A stretch of 64,000 nucleotides of DNA from Candidatus Micrarchaeota archaeon (GCA_021817505.1 JAKAUU010000016.1:2844-66843), one strand, 5' to 3'; positions 1-64,000 are shown, counted from the first letter of the stretch. Made by a program: numbers and translations. The notes: generated by a model from the letters alone, not told the origin.

Positions 1-1
1 G

Positions 2-1414
2 CGCATAGTCGCCAATACTCTTGACCTGGGCAAGCAGATACTGCTCTTCTACAGCGCCAAGAGGAATACAGAAGCAGGAGCCGAGAGGCTCTCCCTGCTC
101 GTCTCTTCAAAGCTTAATGATGGAGAGAAGAAGAGGCTTGCAGAGGTCTCGAAGAGGATACTGGGGGCTCTTGGCAGACCGACTGCGCAGTGCGAGAAGC
201 TTGCAAAACTTGTTGAGAGGGGCGTTGCCTTCCATCACAGCGGCCTTGTAAACGAACAGAGGCATGAGGTCGAAGAGGCATTCAAATCGGGGCTCATAAA
301 GGCGATATGCTCGACTACCACCCTTGGGGTTGGAGTCAATCTGCCTGCGCATACGGTAGTCGTCAGGGACACAGTAAGATATGACGAGCAGTATGGGAGC
401 ACGCACATGAGCGTAAATGTTGTGACGCAGCTCTTCGGAAGGGCAGGTCGGCCGAAGTATGATAAGATGGGAAGGGCGCTGCTCATAGCGAAATCCAAGG
501 AGGACATGCGCGAGCTATACAACAGGTATATAGACGGCGAGCTCGAGCCTGTCGAGTCGAAGCTTGGCATGGAGAGCGTCCTCAGGACGCATCTGCTCTC
601 GTTTATAGCTACGCGGTTCTTGACTAGCAAGGAGTCCATATCGGACTTCATGTCAGGCACTTTCTACGGCTATCAGTACTCGGACATGGATGACCTTAAC
701 AGGATAGTCGGCAGGGTGCTGAACGAGCTTGAGGGATGGAACTTCATAGAGAGGCACGGCAGCGTCTACAAAGCCACTAGGATAGGCGAGAGGGTCAGCG
801 AATTGTACATAGATCCTATGTCGGGCAAGTGGATGATAGACTCGCTGCCTAATGCAAAGGACGTGTTGTCGATATTGTTCATGATATCGAATACGATAGA
901 GATGCGCCCGTACGTCAAGGTTATTGATGAGGCGGAGGAGCAGTTTGTCGTCTACCAGAAGATGATCGAGAATGAGGGCAGTTATATGATTTCTGAGGAG
1001 TTCGGCTACTATGATCCGCTGAAGCCTTTTTCGACGTCGATAATGCTGAATGACTGGATAAGCGAGAAGCACGAACAGGAGATAACTCTGAAGTACAAGA
1101 CGACTCCGGGAGCGATCTATACGAAGATAAACAATGCGGACTGGCTCCTCTACTCCGCTGCGGAGCTTGCGAAGCTGATAAAGAGCAGCTCCAGGCGGAT
1201 AATCGAGATGCGTGTACGCATGCGCTACGGGATAAAGGAGGAGCTGATGGATCTTGTGAGGCTTGAGGGGATAGGAAGGGCAAGGGCGCGCCTTCTCTTC
1301 TCGGAAGGGATTACTGACGTTAAAAGCCTGCGCAAAGATGGCTCGAGGGAGAGGGTGGAAAGGCTTCTTGGCAAGGAATTGGCAAGGCATATCTACGATC
1401 AATTGAACGGATGA
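2..1414 (+). CDS. hel308: Hel308/Ski2-like SF2 helicase, C-terminal part (5' end lies outside the window)
   Basis: Frame 2 is open from the window edge. Hand translation of 2-406 gives ...ILLFYSAKRNTEAGAERL...GVAFHHSGL...ICSTTTLGVGVNLPAHTVVVRD, continuous with tracked ORF 407-1414 (QLFGRAGRP = helicase motif VI). The C-terminus has an HhH-like GIGRARARLL segment typical of Hel308 domain 5. Confidence 0.85.
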   Translation, partial: RIVANTLDLGKQILLFYSAKRNTEAGAERLSLLVSSKLNDGEKKRLAEVSKRILGALGRPTAQCEKLAKLVERGVAFHHSGLVNEQRHEVEEAFKSGLIKAICSTTTLGVGVNLPAHTVVVRDTVRYDEQYGSTHMSVNVVTQLFGRAGRPKYDKMGRALLIAKSKEDMRELYNRYIDGELEPVESKLGMESVLRTHLLSFIATRFLTSKESISDFMSGTFYGYQYSDMDDLNRIVGRVLNELEGWNFIERHGSVYKATRIGERVSELYIDPMSGKWMIDSLPNAKDVLSILFMISNTIEMRPYVKVIDEAEEQFVVYQKMIENEGSYMISEEFGYYDPLKPFSTSIMLNDWISEKHEQEITLKYKTTPGAIYTKINNADWLLYSAAELAKLIKSSSRRIIEMRVRMRYGIKEELMDLVRLEGIGRARARLLFSEGITDVKSLRKDGSRERVERLLGKELARHIYDQLNG

Positions 1415-1504
1415 GCTCTTTTCCTCGTGTAATTCCGCTAATGGAATTTACAGAAAGCTTAATAAAAATGAGCAAATACTATAAGTTCAGTTTTAAGGCG
1501 ACTG

Positions 1505-1879
1505 GTGAAAAAAATGGGAGTTTTTGATAAGCTTGGTCAGACATTTGGCCAACAGGGAAAGGACATGGATCTCGGAGACTACATGAGCGCTGTAGAGATG
1601 GAAGATGTAGACGTAATGCACGAACCTGCAGACATGTACATCAAGCCTGTATCTATATCAAGCGAGGATGAAGTCAAGTCTGTTGAGGACGAACTTGCCA
1701 AGAAGAACATAATACTTCTTGACATAACTGAACTGAACAAGAGGCCAACTACAAGAAGCAATGTCGTATCTGAGCTTAAGAGATTCACTGCAAAGATAAA
1801 CGGGGACATAGGCCAGATAGACCAGACAAGGATACTGCTGACACCTGGAAAGGTAAAGATAATAAAGAGGAAGAAGTAG
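1505..1879 (+). CDS. sepF: SepF-like cell division protein (FtsZ anchor, DUF552 family)
   Basis: 124 aa with an acidic N-terminal half followed by a SepF-core-like pattern (KPVSISSEDEVKSVEDELAKKNIILLDITEL...GDIGQIDQTRILLTP). Two ftsZ genes lie 2.5 kb away. The tracked start 1505 is GTG; the in-frame ATG at 1514 (MGVFDKL) is an alternative. Confidence 0.65.
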   Translation: MKKMGVFDKLGQTFGQQGKDMDLGDYMSAVEMEDVDVMHEPADMYIKPVSISSEDEVKSVEDELAKKNIILLDITELNKRPTTRSNVVSELKRFTAKINGDIGQIDQTRILLTPGKVKIIKRKK

Positions 1880-1882
1880 TTA

Positions 1883-2503
1883 TCACTCCTTTAAGGCGGT
1901 TATTAGGGCGTGCACCTCGGTGCCGCTCGGCTGGGACGCAGAGACCATTCTTCGGAAGACTGCGCTCACAGCCTTTTTGTTTCTTATCCTTTTCTTTTCA
2001 AGAGAGCTATCGAAGATCTTGAATAGGTAGTTAAGCTCCTTCCTCTCAACCTTCCTGCTAGATATATCCTTGTATATGGGCAGCATCTTCTGCTTTGTGA
2101 ACTCGTAGAGTATGAGCGAAAGCGCATGCGAGATGTTCAGCACCGGATAGTTCTTGTCAGTAGCTATGTACATGACCATGTCGCACTCCTCTATCTCCTT
2201 GGCGCTCAGCCCCGTATCATCCCTGCCTATAAGTATGCCGATTACAGCTTCCTTCCCGAATCTCTTCAGCTTCTGGGCGGAATTCTGGAGCAGGAAGATC
2301 CGCTTGAAGGTGCGGTTGGCCTTCTCCCATATGCCGGTTGTGCCTATCACTATGGTACACTCCCTTGTAGCTTCGGCTATGCTCCCGTAGACCTTTGCAT
2401 TCTTCAATAATGAGCTGGCATGCTTTGAGAACATGATGGACTTGCTTCCCGTAAGCTTTGCCCTTGGCTTAACGAAATAGAGCTTCTTTATCCCGAAGTT
2501 CAT
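1883..2503 (-). CDS. SpoU/TrmH-family RNA 2'-O-methyltransferase (aTrmJ-like)
   Basis: SpoU-type pattern: VIGTTG..., ILIGRDDTGLSAKEIEECD, NISHALSLILYE. The conserved N-terminal motif-1 region (LRFKIIIVEPKYQINIGYIARVS) is encoded in frame upstream of the first ATG (2504-2572) with no ATG/GTG/TTG available; see findings. Confidence 0.8.
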   Translation of the reverse strand: MNFGIKKLYFVKPRAKLTGSKSIMFSKHASSLLKNAKVYGSIAEATRECTIVIGTTGIWEKANRTFKRIFLLQNSAQKLKRFGKEAVIGILIGRDDTGLSAKEIEECDMVMYIATDKNYPVLNISHALSLILYEFTKQKMLPIYKDISSRKVERKELNYLFKIFDSSLEKKRIRNKKAVSAVFRRMVSASQPSGTEVHALITALKE

Positions 2504-2573
2504 CGAGACTCTGGCTATGTACCCTATGTTTATCTGGTACTTCGGCTCTACTATTATTATCTTGAAGCGCAGA

Positions 2574-3338
2574 TTATCGCCACATTATTACAAGCAGGGC
2601 CGAGACCGCAAGTGAGTTTACAAGTATGTGCGTTATTATGCTTGGGTAGAGCGATCCCGATTTCTTGAAGACATAGCCTGCAAGCAGTCCGAAGAACATC
2701 GCGGCTATGACCTCTATCGCAAAGGTCGAATCGTAGCTGGCATGCAGAAGGCCGAATATTACTGCGCTTACGACTATGCCTACCCAGTTAGAATCGTAGC
2801 CCGATCTTAGGAACCTCGATATTGTAGTGTTTGAGATAAGGTTTATCCTGTCTATAAGAAAGCCCCTGAATACTATCTCCTCGTTTATCGGCTCTATCAC
2901 TGCAGTGAATATATAGAACCATAAGGGTGCGCCGGTGAAGAGTACACTCGCATTGGTGTTTATGGTTATGTTTGAGAAGCCTTCGAAAGCCGAGACTGCA
3001 ATCTCGAACAGCAGTATTGTTACAAAGAGAAGAAATCCTATCCATGCTGCATTTAGGGAGATGCTCTCCTTAGACAGGCCCAGGGAGCGCAGAGTTGTGC
3101 CTATGCTCTCCCTTCTGTAGAACTTTGAATAGAGAAATATGGCTATCGATAATGAGAGAAGGACCTCTGTCTCCAGCACGAAGTTGAAGGAATTCAGAGA
3201 GATTATACCAGCAGCATATGCGCCGTATGCGAGTATTCCGAGAAATCCTGCCGAGAATATGTAAAATAGGATTAGTACTATGAGCGAGATGCTCCATTGC
3301 GATAGATGCTGCATGTAGCTCTCAGTCAAAAGGCGCAC
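2574..3338 (-). CDS. CPBP-family intramembrane glutamic protease (CAAX protease/Abi family)
   Basis: Polytopic membrane protein carrying all three CPBP motifs: EEIVFR (EExxxR), FGLLH (FxxxH) and HILVN (HxxxN). Confidence 0.8.
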   Translation of the reverse strand: MRLLTESYMQHLSQWSISLIVLILFYIFSAGFLGILAYGAYAAGIISLNSFNFVLETEVLLSLSIAIFLYSKFYRRESIGTTLRSLGLSKESISLNAAWIGFLLFVTILLFEIAVSAFEGFSNITINTNASVLFTGAPLWFYIFTAVIEPINEEIVFRGFLIDRINLISNTTISRFLRSGYDSNWVGIVVSAVIFGLLHASYDSTFAIEVIAAMFFGLLAGYVFKKSGSLYPSIITHILVNSLAVSALLVIMWR

Positions 3339-3476
3339 CTATTTGCCTTTGAACTCAGTGTACCTGCATCTGCCGCATGAATACCTGTCCTTATGATCAG
3401 CCATTCTGGCTCCGCACTTCGGGCAGTACTTGCTTCCCGGCTTGTATGCGCTCGTTTTTTTGCCTTCTTTTGCCAT
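3339..3476 (-). CDS. rps27ae: 30S ribosomal protein S27ae (eS31), 45 aa, below the ORF-track length cutoff
   Basis: Hand translation of the minus strand gives [45 protein letters not shown], a CxxC...CxxC zinc ribbon. It sits 12 nt downstream of S24e, which is the conserved archaeal S24e-S27ae gene pair. Confidence 0.8.
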
Positions 3477-3488
3477 TTGATCATCCGA

Positions 3489-3842
3489 TTACTCGCTCTT
3501 CTCCTCAGGTTTTGCATCCTCCTTTGCAGGCTCTGCTTCCTTCTTTGCAGGCTCTGCGGCTTTTGCGATCGCCTGCTTCTTCTTTGCGCTGAGCTTGAAT
3601 GCGCCTCTCTGCTTCGCCTCCTTTGTCAGGTAGGCATAAGCCGTTATTGTGCATCTCTTCTGTCCGTATTCCTGGTCTATGCTCACAATCTCAACCATCT
3701 CCGGATCAAGATTCTTCTTCTTGCACAGCTCCTCCTTGACCTCGGCCCTGGTAGGGGTCTTGGCCTTATAGCTAGCATTTGCCTTTATCTCCTTTCTCTC
3801 AAACAGCTTGTTCTCGTGCTCTTTCTCTATGTTAAGTTCCAT
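3489..3842 (-). CDS. rps24e: 30S ribosomal protein S24e with a Lys/Ala/Pro/Glu-rich C-terminal tail
   Basis: MELNIEKEHENKLFERKEIKA...PTRAEVKEELCKK...VEIVSIDQEYG matches the S24e pattern. It is followed by S27ae and preceded by aIF5A. The roughly 30-aa tail reads AKAAEPAKKEAEPAKEDAKPEEKSE. Confidence 0.85.
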   Translation of the reverse strand: MELNIEKEHENKLFERKEIKANASYKAKTPTRAEVKEELCKKKNLDPEMVEIVSIDQEYGQKRCTITAYAYLTKEAKQRGAFKLSAKKKQAIAKAAEPAKKEAEPAKEDAKPEEKSE

Positions 3843-3843
3843 T

Positions 3844-4248
3844 CTAACCGCCCATTACTCTTGATATCGCTTTTCTTCCCGAAGCCTCCATGATCTCTAT
3901 CTCAGAACCCGCTTTTACGCTGTGCTTCATATCATCAGGTATCGGCAGATCGAAAGTCTCATATGTCTCAAGGTCCATGACCTGTGCAGTAGTGTCGGTA
4001 ACCGAGACCACCTGGGCCTTCTTCTTCGTTATCACAGGCACCTCTATGTCTCCTGAGCTAGGCTTCAGAAGGGTCTTCTTCTGGCCATCGAAGATGCCTA
4101 TTCCGGTTATGCGCATCTTTGCTGCTCCGTGCTTGCCGGGGGCAGAGGTCTCTATGTCAACTACCCTGCATGCTATCCCGTCTATCATTACGAAGCGGCC
4201 TACCTTTAGGTCCTTCATTGATCCATATGTTATTTCGTCTGTCACCAA
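3844..4248 (-). CDS. eif5a: Translation initiation factor 5A (aIF5A)
   Basis: Hypusine loop TSAPGKHGAAK, an N-terminal SH3-like domain and a C-terminal OB domain; 134 aa. Confidence 0.9.
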   Translation of the reverse strand: MVTDEITYGSMKDLKVGRFVMIDGIACRVVDIETSAPGKHGAAKMRITGIGIFDGQKKTLLKPSSGDIEVPVITKKKAQVVSVTDTTAQVMDLETYETFDLPIPDDMKHSVKAGSEIEIMEASGRKAISRVMGG

Positions 4249-4381
4249 ACCAGCTTCTCAAAAGATTTAATATGCAAAACAAGCGAACCTGTTTCTATTA
4301 TCATAGCAGTATTAACTAGGAAAAATTTATAAATGCAATTAGCAGGCCTGTTGAATACAGGCCTGCCATCGAACAAATAAT

Positions 4382-5413
4382 TCAGTAGATGGACTGCAGA
4401 GCTTCCAGTCGCATAGGCGCCACGTGCTCGTTGACCTTCTTGTCTCCGAACTTCGCCTTCACTCCAGTCACTATCGACATTACCCTTATCTCCTCGCCCA
4501 GCTCCGGAAGCATGCGTGCCCCGAAGATCACGTTTGCATCTCCTGCAACGCCTTCGGTTACCCCGTTTGCTATCGCCGTAGCCTCGCTTATGGTAAGGTT
4601 GCTGCCTCCTGTGACCTGTATGAGTGCACCCTTCGCCCCGTCATTCTCAACTGATAGCAACGGATGCGCCAGAGTCGACTTTATGACCTGCTCCACTCTG
4701 CCAGGACCCTTTCCGGATCCCAGGCTTATTACGGCTGTGCCTGTGTTTCTTACAACCGTGTTAAGATCGGCAAAGTCCAGGTTTATCAGGCTTGGGAAGT
4801 ATATCGTGTCTGATATTCCCTTTACAGCGTTGCCCGTTATATTGTCTACGAACTCAAAGGCCTTGTCCATTGGAAGGTTTGGAACGTATGAGAGCAGCTT
4901 GTCGTTCTCAACGACTATGGTGCAGTCGGCTTCCTTGTTCAGGCGCTCTATGCCCCACTCTGCCTTTATCTTCCTGCTCCTCTCAAGCGCAAATGGATAC
5001 GTGACAGTCGCTATTACCGTTGCGCCTACCTCGCGTGCTATGTGTGCGACTATAGGAGCTGAACCTGTTCCTGTCCCTCCTCCCATGCCTGCAGCGATGA
5101 AGACCAGGCTGTAACCCTCAAGGGCCTGCCTTATCTCCTCCTTGCTGACCTCTGCACACTTTTCAGCTACCTCTGGGAAGCCGCCTGCCCCCAGGCCATT
5201 TGTTATGCTCTTTCCTATGAGCAGCTTCTTGTCAGCCTTTATTATGTTCAGATGTGCTATATCTGTGTTTATAGCTATCTTGTCAGCGCTCTGCATGCCG
5301 TATTTGGATAGCCTGTTGACAAGGTTGCTACCCTGTCCTCCGCAACCCACAACCGCTATCCTCGGCTTGAAGGCATCATAGTCGAACTGCTCGTTTCCCA
5401 TTCTCGCACCCAT
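4382..5413 (-). CDS. ftsZ: Cell division GTPase FtsZ, paralog B
   Basis: GCGGQGSN P-loop region, tubulin signature GGGTGTGSAP, and T7-loop region LINLDFADL. Confidence 0.9.
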   Translation of the reverse strand: MGARMGNEQFDYDAFKPRIAVVGCGGQGSNLVNRLSKYGMQSADKIAINTDIAHLNIIKADKKLLIGKSITNGLGAGGFPEVAEKCAEVSKEEIRQALEGYSLVFIAAGMGGGTGTGSAPIVAHIAREVGATVIATVTYPFALERSRKIKAEWGIERLNKEADCTIVVENDKLLSYVPNLPMDKAFEFVDNITGNAVKGISDTIYFPSLINLDFADLNTVVRNTGTAVISLGSGKGPGRVEQVIKSTLAHPLLSVENDGAKGALIQVTGGSNLTISEATAIANGVTEGVAGDANVIFGARMLPELGEEIRVMSIVTGVKAKFGDKKVNEHVAPMRLEALQSIY

Positions 5414-5437
5414 CTATCCCTAAATATAAAAGGGATC

Positions 5438-6487
5438 TCAAATGAGATCCAAGTCATACTTCGCAGATTTTTCCTCGCTGCTGAACTTTCCGGCTATGGA
5501 TGAGCCCTTGACTCCGGTTACTATGGCCACTATCTCTATCTGGCCTTCGTAGCCTGGAATTATCCTTGCTCCCCACTTTATGTTTGCCTTAGGGTCCATG
5601 CGTTCGGTTATTATCTCTCCTGCGTGTATTGCGTCTCCGAGGCTCAGGTCAGATGCTCCTGATATGTGGATCAGTGCACCCTTCGCGTTCTCGAAGTCCA
5701 CGTCAAGCAGCTTGTTCTTTATTACAGCTTCTGCCGCGGCAGTTACCTTCTCGTTGCCCTTTCCTACTCCTACGGATATGAAGCCTACGTCTCCGCTGCC
5801 CATGATCGACCTTACGTCTGCAAAGTCTATGTTGATCAGGCTCGGCTGCGTTATTGTCCAGACAAGTCCGCCTATTGCCTTTGCAAGTATGTCATCTGCA
5901 ACTGCGAATGCCTCGTTCATTGGCAGGTTAGGAACCAGCTTTACGAGCCTGTTGTTATCCAGGATTATAACGCTGTCGCTGAACTTTCTCAGCTTCTGGA
6001 TACCCTCCTCTGCCTTTACCTTTCTTACTCTTTCGAGGTCGAATGGGTATGTTACCATCGCGACTACTATAGCGCCCTGCTCCTTTGCTATCTGGGCCAC
6101 TACCGGCATTGCGCCTGTTCCTGTTCCTCCTCCCATACCTGCGCACAGGAAGACGAGTTGCGCCCCATTTATTACCTCTTCTATTGCCTGCCTGTCAGCC
6201 TCTGCTGCCTTGGCTCCTACTTCAGGAGTTCCACCGGCTCCGAGACCTCTTGTCAGGCTCTTTCCAATAAGGACCTTCTTTATTCGGTCGTCAAGCATCT
6301 TAAAGTGCTGAACGTCCGTGTTAATTGCTACGAGATCCGTACCTTTAACACCGCTCTTCAGCAGCCTCTGTGCTGTGTTGTTGCCACCTCCTCCTACCCC
6401 TATGGTGACTATTTTTATCTGGGGTGTAGAGTTGCTGTCCAGTTCTTCGCTCTTATTCGCAAGAAACTCGCTAGAGAAATCCACCAT
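5438..6487 (-). CDS. ftsZ: Cell division GTPase FtsZ, paralog A
   Basis: GVGGGGNN, tubulin signature GGGTGTGAMP, LINIDFADV, and a C-terminal tail ending KYDLDLI. It lies directly upstream of the second ftsZ with a 24-nt gap. Confidence 0.9.
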   Translation of the reverse strand: MVDFSSEFLANKSEELDSNSTPQIKIVTIGVGGGGNNTAQRLLKSGVKGTDLVAINTDVQHFKMLDDRIKKVLIGKSLTRGLGAGGTPEVGAKAAEADRQAIEEVINGAQLVFLCAGMGGGTGTGAMPVVAQIAKEQGAIVVAMVTYPFDLERVRKVKAEEGIQKLRKFSDSVIILDNNRLVKLVPNLPMNEAFAVADDILAKAIGGLVWTITQPSLINIDFADVRSIMGSGDVGFISVGVGKGNEKVTAAAEAVIKNKLLDVDFENAKGALIHISGASDLSLGDAIHAGEIITERMDPKANIKWGARIIPGYEGQIEIVAIVTGVKGSSIAGKFSSEEKSAKYDLDLI

Positions 6488-6663
6488 GCGATCGCCAGTT
6501 TATATAAACTATTGAATATGTTTAAATATCTTTTGTATGCGTCTTAGTAATGGAACTGCTTATACTTTAATAAATTTCATATACTTAGGTAAAGAATTTT
6601 TAATGGAGATCATGGATTTTTGCATGGTTTTTGCGCAGAATTTGCATAAGGATAAGCATATTG

Positions 6664-6679
6664 CAGCATGAACATGCTG
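6664..6679 (-). terminator. Perfect 7-bp stem hairpin (cagcatg-aa-catgctg) 15 nt downstream of the lig stop
   Basis: The inverted repeat was read directly in the sequence. No adjacent oligo-T run, so a terminator role is speculative. Confidence 0.25.
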
Positions 6680-6693
6680 TTCATGGGGCCCGT

Positions 6694-8472
6694 TCATCCT
6701 GAGAGCTTCGACTTCCTCTGCATCTCGAACATCTCGATTACCTCCTTCGTTGTCGTCGCGTCTTCTGCGCTCTTGTCCTCCCTTATGCCGTCGCTGACAA
6801 GACGCGGGAAGCGCAGCGCGTAGCCCTTTCCGTTGTTTATCCCGCAGGTGTGCATGCTCGACTGCGTTATCTCGTCGGCCCTCACCGTTACTATGAATTT
6901 GGGGTCTACCCAGAAATCAGGCTCGACGACGGCATTCACCCTTGCAGGCCTGTGCTTCGACTTTATCTCGTCAAGAGCCTTCTTCAGCGATTTCATCTGC
7001 GCTTCACTGAAGCCCGTGCCTATCCTTGTTATCGTCTCGAAAACGTCATCCTTCTCGTTATAGACACCGGCGAGAAGCCCTCCGAACTTGAACTCTGCCC
7101 TTAGCCCCTTTCCCAGATAGTATCCAAGGATTACGAGATCAAGAGTGTCTGAGAGTTCGCCCTTGTAGCTCCTCTTCAGCTTTATCCATGAGAACTTCCT
7201 CGCGCCTGCTATATACTTGGAATTCAGCTCTTTCGCCATTATCCCTTCCAGACCGTCCTCTATCACATTGTTGAAGTACTCGTCTATTTTCTTCGGGTCC
7301 TTGGTCACGATCCTGTCCGAGAGCCTTATCATCCTCCTTTTCTTAAGGACAGATTCGAGAAGTTTTCTCCTTTCATGGTAAGGCCTGGTCATCGTCTCCT
7401 TTCCGTTAAGATACATTATGTCGAATGAAAAGAGGGTTAGCGGCATCTCCCTGGACATCTCCTCGACCCCATGCTTCCTCTTCCTCTGTATGGTCTCCTG
7501 GAATGGGAGGAACTGGTCCGTGGATTCGTTGTACCCTATAGCTTCTCCCTCTATTATTGCAGAATCGGCGTCTATCTCATCCAATGCGGCTTTGACTACC
7601 TCGGGGAACATTGGCGTCAGCACCTCAAGGTTCCTGGAGTATATCTCCACCTTTTTCCTCTTCCTGTCCATGTGTATCTGCTGCCTCAGCCCGTCGTATT
7701 TCGACTCTATTGCGCACTCCCCGTGCGTCTTTTCCAGGATCTCCTCTGCTGTCGGAAGACGCTCTGCAAGAGCAGGTCTTATCGGGCTGAAGAGCCCGAC
7801 CTCTATTGCCTCTATGCCTTTTATGCCGTCCTTTGATATTATCTCTCCGATCCTGCCAAGGTCGCTGCATATGTTGTATGCGTTCTCCAGGACAGGCTTG
7901 GAATCCCTGCTGCCGGTGAATGCCTTTGAGAGCGCCTCTAGTATCGTCGCATCGCCGAGTCCCAGGCGAAGCCTTCCGAGGGCAAATCTTGTTATGTAGC
8001 GTGCTTCGAGAGGGGATGATGCTGAGAGCATCTCCATGAGCATCCTTATCTTCAGCTCCTGGCTGCCCGTGCCTCCTGTCTTCGCTATCCTGTGCATCGA
8101 TTCATATATGTCGTTTACTTCGAAGCGCTTCGAATTTATCCGCTTCAGCTTCGACTTTGCGCAGAATGATTCCGCAGTAGTTCCGAGGTCTCCGGATCTT
8201 TTGTAAGCATCTATTACCGAGTCTTTCGAATAGCCCGTTGCCGCAGCTATTGCCTGCTCTGCAAAGCTCTCCGCCATGCCTATGACTATGCCCTCGAATG
8301 ACGGGCTTAATACGCCCTGTGTCAGGTATATGAGGTGTTTTATCTCATCTGAAGAGGATTTTGAGAGAAGCTCCGAGAGTATGTCTATCATCTCCAGCCT
8401 TGAGCTCGTACCCTCGAGCTTTTCATAATAAGAAGCAGTATCTTTGAACAACATGTTACCGCTATTAGTCAT
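6694..8472 (-). CDS. lig: ATP-dependent DNA ligase
   Basis: Adenylation motif I ESKYDGLR, further nucleotidyltransferase motifs (EGIMAK, WIKLK), and a C-terminal OB domain; 592 aa. Confidence 0.9.
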   Translation of the reverse strand: MTNSGNMLFKDTASYYEKLEGTSSRLEMIDILSELLSKSSSDEIKHLIYLTQGVLSPSFEGIVIGMAESFAEQAIAAATGYSKDSVIDAYKRSGDLGTTAESFCAKSKLKRINSKRFEVNDIYESMHRIAKTGGTGSQELKIRMLMEMLSASSPLEARYITRFALGRLRLGLGDATILEALSKAFTGSRDSKPVLENAYNICSDLGRIGEIISKDGIKGIEAIEVGLFSPIRPALAERLPTAEEILEKTHGECAIESKYDGLRQQIHMDRKRKKVEIYSRNLEVLTPMFPEVVKAALDEIDADSAIIEGEAIGYNESTDQFLPFQETIQRKRKHGVEEMSREMPLTLFSFDIMYLNGKETMTRPYHERRKLLESVLKKRRMIRLSDRIVTKDPKKIDEYFNNVIEDGLEGIMAKELNSKYIAGARKFSWIKLKRSYKGELSDTLDLVILGYYLGKGLRAEFKFGGLLAGVYNEKDDVFETITRIGTGFSEAQMKSLKKALDEIKSKHRPARVNAVVEPDFWVDPKFIVTVRADEITQSSMHTCGINNGKGYALRFPRLVSDGIREDKSAEDATTTKEVIEMFEMQRKSKLSG

Positions 8473-8572
8473 GTTTTTAGGTTTATATATTTGTCTGAAA
8501 TGCGGTCAGCAGCCAGAGTAAGCTGATGCTGCCGTTCGTATGGCACGTGCAGATAATGAGGGGTTTCCATGA

Positions 8573-9487
8573 TCAGGACTGCATGAATGCGCTCGGTATC
8601 GGGGCATACATCTTCTTGAACTGCCTTTTGCCGGAGAAATAGTCGTACATGACCATCTTGTAAAGATTTACTTCGCCCTGCATAAGGGTAAGGTAGATTA
8701 TGCCGACAATGGATGCACCGAGGATAACATAATATACTGCGCTGAATTCCAGGAATATGGTAAATCCAATAACTCCATACATGAAGATCACCGCACCGAT
8801 GACCATGGCGATTAGCAGTATCTTGAATACAGCGGTGTTGGTTAACGCCTTTGCCTTAATTGTGCGCTTTAGGCGGGTCTTTCCCAGAGCAAGGTTTAGC
8901 ATTGCTGAGATGATGCTGTTTTTATACATGAGCTGCGAGCTTAACACAGTTGATTTTATCGGACCTGTTTTTTTGTCTATGATTATTGGCGTTACAAAAA
9001 AACTGGATACTCCCAGGGTAATTCCGGCTGCGATTGCGGCCAGCTCGGAAAATATGAATTTTCCGCTGAATCCAATGCGGGATAATAAGTAGATGAACAC
9101 GCCTTCGAATATGGCCCACTCAAATATCAGCTTTGAGTATTGCCTTGCTTCAGATAGTCCTTTGAGTATGTGCGGTTTGCCGCCGTCAAGCAATATCTCC
9201 CTGAAATTCAATACCATGGCAAAGGAGAAGTAATACAGCGTGTATACCGCTGCGATCAGCATGGCTATGAACCCGAAGGTAACGTATAATGTAAAGAAAG
9301 ACCGTGGAACAACAAAAAAGAGCGCGAAATATGCGACAATCTCAAAGCCAATGACAAAAGAAGACAACAGCATATAATCGAGTATCCTGCGGTTGTCGTA
9401 TACGAACACATTGACGTTGAAGGATATTGTCTGGATTGCCTCTGCTGTAGGGTCTGAATCTGCACTTTGACCGGCAGCCTGTGGCAA
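8573..9487 (-). CDS. Polytopic membrane protein, function unknown
   Basis: 304 aa with about 7 hydrophobic segments. No recognisable catalytic motif. Confidence 0.5.
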   Translation of the reverse strand: MPQAAGQSADSDPTAEAIQTISFNVNVFVYDNRRILDYMLLSSFVIGFEIVAYFALFFVVPRSFFTLYVTFGFIAMLIAAVYTLYYFSFAMVLNFREILLDGGKPHILKGLSEARQYSKLIFEWAIFEGVFIYLLSRIGFSGKFIFSELAAIAAGITLGVSSFFVTPIIIDKKTGPIKSTVLSSQLMYKNSIISAMLNLALGKTRLKRTIKAKALTNTAVFKILLIAMVIGAVIFMYGVIGFTIFLEFSAVYYVILGASIVGIIYLTLMQGEVNLYKMVMYDYFSGKRQFKKMYAPIPSAFMQS

Positions 9488-9581
9488 GATAATCGATACA
9501 GCTTATCCTATAAAAACTTAATAAATGATGCATATTGCCCGCATTTTAAAGAGATGAGAACTGTACCTGATGCAATGTTTG

Positions 9582-10715
9582 TTATTCCTCGTTTATTATG
9601 CTGTAGATCTTCTCGGCGAAAAAGCCCCTGTTGCGCTCCTTCTTCTCCTGTACGAGTATGCCATCGTGAACGAGTCGCTCTACCGCATGCTTTGCAGTCG
9701 GGTAAGTCGCGTCTATCGCATCTCGCGCATCTGCTATGGTTATGTACGGGTTCTTGAAGAGCTCATCCAGTATTATTCTTGAGGATTCTGCAGACTTCGA
9801 GGTCCCTAATCTCTTCATGCATGCATTCCTGTAATCGGAAAGCTTTGCTGCAGTCCTGACCGCTTTCCTCGCCTGATAATGCATCGCTTTCAGGAAGAAC
9901 TTTACCCATGAGAGGTAGTCTCCGGTCTTGCTCACATGCAGTATCGTGTCATAGTACGCTCCTCTGTCTCTCTCGAAGTACTCGCTTATGCAGAGGCTTG
10001 GAAGATTGAGCAGCTTGCTCCTCTGCAGATATACAGATATAAGCAGTCGGCCGGTGCGTCCGTTTGCATGCTCAAACGGCCTTATCGCCTCGAATTGGTA
10101 GTGGAAGAGAGCGAGCTGCACTATCGGATGCATGGCTTCATTCTCCTGCATATAGTATAGGGCATTCTCGAGCAGAGGCATGACTCTCTCCGGAGGTGGT
10201 GGAACGTAGCGCGCTATCGCTGCGGGTGTTTCCGGAGAGCCGAGCCAATTCTGCCTCGTTCTTATAACAGAGTCCTTTTCGTTGTTGCTATCCGCCATCG
10301 CCTTGTGTGCTTGAAGTATAACGTGTGAAGTGATCTCGCCCCTGCTTATCGCAGGCATGCATGCCCTCAGGGCTTCTATGTGGCCGAATGCCTCTCTTGC
10401 AGCCTTGGGATCTGATATCGACCTCTTTCCCCTCTCATACCTGAAGAGATTGTCGAGGGTCTCACCGTTGCCATGCAGCCTTGCACTGTAAAGGGCCTCC
10501 TTTCTCGACTGAAGCTCCGCAAACTCTGGAAACTCGTTTGTGATGGCCTCAAGACGGCCCAGTTCGAAGCCTGTCTTTGCCAGAAGGGTTATTGCCTCGT
10601 CGTCAAATCTTATCTGCACTGGAAGGAGACGCGGTACGAATGAATAGTAATTGGTATGCTGGTTCTGCACGAATATTAGTTCGCCGGCCATGCCATTGAA
10701 CTCTGTCGGATTCAT
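9582..10715 (-). CDS. Fic/DOC-family protein (COG3177-like: N-terminal domain, Fic core, C-terminal wHTH) with a degenerate active-site motif
   Basis: The family pattern HYQFEAI-x-PF-xx-NGRTGRLL is present, but the motif reads RPFEHANGRTGR instead of HPFx(D/E)GNGRxxR. The N-terminal inhibitory-helix position reads SARLHG instead of (S/T)xxxE(G/N). Confidence 0.8.
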   Translation of the reverse strand: MNPTEFNGMAGELIFVQNQHTNYYSFVPRLLPVQIRFDDEAITLLAKTGFELGRLEAITNEFPEFAELQSRKEALYSARLHGNGETLDNLFRYERGKRSISDPKAAREAFGHIEALRACMPAISRGEITSHVILQAHKAMADSNNEKDSVIRTRQNWLGSPETPAAIARYVPPPPERVMPLLENALYYMQENEAMHPIVQLALFHYQFEAIRPFEHANGRTGRLLISVYLQRSKLLNLPSLCISEYFERDRGAYYDTILHVSKTGDYLSWVKFFLKAMHYQARKAVRTAAKLSDYRNACMKRLGTSKSAESSRIILDELFKNPYITIADARDAIDATYPTAKHAVERLVHDGILVQEKKERNRGFFAEKIYSIINEE

Positions 10716-10740
10716 TTCATCATCACGTAATGATATTATA

Positions 10741-11340
10741 TTAAAGAAAACTATTTAAATATTAATTAATATCGCATTTATCCAGATAATTTAGATTAGT
10801 ATGAATTTTTTAGGTGATTATGAACAATATACATATACTATAAACTATTTTACCCTCATACTTAGCATTTTAGTAATATTAATTAAATTAATCTAAATTA
10901 TAATTAATATAATCTTAATTACTGTTTATTTTTTCAATATATATTATTTTTTATTAAAATATAATTAATTATAGATATTATATCGGCGCATTAGTGTTTA
11001 GAATATCCTGATTATTTGTTTAATTAGCAATGTTATTCATAGTTAAAAAATTTATTTTATAATTAATATGGCAATTATATATGCTAATATCAATGTATTT
11101 AGTTTTTTATATTAAATATTTAATATATTAATTTAATATAGTATCGATATGTGTTATTAATGCAGTTTAAGATTATAGGACGCACTATTAGTCGGATAGT
11201 AAACAGGTATAAATAGATCATATTATAATTTATTATTAAAATATTAATATATATGTATATTATAATTAATCTGAAATTAATAATAATTTATGTTAAATAA
11301 TATACTTATTAAATTTAATATAATTGTGTGATGTACTTAC
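10741..11340. other. Extremely AT-rich non-coding island
   Basis: A hand count gives 95 G+C in 600 nt (about 16%), and several 60-nt lines hold only 5-10% G+C, whereas the flanking coding DNA is far more G+C-rich. No ORF of 60 aa or more. The decamer TATAATTAAT recurs at about 10901, 11061 and 11261 (ATAATTAATT at about 10961), and a 14-bp palindrome ATATTAATTAATAT lies near 10760. Two G+C-containing islets lie at 10981-11010 and 11161-11215. Confidence 0.7.
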
Positions 11341-11401
11341 TGATGTTGATAAGACGCACTGCATCTGCAGCACGTGTAATATACTTGATGGCTACTTATA
11401 C

Positions 11402-14400
11402 TTACTTGTTCTTGTTTCTAAAGTAAACAAAAAGTGCAACGAACACTATGATAACAGTTATTGCGATAACTGCCTGGAATGCATAGCCAGACTGCGGCTG
11501 AGAGGCAGCAGAGGCTGTTGATGCGGTGTCCACAGGAGCGATTGTGGTCGTCGTAGTAGAATTAAACTTGCTTGCTGGTGCAGACTCGAATACAGCTATG
11601 ACTGGATCTGATGGGGCGGCAAATGTTATGGTGCATGCTGCGATATCTAATATGAATGGGGTTATCTCCTGCCATGTACCGTTCCTCAGAATGAATGGGA
11701 TCATATCAGATGCTGGGATGCTGCAGTTATAGTGCATTGTTAGGTTTGCTGAGATATTCCTGTTGCTGAATGTGTAGTTTACCGCTTTTATCGCAGACAT
11801 ATTTGAAAGAGAAGGTATATCGGCAGGTGCAGCTGCGGCAGTCATGCTGAAGCAGGATGCGGTTACCGGTTTTATGGCGAAGGTCACGTTTAGCGATGGA
11901 TAATTTATTAAATATCCGGAGGTGTCATTGCATATCTGTTCCACTGCTCCTGACGAAGTTACGGAATGGGGCGTTGTTGGGATGGTGGTTATTGTAGTGG
12001 AGGTTGAGGTGATTGAACTGGTAGCAGTTATTGTTCCTGGAAGATGCCCGAAGAAGCCTGTTGATCCCCCAGCATATGGATTTGATACCTGAGTGCCAGT
12101 ATGTATTGTGACGGTGTCTCCTGCGGAACATGCGATTGCATTTGGAGTCGAACTGTCTATCACTTCATAGGAATAAGTTGCCTGTGCTGTAGGGGATGCA
12201 ACCAGTGAATTTGTATTCTGTCCTGCCATCTGGTCTGCAGTTGTGCATGTTGGAGCAGATGCTCCTGCAACTGAGTACCAGTTGTAAGTATATGGTGATG
12301 TTCCTCCAACTGCATTCGCGGTTAATGTTACACTCTGTCCTGGATTTATTATCGGGCCGGCAGGGACGATGGCCCCTGCTGTAATTGCGTTGTTTACAGT
12401 TATTACGTCATTCGATGAGAGTTGTGTCTCAGGGGTTGATGCACTGTCAGTTACACCTATGCAGTATGAGTTTGTTGAGGTTGGACTGACTGTTATGCTG
12501 TTTGATGTTGCCGTTACTGATGAATATGTCGCAAGTACATTTCCACTGTCCTGTGAGCAGGTATTTCCTGTTAATCCAGTATACCACTTTACCGTATAAT
12601 CAGGGGTTCCTCCTGACCATGAAGCAGTAAATGATACTGACTGGCCGCTGTCTATAGTCGGGTTTGAAGGGCTGATTGCCGGGCTGGATAGCACAGGATT
12701 GACTGTTATCTCAGAGGTTACGTCATGGATCTGGATATTGGTGTTGATGATTACTGCGTTGTTGCCGTTCAGGTTTGTCACATAGGCATAGGTTCCGGAA
12801 GGAGCAATGGCCATCCCTTCCGGTGCGTTGAATCCATATGTTATTATGCCTGCTATCGTATTTGTTGCAGCGTTGACGATTGCAACGTTCCTGTTGTCAT
12901 TGATATAAGCATATTCTCCCGTAGGGGAGAAGGCCATTCCAGGATAGGTAATTATATTGGTTATTGCACCTATCACGGTGTTTGTGGCAGTGTTTATTAC
13001 CACAATGTTATTGGTGTTGAAGTTTTCAACATATGCATATGCTCCTGAAGGAGAGAAGGCCACCGATTGAGGGGAGGAAAACCCTGAAGTGATTGCATTT
13101 GTCACAGTATTGGTGGCCGTGTTGATTATCACTACATTGTTTGAGCCTGAATTAGTTATATATGCATATGTTCCTGATGGAGAGAAGGCCACGCCTTGTG
13201 GTCCTTTGATGCTTGCCGATATCGAATTAACTACTGAATTCGTGGCAGTGTCGATGATCGCAACATTGCCACCGTACTGGTTTGTAACATAGGCATAGGT
13301 TCCTGATGGAGAGAAGGCTATGTAACTTTGGCCGTTGAATCCTGAATTTATTACGCCGGTTACTGTATTAGTAGACGTACTGACAATCACAATATTGGTC
13401 GGGATTGTTCCGCTGCAGGCCTCGTTGCAGTTGGCTATATAAGCATAGGTTCCTGATGGAGAGAAGGCAACACCTGAAGGATAACTGAATGGAGAGGTTA
13501 TGGCACTTACGATTGAATATGCACTAATGGCATTGTCAGTCACGAACGCACAGTAGTAGGTGTTCGCCGCAGGGGTAACCGGGGAGAATGTTACTGAAGT
13601 GGCAGAAAGTCCTATGTCCTGTTGGATAAGTGTGGACTGCTGGGTGCATGCAGAGGTTGCTGAAGAGTATAGTGATGCGCTGTAGGTAGGGGTTCCTCCT
13701 GACCATGAAGCAGTAAATGATACTGACTGGCCGCTGTCTATAGTCGGGTTTGAAGGGCTGATTGCCGGGCTGGATAGCACAGGATTGACTGTTATCTCTG
13801 ATGTGACACTCTTTGTTGTCGGCACGCCGGTGTTGATTATAACTAGGACATCTGAGTATATGTTTGTCATGTATGCATAGGCGCCGGTAGGAGATATTGC
13901 AACGCCGCCGCGGTTGTCGAATGGAGAGTGTATTGTGCCGACTATCGAATTTGTGGCAGTGTTGATTATTGAGATGTTGCCCCAGAAGCTTGTTGCATAT
14001 GCATACCCTCCTGAAGGGGCAAAGTAAACGCCGTCGGGGTTGGTAAGTCCTGATCCTGTTACCACACCAACCACAGTGTTTGTGGCAGTGTCGATGATTA
14101 CCGCGTTGTAGGCATTGAAGTTCGTAACATAGGCATAGGTTCCGGAGGTGGAGAAGGCCACGCCAGTAGATGCACTGAATCCGGCAGTTATCGAACCGGT
14201 TACGGAGTTGGTAGCAGTATTGATTATCACTATATTGCCATTGCCTGTTGTACCGCATGACGGACCGCAATTCGCCACGTATGCATAGGTTCCTGATGGA
14301 GAGAAGGATATCCCATATGGGGATGAAAATCCGGAAGATATCGTTCCTGTCACCGTATTCGAAGCAGTGCTGATTATAGATATTGTGTTGCTGCCCATAT

Positions 14401-15292
14401 TTGTTACATAAGCATAGGTTCCTGATGGAGAGAAGGCTATTCCGGCAGGACCATCAAATCCAGAATTTATTGAATTTACAACGGAATTGGTGGCCGTGTT
14501 GATTATCAGCACGTTGTCTGCACCAGATCCTCCGCAGCTTGTCTGGCCGTTTATCTCGTTATTTCCGCTGTTGCAGTTTGCAACATAGGCATAGGAGCCG
14601 TCTGGTGAGAATGCAACCCCGTACAACAGGTTGCCGAGGGAAAAGCTTCTAGATATCGAATATGCATTTGTCGAATTGTCAGTCACGAACGCACAGTAGT
14701 AGGTGTTCGCCGCAGGGGTAACCGGGGAGAATGTAGCAGAACTTGAGGCGAGTCCAGTAACCTGTTCTACCATGGTGGATTGCTGGTTGCAGGTGCTTGT
14801 TGGGGATGAGTACAGCGATACGCTGTAGGTAGGGCTTCCTCCTGTCCATAAAGCAGTGAAGGTCACTGACTGGCCGCTGTCTATTGATGAACTGGATGGG
14901 AAGAGCTTCGGTGTTCCGAGGTCCGGGTTTACGGTTATCACGTCATTCGATGAGAGCTGCGTTGTAGGAGTCGCATCCGTTACACCTATGCAGTATGAGT
15001 TTGTGGTTGTGGGATTGACAACTATGGAATTCGAAGCTGAAGTTATCCCATTGTATACAGCTATCTGGTTCGCTGAATCTTCTGCACAGGTGTTCCCTGA
15101 CGGGCCCGTGTACCACACTGCATTGTAAGGGCTAGTACCTCCGGACCATGTTGAGTATAGTATGGTTGATTGGCCCGTATCTATGGGCGGATTAGTCGGA
15201 GAGATAGAAGGCGTGCCCAGTGTTGCGGCTACGATGCTTGAAGTTGCTAAAAGAATTATCAAGGTTAAGATAACGGGCAATACGCTACGCAT
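11402..15292 (-). CDS. Giant cell-surface protein: signal peptide, five Ig-like modules, two YVTN-type beta-propellers, S/T-rich linker, C-terminal TM anchor
   Basis: 1296 aa. N-terminal signal peptide MRSVLPVILTLIILLATSSIVAA. Many GVAFSPSGTYAYVTN / INTATNSV blade repeats in two blocks. Recurring modules of the form ISPSNPTIDSGQSVSFTASWSGGTP...NTYYCAFVTDN. C-terminal hydrophobic helix AVIAITVIIVFVALFVYF followed by RNKNK. Confidence 0.85.
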   Translation of the reverse strand: MRSVLPVILTLIILLATSSIVAATLGTPSISPTNPPIDTGQSTILYSTWSGGTSPYNAVWYTGPSGNTCAEDSANQIAVYNGITSASNSIVVNPTTTNSYCIGVTDATPTTQLSSNDVITVNPDLGTPKLFPSSSSIDSGQSVTFTALWTGGSPTYSVSLYSSPTSTCNQQSTMVEQVTGLASSSATFSPVTPAANTYYCAFVTDNSTNAYSISRSFSLGNLLYGVAFSPDGSYAYVANCNSGNNEINGQTSCGGSGADNVLIINTATNSVVNSINSGFDGPAGIAFSPSGTYAYVTNMGSNTISIISTASNTVTGTISSGFSSPYGISFSPSGTYAYVANCGPSCGTTGNGNIVIINTATNSVTGSITAGFSASTGVAFSTSGTYAYVTNFNAYNAVIIDTATNTVVGVVTGSGLTNPDGVYFAPSGGYAYATSFWGNISIINTATNSIVGTIHSPFDNRGGVAISPTGAYAYMTNIYSDVLVIINTGVPTTKSVTSEITVNPVLSSPAISPSNPTIDSGQSVSFTASWSGGTPTYSASLYSSATSACTQQSTLIQQDIGLSATSVTFSPVTPAANTYYCAFVTDNAISAYSIVSAITSPFSYPSGVAFSPSGTYAYIANCNEACSGTIPTNIVIVSTSTNTVTGVINSGFNGQSYIAFSPSGTYAYVTNQYGGNVAIIDTATNSVVNSISASIKGPQGVAFSPSGTYAYITNSGSNNVVIINTATNTVTNAITSGFSSPQSVAFSPSGAYAYVENFNTNNIVVINTATNTVIGAITNIITYPGMAFSPTGEYAYINDNRNVAIVNAATNTIAGIITYGFNAPEGMAIAPSGTYAYVTNLNGNNAVIINTNIQIHDVTSEITVNPVLSSPAISPSNPTIDSGQSVSFTASWSGGTPDYTVKWYTGLTGNTCSQDSGNVLATYSSVTATSNSITVSPTSTNSYCIGVTDSASTPETQLSSNDVITVNNAITAGAIVPAGPIINPGQSVTLTANAVGGTSPYTYNWYSVAGASAPTCTTADQMAGQNTNSLVASPTAQATYSYEVIDSSTPNAIACSAGDTVTIHTGTQVSNPYAGGSTGFFGHLPGTITATSSITSTSTTITTIPTTPHSVTSSGAVEQICNDTSGYLINYPSLNVTFAIKPVTASCFSMTAAAAPADIPSLSNMSAIKAVNYTFSNRNISANLTMHYNCSIPASDMIPFILRNGTWQEITPFILDIAACTITFAAPSDPVIAVFESAPASKFNSTTTTTIAPVDTASTASAASQPQSGYAFQAVIAITVIIVFVALFVYFRNKNK
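12602..12712 (-). repeat. 111-bp intragenic direct repeat, identical to 13688-13798
   Basis: Base-by-base comparison shows both copies read aggggttcctcctgaccatgaagcagtaaatgatactgactggccgctgtctatagtcgggtttgaagggctgattgccgggctggatagcacaggattgactgttatctc. They encode the duplicated VNPVLSSPAISPSNPTIDSGQSVSFTASWSGGTP segment. Confidence 0.9.
13532..13591 (-). repeat. 60-bp intragenic direct repeat, identical to 14675-14734
   Basis: Both copies read attgtcagtcacgaacgcacagtagtaggtgttcgccgcaggggtaaccggggagaatgt, encoding FSPVTPAANTYYCAFVTDN. Confidence 0.9.
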
Positions 15293-15383
15293 CTGACAAC
15301 CAACCTACATAACAAAATTTTGATGTAAAAGGTTATATAATATGCGTTTGGCAGAGACAGGTCTGGGAGGACCTTCCATATGC

Positions 15384-17846
15384 TCAGTCAGTGCCCGTGT
15401 TTGCGCTTATGGTAAGATTCAGTTCTGTCGTCTGGTTTGCAGATACACTCACGTTCTTTGGCAGATCGCGCAGGCAGCTAAGGTAATAGCAGTTCATTAG
15501 AGTAATTGAGTATAGACCTGCTGCCACGTTTTGCGAGTACGTCCCGTTCGCAGAGACAGGTATCATGTAATCGTTTGTGCCGTCTGTCTGATTAAGTGCA
15601 AGCTTAAACTGGGAATATGTCGCAGCCTGGTCTATGCTGCCTATGCAGGACTTGGTTATGCTTCCGACAGTGCAGATACCCGTTACCTCGATCCTGCCCT
15701 GTATTGTCCCCATGCCGGTAAGATTTGTCTCTGGCACGGTAATCGTGGCGTTGGAGACATTCAGCTGCATTGAATTCGCCTGTGTTGAATTAGACGGCAT
15801 TGATATTGATACGTTTGCCGTGTTATCATACTGAGATACATTATATGACACGCGTATTGCAAGAGGCCCATAGTACTGATAGTCGGGCACTTTTATCCTA
15901 AGCACTGCTGCCATGCTCTCCCTGCCTGCCGTGCATACTAAGCAGTGTATCTCACCGGTGCATACGGGGCACTTTCCAGGGATATATTCAGACACATTGG
16001 TTATGCTTAACAGGGTGAACCCCTTTGTCAGTATGCTTATGTTACTCAGTAAATACCTTGTTCCTAGATATCCATATCCGCTCATCAGTGGAAGCGCATA
16101 GTTTTCTGTCCCGTTTGTTTCGGCAGTAAACCCTTGCAGCGTCTCGTTATATGTGCTGTTTCCTGCGGAGACCTGCTCATTGACATAACTGACTCCCACT
16201 AGTTTTGACGTATAGTTGCTTATGTTTCCCTTGTCCATAGCAGTGTAATTCGCATACGCTATCCCGGAGTGATTCTCTCCTACGCCGGTAACCCTTATGG
16301 AATAAGACTGGTTTGGTATCAATAGTATCTTTGTTATTCCTCCAAATGCAGGTATTGCGGATGCTTGTGGATGCATTTCGGGAAGTGAGCCTATTGAAAG
16401 AGTTCCATTGAAATGGAGAGTTGTTCCGCTGCCGCTCTTGATAGTCGTGCCTATGGATCTTGTGCAGCCTATGAACTCGCCTATTCCTTCTGATTCAGGA
16501 CAGTTAACAATCCCAGAGGCCAGTACAGGAAGCTCAAGGGTTCCGTTCTGCATTACTATGAAGTTAAGGTAGTTGCTGAACCTCCTTACGAAATCTGCGG
16601 TTGCCTGTGCTTCAAGACTGGACTGGTTAAATGATACAGAATCCTTATGTATAGAGGCAATGGCATTCTCGCTTATGCAGAACCTTCCAAAGCATCCTGG
16701 GCTCTCGGCAGTTGCATTTACGGATTGTGGATATGCCCGGTAACCTTGGTATCCTAACATTATCTCCTGCATGTATCCGTCAAGCTGCAGGCTCGTAAGA
16801 TCCACTGTCGAATTTCCCGTATTCCTTACGCCTAAAGAAATGCTTGTTGAATTGCCATTTGAGAGAAGAGTTGCATTCGTTATCTCTATGCTGCTGTTTG
16901 ACCTGAATATCTCCCTTATCTTTGGATTAAGCTTTCCCCTTTGGCCAACATGGGATGTGTTCTTTACCTCTGATGCGCCTACGAAGACTGCCTTTACGTT
17001 AGGCACCATCACGAAAATGCTTGCGTTGCTCTGCGAGTATATGCTTACTATTGTCGGGTTCATGTTTAGCAGAAGCCCGCTTATGGACGAGTTTGTGCTG
17101 GAATTTATTGACGTTTCTATGTATCCCTGCGGAACCGTGACATTATGGATTATGCCATATATGGTTATGTTTGCCGATGAGATGTTTAGACGCAATTCAT
17201 GTATTTTGCTGTAGTTCTTTATGTTAAGAACGGCTATGGTTTGCGTCTCGTTCGTTAGATTCAGCAGATTTGCCGTTCCTGTTGCGCTGAAGTACTCGAA
17301 TGCGGATGAATTGGCATACATTATGCCTATCGAGGAGTACCTTATGGATAGGGAGTTCGTACCTGGAGGTACCAGAGGAGGATCCGTAAGCTGTATTACA
17401 AAGTCGCCTTGCACAGAATTAGCAGAAGCGGACGGTTGTGAAGAGAGATAAGGTGAGGTTATTGGATATGCAGTAGTGCTGCCTTGGGGCGGATTCTGCA
17501 TGTTCGATATGAGAAGAAGCGCCACAACAGCTATTGCCGCTATTGTGATTATGCCAGCTGCAAAGGCCCTTACTTTGGCTATGTTATAGCCATTGTCCTC
17601 GAGCTTCTTTTCGAAAGATTTATTGTATTCGTAGTACTTCCACTTCCTGCTGTATGGATTGGCAACCTCCTTTATCGCACCTATCCTGAGGAGCTCCTTG
17701 AGGTGCTGGTTTGTTGTTGATTGGCCCAGATCCAGCCTTTCAGATATCTGGGTCATGGTCATTGGCTTCTCTTTGAGCAGGTCTATTATCTTCTTCTTGC
17801 TTTCGAAAAGTTTGCTCATGCAATAACACAATCCTAATCTAGACAC
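15384..17846 (-). CDS. Membrane-tethered winged-helix (ArsR-like) protein with a roughly 700-aa sequon-rich extracytoplasmic domain
   Basis: N-terminal wHTH pattern (KKKIIDLLKEKPMTMTQISERLDLGQSTTNQHLKELLRIGAIKE), then a single TM helix (AFAAGIITIAAIAVVALLLI), then a long domain with dozens of N-x-S/T sequons. The likely true start is M10 at 17819 (MSKLFES). Confidence 0.7.
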   Translation of the reverse strand: MSRLGLCYCMSKLFESKKKIIDLLKEKPMTMTQISERLDLGQSTTNQHLKELLRIGAIKEVANPYSRKWKYYEYNKSFEKKLEDNGYNIAKVRAFAAGIITIAAIAVVALLLISNMQNPPQGSTTAYPITSPYLSSQPSASANSVQGDFVIQLTDPPLVPPGTNSLSIRYSSIGIMYANSSAFEYFSATGTANLLNLTNETQTIAVLNIKNYSKIHELRLNISSANITIYGIIHNVTVPQGYIETSINSSTNSSISGLLLNMNPTIVSIYSQSNASIFVMVPNVKAVFVGASEVKNTSHVGQRGKLNPKIREIFRSNSSIEITNATLLSNGNSTSISLGVRNTGNSTVDLTSLQLDGYMQEIMLGYQGYRAYPQSVNATAESPGCFGRFCISENAIASIHKDSVSFNQSSLEAQATADFVRRFSNYLNFIVMQNGTLELPVLASGIVNCPESEGIGEFIGCTRSIGTTIKSGSGTTLHFNGTLSIGSLPEMHPQASAIPAFGGITKILLIPNQSYSIRVTGVGENHSGIAYANYTAMDKGNISNYTSKLVGVSYVNEQVSAGNSTYNETLQGFTAETNGTENYALPLMSGYGYLGTRYLLSNISILTKGFTLLSITNVSEYIPGKCPVCTGEIHCLVCTAGRESMAAVLRIKVPDYQYYGPLAIRVSYNVSQYDNTANVSISMPSNSTQANSMQLNVSNATITVPETNLTGMGTIQGRIEVTGICTVGSITKSCIGSIDQAATYSQFKLALNQTDGTNDYMIPVSANGTYSQNVAAGLYSITLMNCYYLSCLRDLPKNVSVSANQTTELNLTISANTGTD

Positions 17847-17933
17847 TAAGGATTAATAAGTATGTTTGCTTGCATCGGTTTTGTTTCGGTTTTCCTTCTG
17901 TAAATACCAGTATTAGAAAGTGATTTTTTCTGT

Positions 17934-18683
17934 CTAGTCGGAGTGCTTCTCTACAACCTCCCTGTATGAATCAGGAGTGCCTATATCATACCAGAAGTCA
18001 TCGTAGACCACAGCGTGGACCGTATTCTTGTTCTTCACCAGCCATTGCATGAAGTATCCTGGAGAATCCGGGTTGTTCTTGTTTGCAATATATTCGTCGA
18101 ATTTTGTGAGGTGCTCTTTTGGAATCGCATATATGCAGGTGCTTATCAGCGTTGATTTGGGGTTCTGAGGCTTCTCCTCGAATTCCGTTATTATACTGCC
18201 TTCAAGGCTGACCACCCCGAAGCGCTTCGCCTCGTTCAGATCCTTTATGTTGTGGAGCGCAGTTGCAATATTTCCCGTGTCATTTGATTTTGAGATAAGC
18301 TTCGAGAGGTCGAAGTTGTGGAAATTGTCTCCCGCTATGATCATCAGGTCGTTTTTGAGTCCTAGCTTCTTTATGGTGTATTCTATGCCTTTTATCGCAC
18401 CAAACTTCTCACCTTCGTGAGTAGTTGGCTCCACTACAAGCTCTATATGCACGTTCTTCACTGCCTTCCTGTGCTCTATCCAGTACCTGAACTGCTTCTC
18501 GAACTTCTTGTTCGTTGAGACGATTATCCTGTCGAAACTGTTAGTCATAAGGCCGTCTAGGATATGGTCTATCATCAGCTTTCCGCCTATAGGAAGAAGC
18601 GGTTTCGGTATGTACGTGGTTATAGGCTCCAGCCTTTTGGCATAACCTCCGCAGAGTATCAAAGCATCCATAGTAAACACCAA
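17934..18683 (-). CDS. Sugar-phosphate nucleotidyltransferase (NTP_transferase family)
   Basis: N-terminal signature LILCGGYAKRLEPITTYIPKPLLPIGGK (GxGxRL...K); 249 aa, single domain. Confidence 0.8.
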   Translation of the reverse strand: MVFTMDALILCGGYAKRLEPITTYIPKPLLPIGGKLMIDHILDGLMTNSFDRIIVSTNKKFEKQFRYWIEHRKAVKNVHIELVVEPTTHEGEKFGAIKGIEYTIKKLGLKNDLMIIAGDNFHNFDLSKLISKSNDTGNIATALHNIKDLNEAKRFGVVSLEGSIITEFEEKPQNPKSTLISTCIYAIPKEHLTKFDEYIANKNNPDSPGYFMQWLVKNKNTVHAVVYDDFWYDIGTPDSYREVVEKHSD

Positions 18684-18870
18684 TAGTAAACATCAAAATT
18701 GTTACTGGCCTTAACAATCGTTAAACCCAAGAGGGCTTAAGCAATTCTAAGATTCTAAGGCTTCATATTTAAATCTTGCCTTGCCTTTTTAAAGCCTTTT
18801 GAATGTTCCTTCGGTTTCTAAGATAAATACTTAAATGAGACTGGCTTAATCTGAGAGTAAGAAAAATTTA

Positions 18871-19836
18871 GTGACCGTAGTGGACAGAATAAAGAAACTG
18901 GAAAAGATAGGCAATGAGCTTAAAGAGGCGATGAGGACCTCGCTTGAACGAGAGCCTCCAACGATAATATTCCATCCTTCAAGGAAGCCTGATTCTGATG
19001 AATTTAAGGCGCTGTTCTTAATATCTACAGGGAATTCTTTGGAGTACGACATAAGAGCAGCCAAGGAAGGATATCCTGTTAAGCACGAGACTGCCACCAG
19101 CAAAATGAACATATGGGACGTTCTGCTTGGGAACGGGATCGAATCCGTTGAGAGCATACTTGGCCGTAAGAGGACCGATACATTGATGAGAATAGCCGGC
19201 AAAAGGGATAAATCCGGGAGACCTTTCAGCATCAACACCTTCAAGGACAACATTTATGTGAAGGACTTGACTCTTGAAGAACTGCAGAGGCTAGGCAAGG
19301 CAGGAGGGGAAGAGATACTTGGGCTTGGGCAGTTCCTTGATCTTTATGGCAATGCTCTTGATAGAGGCGTAAGGCCTGGAAGGCTCTCCGTAGATGTAAA
19401 GGATGGGGATGAAAATACCCATGGCAATTCAAAGATGGCGAAAAAAGTTACGCAGAGCATAATTGATGAGATGAACAAAAGAGGTCTTGAGGATAACTTA
19501 TTCATGTTCATGCAGTACAGCATACCTGCATTCAAGGCTTCTAGGAGGATAGTCGGGAACTTGGCTCACTCAGTGTGCATCTTTCCAAGTTCGATAATAA
19601 GCTTCTATGGAGAGGATATCTTTAAGGCATATGCGGGAAAAGCCATCGCAGAAACAGGAGCAGAGTGGATAGGGTGCAAGACTGGAGAGCTTAAGGTTTT
19701 GGACAGCGTTATTTCCGGTTCTGAAGAGAGAAGCATTATGGTATATGCGCCTCCTAAGGAGAGTGCGGACATACCCGTGCTGATGAAGATGCTTAGGAGG
19801 TATCCTGGAATAAAAGCCTTACAGTTAGACGTTTGA
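18871..19836 (+). CDS. Hypothetical protein, possibly a divergent glycerophosphodiester phosphodiesterase (GDPD)-like TIM barrel
   Basis: Loose positional pattern match to GDPD: IIFHPSR (for HRG), SLEYDIR (for iElDv), YPVKHE (for vv.HD), DLTLEELQRL, LSVDVK (for l.iEiK). Several catalytic positions are substituted. GTG start. Confidence 0.35.
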   Translation: MTVVDRIKKLEKIGNELKEAMRTSLEREPPTIIFHPSRKPDSDEFKALFLISTGNSLEYDIRAAKEGYPVKHETATSKMNIWDVLLGNGIESVESILGRKRTDTLMRIAGKRDKSGRPFSINTFKDNIYVKDLTLEELQRLGKAGGEEILGLGQFLDLYGNALDRGVRPGRLSVDVKDGDENTHGNSKMAKKVTQSIIDEMNKRGLEDNLFMFMQYSIPAFKASRRIVGNLAHSVCIFPSSIISFYGEDIFKAYAGKAIAETGAEWIGCKTGELKVLDSVISGSEERSIMVYAPPKESADIPVLMKMLRRYPGIKALQLDV

Positions 19837-19910
19837 TTAAACTGTCAAAGCCTTATCCTAAAATGTCTGCAGTTAAGAACGCTTTATAAACATAAGTATC
19901 GTATTAGGTA

Positions 19911-20543
19911 ATGGGTATTATGGGGGAGCGCTTGGGCACTTCGAATAATGCATTATTTGAATATTCAGTATGGCTGATTCCTTCAAGGAATTCTGCTTAT
20001 GCAGAGCTTAGGAATGCGATAAATAAGATAAGTTATAAGTATTCGACTCCTTCGTTTGAGCCCCATGTAACATTAATAGGGAGGCTGTTGGTCCCTGAAG
20101 CTTTGGCTATAGAAAAAATATCGGCTATTTCAAATATGGTGGGCCAGATAAAGGTCGAATTTGATCAGATAGACAGGACTGACAAATATTTCAAATCATT
20201 ATTCGTAAGGGTAAAGAAGAGTGATGCGCTTTCAATCGCAGCAAATATTACAAGAGAGGCATTTCAGGAGAAGCATATGTCAGAGTATATGCCGCATTTG
20301 AGCCTTATGTATGCAAATATGCCTTCAGAGATGAAGGATAGGATAATTCATGACTGCAAATTGCAGGCATTGGTCGACAGTATAGATTATGTTGCAATGG
20401 ATAAGGTAAGTCTTTGGCATACTCCTGATGATGTGAGGAGATGGAAGATGATCAGGGAATTTGAACTGGAAAAGCCTGTTGAAGAGTTTAGCCATTATTA
20501 TAAGAATGAGTTGCATTCACATTATACTGCAAAAACAATATGA
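19911..20543 (+). CDS. 2H-phosphoesterase superfamily protein (cyclic phosphodiesterase/LigT-like)
   Basis: Two H-x-T/S-x motifs at the expected spacing: EPHVTLIG and MPHLSLMY. Confidence 0.7.
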   Translation: MGIMGERLGTSNNALFEYSVWLIPSRNSAYAELRNAINKISYKYSTPSFEPHVTLIGRLLVPEALAIEKISAISNMVGQIKVEFDQIDRTDKYFKSLFVRVKKSDALSIAANITREAFQEKHMSEYMPHLSLMYANMPSEMKDRIIHDCKLQALVDSIDYVAMDKVSLWHTPDDVRRWKMIREFELEKPVEEFSHYYKNELHSHYTAKTI

Positions 20544-20556
20544 CATCCTTCCACGT

Positions 20557-20766
20557 CTAAAGACGTGGGTTTCCAACAGGCCGTTTCCTGTATATAGTTC
20601 CTGGATTCATCATGTTTCTTGTGAAGGTCTTGCCGGTTTCTTTGTAATGGCATTTTGCCTTTTCAAGGATAAGGTCGTAGAGCTCCTTTGCAAGGAGCAT
20701 CTGCATGTTCAGGTCTCTCCTCTCCCTCCTTGTCGGATAGACCCTGAACCTGTAACATCGTAACAT
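20557..20766 (-). pseudogene. tnpB: TnpB (IS605 OrfB) remnant: N-terminal ~50 aa fused to the extreme C-terminal tail
   Basis: MLRCYRFRVYPTRRERRDLNMQMLLAKELYDLIL matches the TnpB N-terminal pattern (M..yKfRiYPt.eQ...L......r.vyN). At 69 aa versus the roughly 400 aa expected, most of the protein including the RuvC domain is absent. Confidence 0.7.
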
Positions 20767-20875
20767 AGAATCATCTCTATGTCACCCAGAAACAAGGATA
20801 TCCGGCAGTCAGGTATTATATTTGTTTCACTGCAAATTCATCCAATGCATAAATGCATTGGTTTTCTTTACATAA

Positions 20876-20885
20876 TTTTATAAAA
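20876..20885 (+). promoter_or_regulatory. TATA-box-like TTTTATAAAA about 22-30 nt upstream of the E1 alpha start codons
   Basis: The A/T box sits at the outer edge of the miniature element. Candidate starts are GTG 20907, GTG 20913 and TTG 20916, which implies a leaderless or very short-leader transcript. Confidence 0.4.
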
Positions 20886-20906
20886 CTCTTGCACTAATTC
20901 TTACTG

Positions 20907-21998
20907 GTGCTTGTGTTGAAAAGGGAGGCGTTCAGTGGCAGCGTCACATACTTCCAGATAATGGATGAGAACGGTAATGTAGACAAGGAGCTGATGCCGA
21001 ATTATGTTGATGATAATAAGATACTTGAGATGCTCAAGTACATGGTCCTTGCGCGCGAGATAGATGCTAAGGCCCTGTCGCTTCAGAGACAGGGGCGTGC
21101 AGTAACATACGCTCCGCTTCTTGGGGAAGAGGCGACACAGGTCGGTGCCGCAATGGCGCTGAGGAACAACGATTACTTTGTGCCAAACTTCAGGCAGCAT
21201 GCAGTCTATCTTGTCCGCGGGCTGCCCATGGAGCTTTACTTCCTTTACTGGCGCGGCTATGAAGAGGCGCAGAAGATACCTGAAAATGTAAAGGGATTGC
21301 CGGTGATTGTTCCTGTTTCTACGCAGATGCCGCATGCGGCAGGCATCGCTTTTGCGCAGAAATACCAAAAGACAGGCTCAGCAGTGGTCGCTTTCGTCGG
21401 AGACGGAGGTACCTCGGAGGGCGATTTCTACGAAGCGATAAACTTCGCAGGCGCATGGAATGCCCCTCTTATAACAATAATAGAGAATAACTCATGGGCG
21501 ATATCCGAACCTACAAGGATGCAGACCGCAGCGCAGACTCTTGCGCAGAAGGGAATAGCGGCAGGGATAAAGAGGATAATACAGGTTGACGGCAACGACG
21601 TTATTGCGGTTTACAAGGCAGTAAGGGAAGCGATAGAGGCATCTGATGGAGGTCCGGCAGTGATAGAGGCGCTCACTTATAGGATGGGTCTCCATACCAC
21701 TGCTGATGACCCCACTAAATACAGGCCTGATTCTGAACTTGAGAAGTGGAAGCCCAAGGACCCTATACTAAGGGTAAAAAAATATCTCTCGCAGAAGGGC
21801 TTGTGGAATGATGATATTGAGAAGGCATTCCTTGATGAGAACATGAAGAAGATAGATGAGGCGATAGACAAGGCAGAGAGGTTTGTCCCTGATCCTAAGA
21901 GCATGTTCGAGAATGTATACAGCTTCGTTCCTGATGTTCTGAAGAAGGAGATGGACGAAGCAGTCGGAGAGAATTTCTGGCAGGGTGATTCAGAATGA
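20907..21998 (+). CDS. 2-oxoacid dehydrogenase E1 component, alpha subunit (TPP-dependent)
   Basis: TPP-binding region GDGGTSEGDFYEAINFAGAWNAPLITIIENN. Its stop overlaps the E1 beta start (ATGA at 21995). Confidence 0.9.
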   Translation: MLVLKREAFSGSVTYFQIMDENGNVDKELMPNYVDDNKILEMLKYMVLAREIDAKALSLQRQGRAVTYAPLLGEEATQVGAAMALRNNDYFVPNFRQHAVYLVRGLPMELYFLYWRGYEEAQKIPENVKGLPVIVPVSTQMPHAAGIAFAQKYQKTGSAVVAFVGDGGTSEGDFYEAINFAGAWNAPLITIIENNSWAISEPTRMQTAAQTLAQKGIAAGIKRIIQVDGNDVIAVYKAVREAIEASDGGPAVIEALTYRMGLHTTADDPTKYRPDSELEKWKPKDPILRVKKYLSQKGLWNDDIEKAFLDENMKKIDEAIDKAERFVPDPKSMFENVYSFVPDVLKKEMDEAVGENFWQGDSE

Positions 21999-22960
21999 TG
22001 TCGAATATGGTTACCGCTTTGAACAGTGCGCTTAGCAGCATACTTGAGAATGACAGGAATGCAGTCGTACTTGGGGAGGATGTTGGAAAGGATGGCGGGG
22101 TCTTCAGGGTCACAGACGGCCTTTCCGAGAAATTCGGGGAGAACCGCGTAATAGATACGCCGCTCGCCGAATCGGGCATAATAGGCACGTCGATAGGCAT
22201 GGCGATATCGGGCATGCGCCCCATTCCAGAGATACAGTTTGCAGGCTTCATGTTCCTTGGTTTCAGCCAGCTGGTAAACCATGCTGCAAGATACAGGAGC
22301 AGGAGCAGAGGCTCCTTCAAGGTGCCGATGATAGTGAGGACGCCGGTAAGCGGAGGGGTGCGCACGCTTGAACACCATTCCGAAAGTCCTGAGACCTACT
22401 ACTCGCACATGGGCGGCCTCATAGTGGTTGAGCCGTCCGGACCTTATGATGCAAAAGGGCTTATGATAAAGGCGTCAAAGCTTGATGACCCTGTCGTCTT
22501 CCTTGAACCTACAAAACTCTACAGGTTATTCAAGGAGGAGGTCCCTGAGGAGCCGTATGAGGTTGAGATAGGAAAGGCAAAGACCATTAGAGAGGGGAGT
22601 GAGCTGAGCATAATAACCTATGGGACCATGGTGCCTGTTGTGAAGAGTGTTGTTGAGAAGAGGAAGATTGATGCCGACATAATAGACCTGAGGACGATAA
22701 ACCCTATCGATGAAAACAGTATACTGGAAAGTGTTAAGAAGACCGGAAGGGCGCTTATAGTACATGAGGCATCCCTGAGCTTCGGGGTAGGCGCGGAGGT
22801 ATCGGCGAGAATAGCCGAGAAGGCAATCTTCGACCTTAAGGCGCCTATAATAAGAGTGGCATCGCACTCCCTTCCGTACCCATTCCCAGGTTATGAGAAA
22901 TATTTCATACCTAATGAGCTTAAGGTTTCAAAGGCTATTGACAGGATAATGTCGGTGTAA
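21995..22960 (+). CDS. 2-oxoacid dehydrogenase E1 component, beta subunit
   Basis: VIDTPLAESGIIGTSIGMA and transketolase-like pyrimidine-binding and C-terminal domains; 321 aa. Confidence 0.9.
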   Translation: MMSNMVTALNSALSSILENDRNAVVLGEDVGKDGGVFRVTDGLSEKFGENRVIDTPLAESGIIGTSIGMAISGMRPIPEIQFAGFMFLGFSQLVNHAARYRSRSRGSFKVPMIVRTPVSGGVRTLEHHSESPETYYSHMGGLIVVEPSGPYDAKGLMIKASKLDDPVVFLEPTKLYRLFKEEVPEEPYEVEIGKAKTIREGSELSIITYGTMVPVVKSVVEKRKIDADIIDLRTINPIDENSILESVKKTGRALIVHEASLSFGVGAEVSARIAEKAIFDLKAPIIRVASHSLPYPFPGYEKYFIPNELKVSKAIDRIMSV

Positions 22961-22962
22961 TC

Positions 22963-24180
22963 TTGAAGGAGATAAAATTCGTTGATGTTGGAGAGGGGAT
23001 AACGGAAGGCCATCTGCAGAAGTGGCTGGTCAAGGATGGCGATACCGTAAAGGAGGACCAGGCGGTCGCCCAGATAGAGACGGACAAGGCGATAGTGAAC
23101 ATACCTTCACCGATATCCGGCAGGATAAAGATCAATGCAAAGGAGGATACTGATGTTAAGGTAGGAGACGTGCTTGCAACTGTAGGGGAAGGAGCTGCTG
23201 AAGAGGAGCACAAGAGTGCCCCTGCTGCTACAAAGGGCGCGCAGCAGGAAGCTAAAAAACAGGACACAGCACCTTCTCAGGCAAAAGCTGTTAATGAGGT
23301 ACTCGCTACGCCTTATGTAAGGAAGCTTGCCCGCGACCTTGGAGTGGATCTTGCTTCGGTGCATGGTACAGGGCCGCAAGGCAGGGTCCTTGAGAATGAT
23401 CTCAAGAGTGCTGCGAATCATGCAACCGCTCCTAAGAAGCTTATTCCTAAATTCTCCGAGGTCCTTGAGGAACAGCACTCTGATGAGATAGAGAGGGTGC
23501 CGATGTCGCAGCTCAGGAAGACGATTGCAAAGAACATGGAGCTCTCATGGACAATACCCCGTGCGACGCATATGGATCTGGCAGATGCCAAGCATCTTTC
23601 AGATATTGTGAAAAGGGAGAAGGCGAATGCGGAGAAGTCAGGCTTCAAGCTGACCTTCCTGCCGTTCATAATAAAGGCTGCTGTCGAGGCTCTTAAGGAG
23701 AATCCAGGATTCAATTCAAGCTACGACCATGATAGACAGGAGATAATACTGAAGAAGTATTATAATATAGGGCTTGCTGCAGAATCCCCTGATGGCCTGA
23801 AGGTAGTGGTCATAAGGAATGCCGACAAGAAGAGCATATCTGAGATTGCAAAGGAGATAATGGAGCTGCACAAGAAGGTAGTCGAGAACACGATATCGAT
23901 AGATGAGATGCGCGACGGCACATTCACCATAACCAACATAGGCAGCCTTGGCGGGGGATACCTCTCAGTGCCTATGATAAATTATCCTGAGGTCGGCATA
24001 CTCGGGGTGCATATGATAAAGGAGGTTCCGGTAGTGGAAGACGGGAAGATAGTCATAGGGAGGCAGCTGCCTTTCTCGCTCGTCTTCGACCATAGGGTTG
24101 TCGATGGCGCGGAAGCGGTGAAATTCGGAAATTCTTTCAAGAGATATATTGAGGACCCGGAGTTCCTCGAGATGCTATGA
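22963..24180 (+). CDS. Dihydrolipoamide acyltransferase (E2) with one lipoyl domain
   Basis: Lipoyl attachment site AQIETDKAIVNIPSP, an E3-binding segment (ATPYVRKLARDLGVDL), and the catalytic motif FDHRVVDG. TTG start. Confidence 0.9.
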   Translation: MKEIKFVDVGEGITEGHLQKWLVKDGDTVKEDQAVAQIETDKAIVNIPSPISGRIKINAKEDTDVKVGDVLATVGEGAAEEEHKSAPAATKGAQQEAKKQDTAPSQAKAVNEVLATPYVRKLARDLGVDLASVHGTGPQGRVLENDLKSAANHATAPKKLIPKFSEVLEEQHSDEIERVPMSQLRKTIAKNMELSWTIPRATHMDLADAKHLSDIVKREKANAEKSGFKLTFLPFIIKAAVEALKENPGFNSSYDHDRQEIILKKYYNIGLAAESPDGLKVVVIRNADKKSISEIAKEIMELHKKVVENTISIDEMRDGTFTITNIGSLGGGYLSVPMINYPEVGILGVHMIKEVPVVEDGKIVIGRQLPFSLVFDHRVVDGAEAVKFGNSFKRYIEDPEFLEML

Positions 24181-24181
24181 T

Positions 24182-25546
24182 ATGGTGATGGGCTCCATAC
24201 CTGAAGAGGTAGATATAGCAGTCATAGGGGGAGGAGTTGGCGGCTATGTCGCCGCGATACGCGCTGCAGAGCTCGGCAAGAGCGTAACGATAGTGGAGAA
24301 GGATAAGCTTGGGGGACACTGCCTCAATTATGCATGCATACCCTCAAAGACGATAATACACATAGCTGACCTATTTTACTCTGCAACTCACTCCCAGAAC
24401 CTTGGAATATCAGGTTCCTTGAGCATAGATGCGAAGAGGATGCATGAGTGGAGGATAAGCGTCTCGCAGACTCTTGAGAAAGGGGTCGAGGGGCTCTGCA
24501 GGGCAAACGGGATAGAGATAGTTAAGGGAGAGGCCACCTTCCTCAATTCGAATACGCTTCAGCTTACGAACGGCACCTCGCTCGACTTCAAGAAGGCGAT
24601 AATTGCGACCGGATCCGTTCCGTCTTCTCTCAAAGGCTTTGAATTCAACGGCAGGAATATAATAGACTATAAGCAGGCGCTCTCGCTTGATTACATACCG
24701 AAGAGCATTGCCATAATAGGCGCAGGCTATGTCTCTGTTGAGATCGCAGGGATGTTTGCAAAGCTCGGTTCCTCGGTCCATGTCATAGCAAGGTCCGATG
24801 TGCTCTCAAGGTTCGATCCCGAAGCCGTAGCTTTGGTAAAGAAGAGGCTGGCGAACCTCGGTGCAGTTGTGCATCTTAATGCTGCGCCGTCATCTTATGA
24901 TGGAAAGGTTCTCAGGCTTTCCAGCGGGGAGGAGATACCTGCAGAGGTTGTCGTGGTTGCAATAGGGCTTGTGCCTTATACGGACGGCCTTGAGCTGCAT
25001 AACACAAAGGTCGCTGTTGACGGGAGAGGATTTGTCTCTGTCGATTCATCGCTGCAGACAACTGACCAGAACATACTTGCTATAGGCGATGTAGTCGGGG
25101 AACCGATGCTTGCGCACAAGGCGATAAGACAGGGAGTCATCGCTGCCGAGAAGGCTTCAGGATTGAATTCAGGATTCGACAACATAGTCATACCTGCCGT
25201 AATATTCTCGGACCCGGAGATTGCGATAGCAGGCAGCCTTGATGCAAAGAACGTGAAGAAGTTTCCGATGAGCGCAGTCGGAAGGGGCATTGCGCTTGAC
25301 AGAAAAGAGGGCTTTGTCAAGATGGCTTACGATGATGATAACATAGTCAGGGGTATTGAGATAGTCGGACAGGATGCGAATGCGATGATTGCAGAGGCGG
25401 CGCTTGCGATAGAGATGGGCGCGACTCTCGAAGACATAGCGGATACGATACATCCGCATCCCACATTCTCAGAAGCGGTGCAGGAAGCTGCTGAAGCGGC
25501 GCTCGGAAGGCCTCTTCACTTTTATTACGGAAAGGGGAGCAGATGA
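24182..25546 (+). CDS. lpdA: Dihydrolipoamide dehydrogenase (E3)
   Basis: FAD fold VIGGGVGGY, redox-active disulfide CLNYACIPSK, and C-terminal HPHPTFSE. The start is placed at ATG 24182, 2 nt after the E2 stop; the tracked ORF begins at 24149 inside E2. Confidence 0.9.
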   Translation: MVMGSIPEEVDIAVIGGGVGGYVAAIRAAELGKSVTIVEKDKLGGHCLNYACIPSKTIIHIADLFYSATHSQNLGISGSLSIDAKRMHEWRISVSQTLEKGVEGLCRANGIEIVKGEATFLNSNTLQLTNGTSLDFKKAIIATGSVPSSLKGFEFNGRNIIDYKQALSLDYIPKSIAIIGAGYVSVEIAGMFAKLGSSVHVIARSDVLSRFDPEAVALVKKRLANLGAVVHLNAAPSSYDGKVLRLSSGEEIPAEVVVVAIGLVPYTDGLELHNTKVAVDGRGFVSVDSSLQTTDQNILAIGDVVGEPMLAHKAIRQGVIAAEKASGLNSGFDNIVIPAVIFSDPEIAIAGSLDAKNVKKFPMSAVGRGIALDRKEGFVKMAYDDDNIVRGIEIVGQDANAMIAEAALAIEMGATLEDIADTIHPHPTFSEAVQEAAEAALGRPLHFYYGKGSR

Positions 25547-26322
25547 AGATAACGATAATATGCAAGAAGTACTACAAAGAGATTCAGGAGCTTGAGAAGG
25601 CTTTCGAAGTCTCAAGGAACGGGGACATTTGCATAGCTGTAGGCGGAGACGGAACATTCGTAAAAGCTGCGAGGGAGTTCAACGGGCCGATACTTGCAAT
25701 ACGCGGCAACGAGAGCGATAGTTCGGGCTATTATGCGGATATCAGCATAAGGGAGATGGCGCTCGTTATCAGGAAGCTGAAGAAGAAGGAGTACCTGGTG
25801 GAGAATCTCGGGAATAAGATAGAGCTGTCGTTCAAGGGCAAGAAGCATTATGCAGTCAATGAGATCCTCCTGCACAACTGGCGCGAAGAGGTATACTTCA
25901 GCGTATACTACAGGGATGACCATGCGGAGAAGGCGATATATCCGTACATAATGGCAGGCGACGGCATGCTGGTCACGAGCGAGGTGGGTTCCACCGCATA
26001 CAACAGGTCGGCAGGCGGCCCGGTCATACTCTCGCCAAAACTTCTCTGCGCTACCTTCCTGAATGTAGACGGGCCTTACTCAAATTCGATAATATTGGGG
26101 CCTGACAAGAAGATAGGGGTTAGGATAGAGAAGTACACCGGCGTATTGAGATATGACGGGATAGATGCCGGCAGCATAAAGAAAGGGGAGAGCTTCGAGG
26201 TCTCGTTGTCCAAAAAAGAGCTTAAGATCGTAAGGCTGAACGGAGTCCGCGAGGATATAGCCGTTAAGCTTGCCAGGATAATAAAGGGCAGGATGAGGAG
26301 ACCTGACGGGATAGAGTACTGA
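25543..26322 (+). CDS. nadK: NAD kinase
   Basis: GGDGT motif (IAVGGDGTFV), the NE..L region, and a C-terminal beta-sandwich. Its start overlaps the E3 stop (ATGA). Confidence 0.85.
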   Translation: MKITIICKKYYKEIQELEKAFEVSRNGDICIAVGGDGTFVKAAREFNGPILAIRGNESDSSGYYADISIREMALVIRKLKKKEYLVENLGNKIELSFKGKKHYAVNEILLHNWREEVYFSVYYRDDHAEKAIYPYIMAGDGMLVTSEVGSTAYNRSAGGPVILSPKLLCATFLNVDGPYSNSIILGPDKKIGVRIEKYTGVLRYDGIDAGSIKKGESFEVSLSKKELKIVRLNGVREDIAVKLARIIKGRMRRPDGIEY

Positions 26323-27213
26323 TCAGCGCTTTTTCTGGAAGAATGCATGCCCCAATGCCCTGAATATCAGCTTTGCCGCAAGGAAGTTGGGGGCTATTAA
26401 TCCCGGGATGGGCGCAAGTTCGCAGAAGTCAGCCCCTACGAGTCTTTTCTCCATGAGCAGATTCTTCAGGATAGCGTCCAGCTCTGCAAATCTGATGCCG
26501 TTGGGTTCCGGAGTACCTACGCTTGGCATCTCCCCGTTGTCAAGCACATCCATGTCTATCGTTATGTAGATGTTTTTCTTAGTGCGCTTGCTTATCATGC
26601 TTGCAATCTCCTTTGCTGAAAGATCCCGCATGTCCTTCATGTATAATATGTCATCCGAATATTTCTTTGCGCTCTCGGCATCTATGCTCCTTACTCCTAC
26701 GCTGTAGCAGCTTTTGCATGCCTCCTTCGCGCGTGCCATTATGCATGCGTGCGAGTACCTGCTGCCCATGTACTCATCCCTGTAGTCGGAATGTGCGTCG
26801 AAGTGTATAACACTGAAATCATTCGAATGCTTTGCAATGGCGCGTATGTTGGCTATGGCAAGGGAGTGCTCCCCGCCTATTATTACCGGTATCTTTCCTG
26901 CTTCGATGACAAGAGAGCATTCCTTTTCCAGCCAGTTTATCGTCTCTTCCGGAGAGTTAACGCTTGGCTGCATCTCGTCGGTGGTGTATATCCCTATATC
27001 GGTTATCTCTCGCTTGTACTCTTCGTCGTAGAGTTCGATGTTCCTGCTGGCTTCTATTATCGCATGCGGGCCGTCCCTGGAGCCTGATTTGTACGAAGTA
27101 GTGGAATCATAAGGGACAGGTATCGCGACCACCTTTGCGCTGTCAAAATCCTGGTCTTCTATCCCGAATAAGTTGTATGGGGGCAGTTGATGAAGCAGTT
27201 TCATTATTATCAC
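26323..27213 (-). CDS. speB: Agmatinase (arginase/ureohydrolase family)
   Basis: Mn-binding motifs GGEHS, HFDAHSD and DMDVLD. Confidence 0.85.
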   Translation of the reverse strand: MIIMKLLHQLPPYNLFGIEDQDFDSAKVVAIPVPYDSTTSYKSGSRDGPHAIIEASRNIELYDEEYKREITDIGIYTTDEMQPSVNSPEETINWLEKECSLVIEAGKIPVIIGGEHSLAIANIRAIAKHSNDFSVIHFDAHSDYRDEYMGSRYSHACIMARAKEACKSCYSVGVRSIDAESAKKYSDDILYMKDMRDLSAKEIASMISKRTKKNIYITIDMDVLDNGEMPSVGTPEPNGIRFAELDAILKNLLMEKRLVGADFCELAPIPGLIAPNFLAAKLIFRALGHAFFQKKR

Positions 27214-27232
27214 GCCATTAATCGCAAATTAA

Positions 27233-27637
27233 TCATAATTCCTTTGTATCCCTGTCCACTTGCTTGTTTTCATACTTGAACAGGGCTTCTTTAACTGCTT
27301 TGAGCGAGAGTGTTGCACAGTGCATGCGCACAGGTCCGGGATCAAGGCTTATCGCATCTATTACGCCCTGCTTGGACATCTTCTCTATCTCTTCCACCTG
27401 CTTTCCTTTCAGCTTCTCCACGAAGATATTTGCGGAGCCCATGGATATCACGCACCCGTCCCCTTCATATGAAACATCCTTGACAATACCGTTTTCTATC
27501 TTTAGAAAGACAGTTATTCTGTCGCCACAGGAAGTGTTCTCCTCATGCATCTCTGCATCAGGCTTTTCCATCTTATGCTTATTCTTCTGGGTCTCGTAAC
27601 TTGAAAGTAGCTCTTCGGCATACATGTCTAAATCCAT
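27233..27637 (-). CDS. IscU/SufU-like Fe-S cluster scaffold (NifU N-terminal domain)
   Basis: Three cluster-ligand cysteines in the family context: SCGD, GDGCVIS and RMHCATL. Confidence 0.8.
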   Translation of the reverse strand: MDLDMYAEELLSSYETQKNKHKMEKPDAEMHEENTSCGDRITVFLKIENGIVKDVSYEGDGCVISMGSANIFVEKLKGKQVEEIEKMSKQGVIDAISLDPGPVRMHCATLSLKAVKEALFKYENKQVDRDTKEL

Positions 27638-27702
27638 AGGTTAACACTTATAGGACACGTCCGTATATAAAGTATAAACTTTAACAATAATAAACGTTTG
27701 GA

Positions 27703-28077
27703 ATGGCCGGCAGATCCATAATAGTTGATACCAGTTCCATAATATTCGGACTCTCAAAGAAGCATGATGTTTTTGGCAAGCTGGCAGAGAGATTTCCAGG
27801 ATATGGCATTTCCATATCACAGGGAATAATGAATGAGATAAAAGGCATAGCGAGCGGAAGCGGAAGGTATTCGAAGAGTGCGAAGGTTGCACTGGAGCTG
27901 ATAAAAAAGAACAAAAGCATAGAGATAGACGGCAGCAGGAAGTACCCTGATGACTGGATGGTGGATAAAGCATCTGAAGATATGATAATCTGCACTAATG
28001 ACACAGCTCTTAAGAAGAGGCTCAGGGAAAAAGGTGCGGCAGTGATCAGCATATCGATAAACGGCATTTTAAGATAA
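27703..28077 (+). CDS. PIN-domain protein, Fcf1-like (COG1412 type)
   Basis: IIVDTSSII..., NEIKG and ICTNDTALKKRL acidic-residue pattern. It occupies the conserved archaeal position immediately upstream of rpo7/spt4. Confidence 0.7.
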   Translation: MAGRSIIVDTSSIIFGLSKKHDVFGKLAERFPGYGISISQGIMNEIKGIASGSGRYSKSAKVALELIKKNKSIEIDGSRKYPDDWMVDKASEDMIICTNDTALKKRLREKGAAVISISINGILR

Positions 28078-28174
28078 TTGGCATGCTGGCAATGGGTTTA
28101 TATTTTTATTCCTTGTTATTCTTATGGTAATTTTGCTTCTTATCCGTGATTAAGACAATTAAACAAGTGGTATA

Positions 28175-28789
28175 GTGTACTACATACATACGATAAAGGA
28201 CTCTGTAAGCGTATCTCCGGTGTACTTCGGGGAGAAGATAGACGAAGGGGTCGAGAAGATACTCAGGGCGAAGTATGAGCGTACGCTCGACAAGGATCTT
28301 GGGATAATACTTGCGGTTTTCGAAGTCAGGGATGTGAGCGACGGAAGGATAATACCTGGTGATCCTTCGACGCACCATGATGTCACCTTTGACGTACTTG
28401 CATTCAAGCTTGAGGTTGAAGAGGTAGTTGTGGGAGAGGTATCCGAGCTTGCGGATTTCGGATGTTTTGTCAGGATAGGCCCTATAGACGGCCTGGTCCA
28501 TATGTCCCAGATAACTAGCGATTTCATAAGCTATGACAGGAAGGCAGGCATATTCGTATCGAGGAATACGGGCAGGAGCCTGAAGAAAGGCGATGTCGTC
28601 TTCGGAAAGGTATCCTCGATAAGCCTGAAGAACAGCATAGGCGATACGAAGATAGCGCTTACGATGCGTCCTGACGGCCTTGGAAAGTATGAGTGGATAA
28701 AGGAGCCTAAGAAGGAGCGCAAACCTATGGGGAACAGGCCGAGAAGCGGCGCAAGGAGAGGCCCTCCTAGAGGTTCTCCTAAGAAATAA
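28175..28789 (+). CDS. rpo7: DNA-directed RNA polymerase subunit Rpo7 (E') with a basic C-terminal tail
   Basis: N-terminal Rpb7-like domain (MYYIHTIKDSVSVSP...) followed by an S1 domain (VVVGEVSELADFGCFVRIGPIDGLVHMSQI). An extra tail reads KEPKKERKPMGNRPRSGARRGPPRGSPKK. Confidence 0.9.
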   Translation: MYYIHTIKDSVSVSPVYFGEKIDEGVEKILRAKYERTLDKDLGIILAVFEVRDVSDGRIIPGDPSTHHDVTFDVLAFKLEVEEVVVGEVSELADFGCFVRIGPIDGLVHMSQITSDFISYDRKAGIFVSRNTGRSLKKGDVVFGKVSSISLKNSIGDTKIALTMRPDGLGKYEWIKEPKKERKPMGNRPRSGARRGPPRGSPKK

Positions 28790-28801
28790 TAAGGTGTATT
28801 T

Positions 28802-28990
28802 ATGGAATTAGCATGCAGGAAGTGCAATCTTATAATATCGCAGGGCAATACCTGCCCTGTCTGCAACGTTTCTAATCTTACCTCGAAGTGGAGCGGCTAC
28901 ATAGCGGTGCTCAACGTTGAGAAATCGGACATAGCAAAAAGGATGGAGATCAAGATAAACGGCGCTTATGCGATAAGCATAAACGGCTGA
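28802..28990 (+). CDS. spt4: Transcription elongation factor Spt4 (RpoE'')
   Basis: 62 aa, zinc ribbon CRKCN...CPVCN followed by W.G, located directly after rpo7. Confidence 0.85.
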   Translation: MELACRKCNLIISQGNTCPVCNVSNLTSKWSGYIAVLNVEKSDIAKRMEIKINGAYAISING

Positions 28991-28997
28991 TTGATCA

Positions 28998-29687
28998 TCA
29001 CTCTTTTGGCTTCTCCTCCCTTGTGTACTTCTCCTCTACAGATACCTCCTTTACCTCTTCCATGAATCTGAATATGGAACTGACCATCGCAGACTTGTTT
29101 ATGAAGTAGTCGGCATCCTTGTTCGTCTTCTCTCCGAAGACCAGCTTCACAGCGGATTTTTCGGATTGCACAGAATCCGGCTTTAGCACATACATATCTG
29201 CTATCGCATCCACCTTCTCCTTCTCGGAATCCAGCTTCTTTACAACAGTTATGTCATAGATCAGCCTCTCTCCTGCAAGCGGATGGTTTGCATCTATTAC
29301 CACTCTGGCGGAATTTACGCTCTTTACGGTTACCGGAGTGCCGTCTATGTTTACGCGCATTCCCGGGACAGGGTCTATGTCGCGCTCCCTGAAGTCCTGA
29401 AGCTTCATCACCCGGACCAGATCCTCGCTCCTCTCGCCGAATGCATCCTTAGGCTCCAGTTCCACGGTCTTCTGCTGCCCTGCGGACATCTCCTTTACGG
29501 CTTGCTCGACGCCCTTGACAGCGTTGTTCTTGCCGATAACTATGAGCTGGGGGCCGTACTTGCTCCCTTCTTCGAATACGCTCTCCTCCTTTGCAGTCTT
29601 CTCCATCGTAGTATAGACTATGCTCTTATCAGAAGCTCTGCGTGCAGTATAGTCTATATTTACAAAATCGCCGTTCGTAAAAGGCAT
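28998..29687 (-). CDS. FKBP-type peptidyl-prolyl cis-trans isomerase (long archaeal type)
   Basis: FKBP core with insert-in-flap (...GMRVNIDGTPVTVKSVNSARVVIDANHPLAGERLIYDITVV) plus a C-terminal helical domain. Confidence 0.8.
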   Translation of the reverse strand: MPFTNGDFVNIDYTARRASDKSIVYTTMEKTAKEESVFEEGSKYGPQLIVIGKNNAVKGVEQAVKEMSAGQQKTVELEPKDAFGERSEDLVRVMKLQDFRERDIDPVPGMRVNIDGTPVTVKSVNSARVVIDANHPLAGERLIYDITVVKKLDSEKEKVDAIADMYVLKPDSVQSEKSAVKLVFGEKTNKDADYFINKSAMVSSIFRFMEEVKEVSVEEKYTREEKPKE

Positions 29688-29751
29688 AAAATCACACTAC
29701 TATTATATGGTTCATATTTAAAAGCTATCGGCATAATATGGAATAGATTAA

Positions 29752-30357
29752 ATGAACAGGAAGAAGACCATTGAATTCCTAGGGGCGCTCTTCGTTGCAG
29801 TGATATTCCTGACATCTTATGCTGCATTCTCGAGCAACAGCCCTGCCAATACTACAAGCACATCCAGCGTTGTTGCAACATATTATGCAGTGGGGAGTGC
29901 AAACGGCACGATAGCAGGATACAACAGCACCCTTTATGTGAATGTAAGCTGCAAGGGAGCCCTTGGCAACCAGACGATTAACAGGATAAATGCGATAGCT
30001 ACGGATCTTGAGAATAACGGCTCTGTCCTGACCTATTCATCTTCCGGGAATAGCTTCCAGATAGGCCCCCAGTCGATGAATTCAAAGAGCATATATTCGC
30101 ATATATACTCTTCGATAAGCCCGAACAGCACCTCATGCACCGGCTTCAGCACCATAGCTACGGTTGACCTTCCTTCATATATAGAGATGAATGTGCAGGG
30201 ACAGAGCATAAAGGTTGCTGTCCCAGGAAGGCTTTCATCGCAGCAGATAAGCATGCAGCTTAACCAGTCCATGCCTTCGGTAATACCTCTCAGGATAGCG
30301 GCACTGATAACTCAGAATGGCACTATATACGGTTCGCCTTCGATAAGCAGGGAGTAG
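29752..30357 (+). CDS. Secreted or membrane-anchored sequon-rich protein, possibly with a class III (pilin-like) signal
   Basis: The N-terminus MNRKKTIEFLGALFVAVIFLTSYA resembles the K-x-x-x-IEF + hydrophobic pattern of the pilin-like proteins in this window but lacks the QSA core. Many N-x-S/T sites. Confidence 0.5.
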   Translation: MNRKKTIEFLGALFVAVIFLTSYAAFSSNSPANTTSTSSVVATYYAVGSANGTIAGYNSTLYVNVSCKGALGNQTINRINAIATDLENNGSVLTYSSSGNSFQIGPQSMNSKSIYSHIYSSISPNSTSCTGFSTIATVDLPSYIEMNVQGQSIKVAVPGRLSSQQISMQLNQSMPSVIPLRIAALITQNGTIYGSPSISRE

Positions 30358-30358
30358 G

Positions 30359-32068
30359 ATGGATGGCCTTTCTGAGATCATAAGGAAGTATGCGCTGAAG
30401 AATGCGGTCGAGCATGGGAGCGCACGCGATTCCGCGGTTATTGCAAAGGCCATATCCATAGATCCTTCATTGAAAAATGATATGAAGGGGCTTGCCGTAG
30501 AGGTATCCGCCATAGTGAAGGAGGTGAACGCCTTGGACAAGGAAGCCCTTGGCGCAGCTTATGCGGAATACAAGGATGAATTTGAGAAGGAGCATTCCGA
30601 AAAGGCGGTTAAGAGTTCCTCCCACAATTTCACCATAGAGGATGCGGTTGAAGGAGCCTTCAAGACAAGGTTTGCCCCTGAACCGAGCGGTTACATGCAC
30701 ATAGGGCATGCAAAAGCGGTCTTCATAGAGGAGGAGCTTGCAAAAAAATACAAAGGAACAGTCAGCTTATATTTCGACGATACGAACCCTTCGAAGGAGA
30801 GGCAGGAGTTCGTAGACTCGATCAGGAAGGATGCCAAATGGCTCGGGGCCTCGTTTTCTGAGGAATATTACGCAAGCGACAATATGGAATACGAGTACAA
30901 ATGCGCCGAGAAGCTGATAAAGGGCGGCAATGCATATGTCTGCTTCTGCAATGCGGAGATGATCGGGGAGAAGAGGAGCGCGGGTGAGAGATGCGGGCAT
31001 AGGGCGCAGACTGAAGATGCGAACCTGAATTTCTGGAAGAATATGATTAAGGGAGAGTATTCCGAAGGCCAGGCCTCCCTGAGGTTCAAGGGGGATATGA
31101 AGGCCCTTAATACGGTCATGCGTGACCCTGTGCTCTTCAGGATCAAGAAGGACACGCACTACAGGCAGGGGAACAGGTATGCCGCATGGCCATCTTATGA
31201 CTTCAATACTCCGATAATGGATTCCATAAAGGGGATAACCCATGCTGCAAGGAGCAAGGAGTACGAACTTCGCGATGAACTCTATTACAGCATACTTGAC
31301 CTTCTTGGAATGAGGAAGCCCAGAATAATAGAGTTCTCCAGGCTGGAGATTGCAAACAATATAACGAGCAAGAGGCAGACCAATGCGCTTATAGAGGAGG
31401 GAAAGGTATCCGGCTATGAAGACCCGAGGCTTGTAACGATAACCGCTTTGAGAAAGCGGGGGATAAGGCCGCAGGCGATACGCGAATTTGTCCTCAGATC
31501 AGGATTGGGCAGGGCAGAAAGCGTGTCAAGCATGGAGAACCTTCTCTCATATAACAGGAAGGTCATCGACAATGAGTCCAAGAGGCTCTTCTTTGTGAGG
31601 GAGCCGGTCAAATTGGAGGTATCCGGGGCAGCAGATACGGTTGTAAAGTTGCGTTTGCATCCGACAGAGGGCATCGGATCGCGGGAGTACAGATGCGGAA
31701 GCGGCTATTATATTGATTATGATGACGCAGGTTCATTGGAGGAAGGGAGCATGGTGCGCCTCAAAGGAGCGTTTAATATAGAGATAACCGGAGTGGAGGA
31801 TAACCTGGTAAGAGCCGAGTATAAAGGTACGGAAAAGGCAGATGCAAGGATAATCCAGTGGGTTTCTGCGGACAGCTATATCGAATCGAGCCTCACCGTC
31901 ATAAGGGATCTCCTCAGAGGCGAGGATTTCAACGAGGGCAGCATGATGAAGATACGCGGATATGCGGAGAGCTATGCAAGCACGCTTAAGGATAACGAGA
32001 CGGTGCAGTTTGAGAGGATAGGCTTCTTTAAATTCGATAGCAAGGATAAGACCTTCTTCTCCCTGTGA
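30359..32068 (+). CDS. gltX: Glutamate--tRNA ligase (archaeal type)
   Basis: HIGH motif in FAPEPSGYMHIGHAKA, a class I catalytic domain and an archaeal/eukaryal-type anticodon-binding C-terminus; 569 aa. Confidence 0.9.
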   Translation: MDGLSEIIRKYALKNAVEHGSARDSAVIAKAISIDPSLKNDMKGLAVEVSAIVKEVNALDKEALGAAYAEYKDEFEKEHSEKAVKSSSHNFTIEDAVEGAFKTRFAPEPSGYMHIGHAKAVFIEEELAKKYKGTVSLYFDDTNPSKERQEFVDSIRKDAKWLGASFSEEYYASDNMEYEYKCAEKLIKGGNAYVCFCNAEMIGEKRSAGERCGHRAQTEDANLNFWKNMIKGEYSEGQASLRFKGDMKALNTVMRDPVLFRIKKDTHYRQGNRYAAWPSYDFNTPIMDSIKGITHAARSKEYELRDELYYSILDLLGMRKPRIIEFSRLEIANNITSKRQTNALIEEGKVSGYEDPRLVTITALRKRGIRPQAIREFVLRSGLGRAESVSSMENLLSYNRKVIDNESKRLFFVREPVKLEVSGAADTVVKLRLHPTEGIGSREYRCGSGYYIDYDDAGSLEEGSMVRLKGAFNIEITGVEDNLVRAEYKGTEKADARIIQWVSADSYIESSLTVIRDLLRGEDFNEGSMMKIRGYAESYASTLKDNETVQFERIGFFKFDSKDKTFFSL

Positions 32069-32109
32069 TTAAGCGATTGGGATTTTGCAGCTTACATTTA
32101 TGTGATAGT

Positions 32110-32769
32110 ATGGAATTCAAAGATATAATATGGCTGGGACACGCTTCTTTTGCCATCAGGGCAGGGAAGAAACTGTTATACGTTGATCCTTTCAGGATAG
32201 GCGGCTTCTCGGAACATGCGGATACCGTCCTTGTCACGCATCCTCATTTCGACCACTTCAGCGTGGATGAGATAAAGAATGTGTCGGGACAGGAGACGGA
32301 GGTATTCGTGCCGAAGGACTCTGTGGATAAGGTAAAGCATGTGAAGGCAATAGGGGTAGAGCCGTTCAAGAGCTACTCCTCAAACGGGATAAATTTCAGG
32401 ACCATCCCCGCCTATAATGTTGAGAAGGAGAGGCTGCAGTTCCATCCGAGGGCAAATGGCTGGGTAAGTTACATAATCGAGGCAAATGGCTTGAAGATCT
32501 TCCATCCAGGGGATACCGACAATGTTGATGAGATGGAAGGGCTTGATGTTGATATCGCGCTGCTCCCGATAGGAGGCACGTATACCATGGATGTTGACCA
32601 GGCGATAGCAGCTTCGAAGAGGATTAACGCCAAGGCTTTCGTTCCCATGCACTACAAGGCAGTACTCGGAAGGGAGAGAGCGGATGAAGCCGAGCAGAAG
32701 TTCCTGAGGAATGTGAGGAACAGCCACCTTCTGAAGGAGTTCGGAGAGCCTTACTACTCTTTCGAGTGA
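32110..32769 (+). CDS. Metallo-beta-lactamase-fold hydrolase (UPF0173-like)
   Basis: THPHFDH metal-binding motif plus HPGDT and MHY. The start is placed at ATG 32110 (MEFKDIIWLGHASF); the tracked ORF starts at 32065 inside gltX. Confidence 0.75.
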   Translation: MEFKDIIWLGHASFAIRAGKKLLYVDPFRIGGFSEHADTVLVTHPHFDHFSVDEIKNVSGQETEVFVPKDSVDKVKHVKAIGVEPFKSYSSNGINFRTIPAYNVEKERLQFHPRANGWVSYIIEANGLKIFHPGDTDNVDEMEGLDVDIALLPIGGTYTMDVDQAIAASKRINAKAFVPMHYKAVLGRERADEAEQKFLRNVRNSHLLKEFGEPYYSFE

Positions 32770-33581
32770 AAGAGAGATATCGCCTCCCTTGCCGCATCCA
32801 GCATAGCTTCAGGGCTCATTGAGAAAGGCCTTTCTTCCTTGTTTTCCAGCCTCTCCGAGAGGCTTATCGCATCTTCCTTAGCTATTCCCAGCGAGTGCCT
32901 TGAGTCTATGAATGCATTCCTGAGGGTCTTCTTCTTGTGCTGCATTAGAAGGTTTATCATATCGGACTCCTCTTTGCTTATCTCGACCTTCAGGGGCTTG
33001 AGGTATATTATTGAGGAATCGACCTTTGGCACGGGATTGAAATTGCCCCTCTTCACATCCATTATCTTTGTTACGCGCATGCAGAGGTGCGACATCACAC
33101 TTAGCCTTGAGTAGTTGCTCGTGTTAGGCTCTGCAAGCATGTGCTGGACAAATTCCTTCTGCAGGCACAGCACTGCCTGAAGCCTGTTCCCTATAAGGAA
33201 ATCGATCGTCTTGCTTGACAGATTGTAAGGAACATTCGATATCATTATGTCTATCAGTATCTCTTTCAAAAGATCATCGCCTGCCTTGAAGAAGTCGGCG
33301 TTTATCAGTTTTAGGTTCTTCAGCCTTGTAGTAGCGGCAAGTATGCTGTAGAGCTCCCTGTCCTTTTCTACAGCTATGACAAGCTTTGCCTTTTCGCACA
33401 GCTTTTTTGTAAGGATGCCCCTGCCAGGACCGATCTCAATGACATTCTTTCCTTCCGCATGAGCTGCCTCTATCTCGGCTATGTGCTCGTTCACAAGGAA
33501 GACCTGTCCTAGCTTCTTCTTGGGCCTTTTGATCAGCATAATAAAACCGGTTTGATTAACAATATAAACTGTTCTTATCAA
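32754..33581 (-). CDS. rsmA: 16S rRNA (adenine-N6,N6)-dimethyltransferase KsgA/Dim1
   Basis: LGQVFLVN, SAM motif VIEIGPGRGILT, and NVPYNLSS. The likely start is M15 at 33539. The 3' end overlaps the convergent MBL gene by 16 nt. Confidence 0.85.
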   Translation of the reverse strand: MIRTVYIVNQTGFIMLIKRPKKKLGQVFLVNEHIAEIEAAHAEGKNVIEIGPGRGILTKKLCEKAKLVIAVEKDRELYSILAATTRLKNLKLINADFFKAGDDLLKEILIDIMISNVPYNLSSKTIDFLIGNRLQAVLCLQKEFVQHMLAEPNTSNYSRLSVMSHLCMRVTKIMDVKRGNFNPVPKVDSSIIYLKPLKVEISKEESDMINLLMQHKKKTLRNAFIDSRHSLGIAKEDAISLSERLENKEERPFSMSPEAMLDAAREAISLFHSKE

Positions 33582-33604
33582 TTAATAATGAGTAGTGGTG
33601 CAAA

Positions 33605-34933
33605 ATGAAGGGGCAATCAGCCATAGAGTTTATATCCGTCTATGGGTTCATGCTGATAATTGCCGCATTGTTCATCGTACTCGTAATCCTGTTTGCATTT
33701 TCTGCCCAGGGTGCCATCCAGACATCGAAATGCAACGGCTTCACCGGATTCTACTGCACAAGCGCACAGGTTGTCTCTAACACAGTGTCAAAGAATTCGA
33801 TAATATTCCTGGCATTGGACTCGGAGCAGAGCGTTCCGATAAACGTGATAGGGGTAAATTTCATAGTGGGCAACTCGATATATTCAGGCAGATGCACTCC
33901 TTCACTCGCCACGCCCACTGTCCATATAACCTGCACTGCGGCCATGAGCGGCTTTACCAGGCAGGGGATCCAGGTAATAGGCTCGTATATAGTCAATGCG
34001 CAGTACTGCAATTCGCCATTGTATAACGTCAGCATAAAGGACTGTGCATATGACAATGTGACATACAATGGTGAATTTTCAACCTATGCTTCGGATCATC
34101 TGAGCCTTGGATTTGAGAATAATTCTGTTGCTCCGCAGATAGTGGGCGTGATAAACGGGCTTAATCTTCCGGAAGGCATTGCGGTGTCTCCTTCTGGAAC
34201 ACGCGCATACGTGGCGGAACCGTACTCTAGCTTCTATGGGGAGATAGCCGTGATAAGCATCCCTGCAAACTCGGTATCGGGTTCATTCACTTCCGGCCTG
34301 GCCAATCCTTCAGGCGTTGCCGTAGGGACTTCAGGAAGCTATGTGTATGCAACTAATCTTAACTTTTTTGGCGCTACTAAGTATATCGAGGTTGTGAATA
34401 CGGCTACCGGATCCGGCACGACCCAGGTGGATATGTCAGACCAGGAAGCGGCTATTGCAATGGTGCCTTCAGGGGCTTATGCATATGCAAGCGGATATTC
34501 AAACCAGGTGGAGATACTTAATACGGGTACGAACAGCATAACAGGTACGGTTAACATCGGTTATTTCGCATACTATCCAGGCATAGCGATATCTCCGGGT
34601 GGCAAGTATGCATATATTACCAACAATAACGGAAATAACGTACTGATACTTAACACAGCCACAGGTACAGTATCCGGCGCGATAACCTCACCTTCCATAT
34701 TATCTCCCGAAGGGGATGCAATCTCCCCTGATGGAAAGTATCTGTATATAGCGAATGCTGGAGATGAGAACCTGATCATAGTGGACATCGCCACCGGAAA
34801 GATAGTGAACAGCGTTAGCGCAGGATTCAACGGACCGTACGGGGTCGCATTCTCCCCTACAGGATCTCTTGTATATGTCACGAACCAGTATGGCGGCAAT
34901 GTAGTGATAATAAACCCGGGCTCGTATAATTAG
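33605..34933 (+). CDS. Class III signal peptide (type IV pilin-like N-terminus) fused to a YVTN-type beta-propeller
   Basis: MKGQSAIEFISVYGFMLIIAALFIVLVILF is a pilin-like N-terminus. The C-terminal half contains 6-7 blades (GIAVSPSGTRAYVAE, GIAISPGGKYAYITN, GDAISPDGKYLYIAN, GVAFSPTGSLVYVTN). Confidence 0.8.
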   Translation: MKGQSAIEFISVYGFMLIIAALFIVLVILFAFSAQGAIQTSKCNGFTGFYCTSAQVVSNTVSKNSIIFLALDSEQSVPINVIGVNFIVGNSIYSGRCTPSLATPTVHITCTAAMSGFTRQGIQVIGSYIVNAQYCNSPLYNVSIKDCAYDNVTYNGEFSTYASDHLSLGFENNSVAPQIVGVINGLNLPEGIAVSPSGTRAYVAEPYSSFYGEIAVISIPANSVSGSFTSGLANPSGVAVGTSGSYVYATNLNFFGATKYIEVVNTATGSGTTQVDMSDQEAAIAMVPSGAYAYASGYSNQVEILNTGTNSITGTVNIGYFAYYPGIAISPGGKYAYITNNNGNNVLILNTATGTVSGAITSPSILSPEGDAISPDGKYLYIANAGDENLIIVDIATGKIVNSVSAGFNGPYGVAFSPTGSLVYVTNQYGGNVVIINPGSYN

Positions 34934-34964
34934 AGTGGAGCATTGGTCAGACAGAATGGGCATC

Positions 34965-35597
34965 CTACCTTGTCATGCTTGCGATTATTGACTTGTAATT
35001 GGATCTCTGCCTTTCTATGATCTTAATTCGCCTTGTTCTGCTGCCTGCAATCCTCTTGAGCTTAGTCACCTTCTTCCTCTTGAAAAGCCTTAGGATACCT
35101 GATTCCGACATCTTTATCTCGTAGTTTACCCTGCTCATGAAATCAGAATTCCTCTGAAGCATCTTATCATAATAGGCGACCTTCTTGGATATGTCCGATG
35201 AGAAGTTCCCGTAATACTTGGCGATAGAATCTACGCTTCTTGACTTGCAGGTAAGTCCTATGAGGAGAAGGATCGCCATGTCATTGCCGAATACCGACGA
35301 GTAGCCGATTGCGAGGGCCTCCATGTGCTTAAGGTATGCCTTCATTTCCGACCTTGACATCGCTTTGGTATTGTTTATGACATTGGGCATGCAGAATATT
35401 TCATAATCGTAGTTGTTCAGTATGTCTTTTACGTTAGAGACATGCGAATCAAGCTGCTCCTTGACCTCCTTTCCCTGGTGCCTTCCAGACACTAATTCGC
35501 TCTCCCATCTCTTCCTTATTATGTCCTTCAGGGCCGCCTTTTCAAGGCTTACCCTGTCCTGAACCTGATTAACGCCAATCCCTTCTCTGATCGCCAA
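34965..35597 (-). CDS. Hypothetical protein with a strongly basic C-terminus
   Basis: 210 aa, codon-consistent ORF in an otherwise unoccupied slot. No motif recognised. The tail reads KRKKVTKLKRIAGSRTRRIKIIERQRS. Confidence 0.45.
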   Translation of the reverse strand: MAIREGIGVNQVQDRVSLEKAALKDIIRKRWESELVSGRHQGKEVKEQLDSHVSNVKDILNNYDYEIFCMPNVINNTKAMSRSEMKAYLKHMEALAIGYSSVFGNDMAILLLIGLTCKSRSVDSIAKYYGNFSSDISKKVAYYDKMLQRNSDFMSRVNYEIKMSESGILRLFKRKKVTKLKRIAGSRTRRIKIIERQRSNYKSIIASMTR

Positions 35598-35677
35598 ACA
35601 ACCACTTGACCCTATGACCCTTTAAATGAAACAAATTCTCCTGTTAGTATTTTAAATATATGTATTCAGAGCTGCAG

Positions 35678-37186
35678 TCAGAACAGGTATATCGCAAAGC
35701 TCCTCATGAATTTCTTTATGCCCTGATATATGGGGTTTGAATTCCTCTTTACGTCCTTTACCAGCGCCTTGTACTTCCTTTTCTCCTCTGCAGATAGCTG
35801 CCCTTCCTTCACTATCTCCTGTTTCTTCCCGTCAACTATCTGCGTCTCCGTCTTTGATATTATCTCCTTCTTTATCATCGCATACCATTCGTCGAGAGAG
35901 TTCCCCTTCCTCCTGATCATGTTTATGAAGTCTGACATCGTTATTTTCCTTCTTCTCCCGGTCCTGTCCTCCTCTGCAGCAGGTATCAGTGCCGCCTTGT
36001 CGCATATCTCTTCTATGTCCGCCTGGGAGAAGCCCATCGTGGCACGTGCAAGCCTTCCGTATGACATATGCCCCAAAGGCATCTTCCTCGTATTGTAAAT
36101 GAAGGCGCTCTTCCTGGTCTTGTAGTCAGGCGGAGGTATGTATATCGATTCGCCGAATCTCTTGCTCCTCTTCAGCGCAGGGTCTATGTCCCAGGGCTGG
36201 TTGGTCGCCCCTATCACGAATATTCCTTCAGGATTCTTCTCGACACCGTCCATCTCCTGCAGGAACTGGTTTACGGCCATTCGCATGAAACTGCTGCTCT
36301 CTCCGCCTCCTCCGCCGCCTGATCTTTTTGTACCGAGAGCATCAAGCTCGTCGAAGAATACGACGCATGGGGTGTTCTGCCTCGCCTGCTCGAATATCGC
36401 ATGCATGTTCTTTTCAGTATTGCCTGCATACATATCCACTATCTCGTTTATCGCGGCTATCAGCACCTTTGATTTGGTCTCTCCACCGATGGCGTTGACG
36501 AAGTATGTCTTTCCGCAACCCGGCGGACCGTAGAATATGACCCCTAAGCCGAGCTTCTTCCCGTATGCCTTTAGGAGCTCCGGCTTTTTTATCGCAAGCA
36601 CTATGTTCTCGTAGATCAGCTTCTTCTCCTTGCTCATCCCCACTACGTCGCTGAAATTTATCTTCGATTCATGCCATTTCAGTTTCTTTATCTGTCCTTC
36701 CTCGACAACCGTTGATTTTGAAGAGTTGCTGCTGGTATCAGATTCCTTGTTCTGCGGCTCGCCCACAACCACCTTCTGCTTTTTCTCTTCCAGGGCGGCG
36801 AGCCTTGCCTTCGCCTGTTCATAATCAGGATTTCTTGAGAGTGCTTTCTCATACCATTCCTTTGCCCCTTCAAAGTCCTTCTGGTACTCCGCTATTATGC
36901 CCATTATGTATGGCGCGTCGTAGCTGTCAGGTTCGAGCTCCAGAACCTTCTCCGCATCTCGCAAAGCGCTCTCATATTTGTTAAGTATGGCATATGCGAG
37001 TGCCCTGTTGAAATATGCACTTGCGTATTCAGGATCCTGCTTTATCGCCTTCGAGTACATATCGATGGCTTCCTCAAACTGATTGTTCTCGAAGAATGTA
37101 CCTGCCTTCTGGTATGTCTCCTTGGCGTTCGGACTAGGCACATGCTTCGTATTTGTAGAGGAACTTTCGGATTTGCCTGCTGCCAA
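35678..37186 (-). CDS. TPR-repeat + classical AAA ATPase
   Basis: Three N-terminal TPR units (AIKQDPEYASAYFNRALAY...LELEPDSYDAPY...LSRNPDYEQA), Walker A GPPGCGKT, Walker B VVFFDELDA, and a second region of homology (GATNQPWDIDPALKRSKRF). There is an unusual GGGGGG insert after Walker B. TTG start. Confidence 0.8.
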   Translation of the reverse strand: MAAGKSESSSTNTKHVPSPNAKETYQKAGTFFENNQFEEAIDMYSKAIKQDPEYASAYFNRALAYAILNKYESALRDAEKVLELEPDSYDAPYIMGIIAEYQKDFEGAKEWYEKALSRNPDYEQAKARLAALEEKKQKVVVGEPQNKESDTSSNSSKSTVVEEGQIKKLKWHESKINFSDVVGMSKEKKLIYENIVLAIKKPELLKAYGKKLGLGVIFYGPPGCGKTYFVNAIGGETKSKVLIAAINEIVDMYAGNTEKNMHAIFEQARQNTPCVVFFDELDALGTKRSGGGGGGESSSFMRMAVNQFLQEMDGVEKNPEGIFVIGATNQPWDIDPALKRSKRFGESIYIPPPDYKTRKSAFIYNTRKMPLGHMSYGRLARATMGFSQADIEEICDKAALIPAAEEDRTGRRRKITMSDFINMIRRKGNSLDEWYAMIKKEIISKTETQIVDGKKQEIVKEGQLSAEEKRKYKALVKDVKRNSNPIYQGIKKFMRSFAIYLF

Positions 37187-37217
37187 TTATATCACTCTTT
37201 TATATTGAGATCTTGGA

Positions 37218-37560
37218 TTTATATCATTATGCAAAGAAAACCAATGCGTTTATGCATTGGATGAATTTGCAGTGAAACAAATATAATACCTGACTGCCGG
37301 GTATCTTTGTTTCTGGGTGACATGGAGATGATTCTATGTTACGATGTTACAGGTTCAGGGTCTATCCGACAAGGAGGGAGAGGAGAGAGCTGGACAGGCA
37401 GATGCTCCTTGCAAAGGAGCTCTACAGCCTTATCCTTGAAGAGGCAAAATGCCATTACGAAGAAACCGGCAAGACCTTCACAAGAAACATGATGAATCCA
37501 GGAACTGTATACAGGAAACGGCCTGTTGGAAACCCACGTCTTTAGACTTGGGATGATGCC
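37218..37560 (+). mobile_element. Miniature IS200/IS605-derived element, copy B (inverted relative to copy A)
   Basis: Aligns over its whole length to the reverse complement of 20541-20885. Each terminal hairpin carries one mismatch (ccaatgcGtttatgcattgg at 37241-37260; ccacgtctttagacTtgg at 37534-37551). Confidence 0.7.
37336..37545 (+). pseudogene. tnpB: TnpB remnant (N-terminus fused to C-terminal tail), copy B
   Basis: The 69-aa ORF MLRCYRFRVYPTRRERRELDRQMLLAKELYSLIL... differs from copy A at 7 residues. Confidence 0.7.
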
Positions 37561-37569
37561 ACATGGCGT

Positions 37570-37980
37570 TCATATCCTGTCAAGGAAGAGATTTAATTCG
37601 CGGTCGACTGCGACTATGCCCTCAGTTTCCCTCGGGACATCCTTTACGGAATAACTGTTGAAGTTATTCAGCAGGACCATCACTTCGGAGTTCAGCTCCT
37701 GCAGCCTCTTGTCCCTTATCCTGTACTTCCCGTTAATCTGGTTGACTACCAGCTTGCTGTCCGAGAACAATTCTATATCGTTTTCAGGCCCGAGCCTGTC
37801 GATCACCTTGCGCAGCGCGTTTATCACGGCGTTGTACTCTGCGACATTGTTTGTGGCTATGCCGTTGTATTCCACGTTTCTGTATATCAGCTTGCCTTTC
37901 GCATCGGATATGGAATAGCCTGATGCGCTTTTCCCGGGGTTTCCCCTTGATGCACCGTCGGTATATATCCTTATAAGCAT
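37570..37980 (-). CDS. rnhA: Ribonuclease HI (type 1 RNase H)
   Basis: IYTDGASRGNPG (first catalytic Asp), NNVAEYNAVINAL (Glu), and FSDSKLVV (Asp); 136 aa. Confidence 0.85.
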   Translation of the reverse strand: MLIRIYTDGASRGNPGKSASGYSISDAKGKLIYRNVEYNGIATNNVAEYNAVINALRKVIDRLGPENDIELFSDSKLVVNQINGKYRIRDKRLQELNSEVMVLLNNFNSYSVKDVPRETEGIVAVDRELNLFLDRI

Positions 37981-38051
37981 TGAAGCACTGAATCCATACT
38001 TGTCCGCATAATATTAAATAGTTATTTTGCAACTGAATAGCAGGTGTTTAC

Positions 38052-38465
38052 GTGGGATTATTTGACAGGTTTGGAAAGAAGAACGTGGCTGAAGATCTGG
38101 AAAAGGGATTGCCTTACGCAATCAAGACAGAGTTTGTCCCATACAAGCTCAGTGCGAATGGGAGAGGTTCAACCTCGTTGTATATTGATATAAAGAACCT
38201 GACCAAGGAACCCGTAATGGGTTCGGTGGTGGTACAGGTGCCGCAGAAGCTGAATCTCGACCAGATTGGCATGGCGAAGGAGAAGGAGGTGAGGCTAGGG
38301 TTGCTTGCGCCAAATGAGGAGAAGCGTGCGATGGTCGACATATATTCAGGCCCTGCAACAGACAAGGGGGAGTATACCCTTTCAGTTACGGCCTTCGTGC
38401 ATTACAGGGATTACGGGCATGTCCTGAACTCGATGAAGAAGCGTATCCTGATATCAGCGCTCTGA
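38052..38465 (+). CDS. Hypothetical protein (beta-rich, no signal peptide)
   Basis: 137-aa ORF filling the slot between rnhA and the wHTH gene. No motif recognised. GTG start. Confidence 0.4.
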   Translation: MGLFDRFGKKNVAEDLEKGLPYAIKTEFVPYKLSANGRGSTSLYIDIKNLTKEPVMGSVVVQVPQKLNLDQIGMAKEKEVRLGLLAPNEEKRAMVDIYSGPATDKGEYTLSVTAFVHYRDYGHVLNSMKKRILISAL

Positions 38466-38768
38466 AGCTGCCGGCGGCTGCTGTGCGGACGTTTTCGCAT
38501 TAGCTTCGAGCTTATGCGCTATCGAGCTTATGCCCTTCGCTATTTCCAGCCCTTTTTCGGTAAGGAATACTCTTTTGATTCTCCCGTGTTTTTCGCTAGA
38601 GATTATGCCAAGGCGTTCGCATTTGTTTAGGAAGTTTGATGTGTGTATGTAGGTGACATTTGTCTCCTTTGCAAGATCCGCTATATGCCATTCCTTCTCG
38701 ACCATCAGCGCGGTTATTATCCGTACCTGCTTCTCCTTGAAAAAGAGAGGTCCTAATGAATCCTTCAT
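38454..38768 (-). CDS. Small winged-helix transcriptional regulator
   Basis: 104 aa with the HTH pattern WHIADLAKETNVTYIHTSNFLNKCERLGII followed by a wing (GRIKRVFLTEKG). It lies 11 nt downstream of the pilin gene on the same strand. Confidence 0.6.
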   Translation of the reverse strand: MKDSLGPLFFKEKQVRIITALMVEKEWHIADLAKETNVTYIHTSNFLNKCERLGIISSEKHGRIKRVFLTEKGLEIAKGISSIAHKLEANAKTSAQQPPAASER

Positions 38769-38779
38769 AAATCCAACTT

Positions 38780-39268
38780 TTATGATGTTGTTACCTTGGA
38801 GATAATCTTCCCATATATGAGGTTATTGAACCCTGTCTGAGTGTCGGTGTAGTTGACCAGCAGGGATCCTGACAGCATGGACCCTATCTGGCCCTGGAAA
38901 TTCGAATTTCCGGAATAGCACTGGACCGTCAATGTTAGATTCTCGCCGGTATCCATTGCGATAGGCGATGTATAGGTAGTTATGTGCGCGGTAGTCTGGT
39001 TTGTATTGCACCCTATCTGGTTTATCTGTATGGGGTCCGTATTGGTATATTCTATGTTTACCGTAAGGATCCCATTGCCTGTCAGTGAGTTGCCTGCGCA
39101 TGTGAAGCCTGAAGGCAGCGTGCATACTGGCGAGACGTAGTTTGAAGGCGTAAAGACATTTAGCTCGTACAGGGAGACCAGCACAATCCCTATTATCAGT
39201 ATCGCCCATCCGTATGTCATGAGGTACTCCATGGCAGTCTGCAGCTTTCTGGACTCTTTCCCGTGCAT
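38780..39268 (-). CDS. Class III signal peptide protein (archaeal type IV pilin-like)
   Basis: N-terminus MHGKESRKLQTAMEYLMTYGWAILIIGIVLVSLY, nearly the same as that of 59602-60171. 162 aa, with three N-x-S/T sequons. Confidence 0.8.
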   Translation of the reverse strand: MHGKESRKLQTAMEYLMTYGWAILIIGIVLVSLYELNVFTPSNYVSPVCTLPSGFTCAGNSLTGNGILTVNIEYTNTDPIQINQIGCNTNQTTAHITTYTSPIAMDTGENLTLTVQCYSGNSNFQGQIGSMLSGSLLVNYTDTQTGFNNLIYGKIISKVTTS

Positions 39269-39340
39269 AAATTTATTCCTACTTAAAGAATTATAAAGAA
39301 GCTACTCCATTAGTTGTGCGTTATGTTTCGGTAGTTTTTC

Positions 39341-41086
39341 ATGGAGATATTAGGATATGCGCTTACATCGGCATACATATTGCTTCTGATCGGACTCGTA
39401 TCATCAGTAGTATATTACAGGGAGGATCTGGCAAAGCAGCTCAGGGGCAGGATTACAAAGAGATCCCTTATCGCTCTGCTGTTCATACTTATCTTCTTTG
39501 TCGGCTTCCTTGCACTCTTTGTGCATCCTGCTGAACAGTTATACTTCGATGAGAATATCTACCAGGGCATAGCACTGAACATACTGAAGCATGGCAATGC
39601 GCTATGGTGCCAGTACGGCAGCGCATATCTGAATCAGTGCGGTACAAGCTCAATTTACCATGATCCCGTAGAATGGTCATTCTACATAGCCATTGCCTTC
39701 GGAATATTCGGAATCGGAACCTCTACGGCTTATAATATGGAGCTGCTGGCAGGCGCCCTGCTTGTTATAGCAGTATTTTTATTGGGATCCTCTATGAAGG
39801 GGGAGAAGGCAGGGATACTCTCTGCGATTGCGATTTCCATCATGCCCGAGGTACTGATATGGTCAAGGGCGCAGGCAGTGCCTGACCTGGCTCTTGCCGC
39901 ATTTGCAACACTCTCTTTCTTCTTCTTCACGATCTTTGCAGATAACAAGAAGAGCTCGACTCTGCTGCCATTCCTGTTTTCCCTCGGGATTGCCGTTTAC
40001 ATGAGGACCGAGGGTTCGCTCCTGATAATATTATTTGCAATACTATATTTCATATATGGGGACTCGTCATTGAAGAGGAACTTCTCAGGCAGCATAAAGT
40101 GGCTGAAGAACCTGGTAAACAATGATGAACGATCCCTGCTTTACATACTGGTATTCGCAATACTGCTTGTGCCCCAGGCGTATTACATATCAGGTCAGCT
40201 TGCAAATCCGCAATTCGGGCAGGGGAGCGGAGGACTCTTCTCGATAGCGAACTTTGAGAACAATGCCCCTCTGAATGTGAATTATCTGTTCGGGGCTTTC
40301 AGCACAAAAGGGTATTATCCTGCCGAGTTCCCTGCTGAAATCACTATTCTTGCAGTTATAGGAGCGGCTTTCACAATAGGCACAGCGTATGGCAACAGGA
40401 AAAATCTCCCGATAGTGATTGCACTTGGGCTGTGGTTCCTTATCTACTTCATCTTCTACGCCTTCTTCTATGCAGGGTCTGCAACTTACGGTGTCGATTC
40501 GAGGATGATGCTTCAGCTGCATCCCGAACTGGTAATACTATCTGCAATAGGCATCGTGGAGATGGCAGGCCTGTTCGGATCCATAGGTTCCTACAGGAAA
40601 AGGGGAAAGGCAGGCAGACAGCCTTTGGGCAGGCGGGCCCCTATTGCGTTGCTTCCTTATGCCGCATTCTTCGTAATCGCAGCTTTCATATTCGTACAGT
40701 TCTTCCCGATAGTCACTATGCAACCGTCAAGCGCGCCCCAGCAGAGAATAATACTCCCGGCGACGAACTTTATAGGCAGCAATTATGACTCCGTACCTAA
40801 CAATTGCCTGGTATTCAGTTTTACTCCGGACATCTGGTATGAGAATGGAAGAGCTGCAGCGCAGATAGGCTATCTCGGCTCAAGGAGTGCAAACTTTACC
40901 AACTTCACAAAAAGCTACAGCTGCTTTGTCCTTGATTATGGCTATTGGTGCACAGTGCCCCCTTATGACAACACTAGCTGCCCTGCTTACCTCAAATCAT
41001 ACAATACAAGCGCATTGGCGACGCAGAGCATAAACGGTTCGTCGTACGGTGTGGGCCTTTATCTCTTAAGGAACTACTCCGGATGA
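39341..41086 (+). CDS. GT-C fold glycosyltransferase (ArnT/PMT-like, family 39/83 type)
   Basis: 581 aa, about 11-13 TM segments, an acidic first-loop motif (YFDENIYQG), and a soluble C-terminal domain. No WWDYG motif, so it is not called AglB. Confidence 0.6.
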   Translation: MEILGYALTSAYILLLIGLVSSVVYYREDLAKQLRGRITKRSLIALLFILIFFVGFLALFVHPAEQLYFDENIYQGIALNILKHGNALWCQYGSAYLNQCGTSSIYHDPVEWSFYIAIAFGIFGIGTSTAYNMELLAGALLVIAVFLLGSSMKGEKAGILSAIAISIMPEVLIWSRAQAVPDLALAAFATLSFFFFTIFADNKKSSTLLPFLFSLGIAVYMRTEGSLLIILFAILYFIYGDSSLKRNFSGSIKWLKNLVNNDERSLLYILVFAILLVPQAYYISGQLANPQFGQGSGGLFSIANFENNAPLNVNYLFGAFSTKGYYPAEFPAEITILAVIGAAFTIGTAYGNRKNLPIVIALGLWFLIYFIFYAFFYAGSATYGVDSRMMLQLHPELVILSAIGIVEMAGLFGSIGSYRKRGKAGRQPLGRRAPIALLPYAAFFVIAAFIFVQFFPIVTMQPSSAPQQRIILPATNFIGSNYDSVPNNCLVFSFTPDIWYENGRAAAQIGYLGSRSANFTNFTKSYSCFVLDYGYWCTVPPYDNTSCPAYLKSYNTSALATQSINGSSYGVGLYLLRNYSG

Positions 41087-41934
41087 ACGGATTTCTTCCT
41101 TCTGATCATTCGTTGCCTTATGAAGAGGATTACTATTACCGCTATTACGAACATTATGCCTGCCTGGACCAGATAGCCTTTGAGCCTGTTCTGTGAAATC
41201 GGAGAAGGGGAGACCGTTATTATCGAGGCCGAAGAGTGCGTTATGCCGTTTTCTGAATATTCTAAAGCAACTGCACCGGAGTAGGAGTTATTCTGCTGGG
41301 GCAGACCGGAATATAGGGTAAAGTTATAGTACTGGTAAGGATTGATGGTGAAGCTTGCAGCTGCGCCGCCGTTCCTCTCGAGGGCAGGGGGCAGCATCAG
41401 GGTGATGTTCCCGGATATGCTGTTTTGGGAGAGGCTGTAGATGCTCCCGGATATCCTGCCGGTAGTTGAATTGATATCTGTTACTGAGAGATTCGTTATC
41501 CTGAGCAGGGATTGCGATACGTTTCCGGAATTGACTACGCATGGGAATAAGACCGTGAATGTCTGCGTGCCCTGCTGGTACGTCAGAAGAAACGAGTAAG
41601 CAAACGAACCTGTCCTGTTCACAATGCCTGAGCTTATGTTAAAGAAGATATTCTGCCCGGGGCCTATCTGCTTTGCAGCATAGGTACCTGTCTTCCGGCT
41701 AGAGAATGCAGTATACGACTGCAGTATTACCGATGACGCAAAATCGCTTCCGCTGTTGAGTATGGAGAAGTTTATATTGCCGTTCTTTCCAAGACCCGAC
41801 TGGCAGGTTCCTGTCAGCGTAACGGTGCCTGCGGCGTAAGACATGTGGGAAAATATTGCAAGCATGCTGAGAAGCGCAATTGGAAGAAGCCTGTTCATCC
41901 CTTCGCCTCTACTCCAGAACGCCCATGCCCTCAA
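41074..41934 (-). CDS. Secreted beta-rich protein with C-terminal TM anchor and basic tail
   Basis: The likely start is M13 at 41898 (MNRLLPIALLSMLAIFSHMSYA signal peptide). Many sequons. The C-terminus reads GIMFVIAVIVILFI + RQRMIRRKK. It begins 10 nt after the pilus ATPase stop. Confidence 0.6.
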   Translation of the reverse strand: MRAWAFWSRGEGMNRLLPIALLSMLAIFSHMSYAAGTVTLTGTCQSGLGKNGNINFSILNSGSDFASSVILQSYTAFSSRKTGTYAAKQIGPGQNIFFNISSGIVNRTGSFAYSFLLTYQQGTQTFTVLFPCVVNSGNVSQSLLRITNLSVTDINSTTGRISGSIYSLSQNSISGNITLMLPPALERNGGAAASFTINPYQYYNFTLYSGLPQQNNSYSGAVALEYSENGITHSSASIITVSPSPISQNRLKGYLVQAGIMFVIAVIVILFIRQRMIRRKKSVHPE

Positions 41935-43234
41935 GACCTATCTTCTGGAGCGCTTTTCGCGGGTTGTCATAGTACTCTTTGCAGAATTCGTTTATGCCAC
42001 GCATGTCCCTTATCCCCATCTTGTTAAGCGTCTCCAGTATCTTTGCTCTCCTGTTCTCCTCTGCTATGATCTCGTTCGGGGTGAACCCTGAGAGCCTTGC
42101 AAGCGCATCCCTGTAGGTTATGCTAGGCAGTATCGGCGATCCCTTTCTTGTCCTGTAATCATACAGATAGAGGTCTGAAAGGAGAACCTTGGTCTCTATG
42201 CCCGATACCTCTGATATCTGCGTTATCCTTCTTTCGAATCCCTTGTCCGAGGAGATCTGCGATATCACCATTAACGCGTCTATCAGGGTTATTGCATTGG
42301 AACTTATGCTCATCGGAGGCTGCTCCAGCCTGTTGACTATGTCTCTTGTGGTGCTTGCGTGTATTGTTCCGAAGACGATCTTTCCTATCGTCATTGCGGA
42401 GATAAGGTCTTTTGCCTCTGCTCCCCTTATCTCCCCTATTATTATCATGTCCGGCCTCATTCTGAGGACGTTCTTCAGCAGGTCTTCCAGAGTGAGGTCA
42501 AGGTTGGTCTCAAGCCTTACGCAGTTCTCCTGGGTCTCGGTATTGAGTTCATAGGTATCCTCTATGACTACCACCCTCTCCTCCGGCCTGAAGAAGCTGA
42601 ACATCGCATTCAGAAGAGTGGTCTTTCCGCTTCCTGGAGTCCCGCCGAGAAGCAGGTTGGCAGGCCTGACCTTCAGGCCCTCGGAATACAGCCATATCCT
42701 TGCAGCTATGTTGTAATTTAGCTCTCCGAAGTTTATCAGGTCTATGACGCTGAAGGCATGCTTCTTGAAGTTTCTGATCGTTACGCTGGCTCCCCTCGGG
42801 GATTTCACCACGTTGGCCCTCGAGCCGTTAGGAAGGTGTATGTCGTAGATGTGCTTGTTTGCATCGTTTGCTGTTGCATACATGTTGAGTTTTTTTACGA
42901 AACGGATAAGCTCTTTGGGATCCTTGATCCTCTCGGAAACCTTCATCTCGCCCTCCGCACCTTTGTTTATGAAAATGTTGTCTATGCTGTTTACCATTAT
43001 GTCCTCTACACGTTCGTCTTTGAGATAGTCGTTTATAGGGTAGAAGTTGGAGGTATCCTTTGCTATCTTCGCTATCGTGTCCTGGTCTATTGAAGGATTA
43101 AAGGTCTTTGCAATCTTCTCTATCGCACTGTAAAGCGATGCATCCCCGTATATGTCGGACATCTTGCCTTCGAGCTCCTCGAATATCTTCTCCTCAAAAT
43201 CATAGAACTCTTCATCGTCCATGCCAACCAGCAA
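41909..43234 (-). CDS. Type II/IV secretion-family ATPase (archaeal pilus/archaellum assembly ATPase, FlaI/PilB-like)
   Basis: Walker A GGTPGSGKTTLLNA, Walker B VVVIEDTYE, GEIRGAEA and TIHAS boxes typical of GspE/VirB11/FlaI ATPases. Confidence 0.85.
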   Translation of the reverse strand: MLVGMDDEEFYDFEEKIFEELEGKMSDIYGDASLYSAIEKIAKTFNPSIDQDTIAKIAKDTSNFYPINDYLKDERVEDIMVNSIDNIFINKGAEGEMKVSERIKDPKELIRFVKKLNMYATANDANKHIYDIHLPNGSRANVVKSPRGASVTIRNFKKHAFSVIDLINFGELNYNIAARIWLYSEGLKVRPANLLLGGTPGSGKTTLLNAMFSFFRPEERVVVIEDTYELNTETQENCVRLETNLDLTLEDLLKNVLRMRPDMIIIGEIRGAEAKDLISAMTIGKIVFGTIHASTTRDIVNRLEQPPMSISSNAITLIDALMVISQISSDKGFERRITQISEVSGIETKVLLSDLYLYDYRTRKGSPILPSITYRDALARLSGFTPNEIIAEENRRAKILETLNKMGIRDMRGINEFCKEYYDNPRKALQKIGLEGMGVLE

Positions 43235-43358
43235 GAAATTTTACTGGTAATAATTCAAAGAGCAAGTTTAATAATCCGTATTCATTTTGGATAAGAGCTT
43301 GGTGCTTCTGATAAGTCATCCTTTTTATTGTTTTAGGGCATACTGTTAATGTAATTGG

Positions 43359-45095
43359 ATGGAGATACTCAGGTATGATCTGGCGGTGCTTGGAAGCGGG
43401 ATAGGCGGATTCACATCCGCAATACATGCGAGCCACCACTCTAAAGGAAGGCTGAAGGTAGCGGTAATATCGAAATTGCATGCGATGAGGAGCCACTCTG
43501 TCTCTGCAGAGGGAGGCATATCCGGAGTGCTCTACCATGGCAAGGGAGATTCTGAGAGCCTGCATGCATATGACACGATAAAAGGTTCGGATTATCTTGC
43601 GGATCAGGATGCGGTAGAGCTTCTTGTAAAGAACGCACCAAAGGAGATAAAGTTCTTTGACCATATAGGGGTACCGTGGAACAGGGGAGAAGATGCAGTG
43701 ATACAGCAGCGTCCGTTTGGAGGCATGAGCATACCGCGAACAGTATTTGCTGCAGACAAAACAGGATTCTTCATGATGCGCGCCCTCTACGACTATACGC
43801 TGCAGCTGAAGAACGTGGATATACTGCATGAGACCTTCGCGACTGCGATACTGATGGACGGGAAGAGAGCAGCAGGCATATTCGTGATGGACCTTGCAAC
43901 CCGTGAGACGAAGCTCATAGAGGCCAAGTCCATAATAATAGCAACTGGCGGTTTCTCAAAGGTTTATGGCTTCACCACCACCTCGCATTCAACCACGGGA
44001 GACGGGATAGCGCTCGCATACAAGGCTGGGCTCTCCCTCAAGGACATGGAATTCGTGCAGTTCCATCCGACTGGGCTTATACCTAGCGGCATACTGATAA
44101 CAGAGGCAGCGAGAGGAGAGGGAGGTTACCTGAGGAACTCAGAAGGAAAGAGGTTCATGGAGGACTATGCCAAGAGCGTGATGGAGCTCGCACCCAGGGA
44201 CATAGTCTCAAGGGCGATAATGAGCGAGATTGCAAAGGGCAAAGGGGTAATGCATCAGGAATCGGGATTTGAGCACGTATGGCTTGACCTGCGCCATCTG
44301 GACAATGCAAAGATAGATGAGCGTCTGCCGATGATAAAGGATATTACGATAAAGATGCTTGGGATAGACCCGTCAAAGGAGCAGATACCGGTAAGGCCGG
44401 TAGCCCACTTCACAATGGGCGGCATAAATACCGACATTAAAGGAAGGGCGATGTTCAGTGCAAGGAAGCCTGCCGAGGGAGTATGGGCTGTTGGGGAGTG
44501 CGGATGCGTAAGCGTTCACGGAGCCAACAGGCTGGGCAGCAACTCCCTGAGCCAGTGTTCGGTATGGGGCAGGATAGCAGGCATTGAAGCTGCGGAGCAT
44601 GCGATGAAGGCAGGCAAGGCAGACGGCAAGAGCCTTCATGCAAAAGCAGAAGAGGAGGAGCTCAGGATAATAGAATTGATTGAAAGAACGGAGGGATCGG
44701 ATCCTTACCAGATAAGGAAGAGCCTTAACTCGATTATGGACTCGATGGTTTATGTTTACAGGAAAGAGGCTGAGCTGAAAAGGGCAAAGGCGGCGATAGC
44801 AAAGCTCAGGAATGAGTGCAGGAGCATCGTTGTCAACGACAAGAGCAGCATCTTCAACACGAACCTGAGGGATGCGCTTGAGACCTGCAACCTCGTCGAA
44901 CTTGCAGCAGTGGTAGTCGAGGGTGCGATACGCAGGAAGGAGAGCAGGGGAGCGCATGCGATGGTTGAGCATCCGAAGAGGGATGACAAAAGATGGCTCA
45001 AGCACACAGTTGCAGCAAGCAAAGGTAACGGGATAGGCATAAGCTACATTCCCGTAAAGATTACAAAGTGGCAACCGCAGGAGAGGAAGTATTGA
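43359..45095 (+). CDS. sdhA: Succinate dehydrogenase/fumarate reductase flavoprotein subunit
   Basis: FAD fold VLGSGIGG, covalent-FAD histidine context RSHSVSAEGG, FHPTG, and ECGCVSVHGANRLGSNSL. Confidence 0.9.
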   Translation: MEILRYDLAVLGSGIGGFTSAIHASHHSKGRLKVAVISKLHAMRSHSVSAEGGISGVLYHGKGDSESLHAYDTIKGSDYLADQDAVELLVKNAPKEIKFFDHIGVPWNRGEDAVIQQRPFGGMSIPRTVFAADKTGFFMMRALYDYTLQLKNVDILHETFATAILMDGKRAAGIFVMDLATRETKLIEAKSIIIATGGFSKVYGFTTTSHSTTGDGIALAYKAGLSLKDMEFVQFHPTGLIPSGILITEAARGEGGYLRNSEGKRFMEDYAKSVMELAPRDIVSRAIMSEIAKGKGVMHQESGFEHVWLDLRHLDNAKIDERLPMIKDITIKMLGIDPSKEQIPVRPVAHFTMGGINTDIKGRAMFSARKPAEGVWAVGECGCVSVHGANRLGSNSLSQCSVWGRIAGIEAAEHAMKAGKADGKSLHAKAEEEELRIIELIERTEGSDPYQIRKSLNSIMDSMVYVYRKEAELKRAKAAIAKLRNECRSIVVNDKSSIFNTNLRDALETCNLVELAAVVVEGAIRRKESRGAHAMVEHPKRDDKRWLKHTVAASKGNGIGISYIPVKITKWQPQERKY

Positions 45096-45514
45096 TGGAG
45101 ATAAAATCGACATATGATATGAGGGGAAGGCAGAGGAATGTGCTTAGACTCTTGCATTTCGACAGGGAGGGGTTAGCGCACATAATAGCTTACAGGATAC
45201 TGGTATTCCTCTGCATAATAACAGGTATAGTTGCCATTTACTCTCTTCTATCGGGCAGCATATTCTTCCTTGGCCTGACAAAAGCCCTCTTTGCGATAGT
45301 CTGGCTGCTCTTCGGCATAGAGCTTTACTCCGTATACAAGGCCTTCGGCATAATCTCTACAAAAGGAATAGTCTTCGGAAGGCTTAACGAATCTTTTGTC
45401 AATTCGGAGATAAAGAAGAGCAATTGGCAGGGTCTGGTAAAGGCAGGAGCGCCTATGCTCTTAGTGGTATGGTATGCGCTCTTCGTAGCCTTTGCAGTGG
45501 TGGTTTTGTTATGA
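45095..45514 (+). CDS. Small 3-TM membrane protein, putative SDH membrane anchor subunit
   Basis: 139 aa from ATG 45095, which overlaps the sdhA stop (TGATG). Three hydrophobic helices, with His residues in LLHFDREGLAHIIAY. It sits between sdhA and sdhB, and its stop overlaps the sdhB start (ATGA). Confidence 0.55.
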   Translation: MEIKSTYDMRGRQRNVLRLLHFDREGLAHIIAYRILVFLCIITGIVAIYSLLSGSIFFLGLTKALFAIVWLLFGIELYSVYKAFGIISTKGIVFGRLNESFVNSEIKKSNWQGLVKAGAPMLLVVWYALFVAFAVVVLL

Positions 45515-46512
45515 AAAGGGATTCTCGATTTATGATCCTGCTCTATGCGGGGATGGTCCTTGTGCCATTGTTGCTCTTTGCATATCTCGTTGCAGCCATT
45601 GCTTACCATTCTGCAGAGACGCTCATGCTCGGGATCGCGGCCCTCTGGATGATCATATTCGGGATAGTCGGTTCTATAGAGATATACGCGCATGGAAGGA
45701 ATCCTGAAGAAAGGCTGCCGATGCTTAAAGGAAATGATATCAAAAAAGGGCTTGAGTCCGAGAGGGGCAGGCGCCCCAAAGGAGCAGAAGAGGTAACTGT
45801 GAGGATAAAGCGCTTCAATCCCCAGACCAAGAGATTCGATAATGAATCTTACTCTGTTTACGAAGACAGGCTGGCCACCGTTCTCGATACGCTTCTTAAG
45901 ATAAAGAGCCAGCATGACAATACGCTCTCCATGAGATACAGCTGCAGGATGGGCATATGCGGCTCCTGCGGGATGGTCGCGAACGGCAAGCCGATACTCG
46001 CATGCGAGACCAATCTTCTTTCGCAGCTCGATGAGGATAAGAGCATAACCGTAGAGCCTATGCACGGCCATCCTGTGCTGAAGGACCTTGTGACCGATTT
46101 CGACGACTTCTTTGCAAAGCATGAGAGCGTTGAACCGCATCTCTACAGGAAGGACAAGGTTGAGCAGTACTCGACGGACAAGGAGTACAGGCAGACCAAG
46201 AGAGAGGTGAATCAATTCCTGCCTTACTCGTACTGCATAATGTGCGGCTTGTGCATGGATGCCTGCCCTGTTGTTAACTCCAATACCGAATTCGTCGGGC
46301 CGCAGGCACTCTCGCAGGTCTACAGGTACTATAAGGATTCCAGGGACCAGAACGGGAAGCGCAGGCTGCTTGACTCGGACAATCTGCATGGCGCGTGGGG
46401 ATGCGAGTTCTCAGGCTCATGCTCCAAGGCATGTCCTAAGGGAGTCGATCCCGCATCTGCAATACAGCTGCTGAAAGCATCGATAATCGCTGATTTTGGT
46501 GAGAAGGAATGA
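45511..46512 (+). CDS. sdhB: Succinate dehydrogenase iron-sulfur subunit with an N-terminal two-TM extension
   Basis: All three cluster motifs are present: CRMGICGSCGMVANGKPILAC, CIMCGLCMDACP and CEFSGSCSKACP. They are preceded by about 88 aa containing two hydrophobic helices (FMILLYAGMVLVPLLLFAYLVAAIAY; LMLGIAALWMIIFGIVGSIEIY). The start is placed at ATG 45511. Confidence 0.85.
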   Translation: MKRDSRFMILLYAGMVLVPLLLFAYLVAAIAYHSAETLMLGIAALWMIIFGIVGSIEIYAHGRNPEERLPMLKGNDIKKGLESERGRRPKGAEEVTVRIKRFNPQTKRFDNESYSVYEDRLATVLDTLLKIKSQHDNTLSMRYSCRMGICGSCGMVANGKPILACETNLLSQLDEDKSITVEPMHGHPVLKDLVTDFDDFFAKHESVEPHLYRKDKVEQYSTDKEYRQTKREVNQFLPYSYCIMCGLCMDACPVVNSNTEFVGPQALSQVYRYYKDSRDQNGKRRLLDSDNLHGAWGCEFSGSCSKACPKGVDPASAIQLLKASIIADFGEKE

Positions 46513-47891
46513 GATATAGAAAGGAAAGGGACGTCCTTGGGATTGTCAACATACCTGCAGACGCGTATTACGGTTCGGAGACGATGCGTGCATACAACAA
46601 CTTCCAGATATCCGGGATAAAGGTCTCCGGGGAGCTTGTACATGCATACATAATAGTCAAGAAGGCAGCCGCATCTGCGAACATGAAGATAGGCAAGCTC
46701 GATAGCAGGAAGGGCAACGCGATAATCAGGGCATGCGACATGCTTCTTTCAGGAAAGCACTCTGAAAATTTTGTTCTTGACGTCTTTCAGGCAGGAGCTG
46801 GCACCAGCATAAACATGAATGTTAATGAAGTGATAGCGAATGTGGCCATAGAACTCCTTGGCGGCAAAAAAGGCAATTATAGAATGGTACACCCTAATGA
46901 CGATGTCAACATGTCGCAGTCTACAAACGACACGATGCCAACGGCAATGCGCATAGCCACTTATTTCATGATAAAGAGGCATCTTCTCCCCCAGATGGAC
47001 GCTTTGGCAGCTTCGATAGACAGGAAGAGCAGAGAGTTCAAGGGGATAATAAAACTGGGAAGGACGCATCTGCAAGATGCGGTGCCGATAATGCTTAATG
47101 AGGAGTTTTCCTCCTACTTATACGCGGTGAAGAGTTCGATTGACTTCGTAGAAGAAGCGAATGCTAAGATGCTGAAGCTCCCTATCGGGGGGACAGCAGT
47201 AGGCACTGGCATCAATGCAGGCAGTGAGTACAAAAATGCAGTGATAAAGGAGATAAGAAAGCTTACAGGGGAGAGATTCTCGCTCTTCCCGAGCCCTTAT
47301 GGGCCTATGTCGAACAAGCTTGACGAATTGGAGGTAAGCGCGTCGCTGAGGGAGTGCGCAACCTCTCTAAACAAATTCGCAAACGACCTGCGACTGCTGA
47401 ACTCGGGCCCAAGAGGAGGGATAAACGAGATAAGGCTGCCCGCGGTGCAGCCAGGATCCTCAATAATGCCCGGGAAGATAAACCCGAGCATGGCGGAGAT
47501 GATGAACATGGTATGCTTCCAGGTCATCGGCAATGACCTTGTGATAAGCGAGGCTGCGAATGCTGGGCAGCTCGAGCTTAATGTCTATATGCCTGTGATG
47601 ATCTTCAATCTTTTGTTCTCGATAAATATACTTGCAAACGGTATGAAGGCATTCCGTGAGAGATGCGTGAACGGAATAACTGCAAATGACAGGAGGATAA
47701 AGGAGAATCTGCAGAACGATCTGTCAATAGCAACAGCGCTTACCCCCTACATAGGCTATGCAAAGGCTGCTCAGATAGCGAGAAAGGCATTCCTGGAAGG
47801 GAAGAGCGTCATGCAGATATGCATCGAGATGAAGGTTCTTGACAGGAAGAAGCTTGAGAAGGTACTGAATCCTAAGAACGCAGTCAGGTGA
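46509..47891 (+). CDS. Class II fumarate hydratase / aspartate ammonia-lyase family enzyme
   Basis: Fumarate-lyase signature GSSIMPGKINP, and the N-terminal pattern DVLGIVNIPADAYYGSETMRAYNNF. Its start overlaps the sdhB stop (ATGA). FumC and AspA cannot be distinguished by eye. Confidence 0.85.
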   Translation: MRYRKERDVLGIVNIPADAYYGSETMRAYNNFQISGIKVSGELVHAYIIVKKAAASANMKIGKLDSRKGNAIIRACDMLLSGKHSENFVLDVFQAGAGTSINMNVNEVIANVAIELLGGKKGNYRMVHPNDDVNMSQSTNDTMPTAMRIATYFMIKRHLLPQMDALAASIDRKSREFKGIIKLGRTHLQDAVPIMLNEEFSSYLYAVKSSIDFVEEANAKMLKLPIGGTAVGTGINAGSEYKNAVIKEIRKLTGERFSLFPSPYGPMSNKLDELEVSASLRECATSLNKFANDLRLLNSGPRGGINEIRLPAVQPGSSIMPGKINPSMAEMMNMVCFQVIGNDLVISEAANAGQLELNVYMPVMIFNLLFSINILANGMKAFRERCVNGITANDRRIKENLQNDLSIATALTPYIGYAKAAQIARKAFLEGKSVMQICIEMKVLDRKKLEKVLNPKNAVR

Positions 47892-47908
47892 TGCGCTTCG
47901 TTGCATGA

Positions 47909-48517
47909 TTATGCTGTCTTCCTCTGCAGTTCTGTGAATTCCTTCTTGTCGCTTAAGGCCTGGCCGATCATGGATGAAAGTGCATCAGGCTCCTTCTTCA
48001 TGCCGACAACCGCAGATATCACCGTGGATCGCGGTATGCTTGCATATATTATGAAATTTGCCCCTACGCTCTCTATCGCATGTTCCATCGGGGCATAAAT
48101 AAGCAGGGGATTTTTCCCTTTGTAGATGTTTATCGTATTATGCGGATTGCTCCTGCCTTCCTTCAGCTCCCCTTTTTCATTTAGGTTATAGCTGTCAGGG
48201 ATCTGCGAGCTTGCATGAGAGTCAAATATCCCATAGCCTTTAACGTCTCCGCTTCCCTCTATAGGGAATATTTTACCCTGAAGTGCCCGTCGCAGGCCCG
48301 GATCGTTATGGAGCATGCTTATCGCCTCCTTGGGAGTCATAAGCCTGAGATTATCCTCTTCAAGCATATCCAGTGCATTACTGCGTTTTGTGTATGTTAA
48401 GTTAACGTAAACGCCTTTTCCGGCAACGTCTCTGAAATCGTTGTTGAACCACTCCGTCTCCTTCGGAGGCTGCCTGCTGTTTCCACTATTCCATGCCTTG
48501 AATATAGCAATTGCCAT
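47909..48517 (-). CDS. Hypothetical protein
   Basis: 202-aa ORF with ordinary composition in an unoccupied slot. No motif recognised. Confidence 0.4.
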   Translation of the reverse strand: MAIAIFKAWNSGNSRQPPKETEWFNNDFRDVAGKGVYVNLTYTKRSNALDMLEEDNLRLMTPKEAISMLHNDPGLRRALQGKIFPIEGSGDVKGYGIFDSHASSQIPDSYNLNEKGELKEGRSNPHNTINIYKGKNPLLIYAPMEHAIESVGANFIIYASIPRSTVISAVVGMKKEPDALSSMIGQALSDKKEFTELQRKTA

Positions 48518-48621
48518 TTTGTCGCCTGGAAGAGTATTGCCATCGCTTAGGTATTAAAATGCTTTGCACAGGCTTTCAATTGTGGAATACAAGAATCAGC
48601 TGCAAGGCCCTCCTCTCCAGC

Positions 48622-49965
48622 TTAATTGTTAGGCAGTATATTGTCGACGATAAAATCGGGATCATAAGGCATTATGTCGTTGTATTTCTCCCCAATCCCG
48701 AAGAACAGTATCGGTATGTCAAGCTCGCTCAGTATGGATATGGTGTTTCCTCCCTTTGCATCGCAGTCCAGCTTTGTAAGTATGATTCCGTCTATAGATA
48801 CAGCTTCATTGAGCGCCTTCACCTGGCCAAGGATGGAGTTTCCCGCTATCGCCTCGCCTATGAATATCTTCATGTCAGGCTTTGTTACTCTCGATATCTT
48901 CTTCAGTTCCTCTATCAGGCTCTTGTTGGTCTCCTGCCTTCCTGCACTGTCCATAAGTACCACGTCCACATTATGCGCCTTTGCATGCGCGATTGCATCG
49001 AACGCTATGCTCGCGGGGTCTGAACCGTATGCGCCCTTGACTACCCTTATACCGAGTTTGTCTGCATGGAACGTAGTCTGTTCTATCGCAGCGGCGCGGA
49101 AGGTGTCGCTTGCAGACATGACGCAGGTAAGGCCGTTGGTTATGAACATGTTTGCGATCTTAGCCATGGTGGTGGTCTTTCCTGCACCGTTCGGCCCTAT
49201 GAATAGTATCTTGAAAGGGAGGTCATGCGCTTCCGCCTTCTCCCTTGCCTTTTGGATTAGGTCCGTACCGCTCCTCTTTGCAAGAACCCTGCGTATCGAT
49301 TCCCGGATCATCTGCCTTATCTCGCTGTCTATCCCTTTTGCATTTATGCCCCGTGAGAGCAGGTCACTTTTTATCGAATCTGCAAGCTTCTCCGCGACGT
49401 CATAGTTCACATCAGATTCAAGAAGGCCGATTTTGAGGGATTCGATGAACGGGTCTATGTCTGACTCTTTAAGGCGTACGTTGCTGAATATTATGCTCTT
49501 CAGCTTTGTCCCGGCGCCTACTGTCGGCTTTCTTTCATTGTGAGCCTTAGCCATATCGGGTTTTGCCACCGCGGTTTTTGGCGCATGGCCCTCATTATCA
49601 GGATTATTGATTGTTTTGTGGACATCTGTCTTATGGCTCGTAGGTTTGGCTCCTGCATCCGCCTTATGCACAGCCTCTTTTTCAACTGCATGCGGTTTGA
49701 AATTTGCTTCCTTATGCTCGGGTTCCTTTTCCCTAATTGCAGTGTCGGCATTGATTGCCGTATCCTTATTGCCGGGGGCATTTTCCTTATGGACAGCATT
49801 ATGCCCAATGCCCTGTTGCCCAACGTCATGTCCTTCATGAATCGAAGCGGCGCTTTCCCTTAGCGTCTTCCCCTCGTCCTGCTCCTCCTTCTTAATCTCG
49901 GCCTTCTCCTTGCTCACTACCGAATCCATGAAATTGGATAAGCGTTTCTTCAGGCCTTCAAACAT
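48622..49965 (-). CDS. ftsY: Signal recognition particle receptor FtsY with a His/Lys-rich N-terminal region
   Basis: NG domain motifs GPNGAGKTTT, DTFRAAA, DSAGRQ and TKLD. The roughly 150-aa N-terminus is low complexity. Confidence 0.9.
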   Translation of the reverse strand: MFEGLKKRLSNFMDSVVSKEKAEIKKEEQDEGKTLRESAASIHEGHDVGQQGIGHNAVHKENAPGNKDTAINADTAIREKEPEHKEANFKPHAVEKEAVHKADAGAKPTSHKTDVHKTINNPDNEGHAPKTAVAKPDMAKAHNERKPTVGAGTKLKSIIFSNVRLKESDIDPFIESLKIGLLESDVNYDVAEKLADSIKSDLLSRGINAKGIDSEIRQMIRESIRRVLAKRSGTDLIQKAREKAEAHDLPFKILFIGPNGAGKTTTMAKIANMFITNGLTCVMSASDTFRAAAIEQTTFHADKLGIRVVKGAYGSDPASIAFDAIAHAKAHNVDVVLMDSAGRQETNKSLIEELKKISRVTKPDMKIFIGEAIAGNSILGQVKALNEAVSIDGIILTKLDCDAKGGNTISILSELDIPILFFGIGEKYNDIMPYDPDFIVDNILPNN

Positions 49966-49987
49966 CTACACCACTGCATGCACAGGC

Positions 49988-50440
49988 TCATACCAGCCCC
50001 TGCGACTGTATGGCGCCGATCCTGTAGTTTATGTCTGCAAGCTCGTCCCGTATCTTCTGCCTCTGTGCAACAAGCTTCTTTATTAGCTCCTCCCCTTTTG
50101 TCACCTTGTCCTGGAAAAATTGCTTTGCGTCTTCAAGATTCTGTTCTACAAGATATCCTGCGCCTATGTATGTTATTACGCTCTTCAGCGGCTTTGACTC
50201 TGCGCTTATATACATGCCTCCTTCCGTGCCTACGAATATCTGCTTGTTGTCGAGATGCTTTCCGTTATCTATTATCTCTATGTTACCGTTAAGCACTGCC
50301 TGCATGGCGGTGTAGCTGTCTATGCTCTGGTTAAGGACCTCGTACTGCTGCGAGTAGACCTGCTGCAGGTACTGCAGCTGCATGTATAGATCGTTTGCGT
50401 CAGGTGTCTTCTCTTTCTTCTCTGATTCCATGAATACCAC
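49988..50440 (-). CDS. pfdA: Prefoldin alpha subunit
   Basis: N- and C-terminal coiled coils flanking two beta-hairpins (IFVGTEGGMYISA...ITYIGAGYLVEQ). It occupies the conserved archaeal neighbourhood L31e-aIF6-pfdA-ftsY. Confidence 0.75.
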   Translation of the reverse strand: MVFMESEKKEKTPDANDLYMQLQYLQQVYSQQYEVLNQSIDSYTAMQAVLNGNIEIIDNGKHLDNKQIFVGTEGGMYISAESKPLKSVITYIGAGYLVEQNLEDAKQFFQDKVTKGEELIKKLVAQRQKIRDELADINYRIGAIQSQGLV

Positions 50441-50471
50441 TATTTACAATTTGACTAAATGCAATATAATA

Positions 50472-51140
50472 TTACTGGTCGGTTAGCCCCTCTTCCATCC
50501 TTGCAAGCTCGAAGCCAGTAGTATCCTCGCCAACTATCAGGCCCTTGGTGTTTGCAACTGACGCGAGACCTATGAATACGGATCCCGTATTGGCTGTCGA
50601 CTGCGACACGTTGCCCACGAGATCCTTGGCCATGTCGAGCTCCTTGTCAGAGGCGAAGTTGTTGAGCACCATGCCGTTGTTGGTGAGTATGTTGTTTGCG
50701 CCTACCGTCTCGTATCCGCCTATTGACATCCGTATTATCTCCACGTCAAGCACGTCCGCTATCATATCGGATGCGGATTTGTCGAAGTTCGGATTTATTA
50801 TGGCGATCTTGTCGTTCGCAAGTATGTTGTTCCCCAGGGCGTTCATGTCTCCAGGCAGTGCCCCTATCCGTATCCTTTCCTTAAGGGAATTCAGCTCGCG
50901 CATCTCCTCCGCATATGCCATTTCTGGAAGGAGTACGCCGTTAGAATTCAGGACGGCGTATATGCCTATCAGGTTGGATCCGTTTATCGATAGCCTGTGG
51001 GTCTCAGTGGCAAGGTTCTCCCTTATTATCGATTCGTCCTTCGGAGAGACGCCGTTGCTTATGAGGGTAAGCTTTTCGGAGGAAGCCGAGAATGCGCCGA
51101 CGTAGCTGTTGCCGTTAATGTTCCTCTTCAATAGGTTCAT
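50472..51140 (-). CDS. eif6: Translation initiation factor 6 (aIF6)
   Basis: 222 aa with the pentein five-fold repeat pattern (GNSYVGAF..., GSNLIGIY..., GNNILAND..., GANNILTN..., TGSVFIGL...). Confidence 0.9.
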   Translation of the reverse strand: MNLLKRNINGNSYVGAFSASSEKLTLISNGVSPKDESIIRENLATETHRLSINGSNLIGIYAVLNSNGVLLPEMAYAEEMRELNSLKERIRIGALPGDMNALGNNILANDKIAIINPNFDKSASDMIADVLDVEIIRMSIGGYETVGANNILTNNGMVLNNFASDKELDMAKDLVGNVSQSTANTGSVFIGLASVANTKGLIVGEDTTGFELARMEEGLTDQ

Positions 51141-51601
51141 TCTGTTTTACCTTCTTTGCTCTCTGCAGGGCCGCCTTTCGGCTCTGCCTTCGGCTTTGCC
51201 GGCTGCTCTGCCTTTTTCGAATCTGCAGCAGGCTTTGCTTTTTCTACCATAGGTGCGGCCTTCTTAGGCTCCTCTTTCTTCTGCGCCTCCTTAGCAGGCT
51301 GCTTCCCCTGGGTCTTCTGCGCCGCTGCCTGCTGTGCAGGCTTGGCAGGCTTTGCCCCATGCAGGCTGACCTTTACGTCGTTTCCTGATCTGCTCACATT
51401 AAGCTTTATCTTCGACCTGTTCTTTAATGCCTTCGACATTAAATAGTTGTTTACGTCCTGGTCTATGCTGACGAAGCTCATGTCCACCTTTGCACTTCTT
51501 GCCACGAGGAACCTTATCGTTGATGAGGCATTCCTTATGGCCCTTGGCTTGTGTGTCTCTCCTAGCTTCTTGCTTAGACTTATTGTCATTACGCTTTCCA
51601 T
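51137..51601 (-). CDS. rpl31e: 50S ribosomal protein L31e with a roughly 70-aa Lys/Ala/Pro-rich C-terminal extension
   Basis: The core (TISLSKKL...KPRAIRNASSTIRFLVARSAK...IDQDVNNYLMSKALKNRSKIKLNVS) fits L31e and sits upstream of aIF6. The tail reads AKPAKPAQQAAAQKTQGKQPAKEAQKKEEPKKAAPMVEKAKPAADSKKAEQPAKPKAEPK. Confidence 0.7.
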   Translation of the reverse strand: MESVMTISLSKKLGETHKPRAIRNASSTIRFLVARSAKVDMSFVSIDQDVNNYLMSKALKNRSKIKLNVSRSGNDVKVSLHGAKPAKPAQQAAAQKTQGKQPAKEAQKKEEPKKAAPMVEKAKPAADSKKAEQPAKPKAEPKGGPAESKEGKTE

Positions 51602-51659
51602 AAAATAACCTTTGATATTTTAGTATAAGATTACATTAATACTGCACAGAATAGGTTTA

Positions 51660-52469
51660 TTACTTTTGCTTTTTGGTCATAACCGCATGATCAAGCGCTG
51701 AAGCGCATGAACACTCCCTATTTTCCGGAGTCTCCTTTATTATGTTCGATACCAGCTCCTTCACTGTAGATATGCTCCTTGAGAATATCTCCTCCACATC
51801 CTTCCCGCTTACGTTCTTGACATCCTCCCTGCCCTCTATGCCTGCATCGTAATCGGTTATGACGCCTATGCCAAGGTAGCAGATCCGGCGCTCCCTGGCG
51901 AGGATCGCTTCGGGATACTGGGTCATGTTTATCACGTCAAAACCCTGCGCCTTGTAGTGCCTGGATTCGGCTTTTGTCGAGAACCTCGGCCCGTTTACAA
52001 CGACGACTGTGCCTGATTTATGGTACCTTATGCCCATCCTGTCTGCCGTAGATGCGGCAATGCTTCGCATCTGGCTGCAGTAAGGCTCTGCGGAGCTTAC
52101 GTGCACCACGTAATCCTCATCGAAGAAGGTGTCGTGCCTGCCATGGGTCATGTTGACGAACTGGTCGAAGAGCACAAGCTCTCCCGGCGCATAGTCCTCC
52201 CTCAGTGATCCGACGGCGTTTGTGGCTATTATGCGCTGCACCCCGAGGGAGTTCATCGCCTCTATGTTAGCCCTGTAGTTCACCTTATGAGGAGGTATGG
52301 TATGCTCCTTCGAATGCCTTGCGAGGAAGGCAACCCTCTTGCCAGAAAGGTCGCCTATCGCTATGCTTTCGCTGGGTTTGCCGTATAGGTTCGCATCGCT
52401 GAAGAGCGAAGGCTTCTCCACCATGGAGTAGAAACCTGAACCGCCTATGACTCCCATATCAGCTTCCAT
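51660..52469 (-). CDS. mtnP: S-methyl-5'-thioadenosine phosphorylase
   Basis: PNP/MTAP family pattern: GVIGGSG, FLARH...H..PP..VNYRANI, ATNAVGSL and NMT..PEA.LARE. Confidence 0.85.
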   Translation of the reverse strand: MEADMGVIGGSGFYSMVEKPSLFSDANLYGKPSESIAIGDLSGKRVAFLARHSKEHTIPPHKVNYRANIEAMNSLGVQRIIATNAVGSLREDYAPGELVLFDQFVNMTHGRHDTFFDEDYVVHVSSAEPYCSQMRSIAASTADRMGIRYHKSGTVVVVNGPRFSTKAESRHYKAQGFDVINMTQYPEAILARERRICYLGIGVITDYDAGIEGREDVKNVSGKDVEEIFSRSISTVKELVSNIIKETPENRECSCASALDHAVMTKKQK

Positions 52470-52503
52470 AAGGTCAACCTATGCTCATGTCAGTTCCTGA
52501 TTC

Positions 52504-53733
52504 TTATTTCTTTTCCTTCTTCCTTGACTTTGCAGACCTTCTCCTGAAGACCATGGCTATTATGACGATAATCACTATTATTATCGCTGCATCGGTCTCA
52601 TAGGATGCTGTCGGATTGGCCTGGCCGATATCTATGTAGTAGTTGTCCGATCCTGTGAACTGCTGGTTTACAGAACCGCTTGGCTGCTTCCACTGCTCAT
52701 AGAGCGTGACTGGGTAGTTCCCAGGAACTCCCTGCGAATCTATGCTTACCAGGAAGGTAACGTTCGTGGACGCTCCTGGCTGCAGGTTGTTTACATATGC
52801 CGTGCTGGCAACAGGCGTTACCGGATATGGAGTCTGCAGATTGAGCTGAAGCTGCTCCGCAGGGCTCGTGCCCGTATTCGTTATCCTGAAGTTCACAGGC
52901 ACATCGGTTGCGCCTATTCCCGGGCTTGGTCCTTCCGAGTCTATCGAGAACTGTGCGGAAGGTGCTACCGAGAGATTTATGCGCTGTATGCTGCTGAAGC
53001 GCTTGTTCAGCAATGCAGAATAATATGTTGCATTGACGATCAGGTATGGGGTGCCCGTGCCGTTTGCAGAGAGCAGTATTGGTTCGCTCTGGGACGAGCC
53101 CGCAGTGAGATTGGATATGAAGAACGACCTTACTGAGCTCAGTACGCTCAGCCCTGGCGAACTGTTGACGGTAAGGGTGACATTCCTCGCGGTCCCATAA
53201 CCGTTATTCTCTACAAGAAGGCCTATGGTCTGGTTGTATCCGCTATACAGGGTAGACGGTTCTGGATTCGAGGCCATTACCTTTATCGAAGGATTCGCCT
53301 GCACGTAGAAGCTTACAGGCATCGATGACGTGGATATCTGCGTGCTCGTTGTCGAGTATATCAGATAGGTTGCAGTGAGAAGCAGGGTGTATGATCCTGC
53401 AGGCGTGGTGCTAGGTATATGCACTGTATAGCTGTAGTAAGCTGGGTTTGCACCCGGGTTCAGCGTGCCTATTATCTCGCTCTTCAACGGCGAGACATTG
53501 AGCAGAGGGTACTCTCCGGTTGGCTGCAGCGTCGTTCCGTATACCCAGTAGTTGTATGAATTGTACAGCTGGAACCTTACAGTTACATTCTGTCCTGCGA
53601 CTATCGTGTTCGGAGAGACAGTTACATTTACCAGTGAGACCGCTCCTGTATACTGTCCTACTGCCTGTGCGCCGGCCAGGCCGCCCATTATCAGCACGGT
53701 GGCGACTGCCAGAAAGATTGTTTGGGATTTCAT
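52504..53733 (-). CDS. Secreted beta-sandwich-repeat surface protein with C-terminal TM anchor
   Basis: Signal peptide MKSQTIFLAVATVLIMGGLAGAQA, repeated modules of about 100 aa (NVTV.F.L.N.G...A.NV.L), and the C-terminus IIIVIIVIIAMVF + RRRSAKSRKKEKK. It is the last gene of the PadR-ABC operon. Confidence 0.6.
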   Translation of the reverse strand: MKSQTIFLAVATVLIMGGLAGAQAVGQYTGAVSLVNVTVSPNTIVAGQNVTVRFQLYNSYNYWVYGTTLQPTGEYPLLNVSPLKSEIIGTLNPGANPAYYSYTVHIPSTTPAGSYTLLLTATYLIYSTTSTQISTSSMPVSFYVQANPSIKVMASNPEPSTLYSGYNQTIGLLVENNGYGTARNVTLTVNSSPGLSVLSSVRSFFISNLTAGSSQSEPILLSANGTGTPYLIVNATYYSALLNKRFSSIQRINLSVAPSAQFSIDSEGPSPGIGATDVPVNFRITNTGTSPAEQLQLNLQTPYPVTPVASTAYVNNLQPGASTNVTFLVSIDSQGVPGNYPVTLYEQWKQPSGSVNQQFTGSDNYYIDIGQANPTASYETDAAIIIVIIVIIAMVFRRRSAKSRKKEKK

Positions 53734-53760
53734 GTTTTCACCTTGATTAATATTATTCCA

Positions 53761-54867
53761 TCATATCTGCTTGCTCGTGTCCCTGAATGAGAGGTAAGCT
53801 ATGCCCGCCATTATCATCGCAAATACGAGCAGTATGATCGATGTCGATATGAGAGTCGTTATTGGGAGGAAGCCCTTGATCATTATGTCCCTTACCGCAT
53901 TTACCGCATAGGTAAGAGGGTCTACCGCAACGACAGGAAGCAGGAAGTTAGGCAGGAGGTTCGCAGGGACGAATGCGCCTCCGAGGAATGATAGCGGAAG
54001 CACCAGCGTCTGCCCTATCAGCGCATATGTCTGCTGATCCCTTGCCCTTGTAGCAAGAGCTATCGCAAGGGAGCCGAAGCCGAGCCCTACCAATAGTATT
54101 ATCCATATGAGCTCAAGCAGGCCTACAAAGCCTGCAGCTATCGTTGCGCCGTAGAGCAGGCCTATGAAGAGTCCGACATATGCGGAGAATACTGACTGGA
54201 AGGTGCCGTAGGCTATCTTGCTTATCAATACGGAGAAGTTGTTTATCGGAGTGGTGAGGAAGGCCTTTAGGTTTCCCAGCTGCCTGTCGCTTATCATGGT
54301 GAACCCTGCGCTGAAGACCGCACCGAACGATGCCACCATCACTATTATTCCGCCGATGACGAAGCTTAGGTAATTGCTGCTTGCCCCATAAGCATAATTC
54401 GTTATTACAGATACCGGAGGGTCCTGAACCGCACTGCCGCCGAACTGCGCAGCTGCAAGGTTCGCCTGCGCCGCGACAACTGCCGCAGACTGCGGCTGCG
54501 AATTGTCAAGATAGACATATACGTGTGAATCTGAGCCGTAGCCGGATGAGAAGCCGCTGGGTATAACTACGACTCCAGCTACGGAACCTTCGGAGAGGAG
54601 GGCCATCGCCTGCTGCTGCGTGGTCTCCGTCAATACGGTAATGCCGTTGCCCGACTGTATCGAGTTTATGAATCTGAGTGCGGCAGGCCCGCTAGCGTAA
54701 TTGACTATCGCGATCGGGACGTTCTTAGGGGCGCTGCCGAAGCTCCCCAGAAGCAGCACGAATAATAGTGGGAAGATCGTTGATCTTACCGCATTCATGG
54801 CTATGTTCTTCTTGAATATCAGCATCTCCCTGACGAATAATGTATAAGAGTCTTCCAGGATTCCCAT
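53761..54867 (-). CDS. ABC-2 type transporter permease
   Basis: An N-terminal TM segment, a large external loop, then five C-terminal TM segments. It lies 1 nt downstream of the ATPase gene. Confidence 0.8.
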   Translation of the reverse strand: MGILEDSYTLFVREMLIFKKNIAMNAVRSTIFPLLFVLLLGSFGSAPKNVPIAIVNYASGPAALRFINSIQSGNGITVLTETTQQQAMALLSEGSVAGVVVIPSGFSSGYGSDSHVYVYLDNSQPQSAAVVAAQANLAAAQFGGSAVQDPPVSVITNYAYGASSNYLSFVIGGIIVMVASFGAVFSAGFTMISDRQLGNLKAFLTTPINNFSVLISKIAYGTFQSVFSAYVGLFIGLLYGATIAAGFVGLLELIWIILLVGLGFGSLAIALATRARDQQTYALIGQTLVLPLSFLGGAFVPANLLPNFLLPVVAVDPLTYAVNAVRDIMIKGFLPITTLISTSIILLVFAMIMAGIAYLSFRDTSKQI

Positions 54868-54868
54868 T

Positions 54869-55864
54869 TCATCTTCCTCTGCTTACCATCGCCCTTCCCT
54901 TATAGTCTCCAGACGTATCCCTTGCTTCGGATCCTGTCAGCTTCAGGAAGACGTCGTCTATTGTGGGCTCGTGCATGCTCACGTTCCTTACATTGATCTT
55001 TGCCGTGGAGAGTGACGAGAGCAGCGTCTCTATCTTCTTTGTAGCGTTGTTTCCCCCTGGTGCCGTGACCCTGTTGTTAAGGACAGTCGGTTCAAGGCCT
55101 ACCTTCTTGAATATGCTTGCGACCTTCTGCAGCTCCTCCTTGTCCGCAGTGACCTCTATGACGCTGCTCAGCCCTATGCTCTTCCTGAGTTCATCCGGCG
55201 TCCCGAGAGCGATCAGCTTTCCGTGGTCTATGATCCCTATCCTGTCGCAGAGCTGGTCCGCCTCTTCCAGGTACTGCGTCGTCATAAGCACGGTAACGCC
55301 CTGCTTCTTGTTTATCTCGCGGAGGAGATTCCATATCTGGGTCCTGTTCTGCACGTCAAGCCCTGTCGTAGGTTCATCAAGCAGTATTATGTCCGGGGTG
55401 TGCATGAGCGACTTCGAGACCTCGAGCCTTCTCTTCATTCCTCCGGAGAATGTACCTGCATATACCTTCCTGAACTGTACGAGGTCCGAGAGCTCGAGAG
55501 CGAATTCTATGCTCTTCTCCATCTCCGATTTAGGTATATGGTATAATCTTCCGAATATCATCAGGTTCTGCTCCGCGGTGAGCTCCGGCTCGACCACTGT
55601 CTCCTGCGTCACTACCCCTATATGGGTGCGCGCTTCGGCAGGATCGTTCTTCATGTCCGTGCCGTTGATTATTATCCTTCCGGAAGTAGGTGTCAGAAGT
55701 CCGAGGAGCATGCTGATGGTGGTGGACTTTCCTGCGCCGTTCGGTCCCAGAAGGCCGAATATCTCTCCCTTTTTTATCTTTAGGGAGACGCCATTGACCG
55801 CGGTGAAGTCTCCGAATTTCTTGACTACATTGTCTATGTTTATCGCGTACTCTTCGGCCATCAC
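54869..55864 (-). CDS. ABC transporter ATP-binding protein (DrrA/CcmA-like)
   Basis: Walker A GPNGAGKST, signature FSGGMKRRL, and Walker B ILLDEPTTGLD. Confidence 0.9.
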   Translation of the reverse strand: MMAEEYAINIDNVVKKFGDFTAVNGVSLKIKKGEIFGLLGPNGAGKSTTISMLLGLLTPTSGRIIINGTDMKNDPAEARTHIGVVTQETVVEPELTAEQNLMIFGRLYHIPKSEMEKSIEFALELSDLVQFRKVYAGTFSGGMKRRLEVSKSLMHTPDIILLDEPTTGLDVQNRTQIWNLLREINKKQGVTVLMTTQYLEEADQLCDRIGIIDHGKLIALGTPDELRKSIGLSSVIEVTADKEELQKVASIFKKVGLEPTVLNNRVTAPGGNNATKKIETLLSSLSTAKINVRNVSMHEPTIDDVFLKLTGSEARDTSGDYKGRAMVSRGR

Positions 55865-56235
55865 TCATCACCCATCAGTACGGAGAATGCCTTTCGCATC
55901 TCCTCCTTTAGCTTCAGTGCCTGTTTCAGCGCAAGCTGCCCCTTTCTGTTTGTTTTGTAGTATTTGTGCAGCCTTCCGTTCTTCAGCTCTGCCTTTGAGA
56001 TTATGTAGCCCTGCTTCTCAAGGGAGCTTATAGCATTGTAGATGTCGCTCTTTGTCACATCAGAGAGCATTCCGTGGTCCTTCCACCCCTTGCAGCCCTT
56101 CCTTATGTCGTTTGCGATAGAGTAGGGATAATCCCAGTCGTTCAGCTTTTTCAGGATGACCACCTTCAGCACGTATTTGGATATCTCCTTGTGCGGATCT
56201 CCGGTGTGCCTGTATATATTTGCAGCAGAAGACAT
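55861..56235 (-). CDS. PadR-family transcriptional regulator
   Basis: 124 aa with a PadR wHTH pattern (...YPYSIANDIRKG...SDIYNAISSLEKQGYIISK...). Its stop overlaps the ABC ATPase start. Confidence 0.75.
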   Translation of the reverse strand: MSSAANIYRHTGDPHKEISKYVLKVVILKKLNDWDYPYSIANDIRKGCKGWKDHGMLSDVTKSDIYNAISSLEKQGYIISKAELKNGRLHKYYKTNRKGQLALKQALKLKEEMRKAFSVLMGDE

Positions 56236-56237
56236 AA

Positions 56238-56249
56238 TCTAAATTTAGA
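56238..56249. promoter_or_regulatory. Perfect 12-bp palindrome TCTAAATTTAGA between a TATA-like box and the padR start; candidate PadR operator
   Basis: The palindrome was read directly. It lies 3-14 nt upstream of ATG 56235, with the A/T box TTTAAATATATATTA (minus strand, about 56251-56265) just beyond it. Confidence 0.35.
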
Positions 56250-56346
56250 CTAATATATATTTAAACCTATTGACTTGGTTAGGATTTTGCAATGGTGCAA
56301 CAAGCATGCTGATAGACTTAAAATACTATCAATCATATAGTCAAGT

Positions 56347-57261
56347 ATGGTTGGCCGCATGCCTAAGAAGGTCAGTGTAGTGATACCCACTCTTGAGGAG
56401 GAGAGCGTCTTCAAGCTCGTGAAGCAGATAAGGAGGGTATTGGGAAATGGCGTTGAGATAATAATAGTGGACAAGAGCAGCGATAAGTACTTCAGGAGAC
56501 TTAGGAGCACTGGCGCGAAGCTCATACGCCAGAGAGGAAGAGGCGTGGAGAATGCGGTCATGGTAGGGCTCAGGGCGGCTAAGGGGGAGTATATCGCAAG
56601 CATAGATGCCGACGGGACGCATGATCCTGAGGGCCTTGCGGAAGCGCTGAAGATGGTTGAGTCGGGAAAGGCCGATTTTGTCCTTGGCAACAGGATGAAC
56701 GGCCTCTCGAAAGGCTCGATGCAGCTTTATCTGAGATTCGGCAACAGCATACTGAGCGGCTTGTACAGCACGCTCTACCATCAGAAGATACATGACGTGC
56801 TTACCGGATTGTTCGTGGTGAGCAGGGAGGCATTTGAGGATATAAGGAATGTAGAGCCTTACAGGGCAGGGATAGCCTTCTTTGCGATAGAGCTTGCAAG
56901 AAGGGGCTATACCGTTAAAGAGGTTGACATTAAGTACTACAAAAGGGCTTATGGTGAATCCAAGCTTACAAGATCAAAGTTCGCATACGGCTTCAACGTC
57001 GCATCGCACATAGTCAGGCAGCTCAGGGATTATAGCCCGCTGCTTATCTTCGGCTTGGTCGGAGGCATACTCTTCATAATAGGGTTGATACTCGGGATAC
57101 AGGTGCTTGCCGACTTCTTCGCGACAGGGGTCTTCGCATTCACTGGAAGGGCCCTTCTCGCATTCATGCTCCTTGTGATAGGCTTCCTGCTTGTGATAGC
57201 TGGACTGATACTCGACCTGCTCCTTGAGATAGAGAGGAAGCTTGAGATGCCAAACAGATAG
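56347..57261 (+). CDS. Family 2 glycosyltransferase (dolichyl-phosphate hexose synthase-like) with C-terminal TM helices
   Basis: VVIPTLEEE, the DxD-type motif SIDADGTHD, a GT-A fold, and two C-terminal hydrophobic helices. Confidence 0.8.
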   Translation: MVGRMPKKVSVVIPTLEEESVFKLVKQIRRVLGNGVEIIIVDKSSDKYFRRLRSTGAKLIRQRGRGVENAVMVGLRAAKGEYIASIDADGTHDPEGLAEALKMVESGKADFVLGNRMNGLSKGSMQLYLRFGNSILSGLYSTLYHQKIHDVLTGLFVVSREAFEDIRNVEPYRAGIAFFAIELARRGYTVKEVDIKYYKRAYGESKLTRSKFAYGFNVASHIVRQLRDYSPLLIFGLVGGILFIIGLILGIQVLADFFATGVFAFTGRALLAFMLLVIGFLLVIAGLILDLLLEIERKLEMPNR

Positions 57262-57422
57262 TCGTAGCTTTGAAGTTTTGCCCCAGGTTAAGATCAGCAT
57301 TGCGCATTGCTGCACTTTATGTGAAAGCCAGGGCATTGGAAACCTTAAAATAGCTTATTGTGCATAAATTGTTTGCATTCTATTCATAGATAGTTGCATT
57401 TCTACAAGTTATAAGTGATGTT

Positions 57423-57944
57423 ATGAAATTAAGACCTGCTAGATGCGTCCGCGGAATAAACAGCCAGCCATGGGCAAGATACTCGGTAAAGAAGCCTAGG
57501 AAGAACTACATAAAGGCGCTGCCGCACACCAGCTTGCTTGTATTCAAGATGGGAACCGACAGGGAGGATTACAATAAGGTAATGACTCTCGAGGCTGACC
57601 AGCAGGTACAGCTCAGGTCCAACGCCCTTGAAGCTGCAAGGCAGGTTGCAAACAAGTTCCTTGAAGGAAGCATAGTTAACAACTATAGGTTCAGGATCCT
57701 CGTTTATCCTCATAACGTAGTACGGGAGAAGAAGAGAGCAATGGGAGCAGGAGCAGACCGTATCTCCCAGGGTATGACTCTCTCTTTCGGAAGCCCTTCC
57801 TCAGTCGCAGCGCGCGTCTACAAGAACCAGCGCATCTTCGAAGTAAAGCTCAATGAGGCGAACAAAGAGGTAGGAAGAGTTGCCTTGAAGAGGGCTGCCT
57901 CGAAGCTTTCAGGAACATACAGCATAAGGATGTACGACAACTGA
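57423..57944 (+). CDS. rpl10e: 50S ribosomal protein L10e (uL16)
   Basis: MKLRPARCVR...YSVKKPRKNYIKALP...LRSNALEAARQVANKF...MGAGADRISQGM matches the L10e/L16 pattern. Confidence 0.9.
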   Translation: MKLRPARCVRGINSQPWARYSVKKPRKNYIKALPHTSLLVFKMGTDREDYNKVMTLEADQQVQLRSNALEAARQVANKFLEGSIVNNYRFRILVYPHNVVREKKRAMGAGADRISQGMTLSFGSPSSVAARVYKNQRIFEVKLNEANKEVGRVALKRAASKLSGTYSIRMYDN

Positions 57945-57950
57945 TCATTT

Positions 57951-58457
57951 TTATCCTTCGTACCTTCTAGCTTCTTCCACAAATCTGTCAGCCATTAGCA
58001 CGACCCATGCCGCAAAATCGTCAGGCCTCTCCTTCACCCATTTATGGAATTCATCTATGGAGACCCATTTGTAGGCCTGCACCTCGTCCTTGTTGGGTTT
58101 CGTCTCCCCGTCATATGTCCCGAATAGGATATGGTCGTACTCCCTCTCCGTAAGCCCGCTCCCGACCTCCGCCTCATATGGGAAGACGAACCTCTCCTCG
58201 AGCTTTGCGTTTATGCCCATCTCCTCCATCAGTCTGCGCTCAGCGGCAGCCTCGACAGGCTCTCCGGGCCTTGGATGGCTGCAGCAGGTATTTGCCCACT
58301 TCCCCTTTGAATGGTACTTGACCATCGCACGCTGCTGCAGCAGAGTCTCGCCCTTGCCATTGAAGAGGAAGACTGAGATTGCGCGGTGCAGATGGCCGCC
58401 GTTGCTGTGCGCCTTCAGCTTCTCCTCTATCCCTATCTGATTGTCATTCTTGTCCAC
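57951..58457 (-). CDS. idi: Isopentenyl-diphosphate delta-isomerase, type 1 (Nudix fold)
   Basis: LHRAISVFLFN, QQRA..K, WANTCCSHP (catalytic Cys), the Nudix-like AAERRLMEEMGI, and E.EYDH. Confidence 0.8.
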   Translation of the reverse strand: MDKNDNQIGIEEKLKAHSNGGHLHRAISVFLFNGKGETLLQQRAMVKYHSKGKWANTCCSHPRPGEPVEAAAERRLMEEMGINAKLEERFVFPYEAEVGSGLTEREYDHILFGTYDGETKPNKDEVQAYKWVSIDEFHKWVKERPDDFAAWVVLMADRFVEEARRYEG

Positions 58458-58582
58458 TAGTATAACATTTTCCAGAGGCTCACCGATACTCTTATATATT
58501 TCAGAATATATCTAGAATTGCTATTTTTTATGGTTTTCCTTATGGTCTTCCATATAGCTTAACACTCGGATATGCTGGTCTT

Positions 58583-59503
58583 ATGAAGATATTATTGCAG
58601 TTCCCTGAAGGACTCAAGGAGAAGGCGCTCACCTATGCGAAAGAAGAAGAGGCAAAGGGCAATGAGGTCTATGTCTCGGCTTCGCCCAGCTTCGGCGCCT
58701 GCGACCTTGCCCTTGATGAGGCCAAGATGATAGGGGCTGAGAAGCTCGTCCACTTCGGCCATGCAGAGTTCCACCACGTGGATTTCAATGTTGAGTACAG
58801 GGAGTTTGCGGTTGACGCTGATCTGGACATTCTTGAAGAATCGGTAGATGCTCTTAAGGATTATAATAAGATAGGGATCGTGACAACCATACAGCACATA
58901 CACCAGCTGCAGTATGTGAAGGAGTTCTATGAGAAGAATGGCAAAACGGTGGTGATAGGAAAGCCGTACGGCTTTGCCAAGAAACCCGGACAGATCCTCG
59001 GATGCGACATAGGAAGCGCAGCACGCATAGACAACGAGGTTGATGCCTTTGTCTACTTTGGCGGGGGGATGTTCCATCCCTTAGGCGCTCTGCTCAATAC
59101 CAAGAAGCCTTTCCTGGTGGTTGAGCCTTTCACCAGGAAGGTGGAATTCATAGACCAGTACCGTGAGATCTACAGGAAGAGGAAGAATGGCAAGATAGCA
59201 AGGGCCCTTTCAGCCAGGAGCTTCGGGATAGTGGTAAGCACCAAGAACGGGCAGCATAACATGAATCTTGCAGGGCTCCTCAAGAGCAGGATAGAGGCAA
59301 AGGGGCTCAGGGCAGCCATACTCACTGCAAATACGATAAACTTCGAATCCCTTGACAATATGCGCGAGTTCGATGCCTTTGTCAATACCGCCTGCCCCAG
59401 GATATCCATAGATGACATTACGCGTACAAGGAAACCCATGCTGAGCGCAAATGAGCTCAACGAGGTCCTTGAGATGCTGAGCATTCAGACTCTTTCTAAG
59501 TGA
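58583..59503 (+). CDS. dph2: Diphthamide biosynthesis enzyme Dph2 (2-(3-amino-3-carboxypropyl)histidine synthase)
   Basis: N-terminus ILLQFPEGLKEKAL, three-domain layout, and conserved cysteines (GACDL, LGCDI, NTACPRI). Confidence 0.8.
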   Translation: MKILLQFPEGLKEKALTYAKEEEAKGNEVYVSASPSFGACDLALDEAKMIGAEKLVHFGHAEFHHVDFNVEYREFAVDADLDILEESVDALKDYNKIGIVTTIQHIHQLQYVKEFYEKNGKTVVIGKPYGFAKKPGQILGCDIGSAARIDNEVDAFVYFGGGMFHPLGALLNTKKPFLVVEPFTRKVEFIDQYREIYRKRKNGKIARALSARSFGIVVSTKNGQHNMNLAGLLKSRIEAKGLRAAILTANTINFESLDNMREFDAFVNTACPRISIDDITRTRKPMLSANELNEVLEMLSIQTLSK

Positions 59504-59555
59504 ATCGAAGCTGGAAGCCATTCTGAATGATTTAGCATTCAGACTCTTTCTAGAT

Positions 59556-59598
59556 TAAAAAGAAAAAGGAATAGAAAAAATAAAAGAAAATAAAGGCA
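59556..59598 (-). terminator. Oligo-T-rich tract (minus strand) immediately downstream of the pilin-like gene
   Basis: The minus strand reads ...cctttattttcttttattttttctattcctttttcttttt. Archaeal termination typically occurs at oligo-T runs. It shares the 16-mer ttcttttattttttct with the tract at 61378-61436. Confidence 0.45.
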
Positions 59599-59601
59599 AC
59601 T

Positions 59602-60171
59602 TTATGTTACCTTTACTATCAGTGTTGCTACCTTCACTGCGCTGGTCGAAGGACCGTTAGGGCCTGTGCTGTAGTTAAGCCATACGTATCCTGAGAACTG
59701 GCTGCCTATTGAGTTTGCGCTTGTGAAGTCGCTTTGTGGTACCTGGAAGTATACCTGCTGTTCGTTTCCTGCGTTCAGCTGGCAGTTTCCAAATGCAATG
59801 CCATTTATTACGACAGGGCTTCCGTTATTGCAGAAGTTTGCGTTTGCAGAGTATGCTGTAGGGAAACCTGAAGCGGTTGCTCCTGTAGACTGCGGTGCAA
59901 CGCTTATCATTCCATTGTACACTGTCGCGCCACCATTCTGGCCAAATGTAATTCCTACCAGTACGTTATTAGTGCTGGCACCAAACGTTGTTGCAGACTC
60001 ATTAGTGCATATGTAACCCGAGGCTGCTACGCATGACGGATGTAGGAACGCGCTTCCGTTGAATACGCCAAGAGCATAGAGTGCTACTAACACTATAGCT
60101 ATGACGAGTATCGCCCATCCATACGTCATGAGATATTCCATTGCGCTTTGCAATTTGAACTTTTTACTCAT
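59602..60171 (-). CDS. Class III signal peptide protein (archaeal type IV pilin-like)
   Basis: N-terminus MSKKFKLQSAMEYLMTYGWAILVIAIVLVALYALGVF; 189 aa, Gly/Asn/Ser/Thr-rich globular part. Confidence 0.8.
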   Translation of the reverse strand: MSKKFKLQSAMEYLMTYGWAILVIAIVLVALYALGVFNGSAFLHPSCVAASGYICTNESATTFGASTNNVLVGITFGQNGGATVYNGMISVAPQSTGATASGFPTAYSANANFCNNGSPVVINGIAFGNCQLNAGNEQQVYFQVPQSDFTSANSIGSQFSGYVWLNYSTGPNGPSTSAVKVATLIVKVT

Positions 60172-60346
60172 ATCCGCACCTTTTTTCTATTGATAAATAA
60201 TTGGTAATGTATTTAAAGCTTACTGATGGAAAGCCCTCGGCTAAGTCTCGGATGTTTTTGGCATGTAGCAACACATGTTCGCAGCATGGTCTGACTTTGA
60301 CTTATATTATATATCTTATGTCCTAACTAAAATCATAAGATGCTGA

Positions 60347-60634
60347 TTGATGGTGTTTATGGGCATTATAAGGAAAATAGCGCGCAGGGCAGCCTCTTCC
60401 AAAAGAGGGGAGTTCATAAACTATGTGAGGGATGGGTGGAATAACTACAGCTTCATCTTCTATATAGGGGGAGTCAGCGCGATACTCGGAAGCATCTTCG
60501 GGATAGCCGGATGGCTCTCCATAGTGGTTACAGTAGCTTTCTTCTATTATGCAGGCAGGTTCGTAAAGGCCTTCAAGGAGGAGAAGGAAAAGGCGGAAAG
60601 GAGGAATAGAAGGAATATAAGGGTAAAGCGCTGA
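60347..60634 (+). CDS. Small two-TM membrane protein with basic C-terminus
   Basis: 95 aa with two hydrophobic helices, ending KEEKEKAERRNRRNIRVKR. Confidence 0.45.
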   Translation: MMVFMGIIRKIARRAASSKRGEFINYVRDGWNNYSFIFYIGGVSAILGSIFGIAGWLSIVVTVAFFYYAGRFVKAFKEEKEKAERRNRRNIRVKR

Positions 60635-60687
60635 TTCTTTGCCTGAGATAAGGGAATTGGGGCAGGCCACGGCCTATTGATATTTTG

Positions 60688-60798
60688 TCAGTCTTCCACA
60701 AGGCCCTCTCCGCAGTCGAGCTCTGCTCCGCAGTTATAGCACCTTCTATGGCAGGATGACATCTCCTGCATCTCAAAGCCGCATACCGGGCACTCCAT
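60688..60798 (-). CDS. Candidate 36-aa zinc-ribbon protein (below the ORF-track cutoff)
   Basis: Hand translation gives MECPVCGFEMQEMSSCHRRCYNCGAELDCGEGLVED*, with two CxxC pairs. It is not supported by any other evidence. Confidence 0.3.
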   Translation of the reverse strand: MECPVCGFEMQEMSSCHRRCYNCGAELDCGEGLVED

Positions 60799-61008
60799 TG
60801 AACAGCCAATGTCTGAATACGCGTATTAGAGTTAATAGCGCATGCTCCCATATGTGGTTTTGGCGCTATGAGGCATCTGGATCCATAGTCTGCAGCATAT
60901 CGGATATCTTTATAAACTTATCTCCATGCTTCGCATTTGAACGATAATTTTTCAGGGCTGAAAGCTGGCTTTAAAAAGACATTTCGCCTTCTTTATTCAG
61001 TGGTATAA

Positions 61009-61365
61009 ATGGCAAAAAGCAAACCAAACTACGGTGCATGGGCCCTTAAGTTCATAGGAAGCCTGGTGTACCTGTATGTACTGTATCAGCTTTGGTCACC
61101 TGGTGCAATCTCCAATGTCTTCGGACCGATACTCTTCGGAGTTGCAGCGGTAGCCTCAGTGGCTCTGTTCATAACAAACCTGTCCGCATTGACCATGACT
61201 AAGAACGATAAGATGACCATGTGGCTGGCAAAACTTGGAAATATAGGAGGGTTCGCCCTTCTGGCAGCAGCTTATGTAAGCCCTGCGGCAATGGCAGGAG
61301 GCCTTCTTGCAGAAGCGCTGGTAGGATTCGTAATCGTTTACATAGGCTCCGGAATGGATATGTAA
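61009..61365 (+). CDS. Small membrane protein (3-4 TM)
   Basis: 118 aa, hydrophobic throughout. TTTAAAAA box about 37 nt upstream, and followed by a T-rich tract. Confidence 0.5.
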   Translation: MAKSKPNYGAWALKFIGSLVYLYVLYQLWSPGAISNVFGPILFGVAAVASVALFITNLSALTMTKNDKMTMWLAKLGNIGGFALLAAAYVSPAAMAGGLLAEALVGFVIVYIGSGMDM

Positions 61366-61377
61366 ATAGAGTTCCGG

Positions 61378-61436
61378 CTTTCTTTTTTTCTTTTATTTTT
61401 TCTCTTCCTTTTTTCTTCTTTCCTTAGTGATAGCCA
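61378..61436 (+). terminator. Long T-rich tract downstream of the membrane protein gene
   Basis: Reads ctttctttttttcttttattttttctcttccttttttcttctttcc, which fits an oligo-T archaeal terminator. Confidence 0.45.
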
Positions 61437-61462
61437 TATATAGCCTTTAGCGGATATCTGCA

Positions 61463-62074
61463 ATGAATTATATGAAAGAGATAAATGCCTCTGATATGGA
61501 CCTTAGGGGAGAGGAGCGCTTCGGGCCCGTACTTTCAAGGCTATATGCGCTATTTGCACGTGAAGGCGCTCTTGGCATCTATGGATTCGCATGCAAAGAT
61601 ATACTTTCAAGGAAGGGAGCCTTCAGCCTTCTGGATGTCGGGACTGGACCTGGAAGATTACCTGGCATGCTCTCAGAGGAGAGCGATAGGGTAAGGATAT
61701 CCGCGGTTGACCCTTCGCCATCGATGATCAGGATAGCAGAAGGGAAGAACAGGGGCAGAGGGATAGCTTTCGCCCTCGGGTACAGCCAGAAGCTGCCGTT
61801 TGACAAGAAGTTTGACATGATAGTAAGCTCCGTCTCCTTCCACCACTGGGCGCATAAGAAGGAATCCTTAGCATATCTCTCGGGATTCCTTAAGCCAAAA
61901 GGCGAGATACGGATCTATGAACTTAAGAAGAGCAATAGATTATTCGATTACTTTTTGGACAAGCACAGGATGAGCGAGAAGGAACTGCGCCATGCAGCTG
62001 AAGGAGCAGGCCTGAAAGTGAAGAGCGTCATTTCAAAGGATAAATTCGTCCGTGCAGTATACATTAAGGCATAA
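61463..62074 (+). CDS. Class I SAM-dependent methyltransferase
   Basis: Motif I LLDVGTGPGRL, motif II-like ISAVDPS, and post-II FDMIVSSVSFHHW. Confidence 0.75.
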   Translation: MNYMKEINASDMDLRGEERFGPVLSRLYALFAREGALGIYGFACKDILSRKGAFSLLDVGTGPGRLPGMLSEESDRVRISAVDPSPSMIRIAEGKNRGRGIAFALGYSQKLPFDKKFDMIVSSVSFHHWAHKKESLAYLSGFLKPKGEIRIYELKKSNRLFDYFLDKHRMSEKELRHAAEGAGLKVKSVISKDKFVRAVYIKA

Positions 62075-62115
62075 ACAGCACAGCATAAAGTATAAAATTT
62101 ATATCAATGATATAG

Positions 62116-62895
62116 GTGTGTGGTTTTTTGGAGCGCTGCAGCACCGGTGTGACCGGATTTGATGATCTCGTTGAAGGCGGATTCCCTAAAGGGTCGATGA
62201 TACTCCTTACGGGATCGCCCGGCACTGGCAAGACGATATTCGGCCTGCAGTACATATACAATGGGGCTATGAACGGGGAGAACGGCGTCTATGTCTGCAT
62301 AGAATCCACCCCTGAAGCGCTTAAGAAGCAGGCTGAGAACTTCGGCATGGACTTTGAAAGACTTGAAAAGGAGGGGAAGGTGATCTTCTACCGCGTTCCT
62401 ACCGATGACAGGAAGTTCGGCATCTTCAAGAAGATATTTGAGAGCGTTGAGAAGATACATGCAAAGCGCATGGTCTTCGACAGCCTTGCGACACTGAACA
62501 TAATACTTGGAAGGTTTGTCTCATTATGGGATTATGAGACCAGTAGTGCGGCATCATCCAACCTGGAAAAGATGCGTTCCAGCAACATCAACTCCTTTGA
62601 CATGATGGTAATAGCAAACAGCATAATAGAGCAGTTAAGGCCCATAGGTACAACCACCCTTCTCATAACCTATGGCAGTGAGAATCCAGGAAGCATGGCG
62701 TATGATGAAGCCAGCGAGTTCCTCTGCGATGGGATCATAGACTTCTACAATCTTCCAATAGGGATAAAGTATTCAAGGAGCATGCGCATAGGAAAGATGC
62801 GCAGCACAAATAACAGCCAGTACATACATGAGTTCAGAATAACAGATAAAGGGATAGTTGTCAGCCCTGCGGAGGCGATATTGTTCAATGAGTAG
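62116..62895 (+). CDS. KaiC/RadA-like single-domain ATPase
   Basis: TGVTGFDDLVEGGFPKGSMILLTGSPGTGKT (Walker A) and MVFDSL (Walker B). The start is either GTG 62116 or TTG 62128. Confidence 0.75.
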   Translation: MCGFLERCSTGVTGFDDLVEGGFPKGSMILLTGSPGTGKTIFGLQYIYNGAMNGENGVYVCIESTPEALKKQAENFGMDFERLEKEGKVIFYRVPTDDRKFGIFKKIFESVEKIHAKRMVFDSLATLNIILGRFVSLWDYETSSAASSNLEKMRSSNINSFDMMVIANSIIEQLRPIGTTTLLITYGSENPGSMAYDEASEFLCDGIIDFYNLPIGIKYSRSMRIGKMRSTNNSQYIHEFRITDKGIVVSPAEAILFNE

Positions 62896-63454
62896 CACCC
62901 CTAGCCTCTTTGACAAGCTGATGATCGCACGTGAGATGCAGTTCAGCAATGGAAGCGTCAGCATGTTCGGGCACAGGGTGGTAATGCCTCCTGCCAGGCT
63001 CTTCTCCGAGTATATAAAGATGGTCGACAACGACCCTAAGTATACCGACCTTCTCTATGAATCGGCAAGGATCAGCTTCCGTGAAGGGATGGGAAAGGAC
63101 CTGCAGAAGAGATTCAAGTTCCACATAAACGATTTCTTCAACTGGCTTCCGAAGATCTCAGCGCTTGCCGGATGGGGCGATGCGACAATAGACCAGTTCA
63201 TACCTGAAAAGCACTATGGGATAATAACCTGCAGGGATTCGCCTGTAGTCAGAGGATTAAAAGGGAGCGTGCACGGCCCTGTCGACCATGTCCTCAGGGG
63301 CTTCATAACTGGCAGCACTGAGACGATGTACGGGATTGTGGAAGGGATAAGCACGGTTGAGGTAGAGTGCGAGAACGATGGCTACAAAATGTGCAAGTTC
63401 GTCTTCAATCCTATGCTGAAGGGCATACCAAGGGAAACAGAGACGGATAGCTAG
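62888..63454 (+). CDS. V4R (4-vinyl reductase)-domain protein
   Basis: C-terminal pattern GIITCRDSP...HVLRGFITGSTE...VEVECENDGYKMCKFVF with the V4R-type Cys pair. The start is placed at ATG 62888, overlapping the KaiC-like stop by 8 nt. Confidence 0.55.
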   Translation: MSSTPSLFDKLMIAREMQFSNGSVSMFGHRVVMPPARLFSEYIKMVDNDPKYTDLLYESARISFREGMGKDLQKRFKFHINDFFNWLPKISALAGWGDATIDQFIPEKHYGIITCRDSPVVRGLKGSVHGPVDHVLRGFITGSTETMYGIVEGISTVEVECENDGYKMCKFVFNPMLKGIPRETETDS

Positions 63455-63580
63455 ACTTATCCTGAAGGTCCAGGCATTTGATGCCATTCCGCCTGGTAAA
63501 TGCTTTTATCATGGAAAACAGATTTAAACTTGACAGGAGTGCATCGCTGGATGAATTCATGCGCATAATCGGATAATACA

Positions 63581-64000
63581 TCAGCCGTTGATGTATCGCG
63601 CATACTTGGACTTCGAACGGGCCAGCATCATGGAAACATATCCCTGCCTCATGACTTTTGCATTGCTTAGGCCCATCTCCTTCACTATCTTCGCCAGTTC
63701 CCGATGCTTCTGGCTATCGGATATTATCTCGAGCTCTATGAAGTTGCCCAGACCTTTGACCGTGTCAAGATTTATCGAGCAGTTCCCCAGCTCATAGGTG
63801 GTTCTGGACTTTGTAACATTTATTATGTTGTTGAACCTGGACTTGAGAAGGATGGTTTTGATTGTCTCGGGCTCCTCTATCCTTGTTTCGTATTCCTCGT
63901 ACCTTCCCATTCTGCCCGTAGATGCTTTGTAGGTCAGAAAGTGCGTATCCTTCTCCGATCTTATGCGTATCAGAAAACTCCTCTTCTTGGTATAGAGATT
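63581..64000 (-). CDS. CYTH-domain protein (CyaB-type class IV adenylate cyclase/triphosphatase family), N-terminus outside the window
   Basis: The frame stays open to the window edge (hand translation NLYTKKRSFLIRIRSEKDTHFLTYKASTGRMGRYEEYETRIE...). The pattern lR.R...lT.K....R.E.E..i plus GNFIELEI is typical of CYTH barrels. Confidence 0.65.
   Translation of the reverse strand, partial: NLYTKKRSFLIRIRSEKDTHFLTYKASTGRMGRYEEYETRIEEPETIKTILLKSRFNNIINVTKSRTTYELGNCSINLDTVKGLGNFIELEIISDSQKHRELAKIVKEMGLSNAKVMRQGYVSMMLARSKSKYARYING

Follow-up and report, generated by a model that had tools for sequence, protein, structure and literature searches.

The window, a stretch of 64,000 nucleotides, carries on its plus strand an archaeal, Micrarchaeota-type complex II gene cluster that begins with sdhA/frdA (43359-45095), which encodes a 578-aa flavoprotein subunit recognized by Pfam, NCBIfam and PDB matches. 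It is followed by ORF2 (45095-45514), which encodes a 139-aa protein with three transmembrane (TM) helices from an unannotated family, identified through its homologs, an AF2 model and synteny, and which we call anchor subunit 1. The third gene is an extended sdhB of 333 aa (45511-46512), delimited by its open reading frame and its homologs, and the fourth encodes a 460-aa class II lyase of the fumarase/aspartase family (46509-47891; Pfam Lyase_1 and FumaraseC_C). The sdhB product consists of a two-helix hairpin (residues 1-62, 45511-45696), which we call anchor module 2, a linker (residues 63-95, 45697-45795) found only in fused forms, and the Fe−S domain (residues 96-333 plus stop, 45796-46512). 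All neighboring genes overlap: the stop codon TGA of sdhA (45093-45095) shares a TGATG with the ORF2 start at 45095, the ORF2 stop TGA (45512-45514) lies in a 4-nt ATGA with the sdhB start at 45511, and the sdhB stop (46510-46512) lies in a second ATGA with the lyase start at 46509, by which the lyase is translationally coupled to sdhB. The gene order, coordinates and stop/start overlaps given in an initial annotation of this DNA were thus confirmed. Longer reading frames from an upstream GTG (45068) or TTG (45424) were rejected, since the homologs begin at the ATGs that yield the 139-aa and 333-aa proteins. At least 17 contigs from independent assemblies carry this locus in identical form.

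SdhA and the Fe−S domain of SdhB form a canonical complex II core. SdhA matches Pfam FAD_binding_2 (3e-105) and Succ_DH_flav_C (7e-38) as well as the NCBIfam models PRK06069 (825.7 bits) and sdhA_frdA_Gneg (723.6 bits, cutoff 567). The histidine for covalent FAD attachment lies within the motif MRSHSVSAEGG, which fits R-S-H-[ST]-x-x-A-x-G-G. Its nearest PDB chains are the Mycobacterium smegmatis Sdh2 SdhA (6lum_A, 448 bits) and Escherichia coli FrdA (426 bits), and by motif comparison it has a Glu where FrdA has E49 and E. coli SdhA has Gln. The Fe−S domain of SdhB is covered by Pfam Fer2_3, starting at residue 96, and Fer4_8, and the protein scores 221.8 bits with NCBIfam dhsB and 247.5 bits with PRK05950, above the respective cutoffs of 88 and 228. 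The complete set of Fe−S motifs that had been noticed initially is indeed present: the cysteine motifs for the [2Fe-2S] (C145x4C150x2C153...C165), [4Fe-4S] (C242xxC245xxC248xxxC252P) and [3Fe-4S] (C298x5C304x3C308P) clusters are invariant across 119 relatives. In a profile search against the PDB, SdhB matched E. coli FrdB with 229 bits, the match starting at profile position 89. Foldseek aligned it to FrdB/SdhB chains with E values of ~1e-20, including FrdB 6awf_F (E=7.5e-21), with which 238 columns align at a target TM-score of 0.89. The window SdhB is 39% identical to FrdB and 32% to E. coli SdhB, its quinone-site positions are FrdB-like (PVVNSNTEF, GCEFSGSC), and it lacks equivalents of Trp164 and His207 of E. 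coli SdhB.

Anchor 1 of the window has no match in Pfam or NCBIfam, and its family has none among PDB sequences. The family comprises ~160 proteins. Searches gave 109 clusters at 90% identity, with every given name being "hypothetical", and, in a set of 1.84 billion proteins, 72 representatives at 50% identity; in every case examined, the members are encoded in sdh operons. Family-wide hydropathy analysis, with mean K+R counts of 5.3, 0.2, 5.9 and 0 along the topology, indicates three TM helices in an Nin/Cout orientation, and the AF2 model (pLDDT 88.9) has helices at residues 24-53, 56-88 and 110-138. The dN/dS of 0.08 to 0.15 shows that the protein is under purifying selection. The window protein has all of the family motifs, namely H29/Y33/R34, W70, G91 and W126.

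The two hydrophobic helices that had been noticed ahead of the SdhB core proved to be a hairpin occupying the first ~62 residues. Mean K+R counts for the SdhB N-terminus (2.0, 0.1 and 8.3, family-wide hydropathy) indicate two TM helices with the N-terminus inside, followed by a cytoplasmic region, and the AF2 model (pLDDT 88.5) places the hairpin helices at residues 5-31 and 33-59. The topology prediction proposed in the initial annotation therefore gives three plus two TM helices, with the Fe−S domain back on the cytoplasmic side. The hairpin has no match in Pfam or NCBIfam, nor among PDB chains except one unrelated protein, NDUFB5 (E=0.98), and no solved SdhB carries a hairpin like that of the window. 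An alignment of 120 relatives revealed conserved residues in the hairpin, which in the window are Y12 (45544-45546), P19, G54, E/D57 (45679-45681) and Y/F59 (45685-45687). The linker is variable in sequence, yet its dN/dS of 0.25 to 0.41 indicates purifying selection, and the AF2 model contains a β-strand at residues 73-79.

An annotation or assembly artifact, or an untranslated extension with the true SdhB starting past the TM region, would be another explanation of the hairpin. One database entry, cluster P0088 (258 aa), does give a short SdhB, and M71 is among the in-frame Met codons ahead of the core (M1, M8, M15, M38 and M47 being the others). However, the P0088 DNA contains the long reading frame, so that, with it counted, the hairpin is present in all 120 best SdhB relatives; the other 119 clusters are 322 to 347 aa long, with 86 to 100% query coverage (mostly ≥94%), far in excess of what chance would give. 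Met is not conserved in the M71 column, while the extension is conserved in amino acid sequence down to 50% identity and its codons 1-62 have a dN/dS of 0.06 to 0.15. The 4-nt overlap of sdhB with the gene upstream and the recurrence of the identical locus on independent contigs also argue against an artifact, which we regard as effectively refuted. As judged from its conservation, the hairpin is a translated and conserved part of SdhB.

Checking the operons of relatives for the same fusion, as had been suggested, showed that 46 of 60 related loci encode the fused form, while in the remaining 14 the hairpin is a separate gene of 60 to 71 aa. The split loci have the order sdhA-anchor1-anchor2-sdhB or, in one distant relative, sdhA-sdhB-anchor1-anchor2, and their genes are well formed, with ATG or TTG starts of their own and Shine-Dalgarno-like motifs. 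Split anchor 2 stops directly after an "EVYxHG" motif, and split sdhB begins just ahead of the VxVxRF strand. The free small subunit shares the motifs of the fused hairpin (Y12/GVP and FGxxGxxEVY) and is homologous to it; the anchor 2 family motifs Y12 and FGxxGxxE-x-Y are present in the window SdhB, and the window proteins are the first sequences of the family alignments. The initial annotation had named a separate, unrelated gene in homologs as evidence against the fusion: the gene is separate in those 14 loci but related, which argues for the extension being a genuine anchor subunit, later joined to SdhB. In a neighbor-joining tree of the Fe−S domain, built without support values, the fused forms group in a single clade that lies inside the split forms, pointing to a single fusion event. 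Sequence comparison thus leads us to conclude that SdhB acquired its extension by a one-time fusion with a second anchor subunit.

The four-gene split form occurs in Acidilobaceae, Marsarchaeota/Tardisphaerales and other Thermoproteota metagenome-assembled genomes (MAGs), and its operon is otherwise the same as that of the window. Both its anchor 1 (H29, Y33, W70, G91 and W126) and its two-helix subunit (Y12, GxxG and E-x-Y) are homologous to the window modules. It differs in having the 60- to 71-aa subunit free and an SdhB of 233 to 246 aa, while in the window, which belongs to the derived clade, the two are one polypeptide joined by a ~33-residue linker. The split form is likewise unannotated, its subunits being named "hypothetical protein". 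The three-helix and two-helix modules are conserved, both have their N-termini inside, and they are constant companions of sdhA and sdhB. We assign them to what appears to be a new archaeal anchor family, composed of anchor 1 (three TM helices) and anchor 2 (two TM helices, free or fused to SdhB) and adjoining sdhA and sdhB.

Classification of complex II rests on the membrane anchor. In type C (E. coli succinate:quinone reductase [SQR] and mitochondria), two three-helix subunits each contribute a second-helix His to ligate heme b; type E has the monotopic SdhE/SdhF with a Cys-rich CCG domain; and type F (M. smegmatis Sdh1) has a multihelix SdhC with a Rieske-type Fe−S cluster. Six anchor classes, A to F, are recognized, none of which has an anchor fused to SdhB; a prior description of such an arrangement in the survey of Karavaeva & Sousa (2023) is possible. 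The profile searches that the initial annotation had proposed for the 139-aa protein and the SdhB N-terminus against SdhC, SdhD and FrdC families found no match: neither Sdh_cyt, Fumarate_red_C, Fumarate_red_D nor CybS was detected in 50 and 40 members of the two families, even at E≤10, a test that is weak for short TM proteins. The same weakness applies to the absence of matches of the anchor 1 profile to any PDB chain (anchor types A, B, C, D and F included), to the hhalign probabilities of ≤2% against E. coli SdhC and SdhD and <0.3% against FrdC and FrdD, and to Foldseek, which gave no significant match for the anchor.

Each known type was considered in turn for the window. Type A was rejected because of the 3 + 2 helices, the one conserved His, the lack of an Sdh_cyt match in the 90 members and of any PDB anchor match. 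Type B was rejected because the helices are distributed over two polypeptides, one of which is SdhB, there is a single conserved His, and the 2BS2, 1QLB and Chloroflexus chains are unmatched. Type C is excluded by the absence of a His column in TM2 of both modules, the low SdhC/SdhD hhalign probabilities and the lack of a Pfam match. For type D, agreement is limited to the FrdB-like SdhB and the apparent absence of heme ligands, while Pfam, the FrdC/FrdD hhalign values and the 3 + 2 helices speak against it. Type E was rejected given that the sole extra operon gene encodes the 139-aa three-helix protein, which has no Pfam match, and that the SdhB [3Fe-4S] motif is normal; the single cysteine of anchor 1 (C40) leaves no room for a CCG-type Cys-rich motif. 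Type F was rejected as the 7D6V chains are unmatched and neither module has a conserved Cys/His cluster motif; of the full-length SdhB/FrdB PDB chains, 7d6v_B is the least similar to the window SdhB by profile, and by Foldseek only Chloroflexus 9lay_B is lower. The original proposal of a split five-helix anchor that fits no known type was borne out by sequence conservation and purifying selection, by topology and by the synteny of the 60 loci.

Type D, represented by E. coli FrdABCD (1KF6/1L0V), is similar in its Fe−S subunit, the closest solved one, with FrdB-like quinone-site residues, and in the FrdA-type Glu of SdhA. Its quinol:fumarate reductase (QFR) also has two membrane modules, and the window anchor, which has no conserved His pair, would share the heme-less state and a proximal quinone site. 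However, FrdC and FrdD are separate proteins of three helices each, while the window has three plus two, the second module being fused to the SdhB N-terminus, and neither shows detectable sequence or fold similarity to the window modules. The parallel with type B (Wolinella succinogenes QFR and Bacillus/Chloroflexus SQR) drawn initially holds for the total of five TM helices and no further: type B is one diheme cytochrome b polypeptide with four conserved heme-ligand histidines, while the window anchor is spread over two polypeptides with a single conserved His, no homology to type B anchors was found, and types A, C and D all rank ahead of type B in similarity to the window SdhB. Type A (M. 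smegmatis Sdh2, 6LUM, and classical archaeal SdhABCD) shares the archaeal distribution, the closest solved flavoprotein (6lum_A) and the order sdhA-sdhB-anchor1-anchor2, which is retained in one distant relative of the window family, but it has two three-helix subunits, two hemes and four His residues (plus SdhF in mycobacteria).

Candidate heme-ligand histidines had initially been noted in both pieces; only one of them withstood the family comparison. H29 is the sole conserved His column in anchor 1 (157 of 161 members) and is accompanied by Y33 (150 of 161) and R34 (154 of 161), the three codons lying at 45179-45181, 45191-45193 and 45194-45196, while no such conservation is seen for H21 of anchor 1 or for H33 or H61 of SdhB. 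In TM2 of both modules, the family alignments lack a His column. Bis-His heme ligation is thus not a family feature, and without a conserved His pair the anchor is probably heme-less. In the AF2 model and by hydropathy, H29/Y33/R34 lie at the cytoplasmic start of anchor 1 TM1, and all conserved polar residues, including Y12 (start of hairpin TM1) and E57/Y59 (end of hairpin TM2), are at the cytoplasmic face of the membrane. From their conservation, we propose H29/Y33/R34 as quinone-site residues.

The reading that we consider likely is a membrane-bound complex II (SQR or QFR) of three polypeptides instead of four, with a five-helix, probably heme-less anchor and a fused hairpin. The gene order sdhA-anchor1-anchor2-sdhB would have made the joining of anchor 2 to SdhB possible, and the three helices of anchor 1 and two of the hairpin would together form the anchor. 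The cytoplasmic-face residues H29/Y33/R34, Y12 and E57/Y59 and the [3Fe-4S] end of SdhB may create a single proximal quinone/quinol site, with electrons passing from FAD through the 2Fe-2S, 4Fe-4S and 3Fe-4S clusters to quinone, or in reverse. That the hairpin touches anchor 1, and that the site lies there, we infer from topology and conservation only. The proximal site may work like that of E. coli QFR, and a heme-less anchor would then function as in type D fumarate reductase, though it is not a detectable FrdC/FrdD homolog.

A b-type heme in this particular lineage, ligated by H29 of anchor 1 and H61 of the hairpin, is improbable. Both residues occur in the window proteins, a lineage-specific heme or unusual ligation is conceivable, and H61 recurs among the fused relatives (57 of 120) and is also seen in several split forms, as in "EVFLHG" and "AYVHGS". 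However, more than half of the relatives have R, E, S, K or other residues at this position, the Acidilobaceae-type homologs have no His there, and the classical ligand site in the TM2 interior lacks His in either piece; H29 and H61 also sit at the cytoplasmic interface, each at a helix end and outside the membrane core, and the nearest SdhB domain belongs to the heme-less QFR. Quite possible, by comparison, is an origin of the anchor from highly diverged SdhC/SdhD (FrdC/FrdD), with anchor 1 being SdhC and the hairpin an SdhD minus its third helix, the loss of which would leave a cytoplasmic C-terminus free for fusion to SdhB. Anchor 1 resembles SdhC in helix count and Nin topology, one distant relative has the classical gene order, and the conserved polar residues are placed, as we assume, like S27/R31 of E. 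coli SdhC and D82/Y83 of SdhD or R28/E29 of FrdC (1NEK, 1KF6). Porcine and human SdhD are among the nonsignificant Foldseek matches (rank 2, E=3.6, and rank 23), but neither Pfam, PDB profiles, hhalign nor Foldseek lends support, these tests being weak for short TM proteins. Such a descent is a matter of ancestry and does not conflict with the proposed five-helix mechanism. Only tentatively do we suggest that the anchor is instead a seventh complex II class, evolutionarily independent of A to F, heme-less and made of a three-helix and a two-helix module, the latter fused to SdhB across a large acidophilic archaeal clade, whose MAGs are labeled Micrarchaeota, Parvarchaeota and Marsarchaeota.

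If this seventh class is real, its SdhB would be the first complex II electron-transfer subunit that is itself an integral membrane protein, and it would account for the "two subunits" of SDH reported in lineages of the fused clade. A 2025 paper on Marsarchaeota described an SDH/FRD with only "two subunits", implying that anchors go unrecognized. As the window anchor and its ~160 relatives are missed by current profile libraries, reconstructions for Micrarchaeota, Parvarchaeota and Marsarchaeota give SdhA and SdhB only and do not say by what route, if any, the enzyme is linked to the quinone pool; recognizing the two anchor modules would put a complete membrane-bound enzyme back into metabolic models of these archaea. 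Fusion of anchor and SdhB would fix a 1:1 stoichiometry and tether the [3Fe-4S] end to the membrane. The coexistence of split and fused forms provides a natural experiment on complex II assembly and the recruitment of new anchors, and it bears on whether a soluble SdhAB module gained anchors several times independently. If heme-less, the anchor would give the type D design, otherwise of narrow distribution, a counterpart in archaea.

The downstream gene, initially called a fumarase-family gene, does belong to that family but scores nearer to aspartases than to fumarases proper. Of its NCBIfam matches, only PRK12273, a subfamily of aspartate ammonia-lyases, exceeds its cutoff (607 vs. 510 bits), fumC_II being under its own (547 vs. 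665), and the best PDB match of the lyase is the aspartase AspB 1j3u (458 bits), followed by the class II fumarate hydratase 3tv2 (416, the best of its kind) and E. coli FumC (407-408). A physiological fumarate reductase, with the coupled lyase acting as an aspartase that turns scavenged aspartate into fumarate, an electron sink at low oxygen, would fit these scores, the FrdA-like Glu of SdhA, the FrdB-like SdhB and the oxygen-poor niches reported for ARMAN-type archaea. We nevertheless consider it rather unlikely that the enzyme is physiologically a fumarate reductase and not a succinate dehydrogenase: its direction (SQR or QFR) is not fixed by sequence alone, the score gaps between aspartases and fumarases are small, and published reconstructions have the enzyme feeding electrons into a cytochrome bd chain. 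Moreover, some relatives have a malic enzyme gene upstream and a fumarase-family gene downstream, an arrangement that resembles a segment of the oxidative TCA cycle.

This locus encodes a complex II whose 3+2-helix membrane anchor is unclassified and has its second module fused to SdhB. Four plus-strand genes, sdhA (43359-45095, 578 aa), the ORF of a 139-aa protein with three transmembrane (TM) helices that we term anchor 1 (45095-45514), sdhB (45511-46512, 333 aa), and a lyase gene (46509-47891, 460 aa), are joined in turn by the overlaps TGATG, ATGA, and ATGA. The gene order, ATG starts, and overlaps described in the initial annotation were confirmed: while a mechanical ORF listing extends anchor 1 and sdhB further upstream, to GTG and TTG codons, every homologue starts at the annotated ATGs. 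By Pfam and NCBIfam, both SdhA and the last 238 residues of SdhB are canonical. SdhA carries the covalent-FAD motif MRSHSVSAEGG at residues 42-52, and the complete set of three Fe-S motifs previously reported for SdhB is present. Two antisense ORFs of 354 and 246 aa, at 45325-46389 and 44373-45113 on the minus strand, lie opposite sdhB, anchor 1, and sdhA; they are most likely spurious, since they match no family and purifying selection acts on the sense strand.

The N-terminus of SdhB (residues ~1 to 62) forms a two-helix hairpin that is conserved as part of the protein. In 119 of the 120 top-ranking SdhB clusters, the protein is 322 to 347 aa long, with 50 to 83% identity and 86 to 100% query coverage (mostly at least 94%); the sole short entry, P0088, has a mis-called start, and its DNA contains the long ORF. 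Over these 120 sequences, Y12 and P19 of the hairpin are near-invariant, and G54, E/D57, and Y/F59 are conserved. With five relatives of ~82% identity as the comparison, the dN/dS ratio is 0.06 to 0.15 for hairpin codons 1-62, 0.25 to 0.41 for the linker (63-95), and 0.03 to 0.06 for the Fe-S domain, and the anchor 1 gene gives 0.08 to 0.15. A translation start downstream of the membrane region, named at the outset as evidence that would count against the fusion, is contradicted by the hairpin ratio and by the fact that M71, the sole Met just past this region, is not conserved as Met. At least 17 contigs, drawn from different samples, also carry the identical locus. Judged from these patterns, the SdhB extension is real and translated. 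At one related locus (GCA_028866835.1, 4345-5777), public gene calls cut SdhB to 258 aa at an internal Met and anchor 1 to 110 aa; at the DNA level both are complete, SdhB with its fusion and anchor 1 at full length.

Both modules obey the positive-inside rule in hydropathy and K+R counts averaged over their families. Mean K+R values for anchor 1 are 5.3 for an inside N-terminus, 0.2 for an outside loop 1, and 5.9 for an inside loop 2, with the C-terminus outside; those for the SdhB N-terminus are 2.0 inside and 0.1 for the outside loop, followed by the cytoplasmic linker and the Fe-S domain. The counts agree with the earlier proposal that the Fe-S domain is returned to the cytoplasmic side. 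AlphaFold2 with family alignments likewise supports three plus two helices, at residues 24-53, 56-88, and 110-138 of anchor 1 (pLDDT 88.9) and 5-31 and 33-59 of SdhB (pLDDT 88.5). Linker residues 73-79 (45727-45747) are predicted as a beta-strand (pLDDT about 87) rather than as disordered, and this strand may extend the sheet of the ferredoxin-like N-terminal domain.

Anchor 1 has 109 cluster-level relatives, each labeled “hypothetical” or without a name, and only 72 representatives at 50% identity in 1.84 billion proteins. We compared 60 loci, comprising six sites of SdhB relatives, 47 GTDB species representatives, four distant relatives, and the window with three near-identical copies. In all 60, the anchor 1 gene lies within an sdh operon. 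The comparison with related operons suggested in the initial annotation found the fused form in 46 loci; the other 14 encode the hairpin on its own, as an ORF of 60 to 71 aa (anchor 2) that stops right past an EVYxHG motif. That annotation had held that an extension found elsewhere as a separate, unrelated gene would undermine the fusion; the gene is indeed separate in these loci, but it is homologous to the extension, and the hairpin motifs are common to the free small proteins. By this homology, the separate gene identifies the extension as a true subunit. In split loci, sdhB (233 to 246 aa) starts at an ATG or TTG of its own, and its Shine-Dalgarno-like motif overlaps the preceding stop codon. 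Such loci include those of Marsarchaeota G1/G2, “Thermoprotei”, and an Acidilobaceae MAG, and one on a Cren7-bearing contig; in one distant relative, the order is sdhA-sdhB-anchor1-anchor2. A neighbour-joining tree built on the Fe-S domain without support values places the 46 fused forms in one clade nested among split forms. The simplest history starts from an operon of four genes (sdhA-anchor1-anchor2-sdhB) and has a single fusion of anchor2 to sdhB, with a linker of ~33 residues gained.

At two split loci, L021 (585-600) and L032 (1455-1472), anchor 2 and sdhB share one reading frame, and the anchor 2 ORF is separated from the TTG start of sdhB by no more than a TGA plus a pair of sense codons (ACG ATT in L021, ACA GCG in L032); this is the kind of junction at which stop loss would yield a fusion. 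Two contigs labeled “Candidatus Acidoferrum sp.” (L005 and L030) carry an archaeal fused operon adjoining an archaeal-type PCNA gene, and their assignment to Acidobacteriota is probably a binning error. The Acidilobaceae MAG has a second sdhA-like flavoprotein gene (8649-10384) ~2.3 kb downstream of its split-form operon and therefore probably two complex II enzymes.

The anchor fits none of the known types, as had been supposed. Anchor 1 and SdhB residues 1-93 gave nothing relevant in Pfam or NCBIfam. The HMM comparison with SdhC, SdhD, and FrdC families proposed earlier was also negative: per-member Pfam scans (50 and 40 members) returned scattered chance matches, with none to Sdh_cyt, Fumarate_red_C/D, or CybS even at E ≤ 10. 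Against all PDB sequences, which include class A, B, C, D, and F anchors, the anchor 1 family profile found nothing and the hairpin profile only the unrelated NDUFB5 (E = 0.98). Alignment of both profiles by hhalign with E. coli FrdC, FrdD, SdhC, and SdhD, a weak test with single-sequence templates, gave probabilities of at most 2%, and a Foldseek search of the PDB with the anchor 1 model gave a best E of 3.2, with SdhD chains from E = 3.6 upward, none significant. No solved SdhB or FrdB has the hairpin, because every chain aligns to the Fe-S domain alone (237 to 265 columns, mostly about 240). A 2023 review recognizes six classes (A to F), none with an SdhB-fused anchor; a survey of archaeal fusions records SdhA fission only, SdhB-anchor fusion being absent; and a 2025 study of Marsarchaeota relatives credits SDH/FRD with only “two subunits”. 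The literature searched, in which coverage of anchor surveys was incomplete, contains no description of an SdhB-anchor fusion or of a Micrarchaeota SdhC/D. That the anchor is an independent seventh class is a tentative proposal, which we consider possible but less likely than not.

The conserved polar residues of both membrane modules are all located at the cytoplasmic interface of the membrane. Among 161 anchor 1 members aligned together, H29 is present in 157 and is the sole conserved histidine; Y33, R34, W70, G91, and W126 are conserved as well. H29, Y33, and R34 are at the start of TM1 of anchor 1, while Y12 and E57/Y59 mark the start of hairpin TM1 and the end of hairpin TM2. We take the corresponding position in 1NEK and 1KF6 to be the proximal quinone site beside [3Fe-4S], formed by SdhC S27/R31 with SdhD D82/Y83 or by FrdC R28/E29. 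Since the polar residues cluster at the face where solved enzymes have this site, SdhB, anchor 1, and the hairpin may together build a single proximal quinone site. H21, H33, and H61, put forward as heme ligands in the initial annotation, are not conserved and were rejected as family-wide ligands; they are the one part of its interpretation that was not supported. A heme ligated by H29 and H61 is conceivable as a lineage-specific feature of the window organism but unlikely as a family trait; because no pair of histidines is conserved and neither second helix contains a His, we favor an anchor that would be heme-less. The fusion itself would set stoichiometry and hold the cluster-bearing domain at the membrane.

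The lyase was rightly placed in the fumarase family, but it scores higher against aspartases (AspB 1j3u, 458 bits) than against fumarases (416 bits for the best class II fumarate hydratase, 3tv2, and 407 to 408 bits for E. coli FumC), and an aspartate ammonia-lyase subfamily is its sole NCBIfam match above cutoff. The sequence leaves its substrate, and with it the pathway direction, ambiguous. The Fe-S domain is nearest to E. coli FrdB (229 bits, 39% identity, versus 32% for E. coli SdhB) and has FrdB-like residues at the positions of E. coli SdhB Trp164 and His207. SdhA is nearest to M. smegmatis Sdh2 SdhA, then to E. coli FrdA, and its FAD motif has Glu at the position of FrdA E49 (AAEGG) instead of the Gln of E. 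coli SdhA (SAQGG); in E. coli this position reportedly tilts the enzyme towards reducing fumarate. Because of the aspartase-leaning coupled lyase and these FrdA/FrdB-like features, an aspartate-fumarate-succinate electron sink is a live alternative to the oxidative TCA cycle, although a malic enzyme gene upstream in relatives and published reconstructions favor the latter.

The archaeal genes around the operon encode two FtsZ, an ATP-dependent DNA ligase, FtsY, prefoldin, eIF-6, and a T2SSE-family ATPase, and the genomes nearest to the window are MAGs labeled Candidatus Micrarchaeota. No tRNA gene (ARAGORN) or Rfam family at the gathering threshold was found within the 64-kb window. The FtsZ genes form a tandem paralogue pair with Tubulin and FtsZ_C domains (4382-5413 and 5438-6487, minus strand). 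A complete 2-oxoacid dehydrogenase complex operon (E1 alpha, E1 beta, E2 lipoyl-acyltransferase, and E3 dihydrolipoamide dehydrogenase) occupies 20907-25546 on the plus strand, followed by a gene with an NAD-kinase C-terminal domain. Proteins of 1295 aa (11402-15292, minus strand) and 442 aa (33605-34933, plus strand) have weak beta-propeller (lactonase/cytochrome-D1-like) matches, the larger additionally matching Ig-like domains, and both may be surface proteins.
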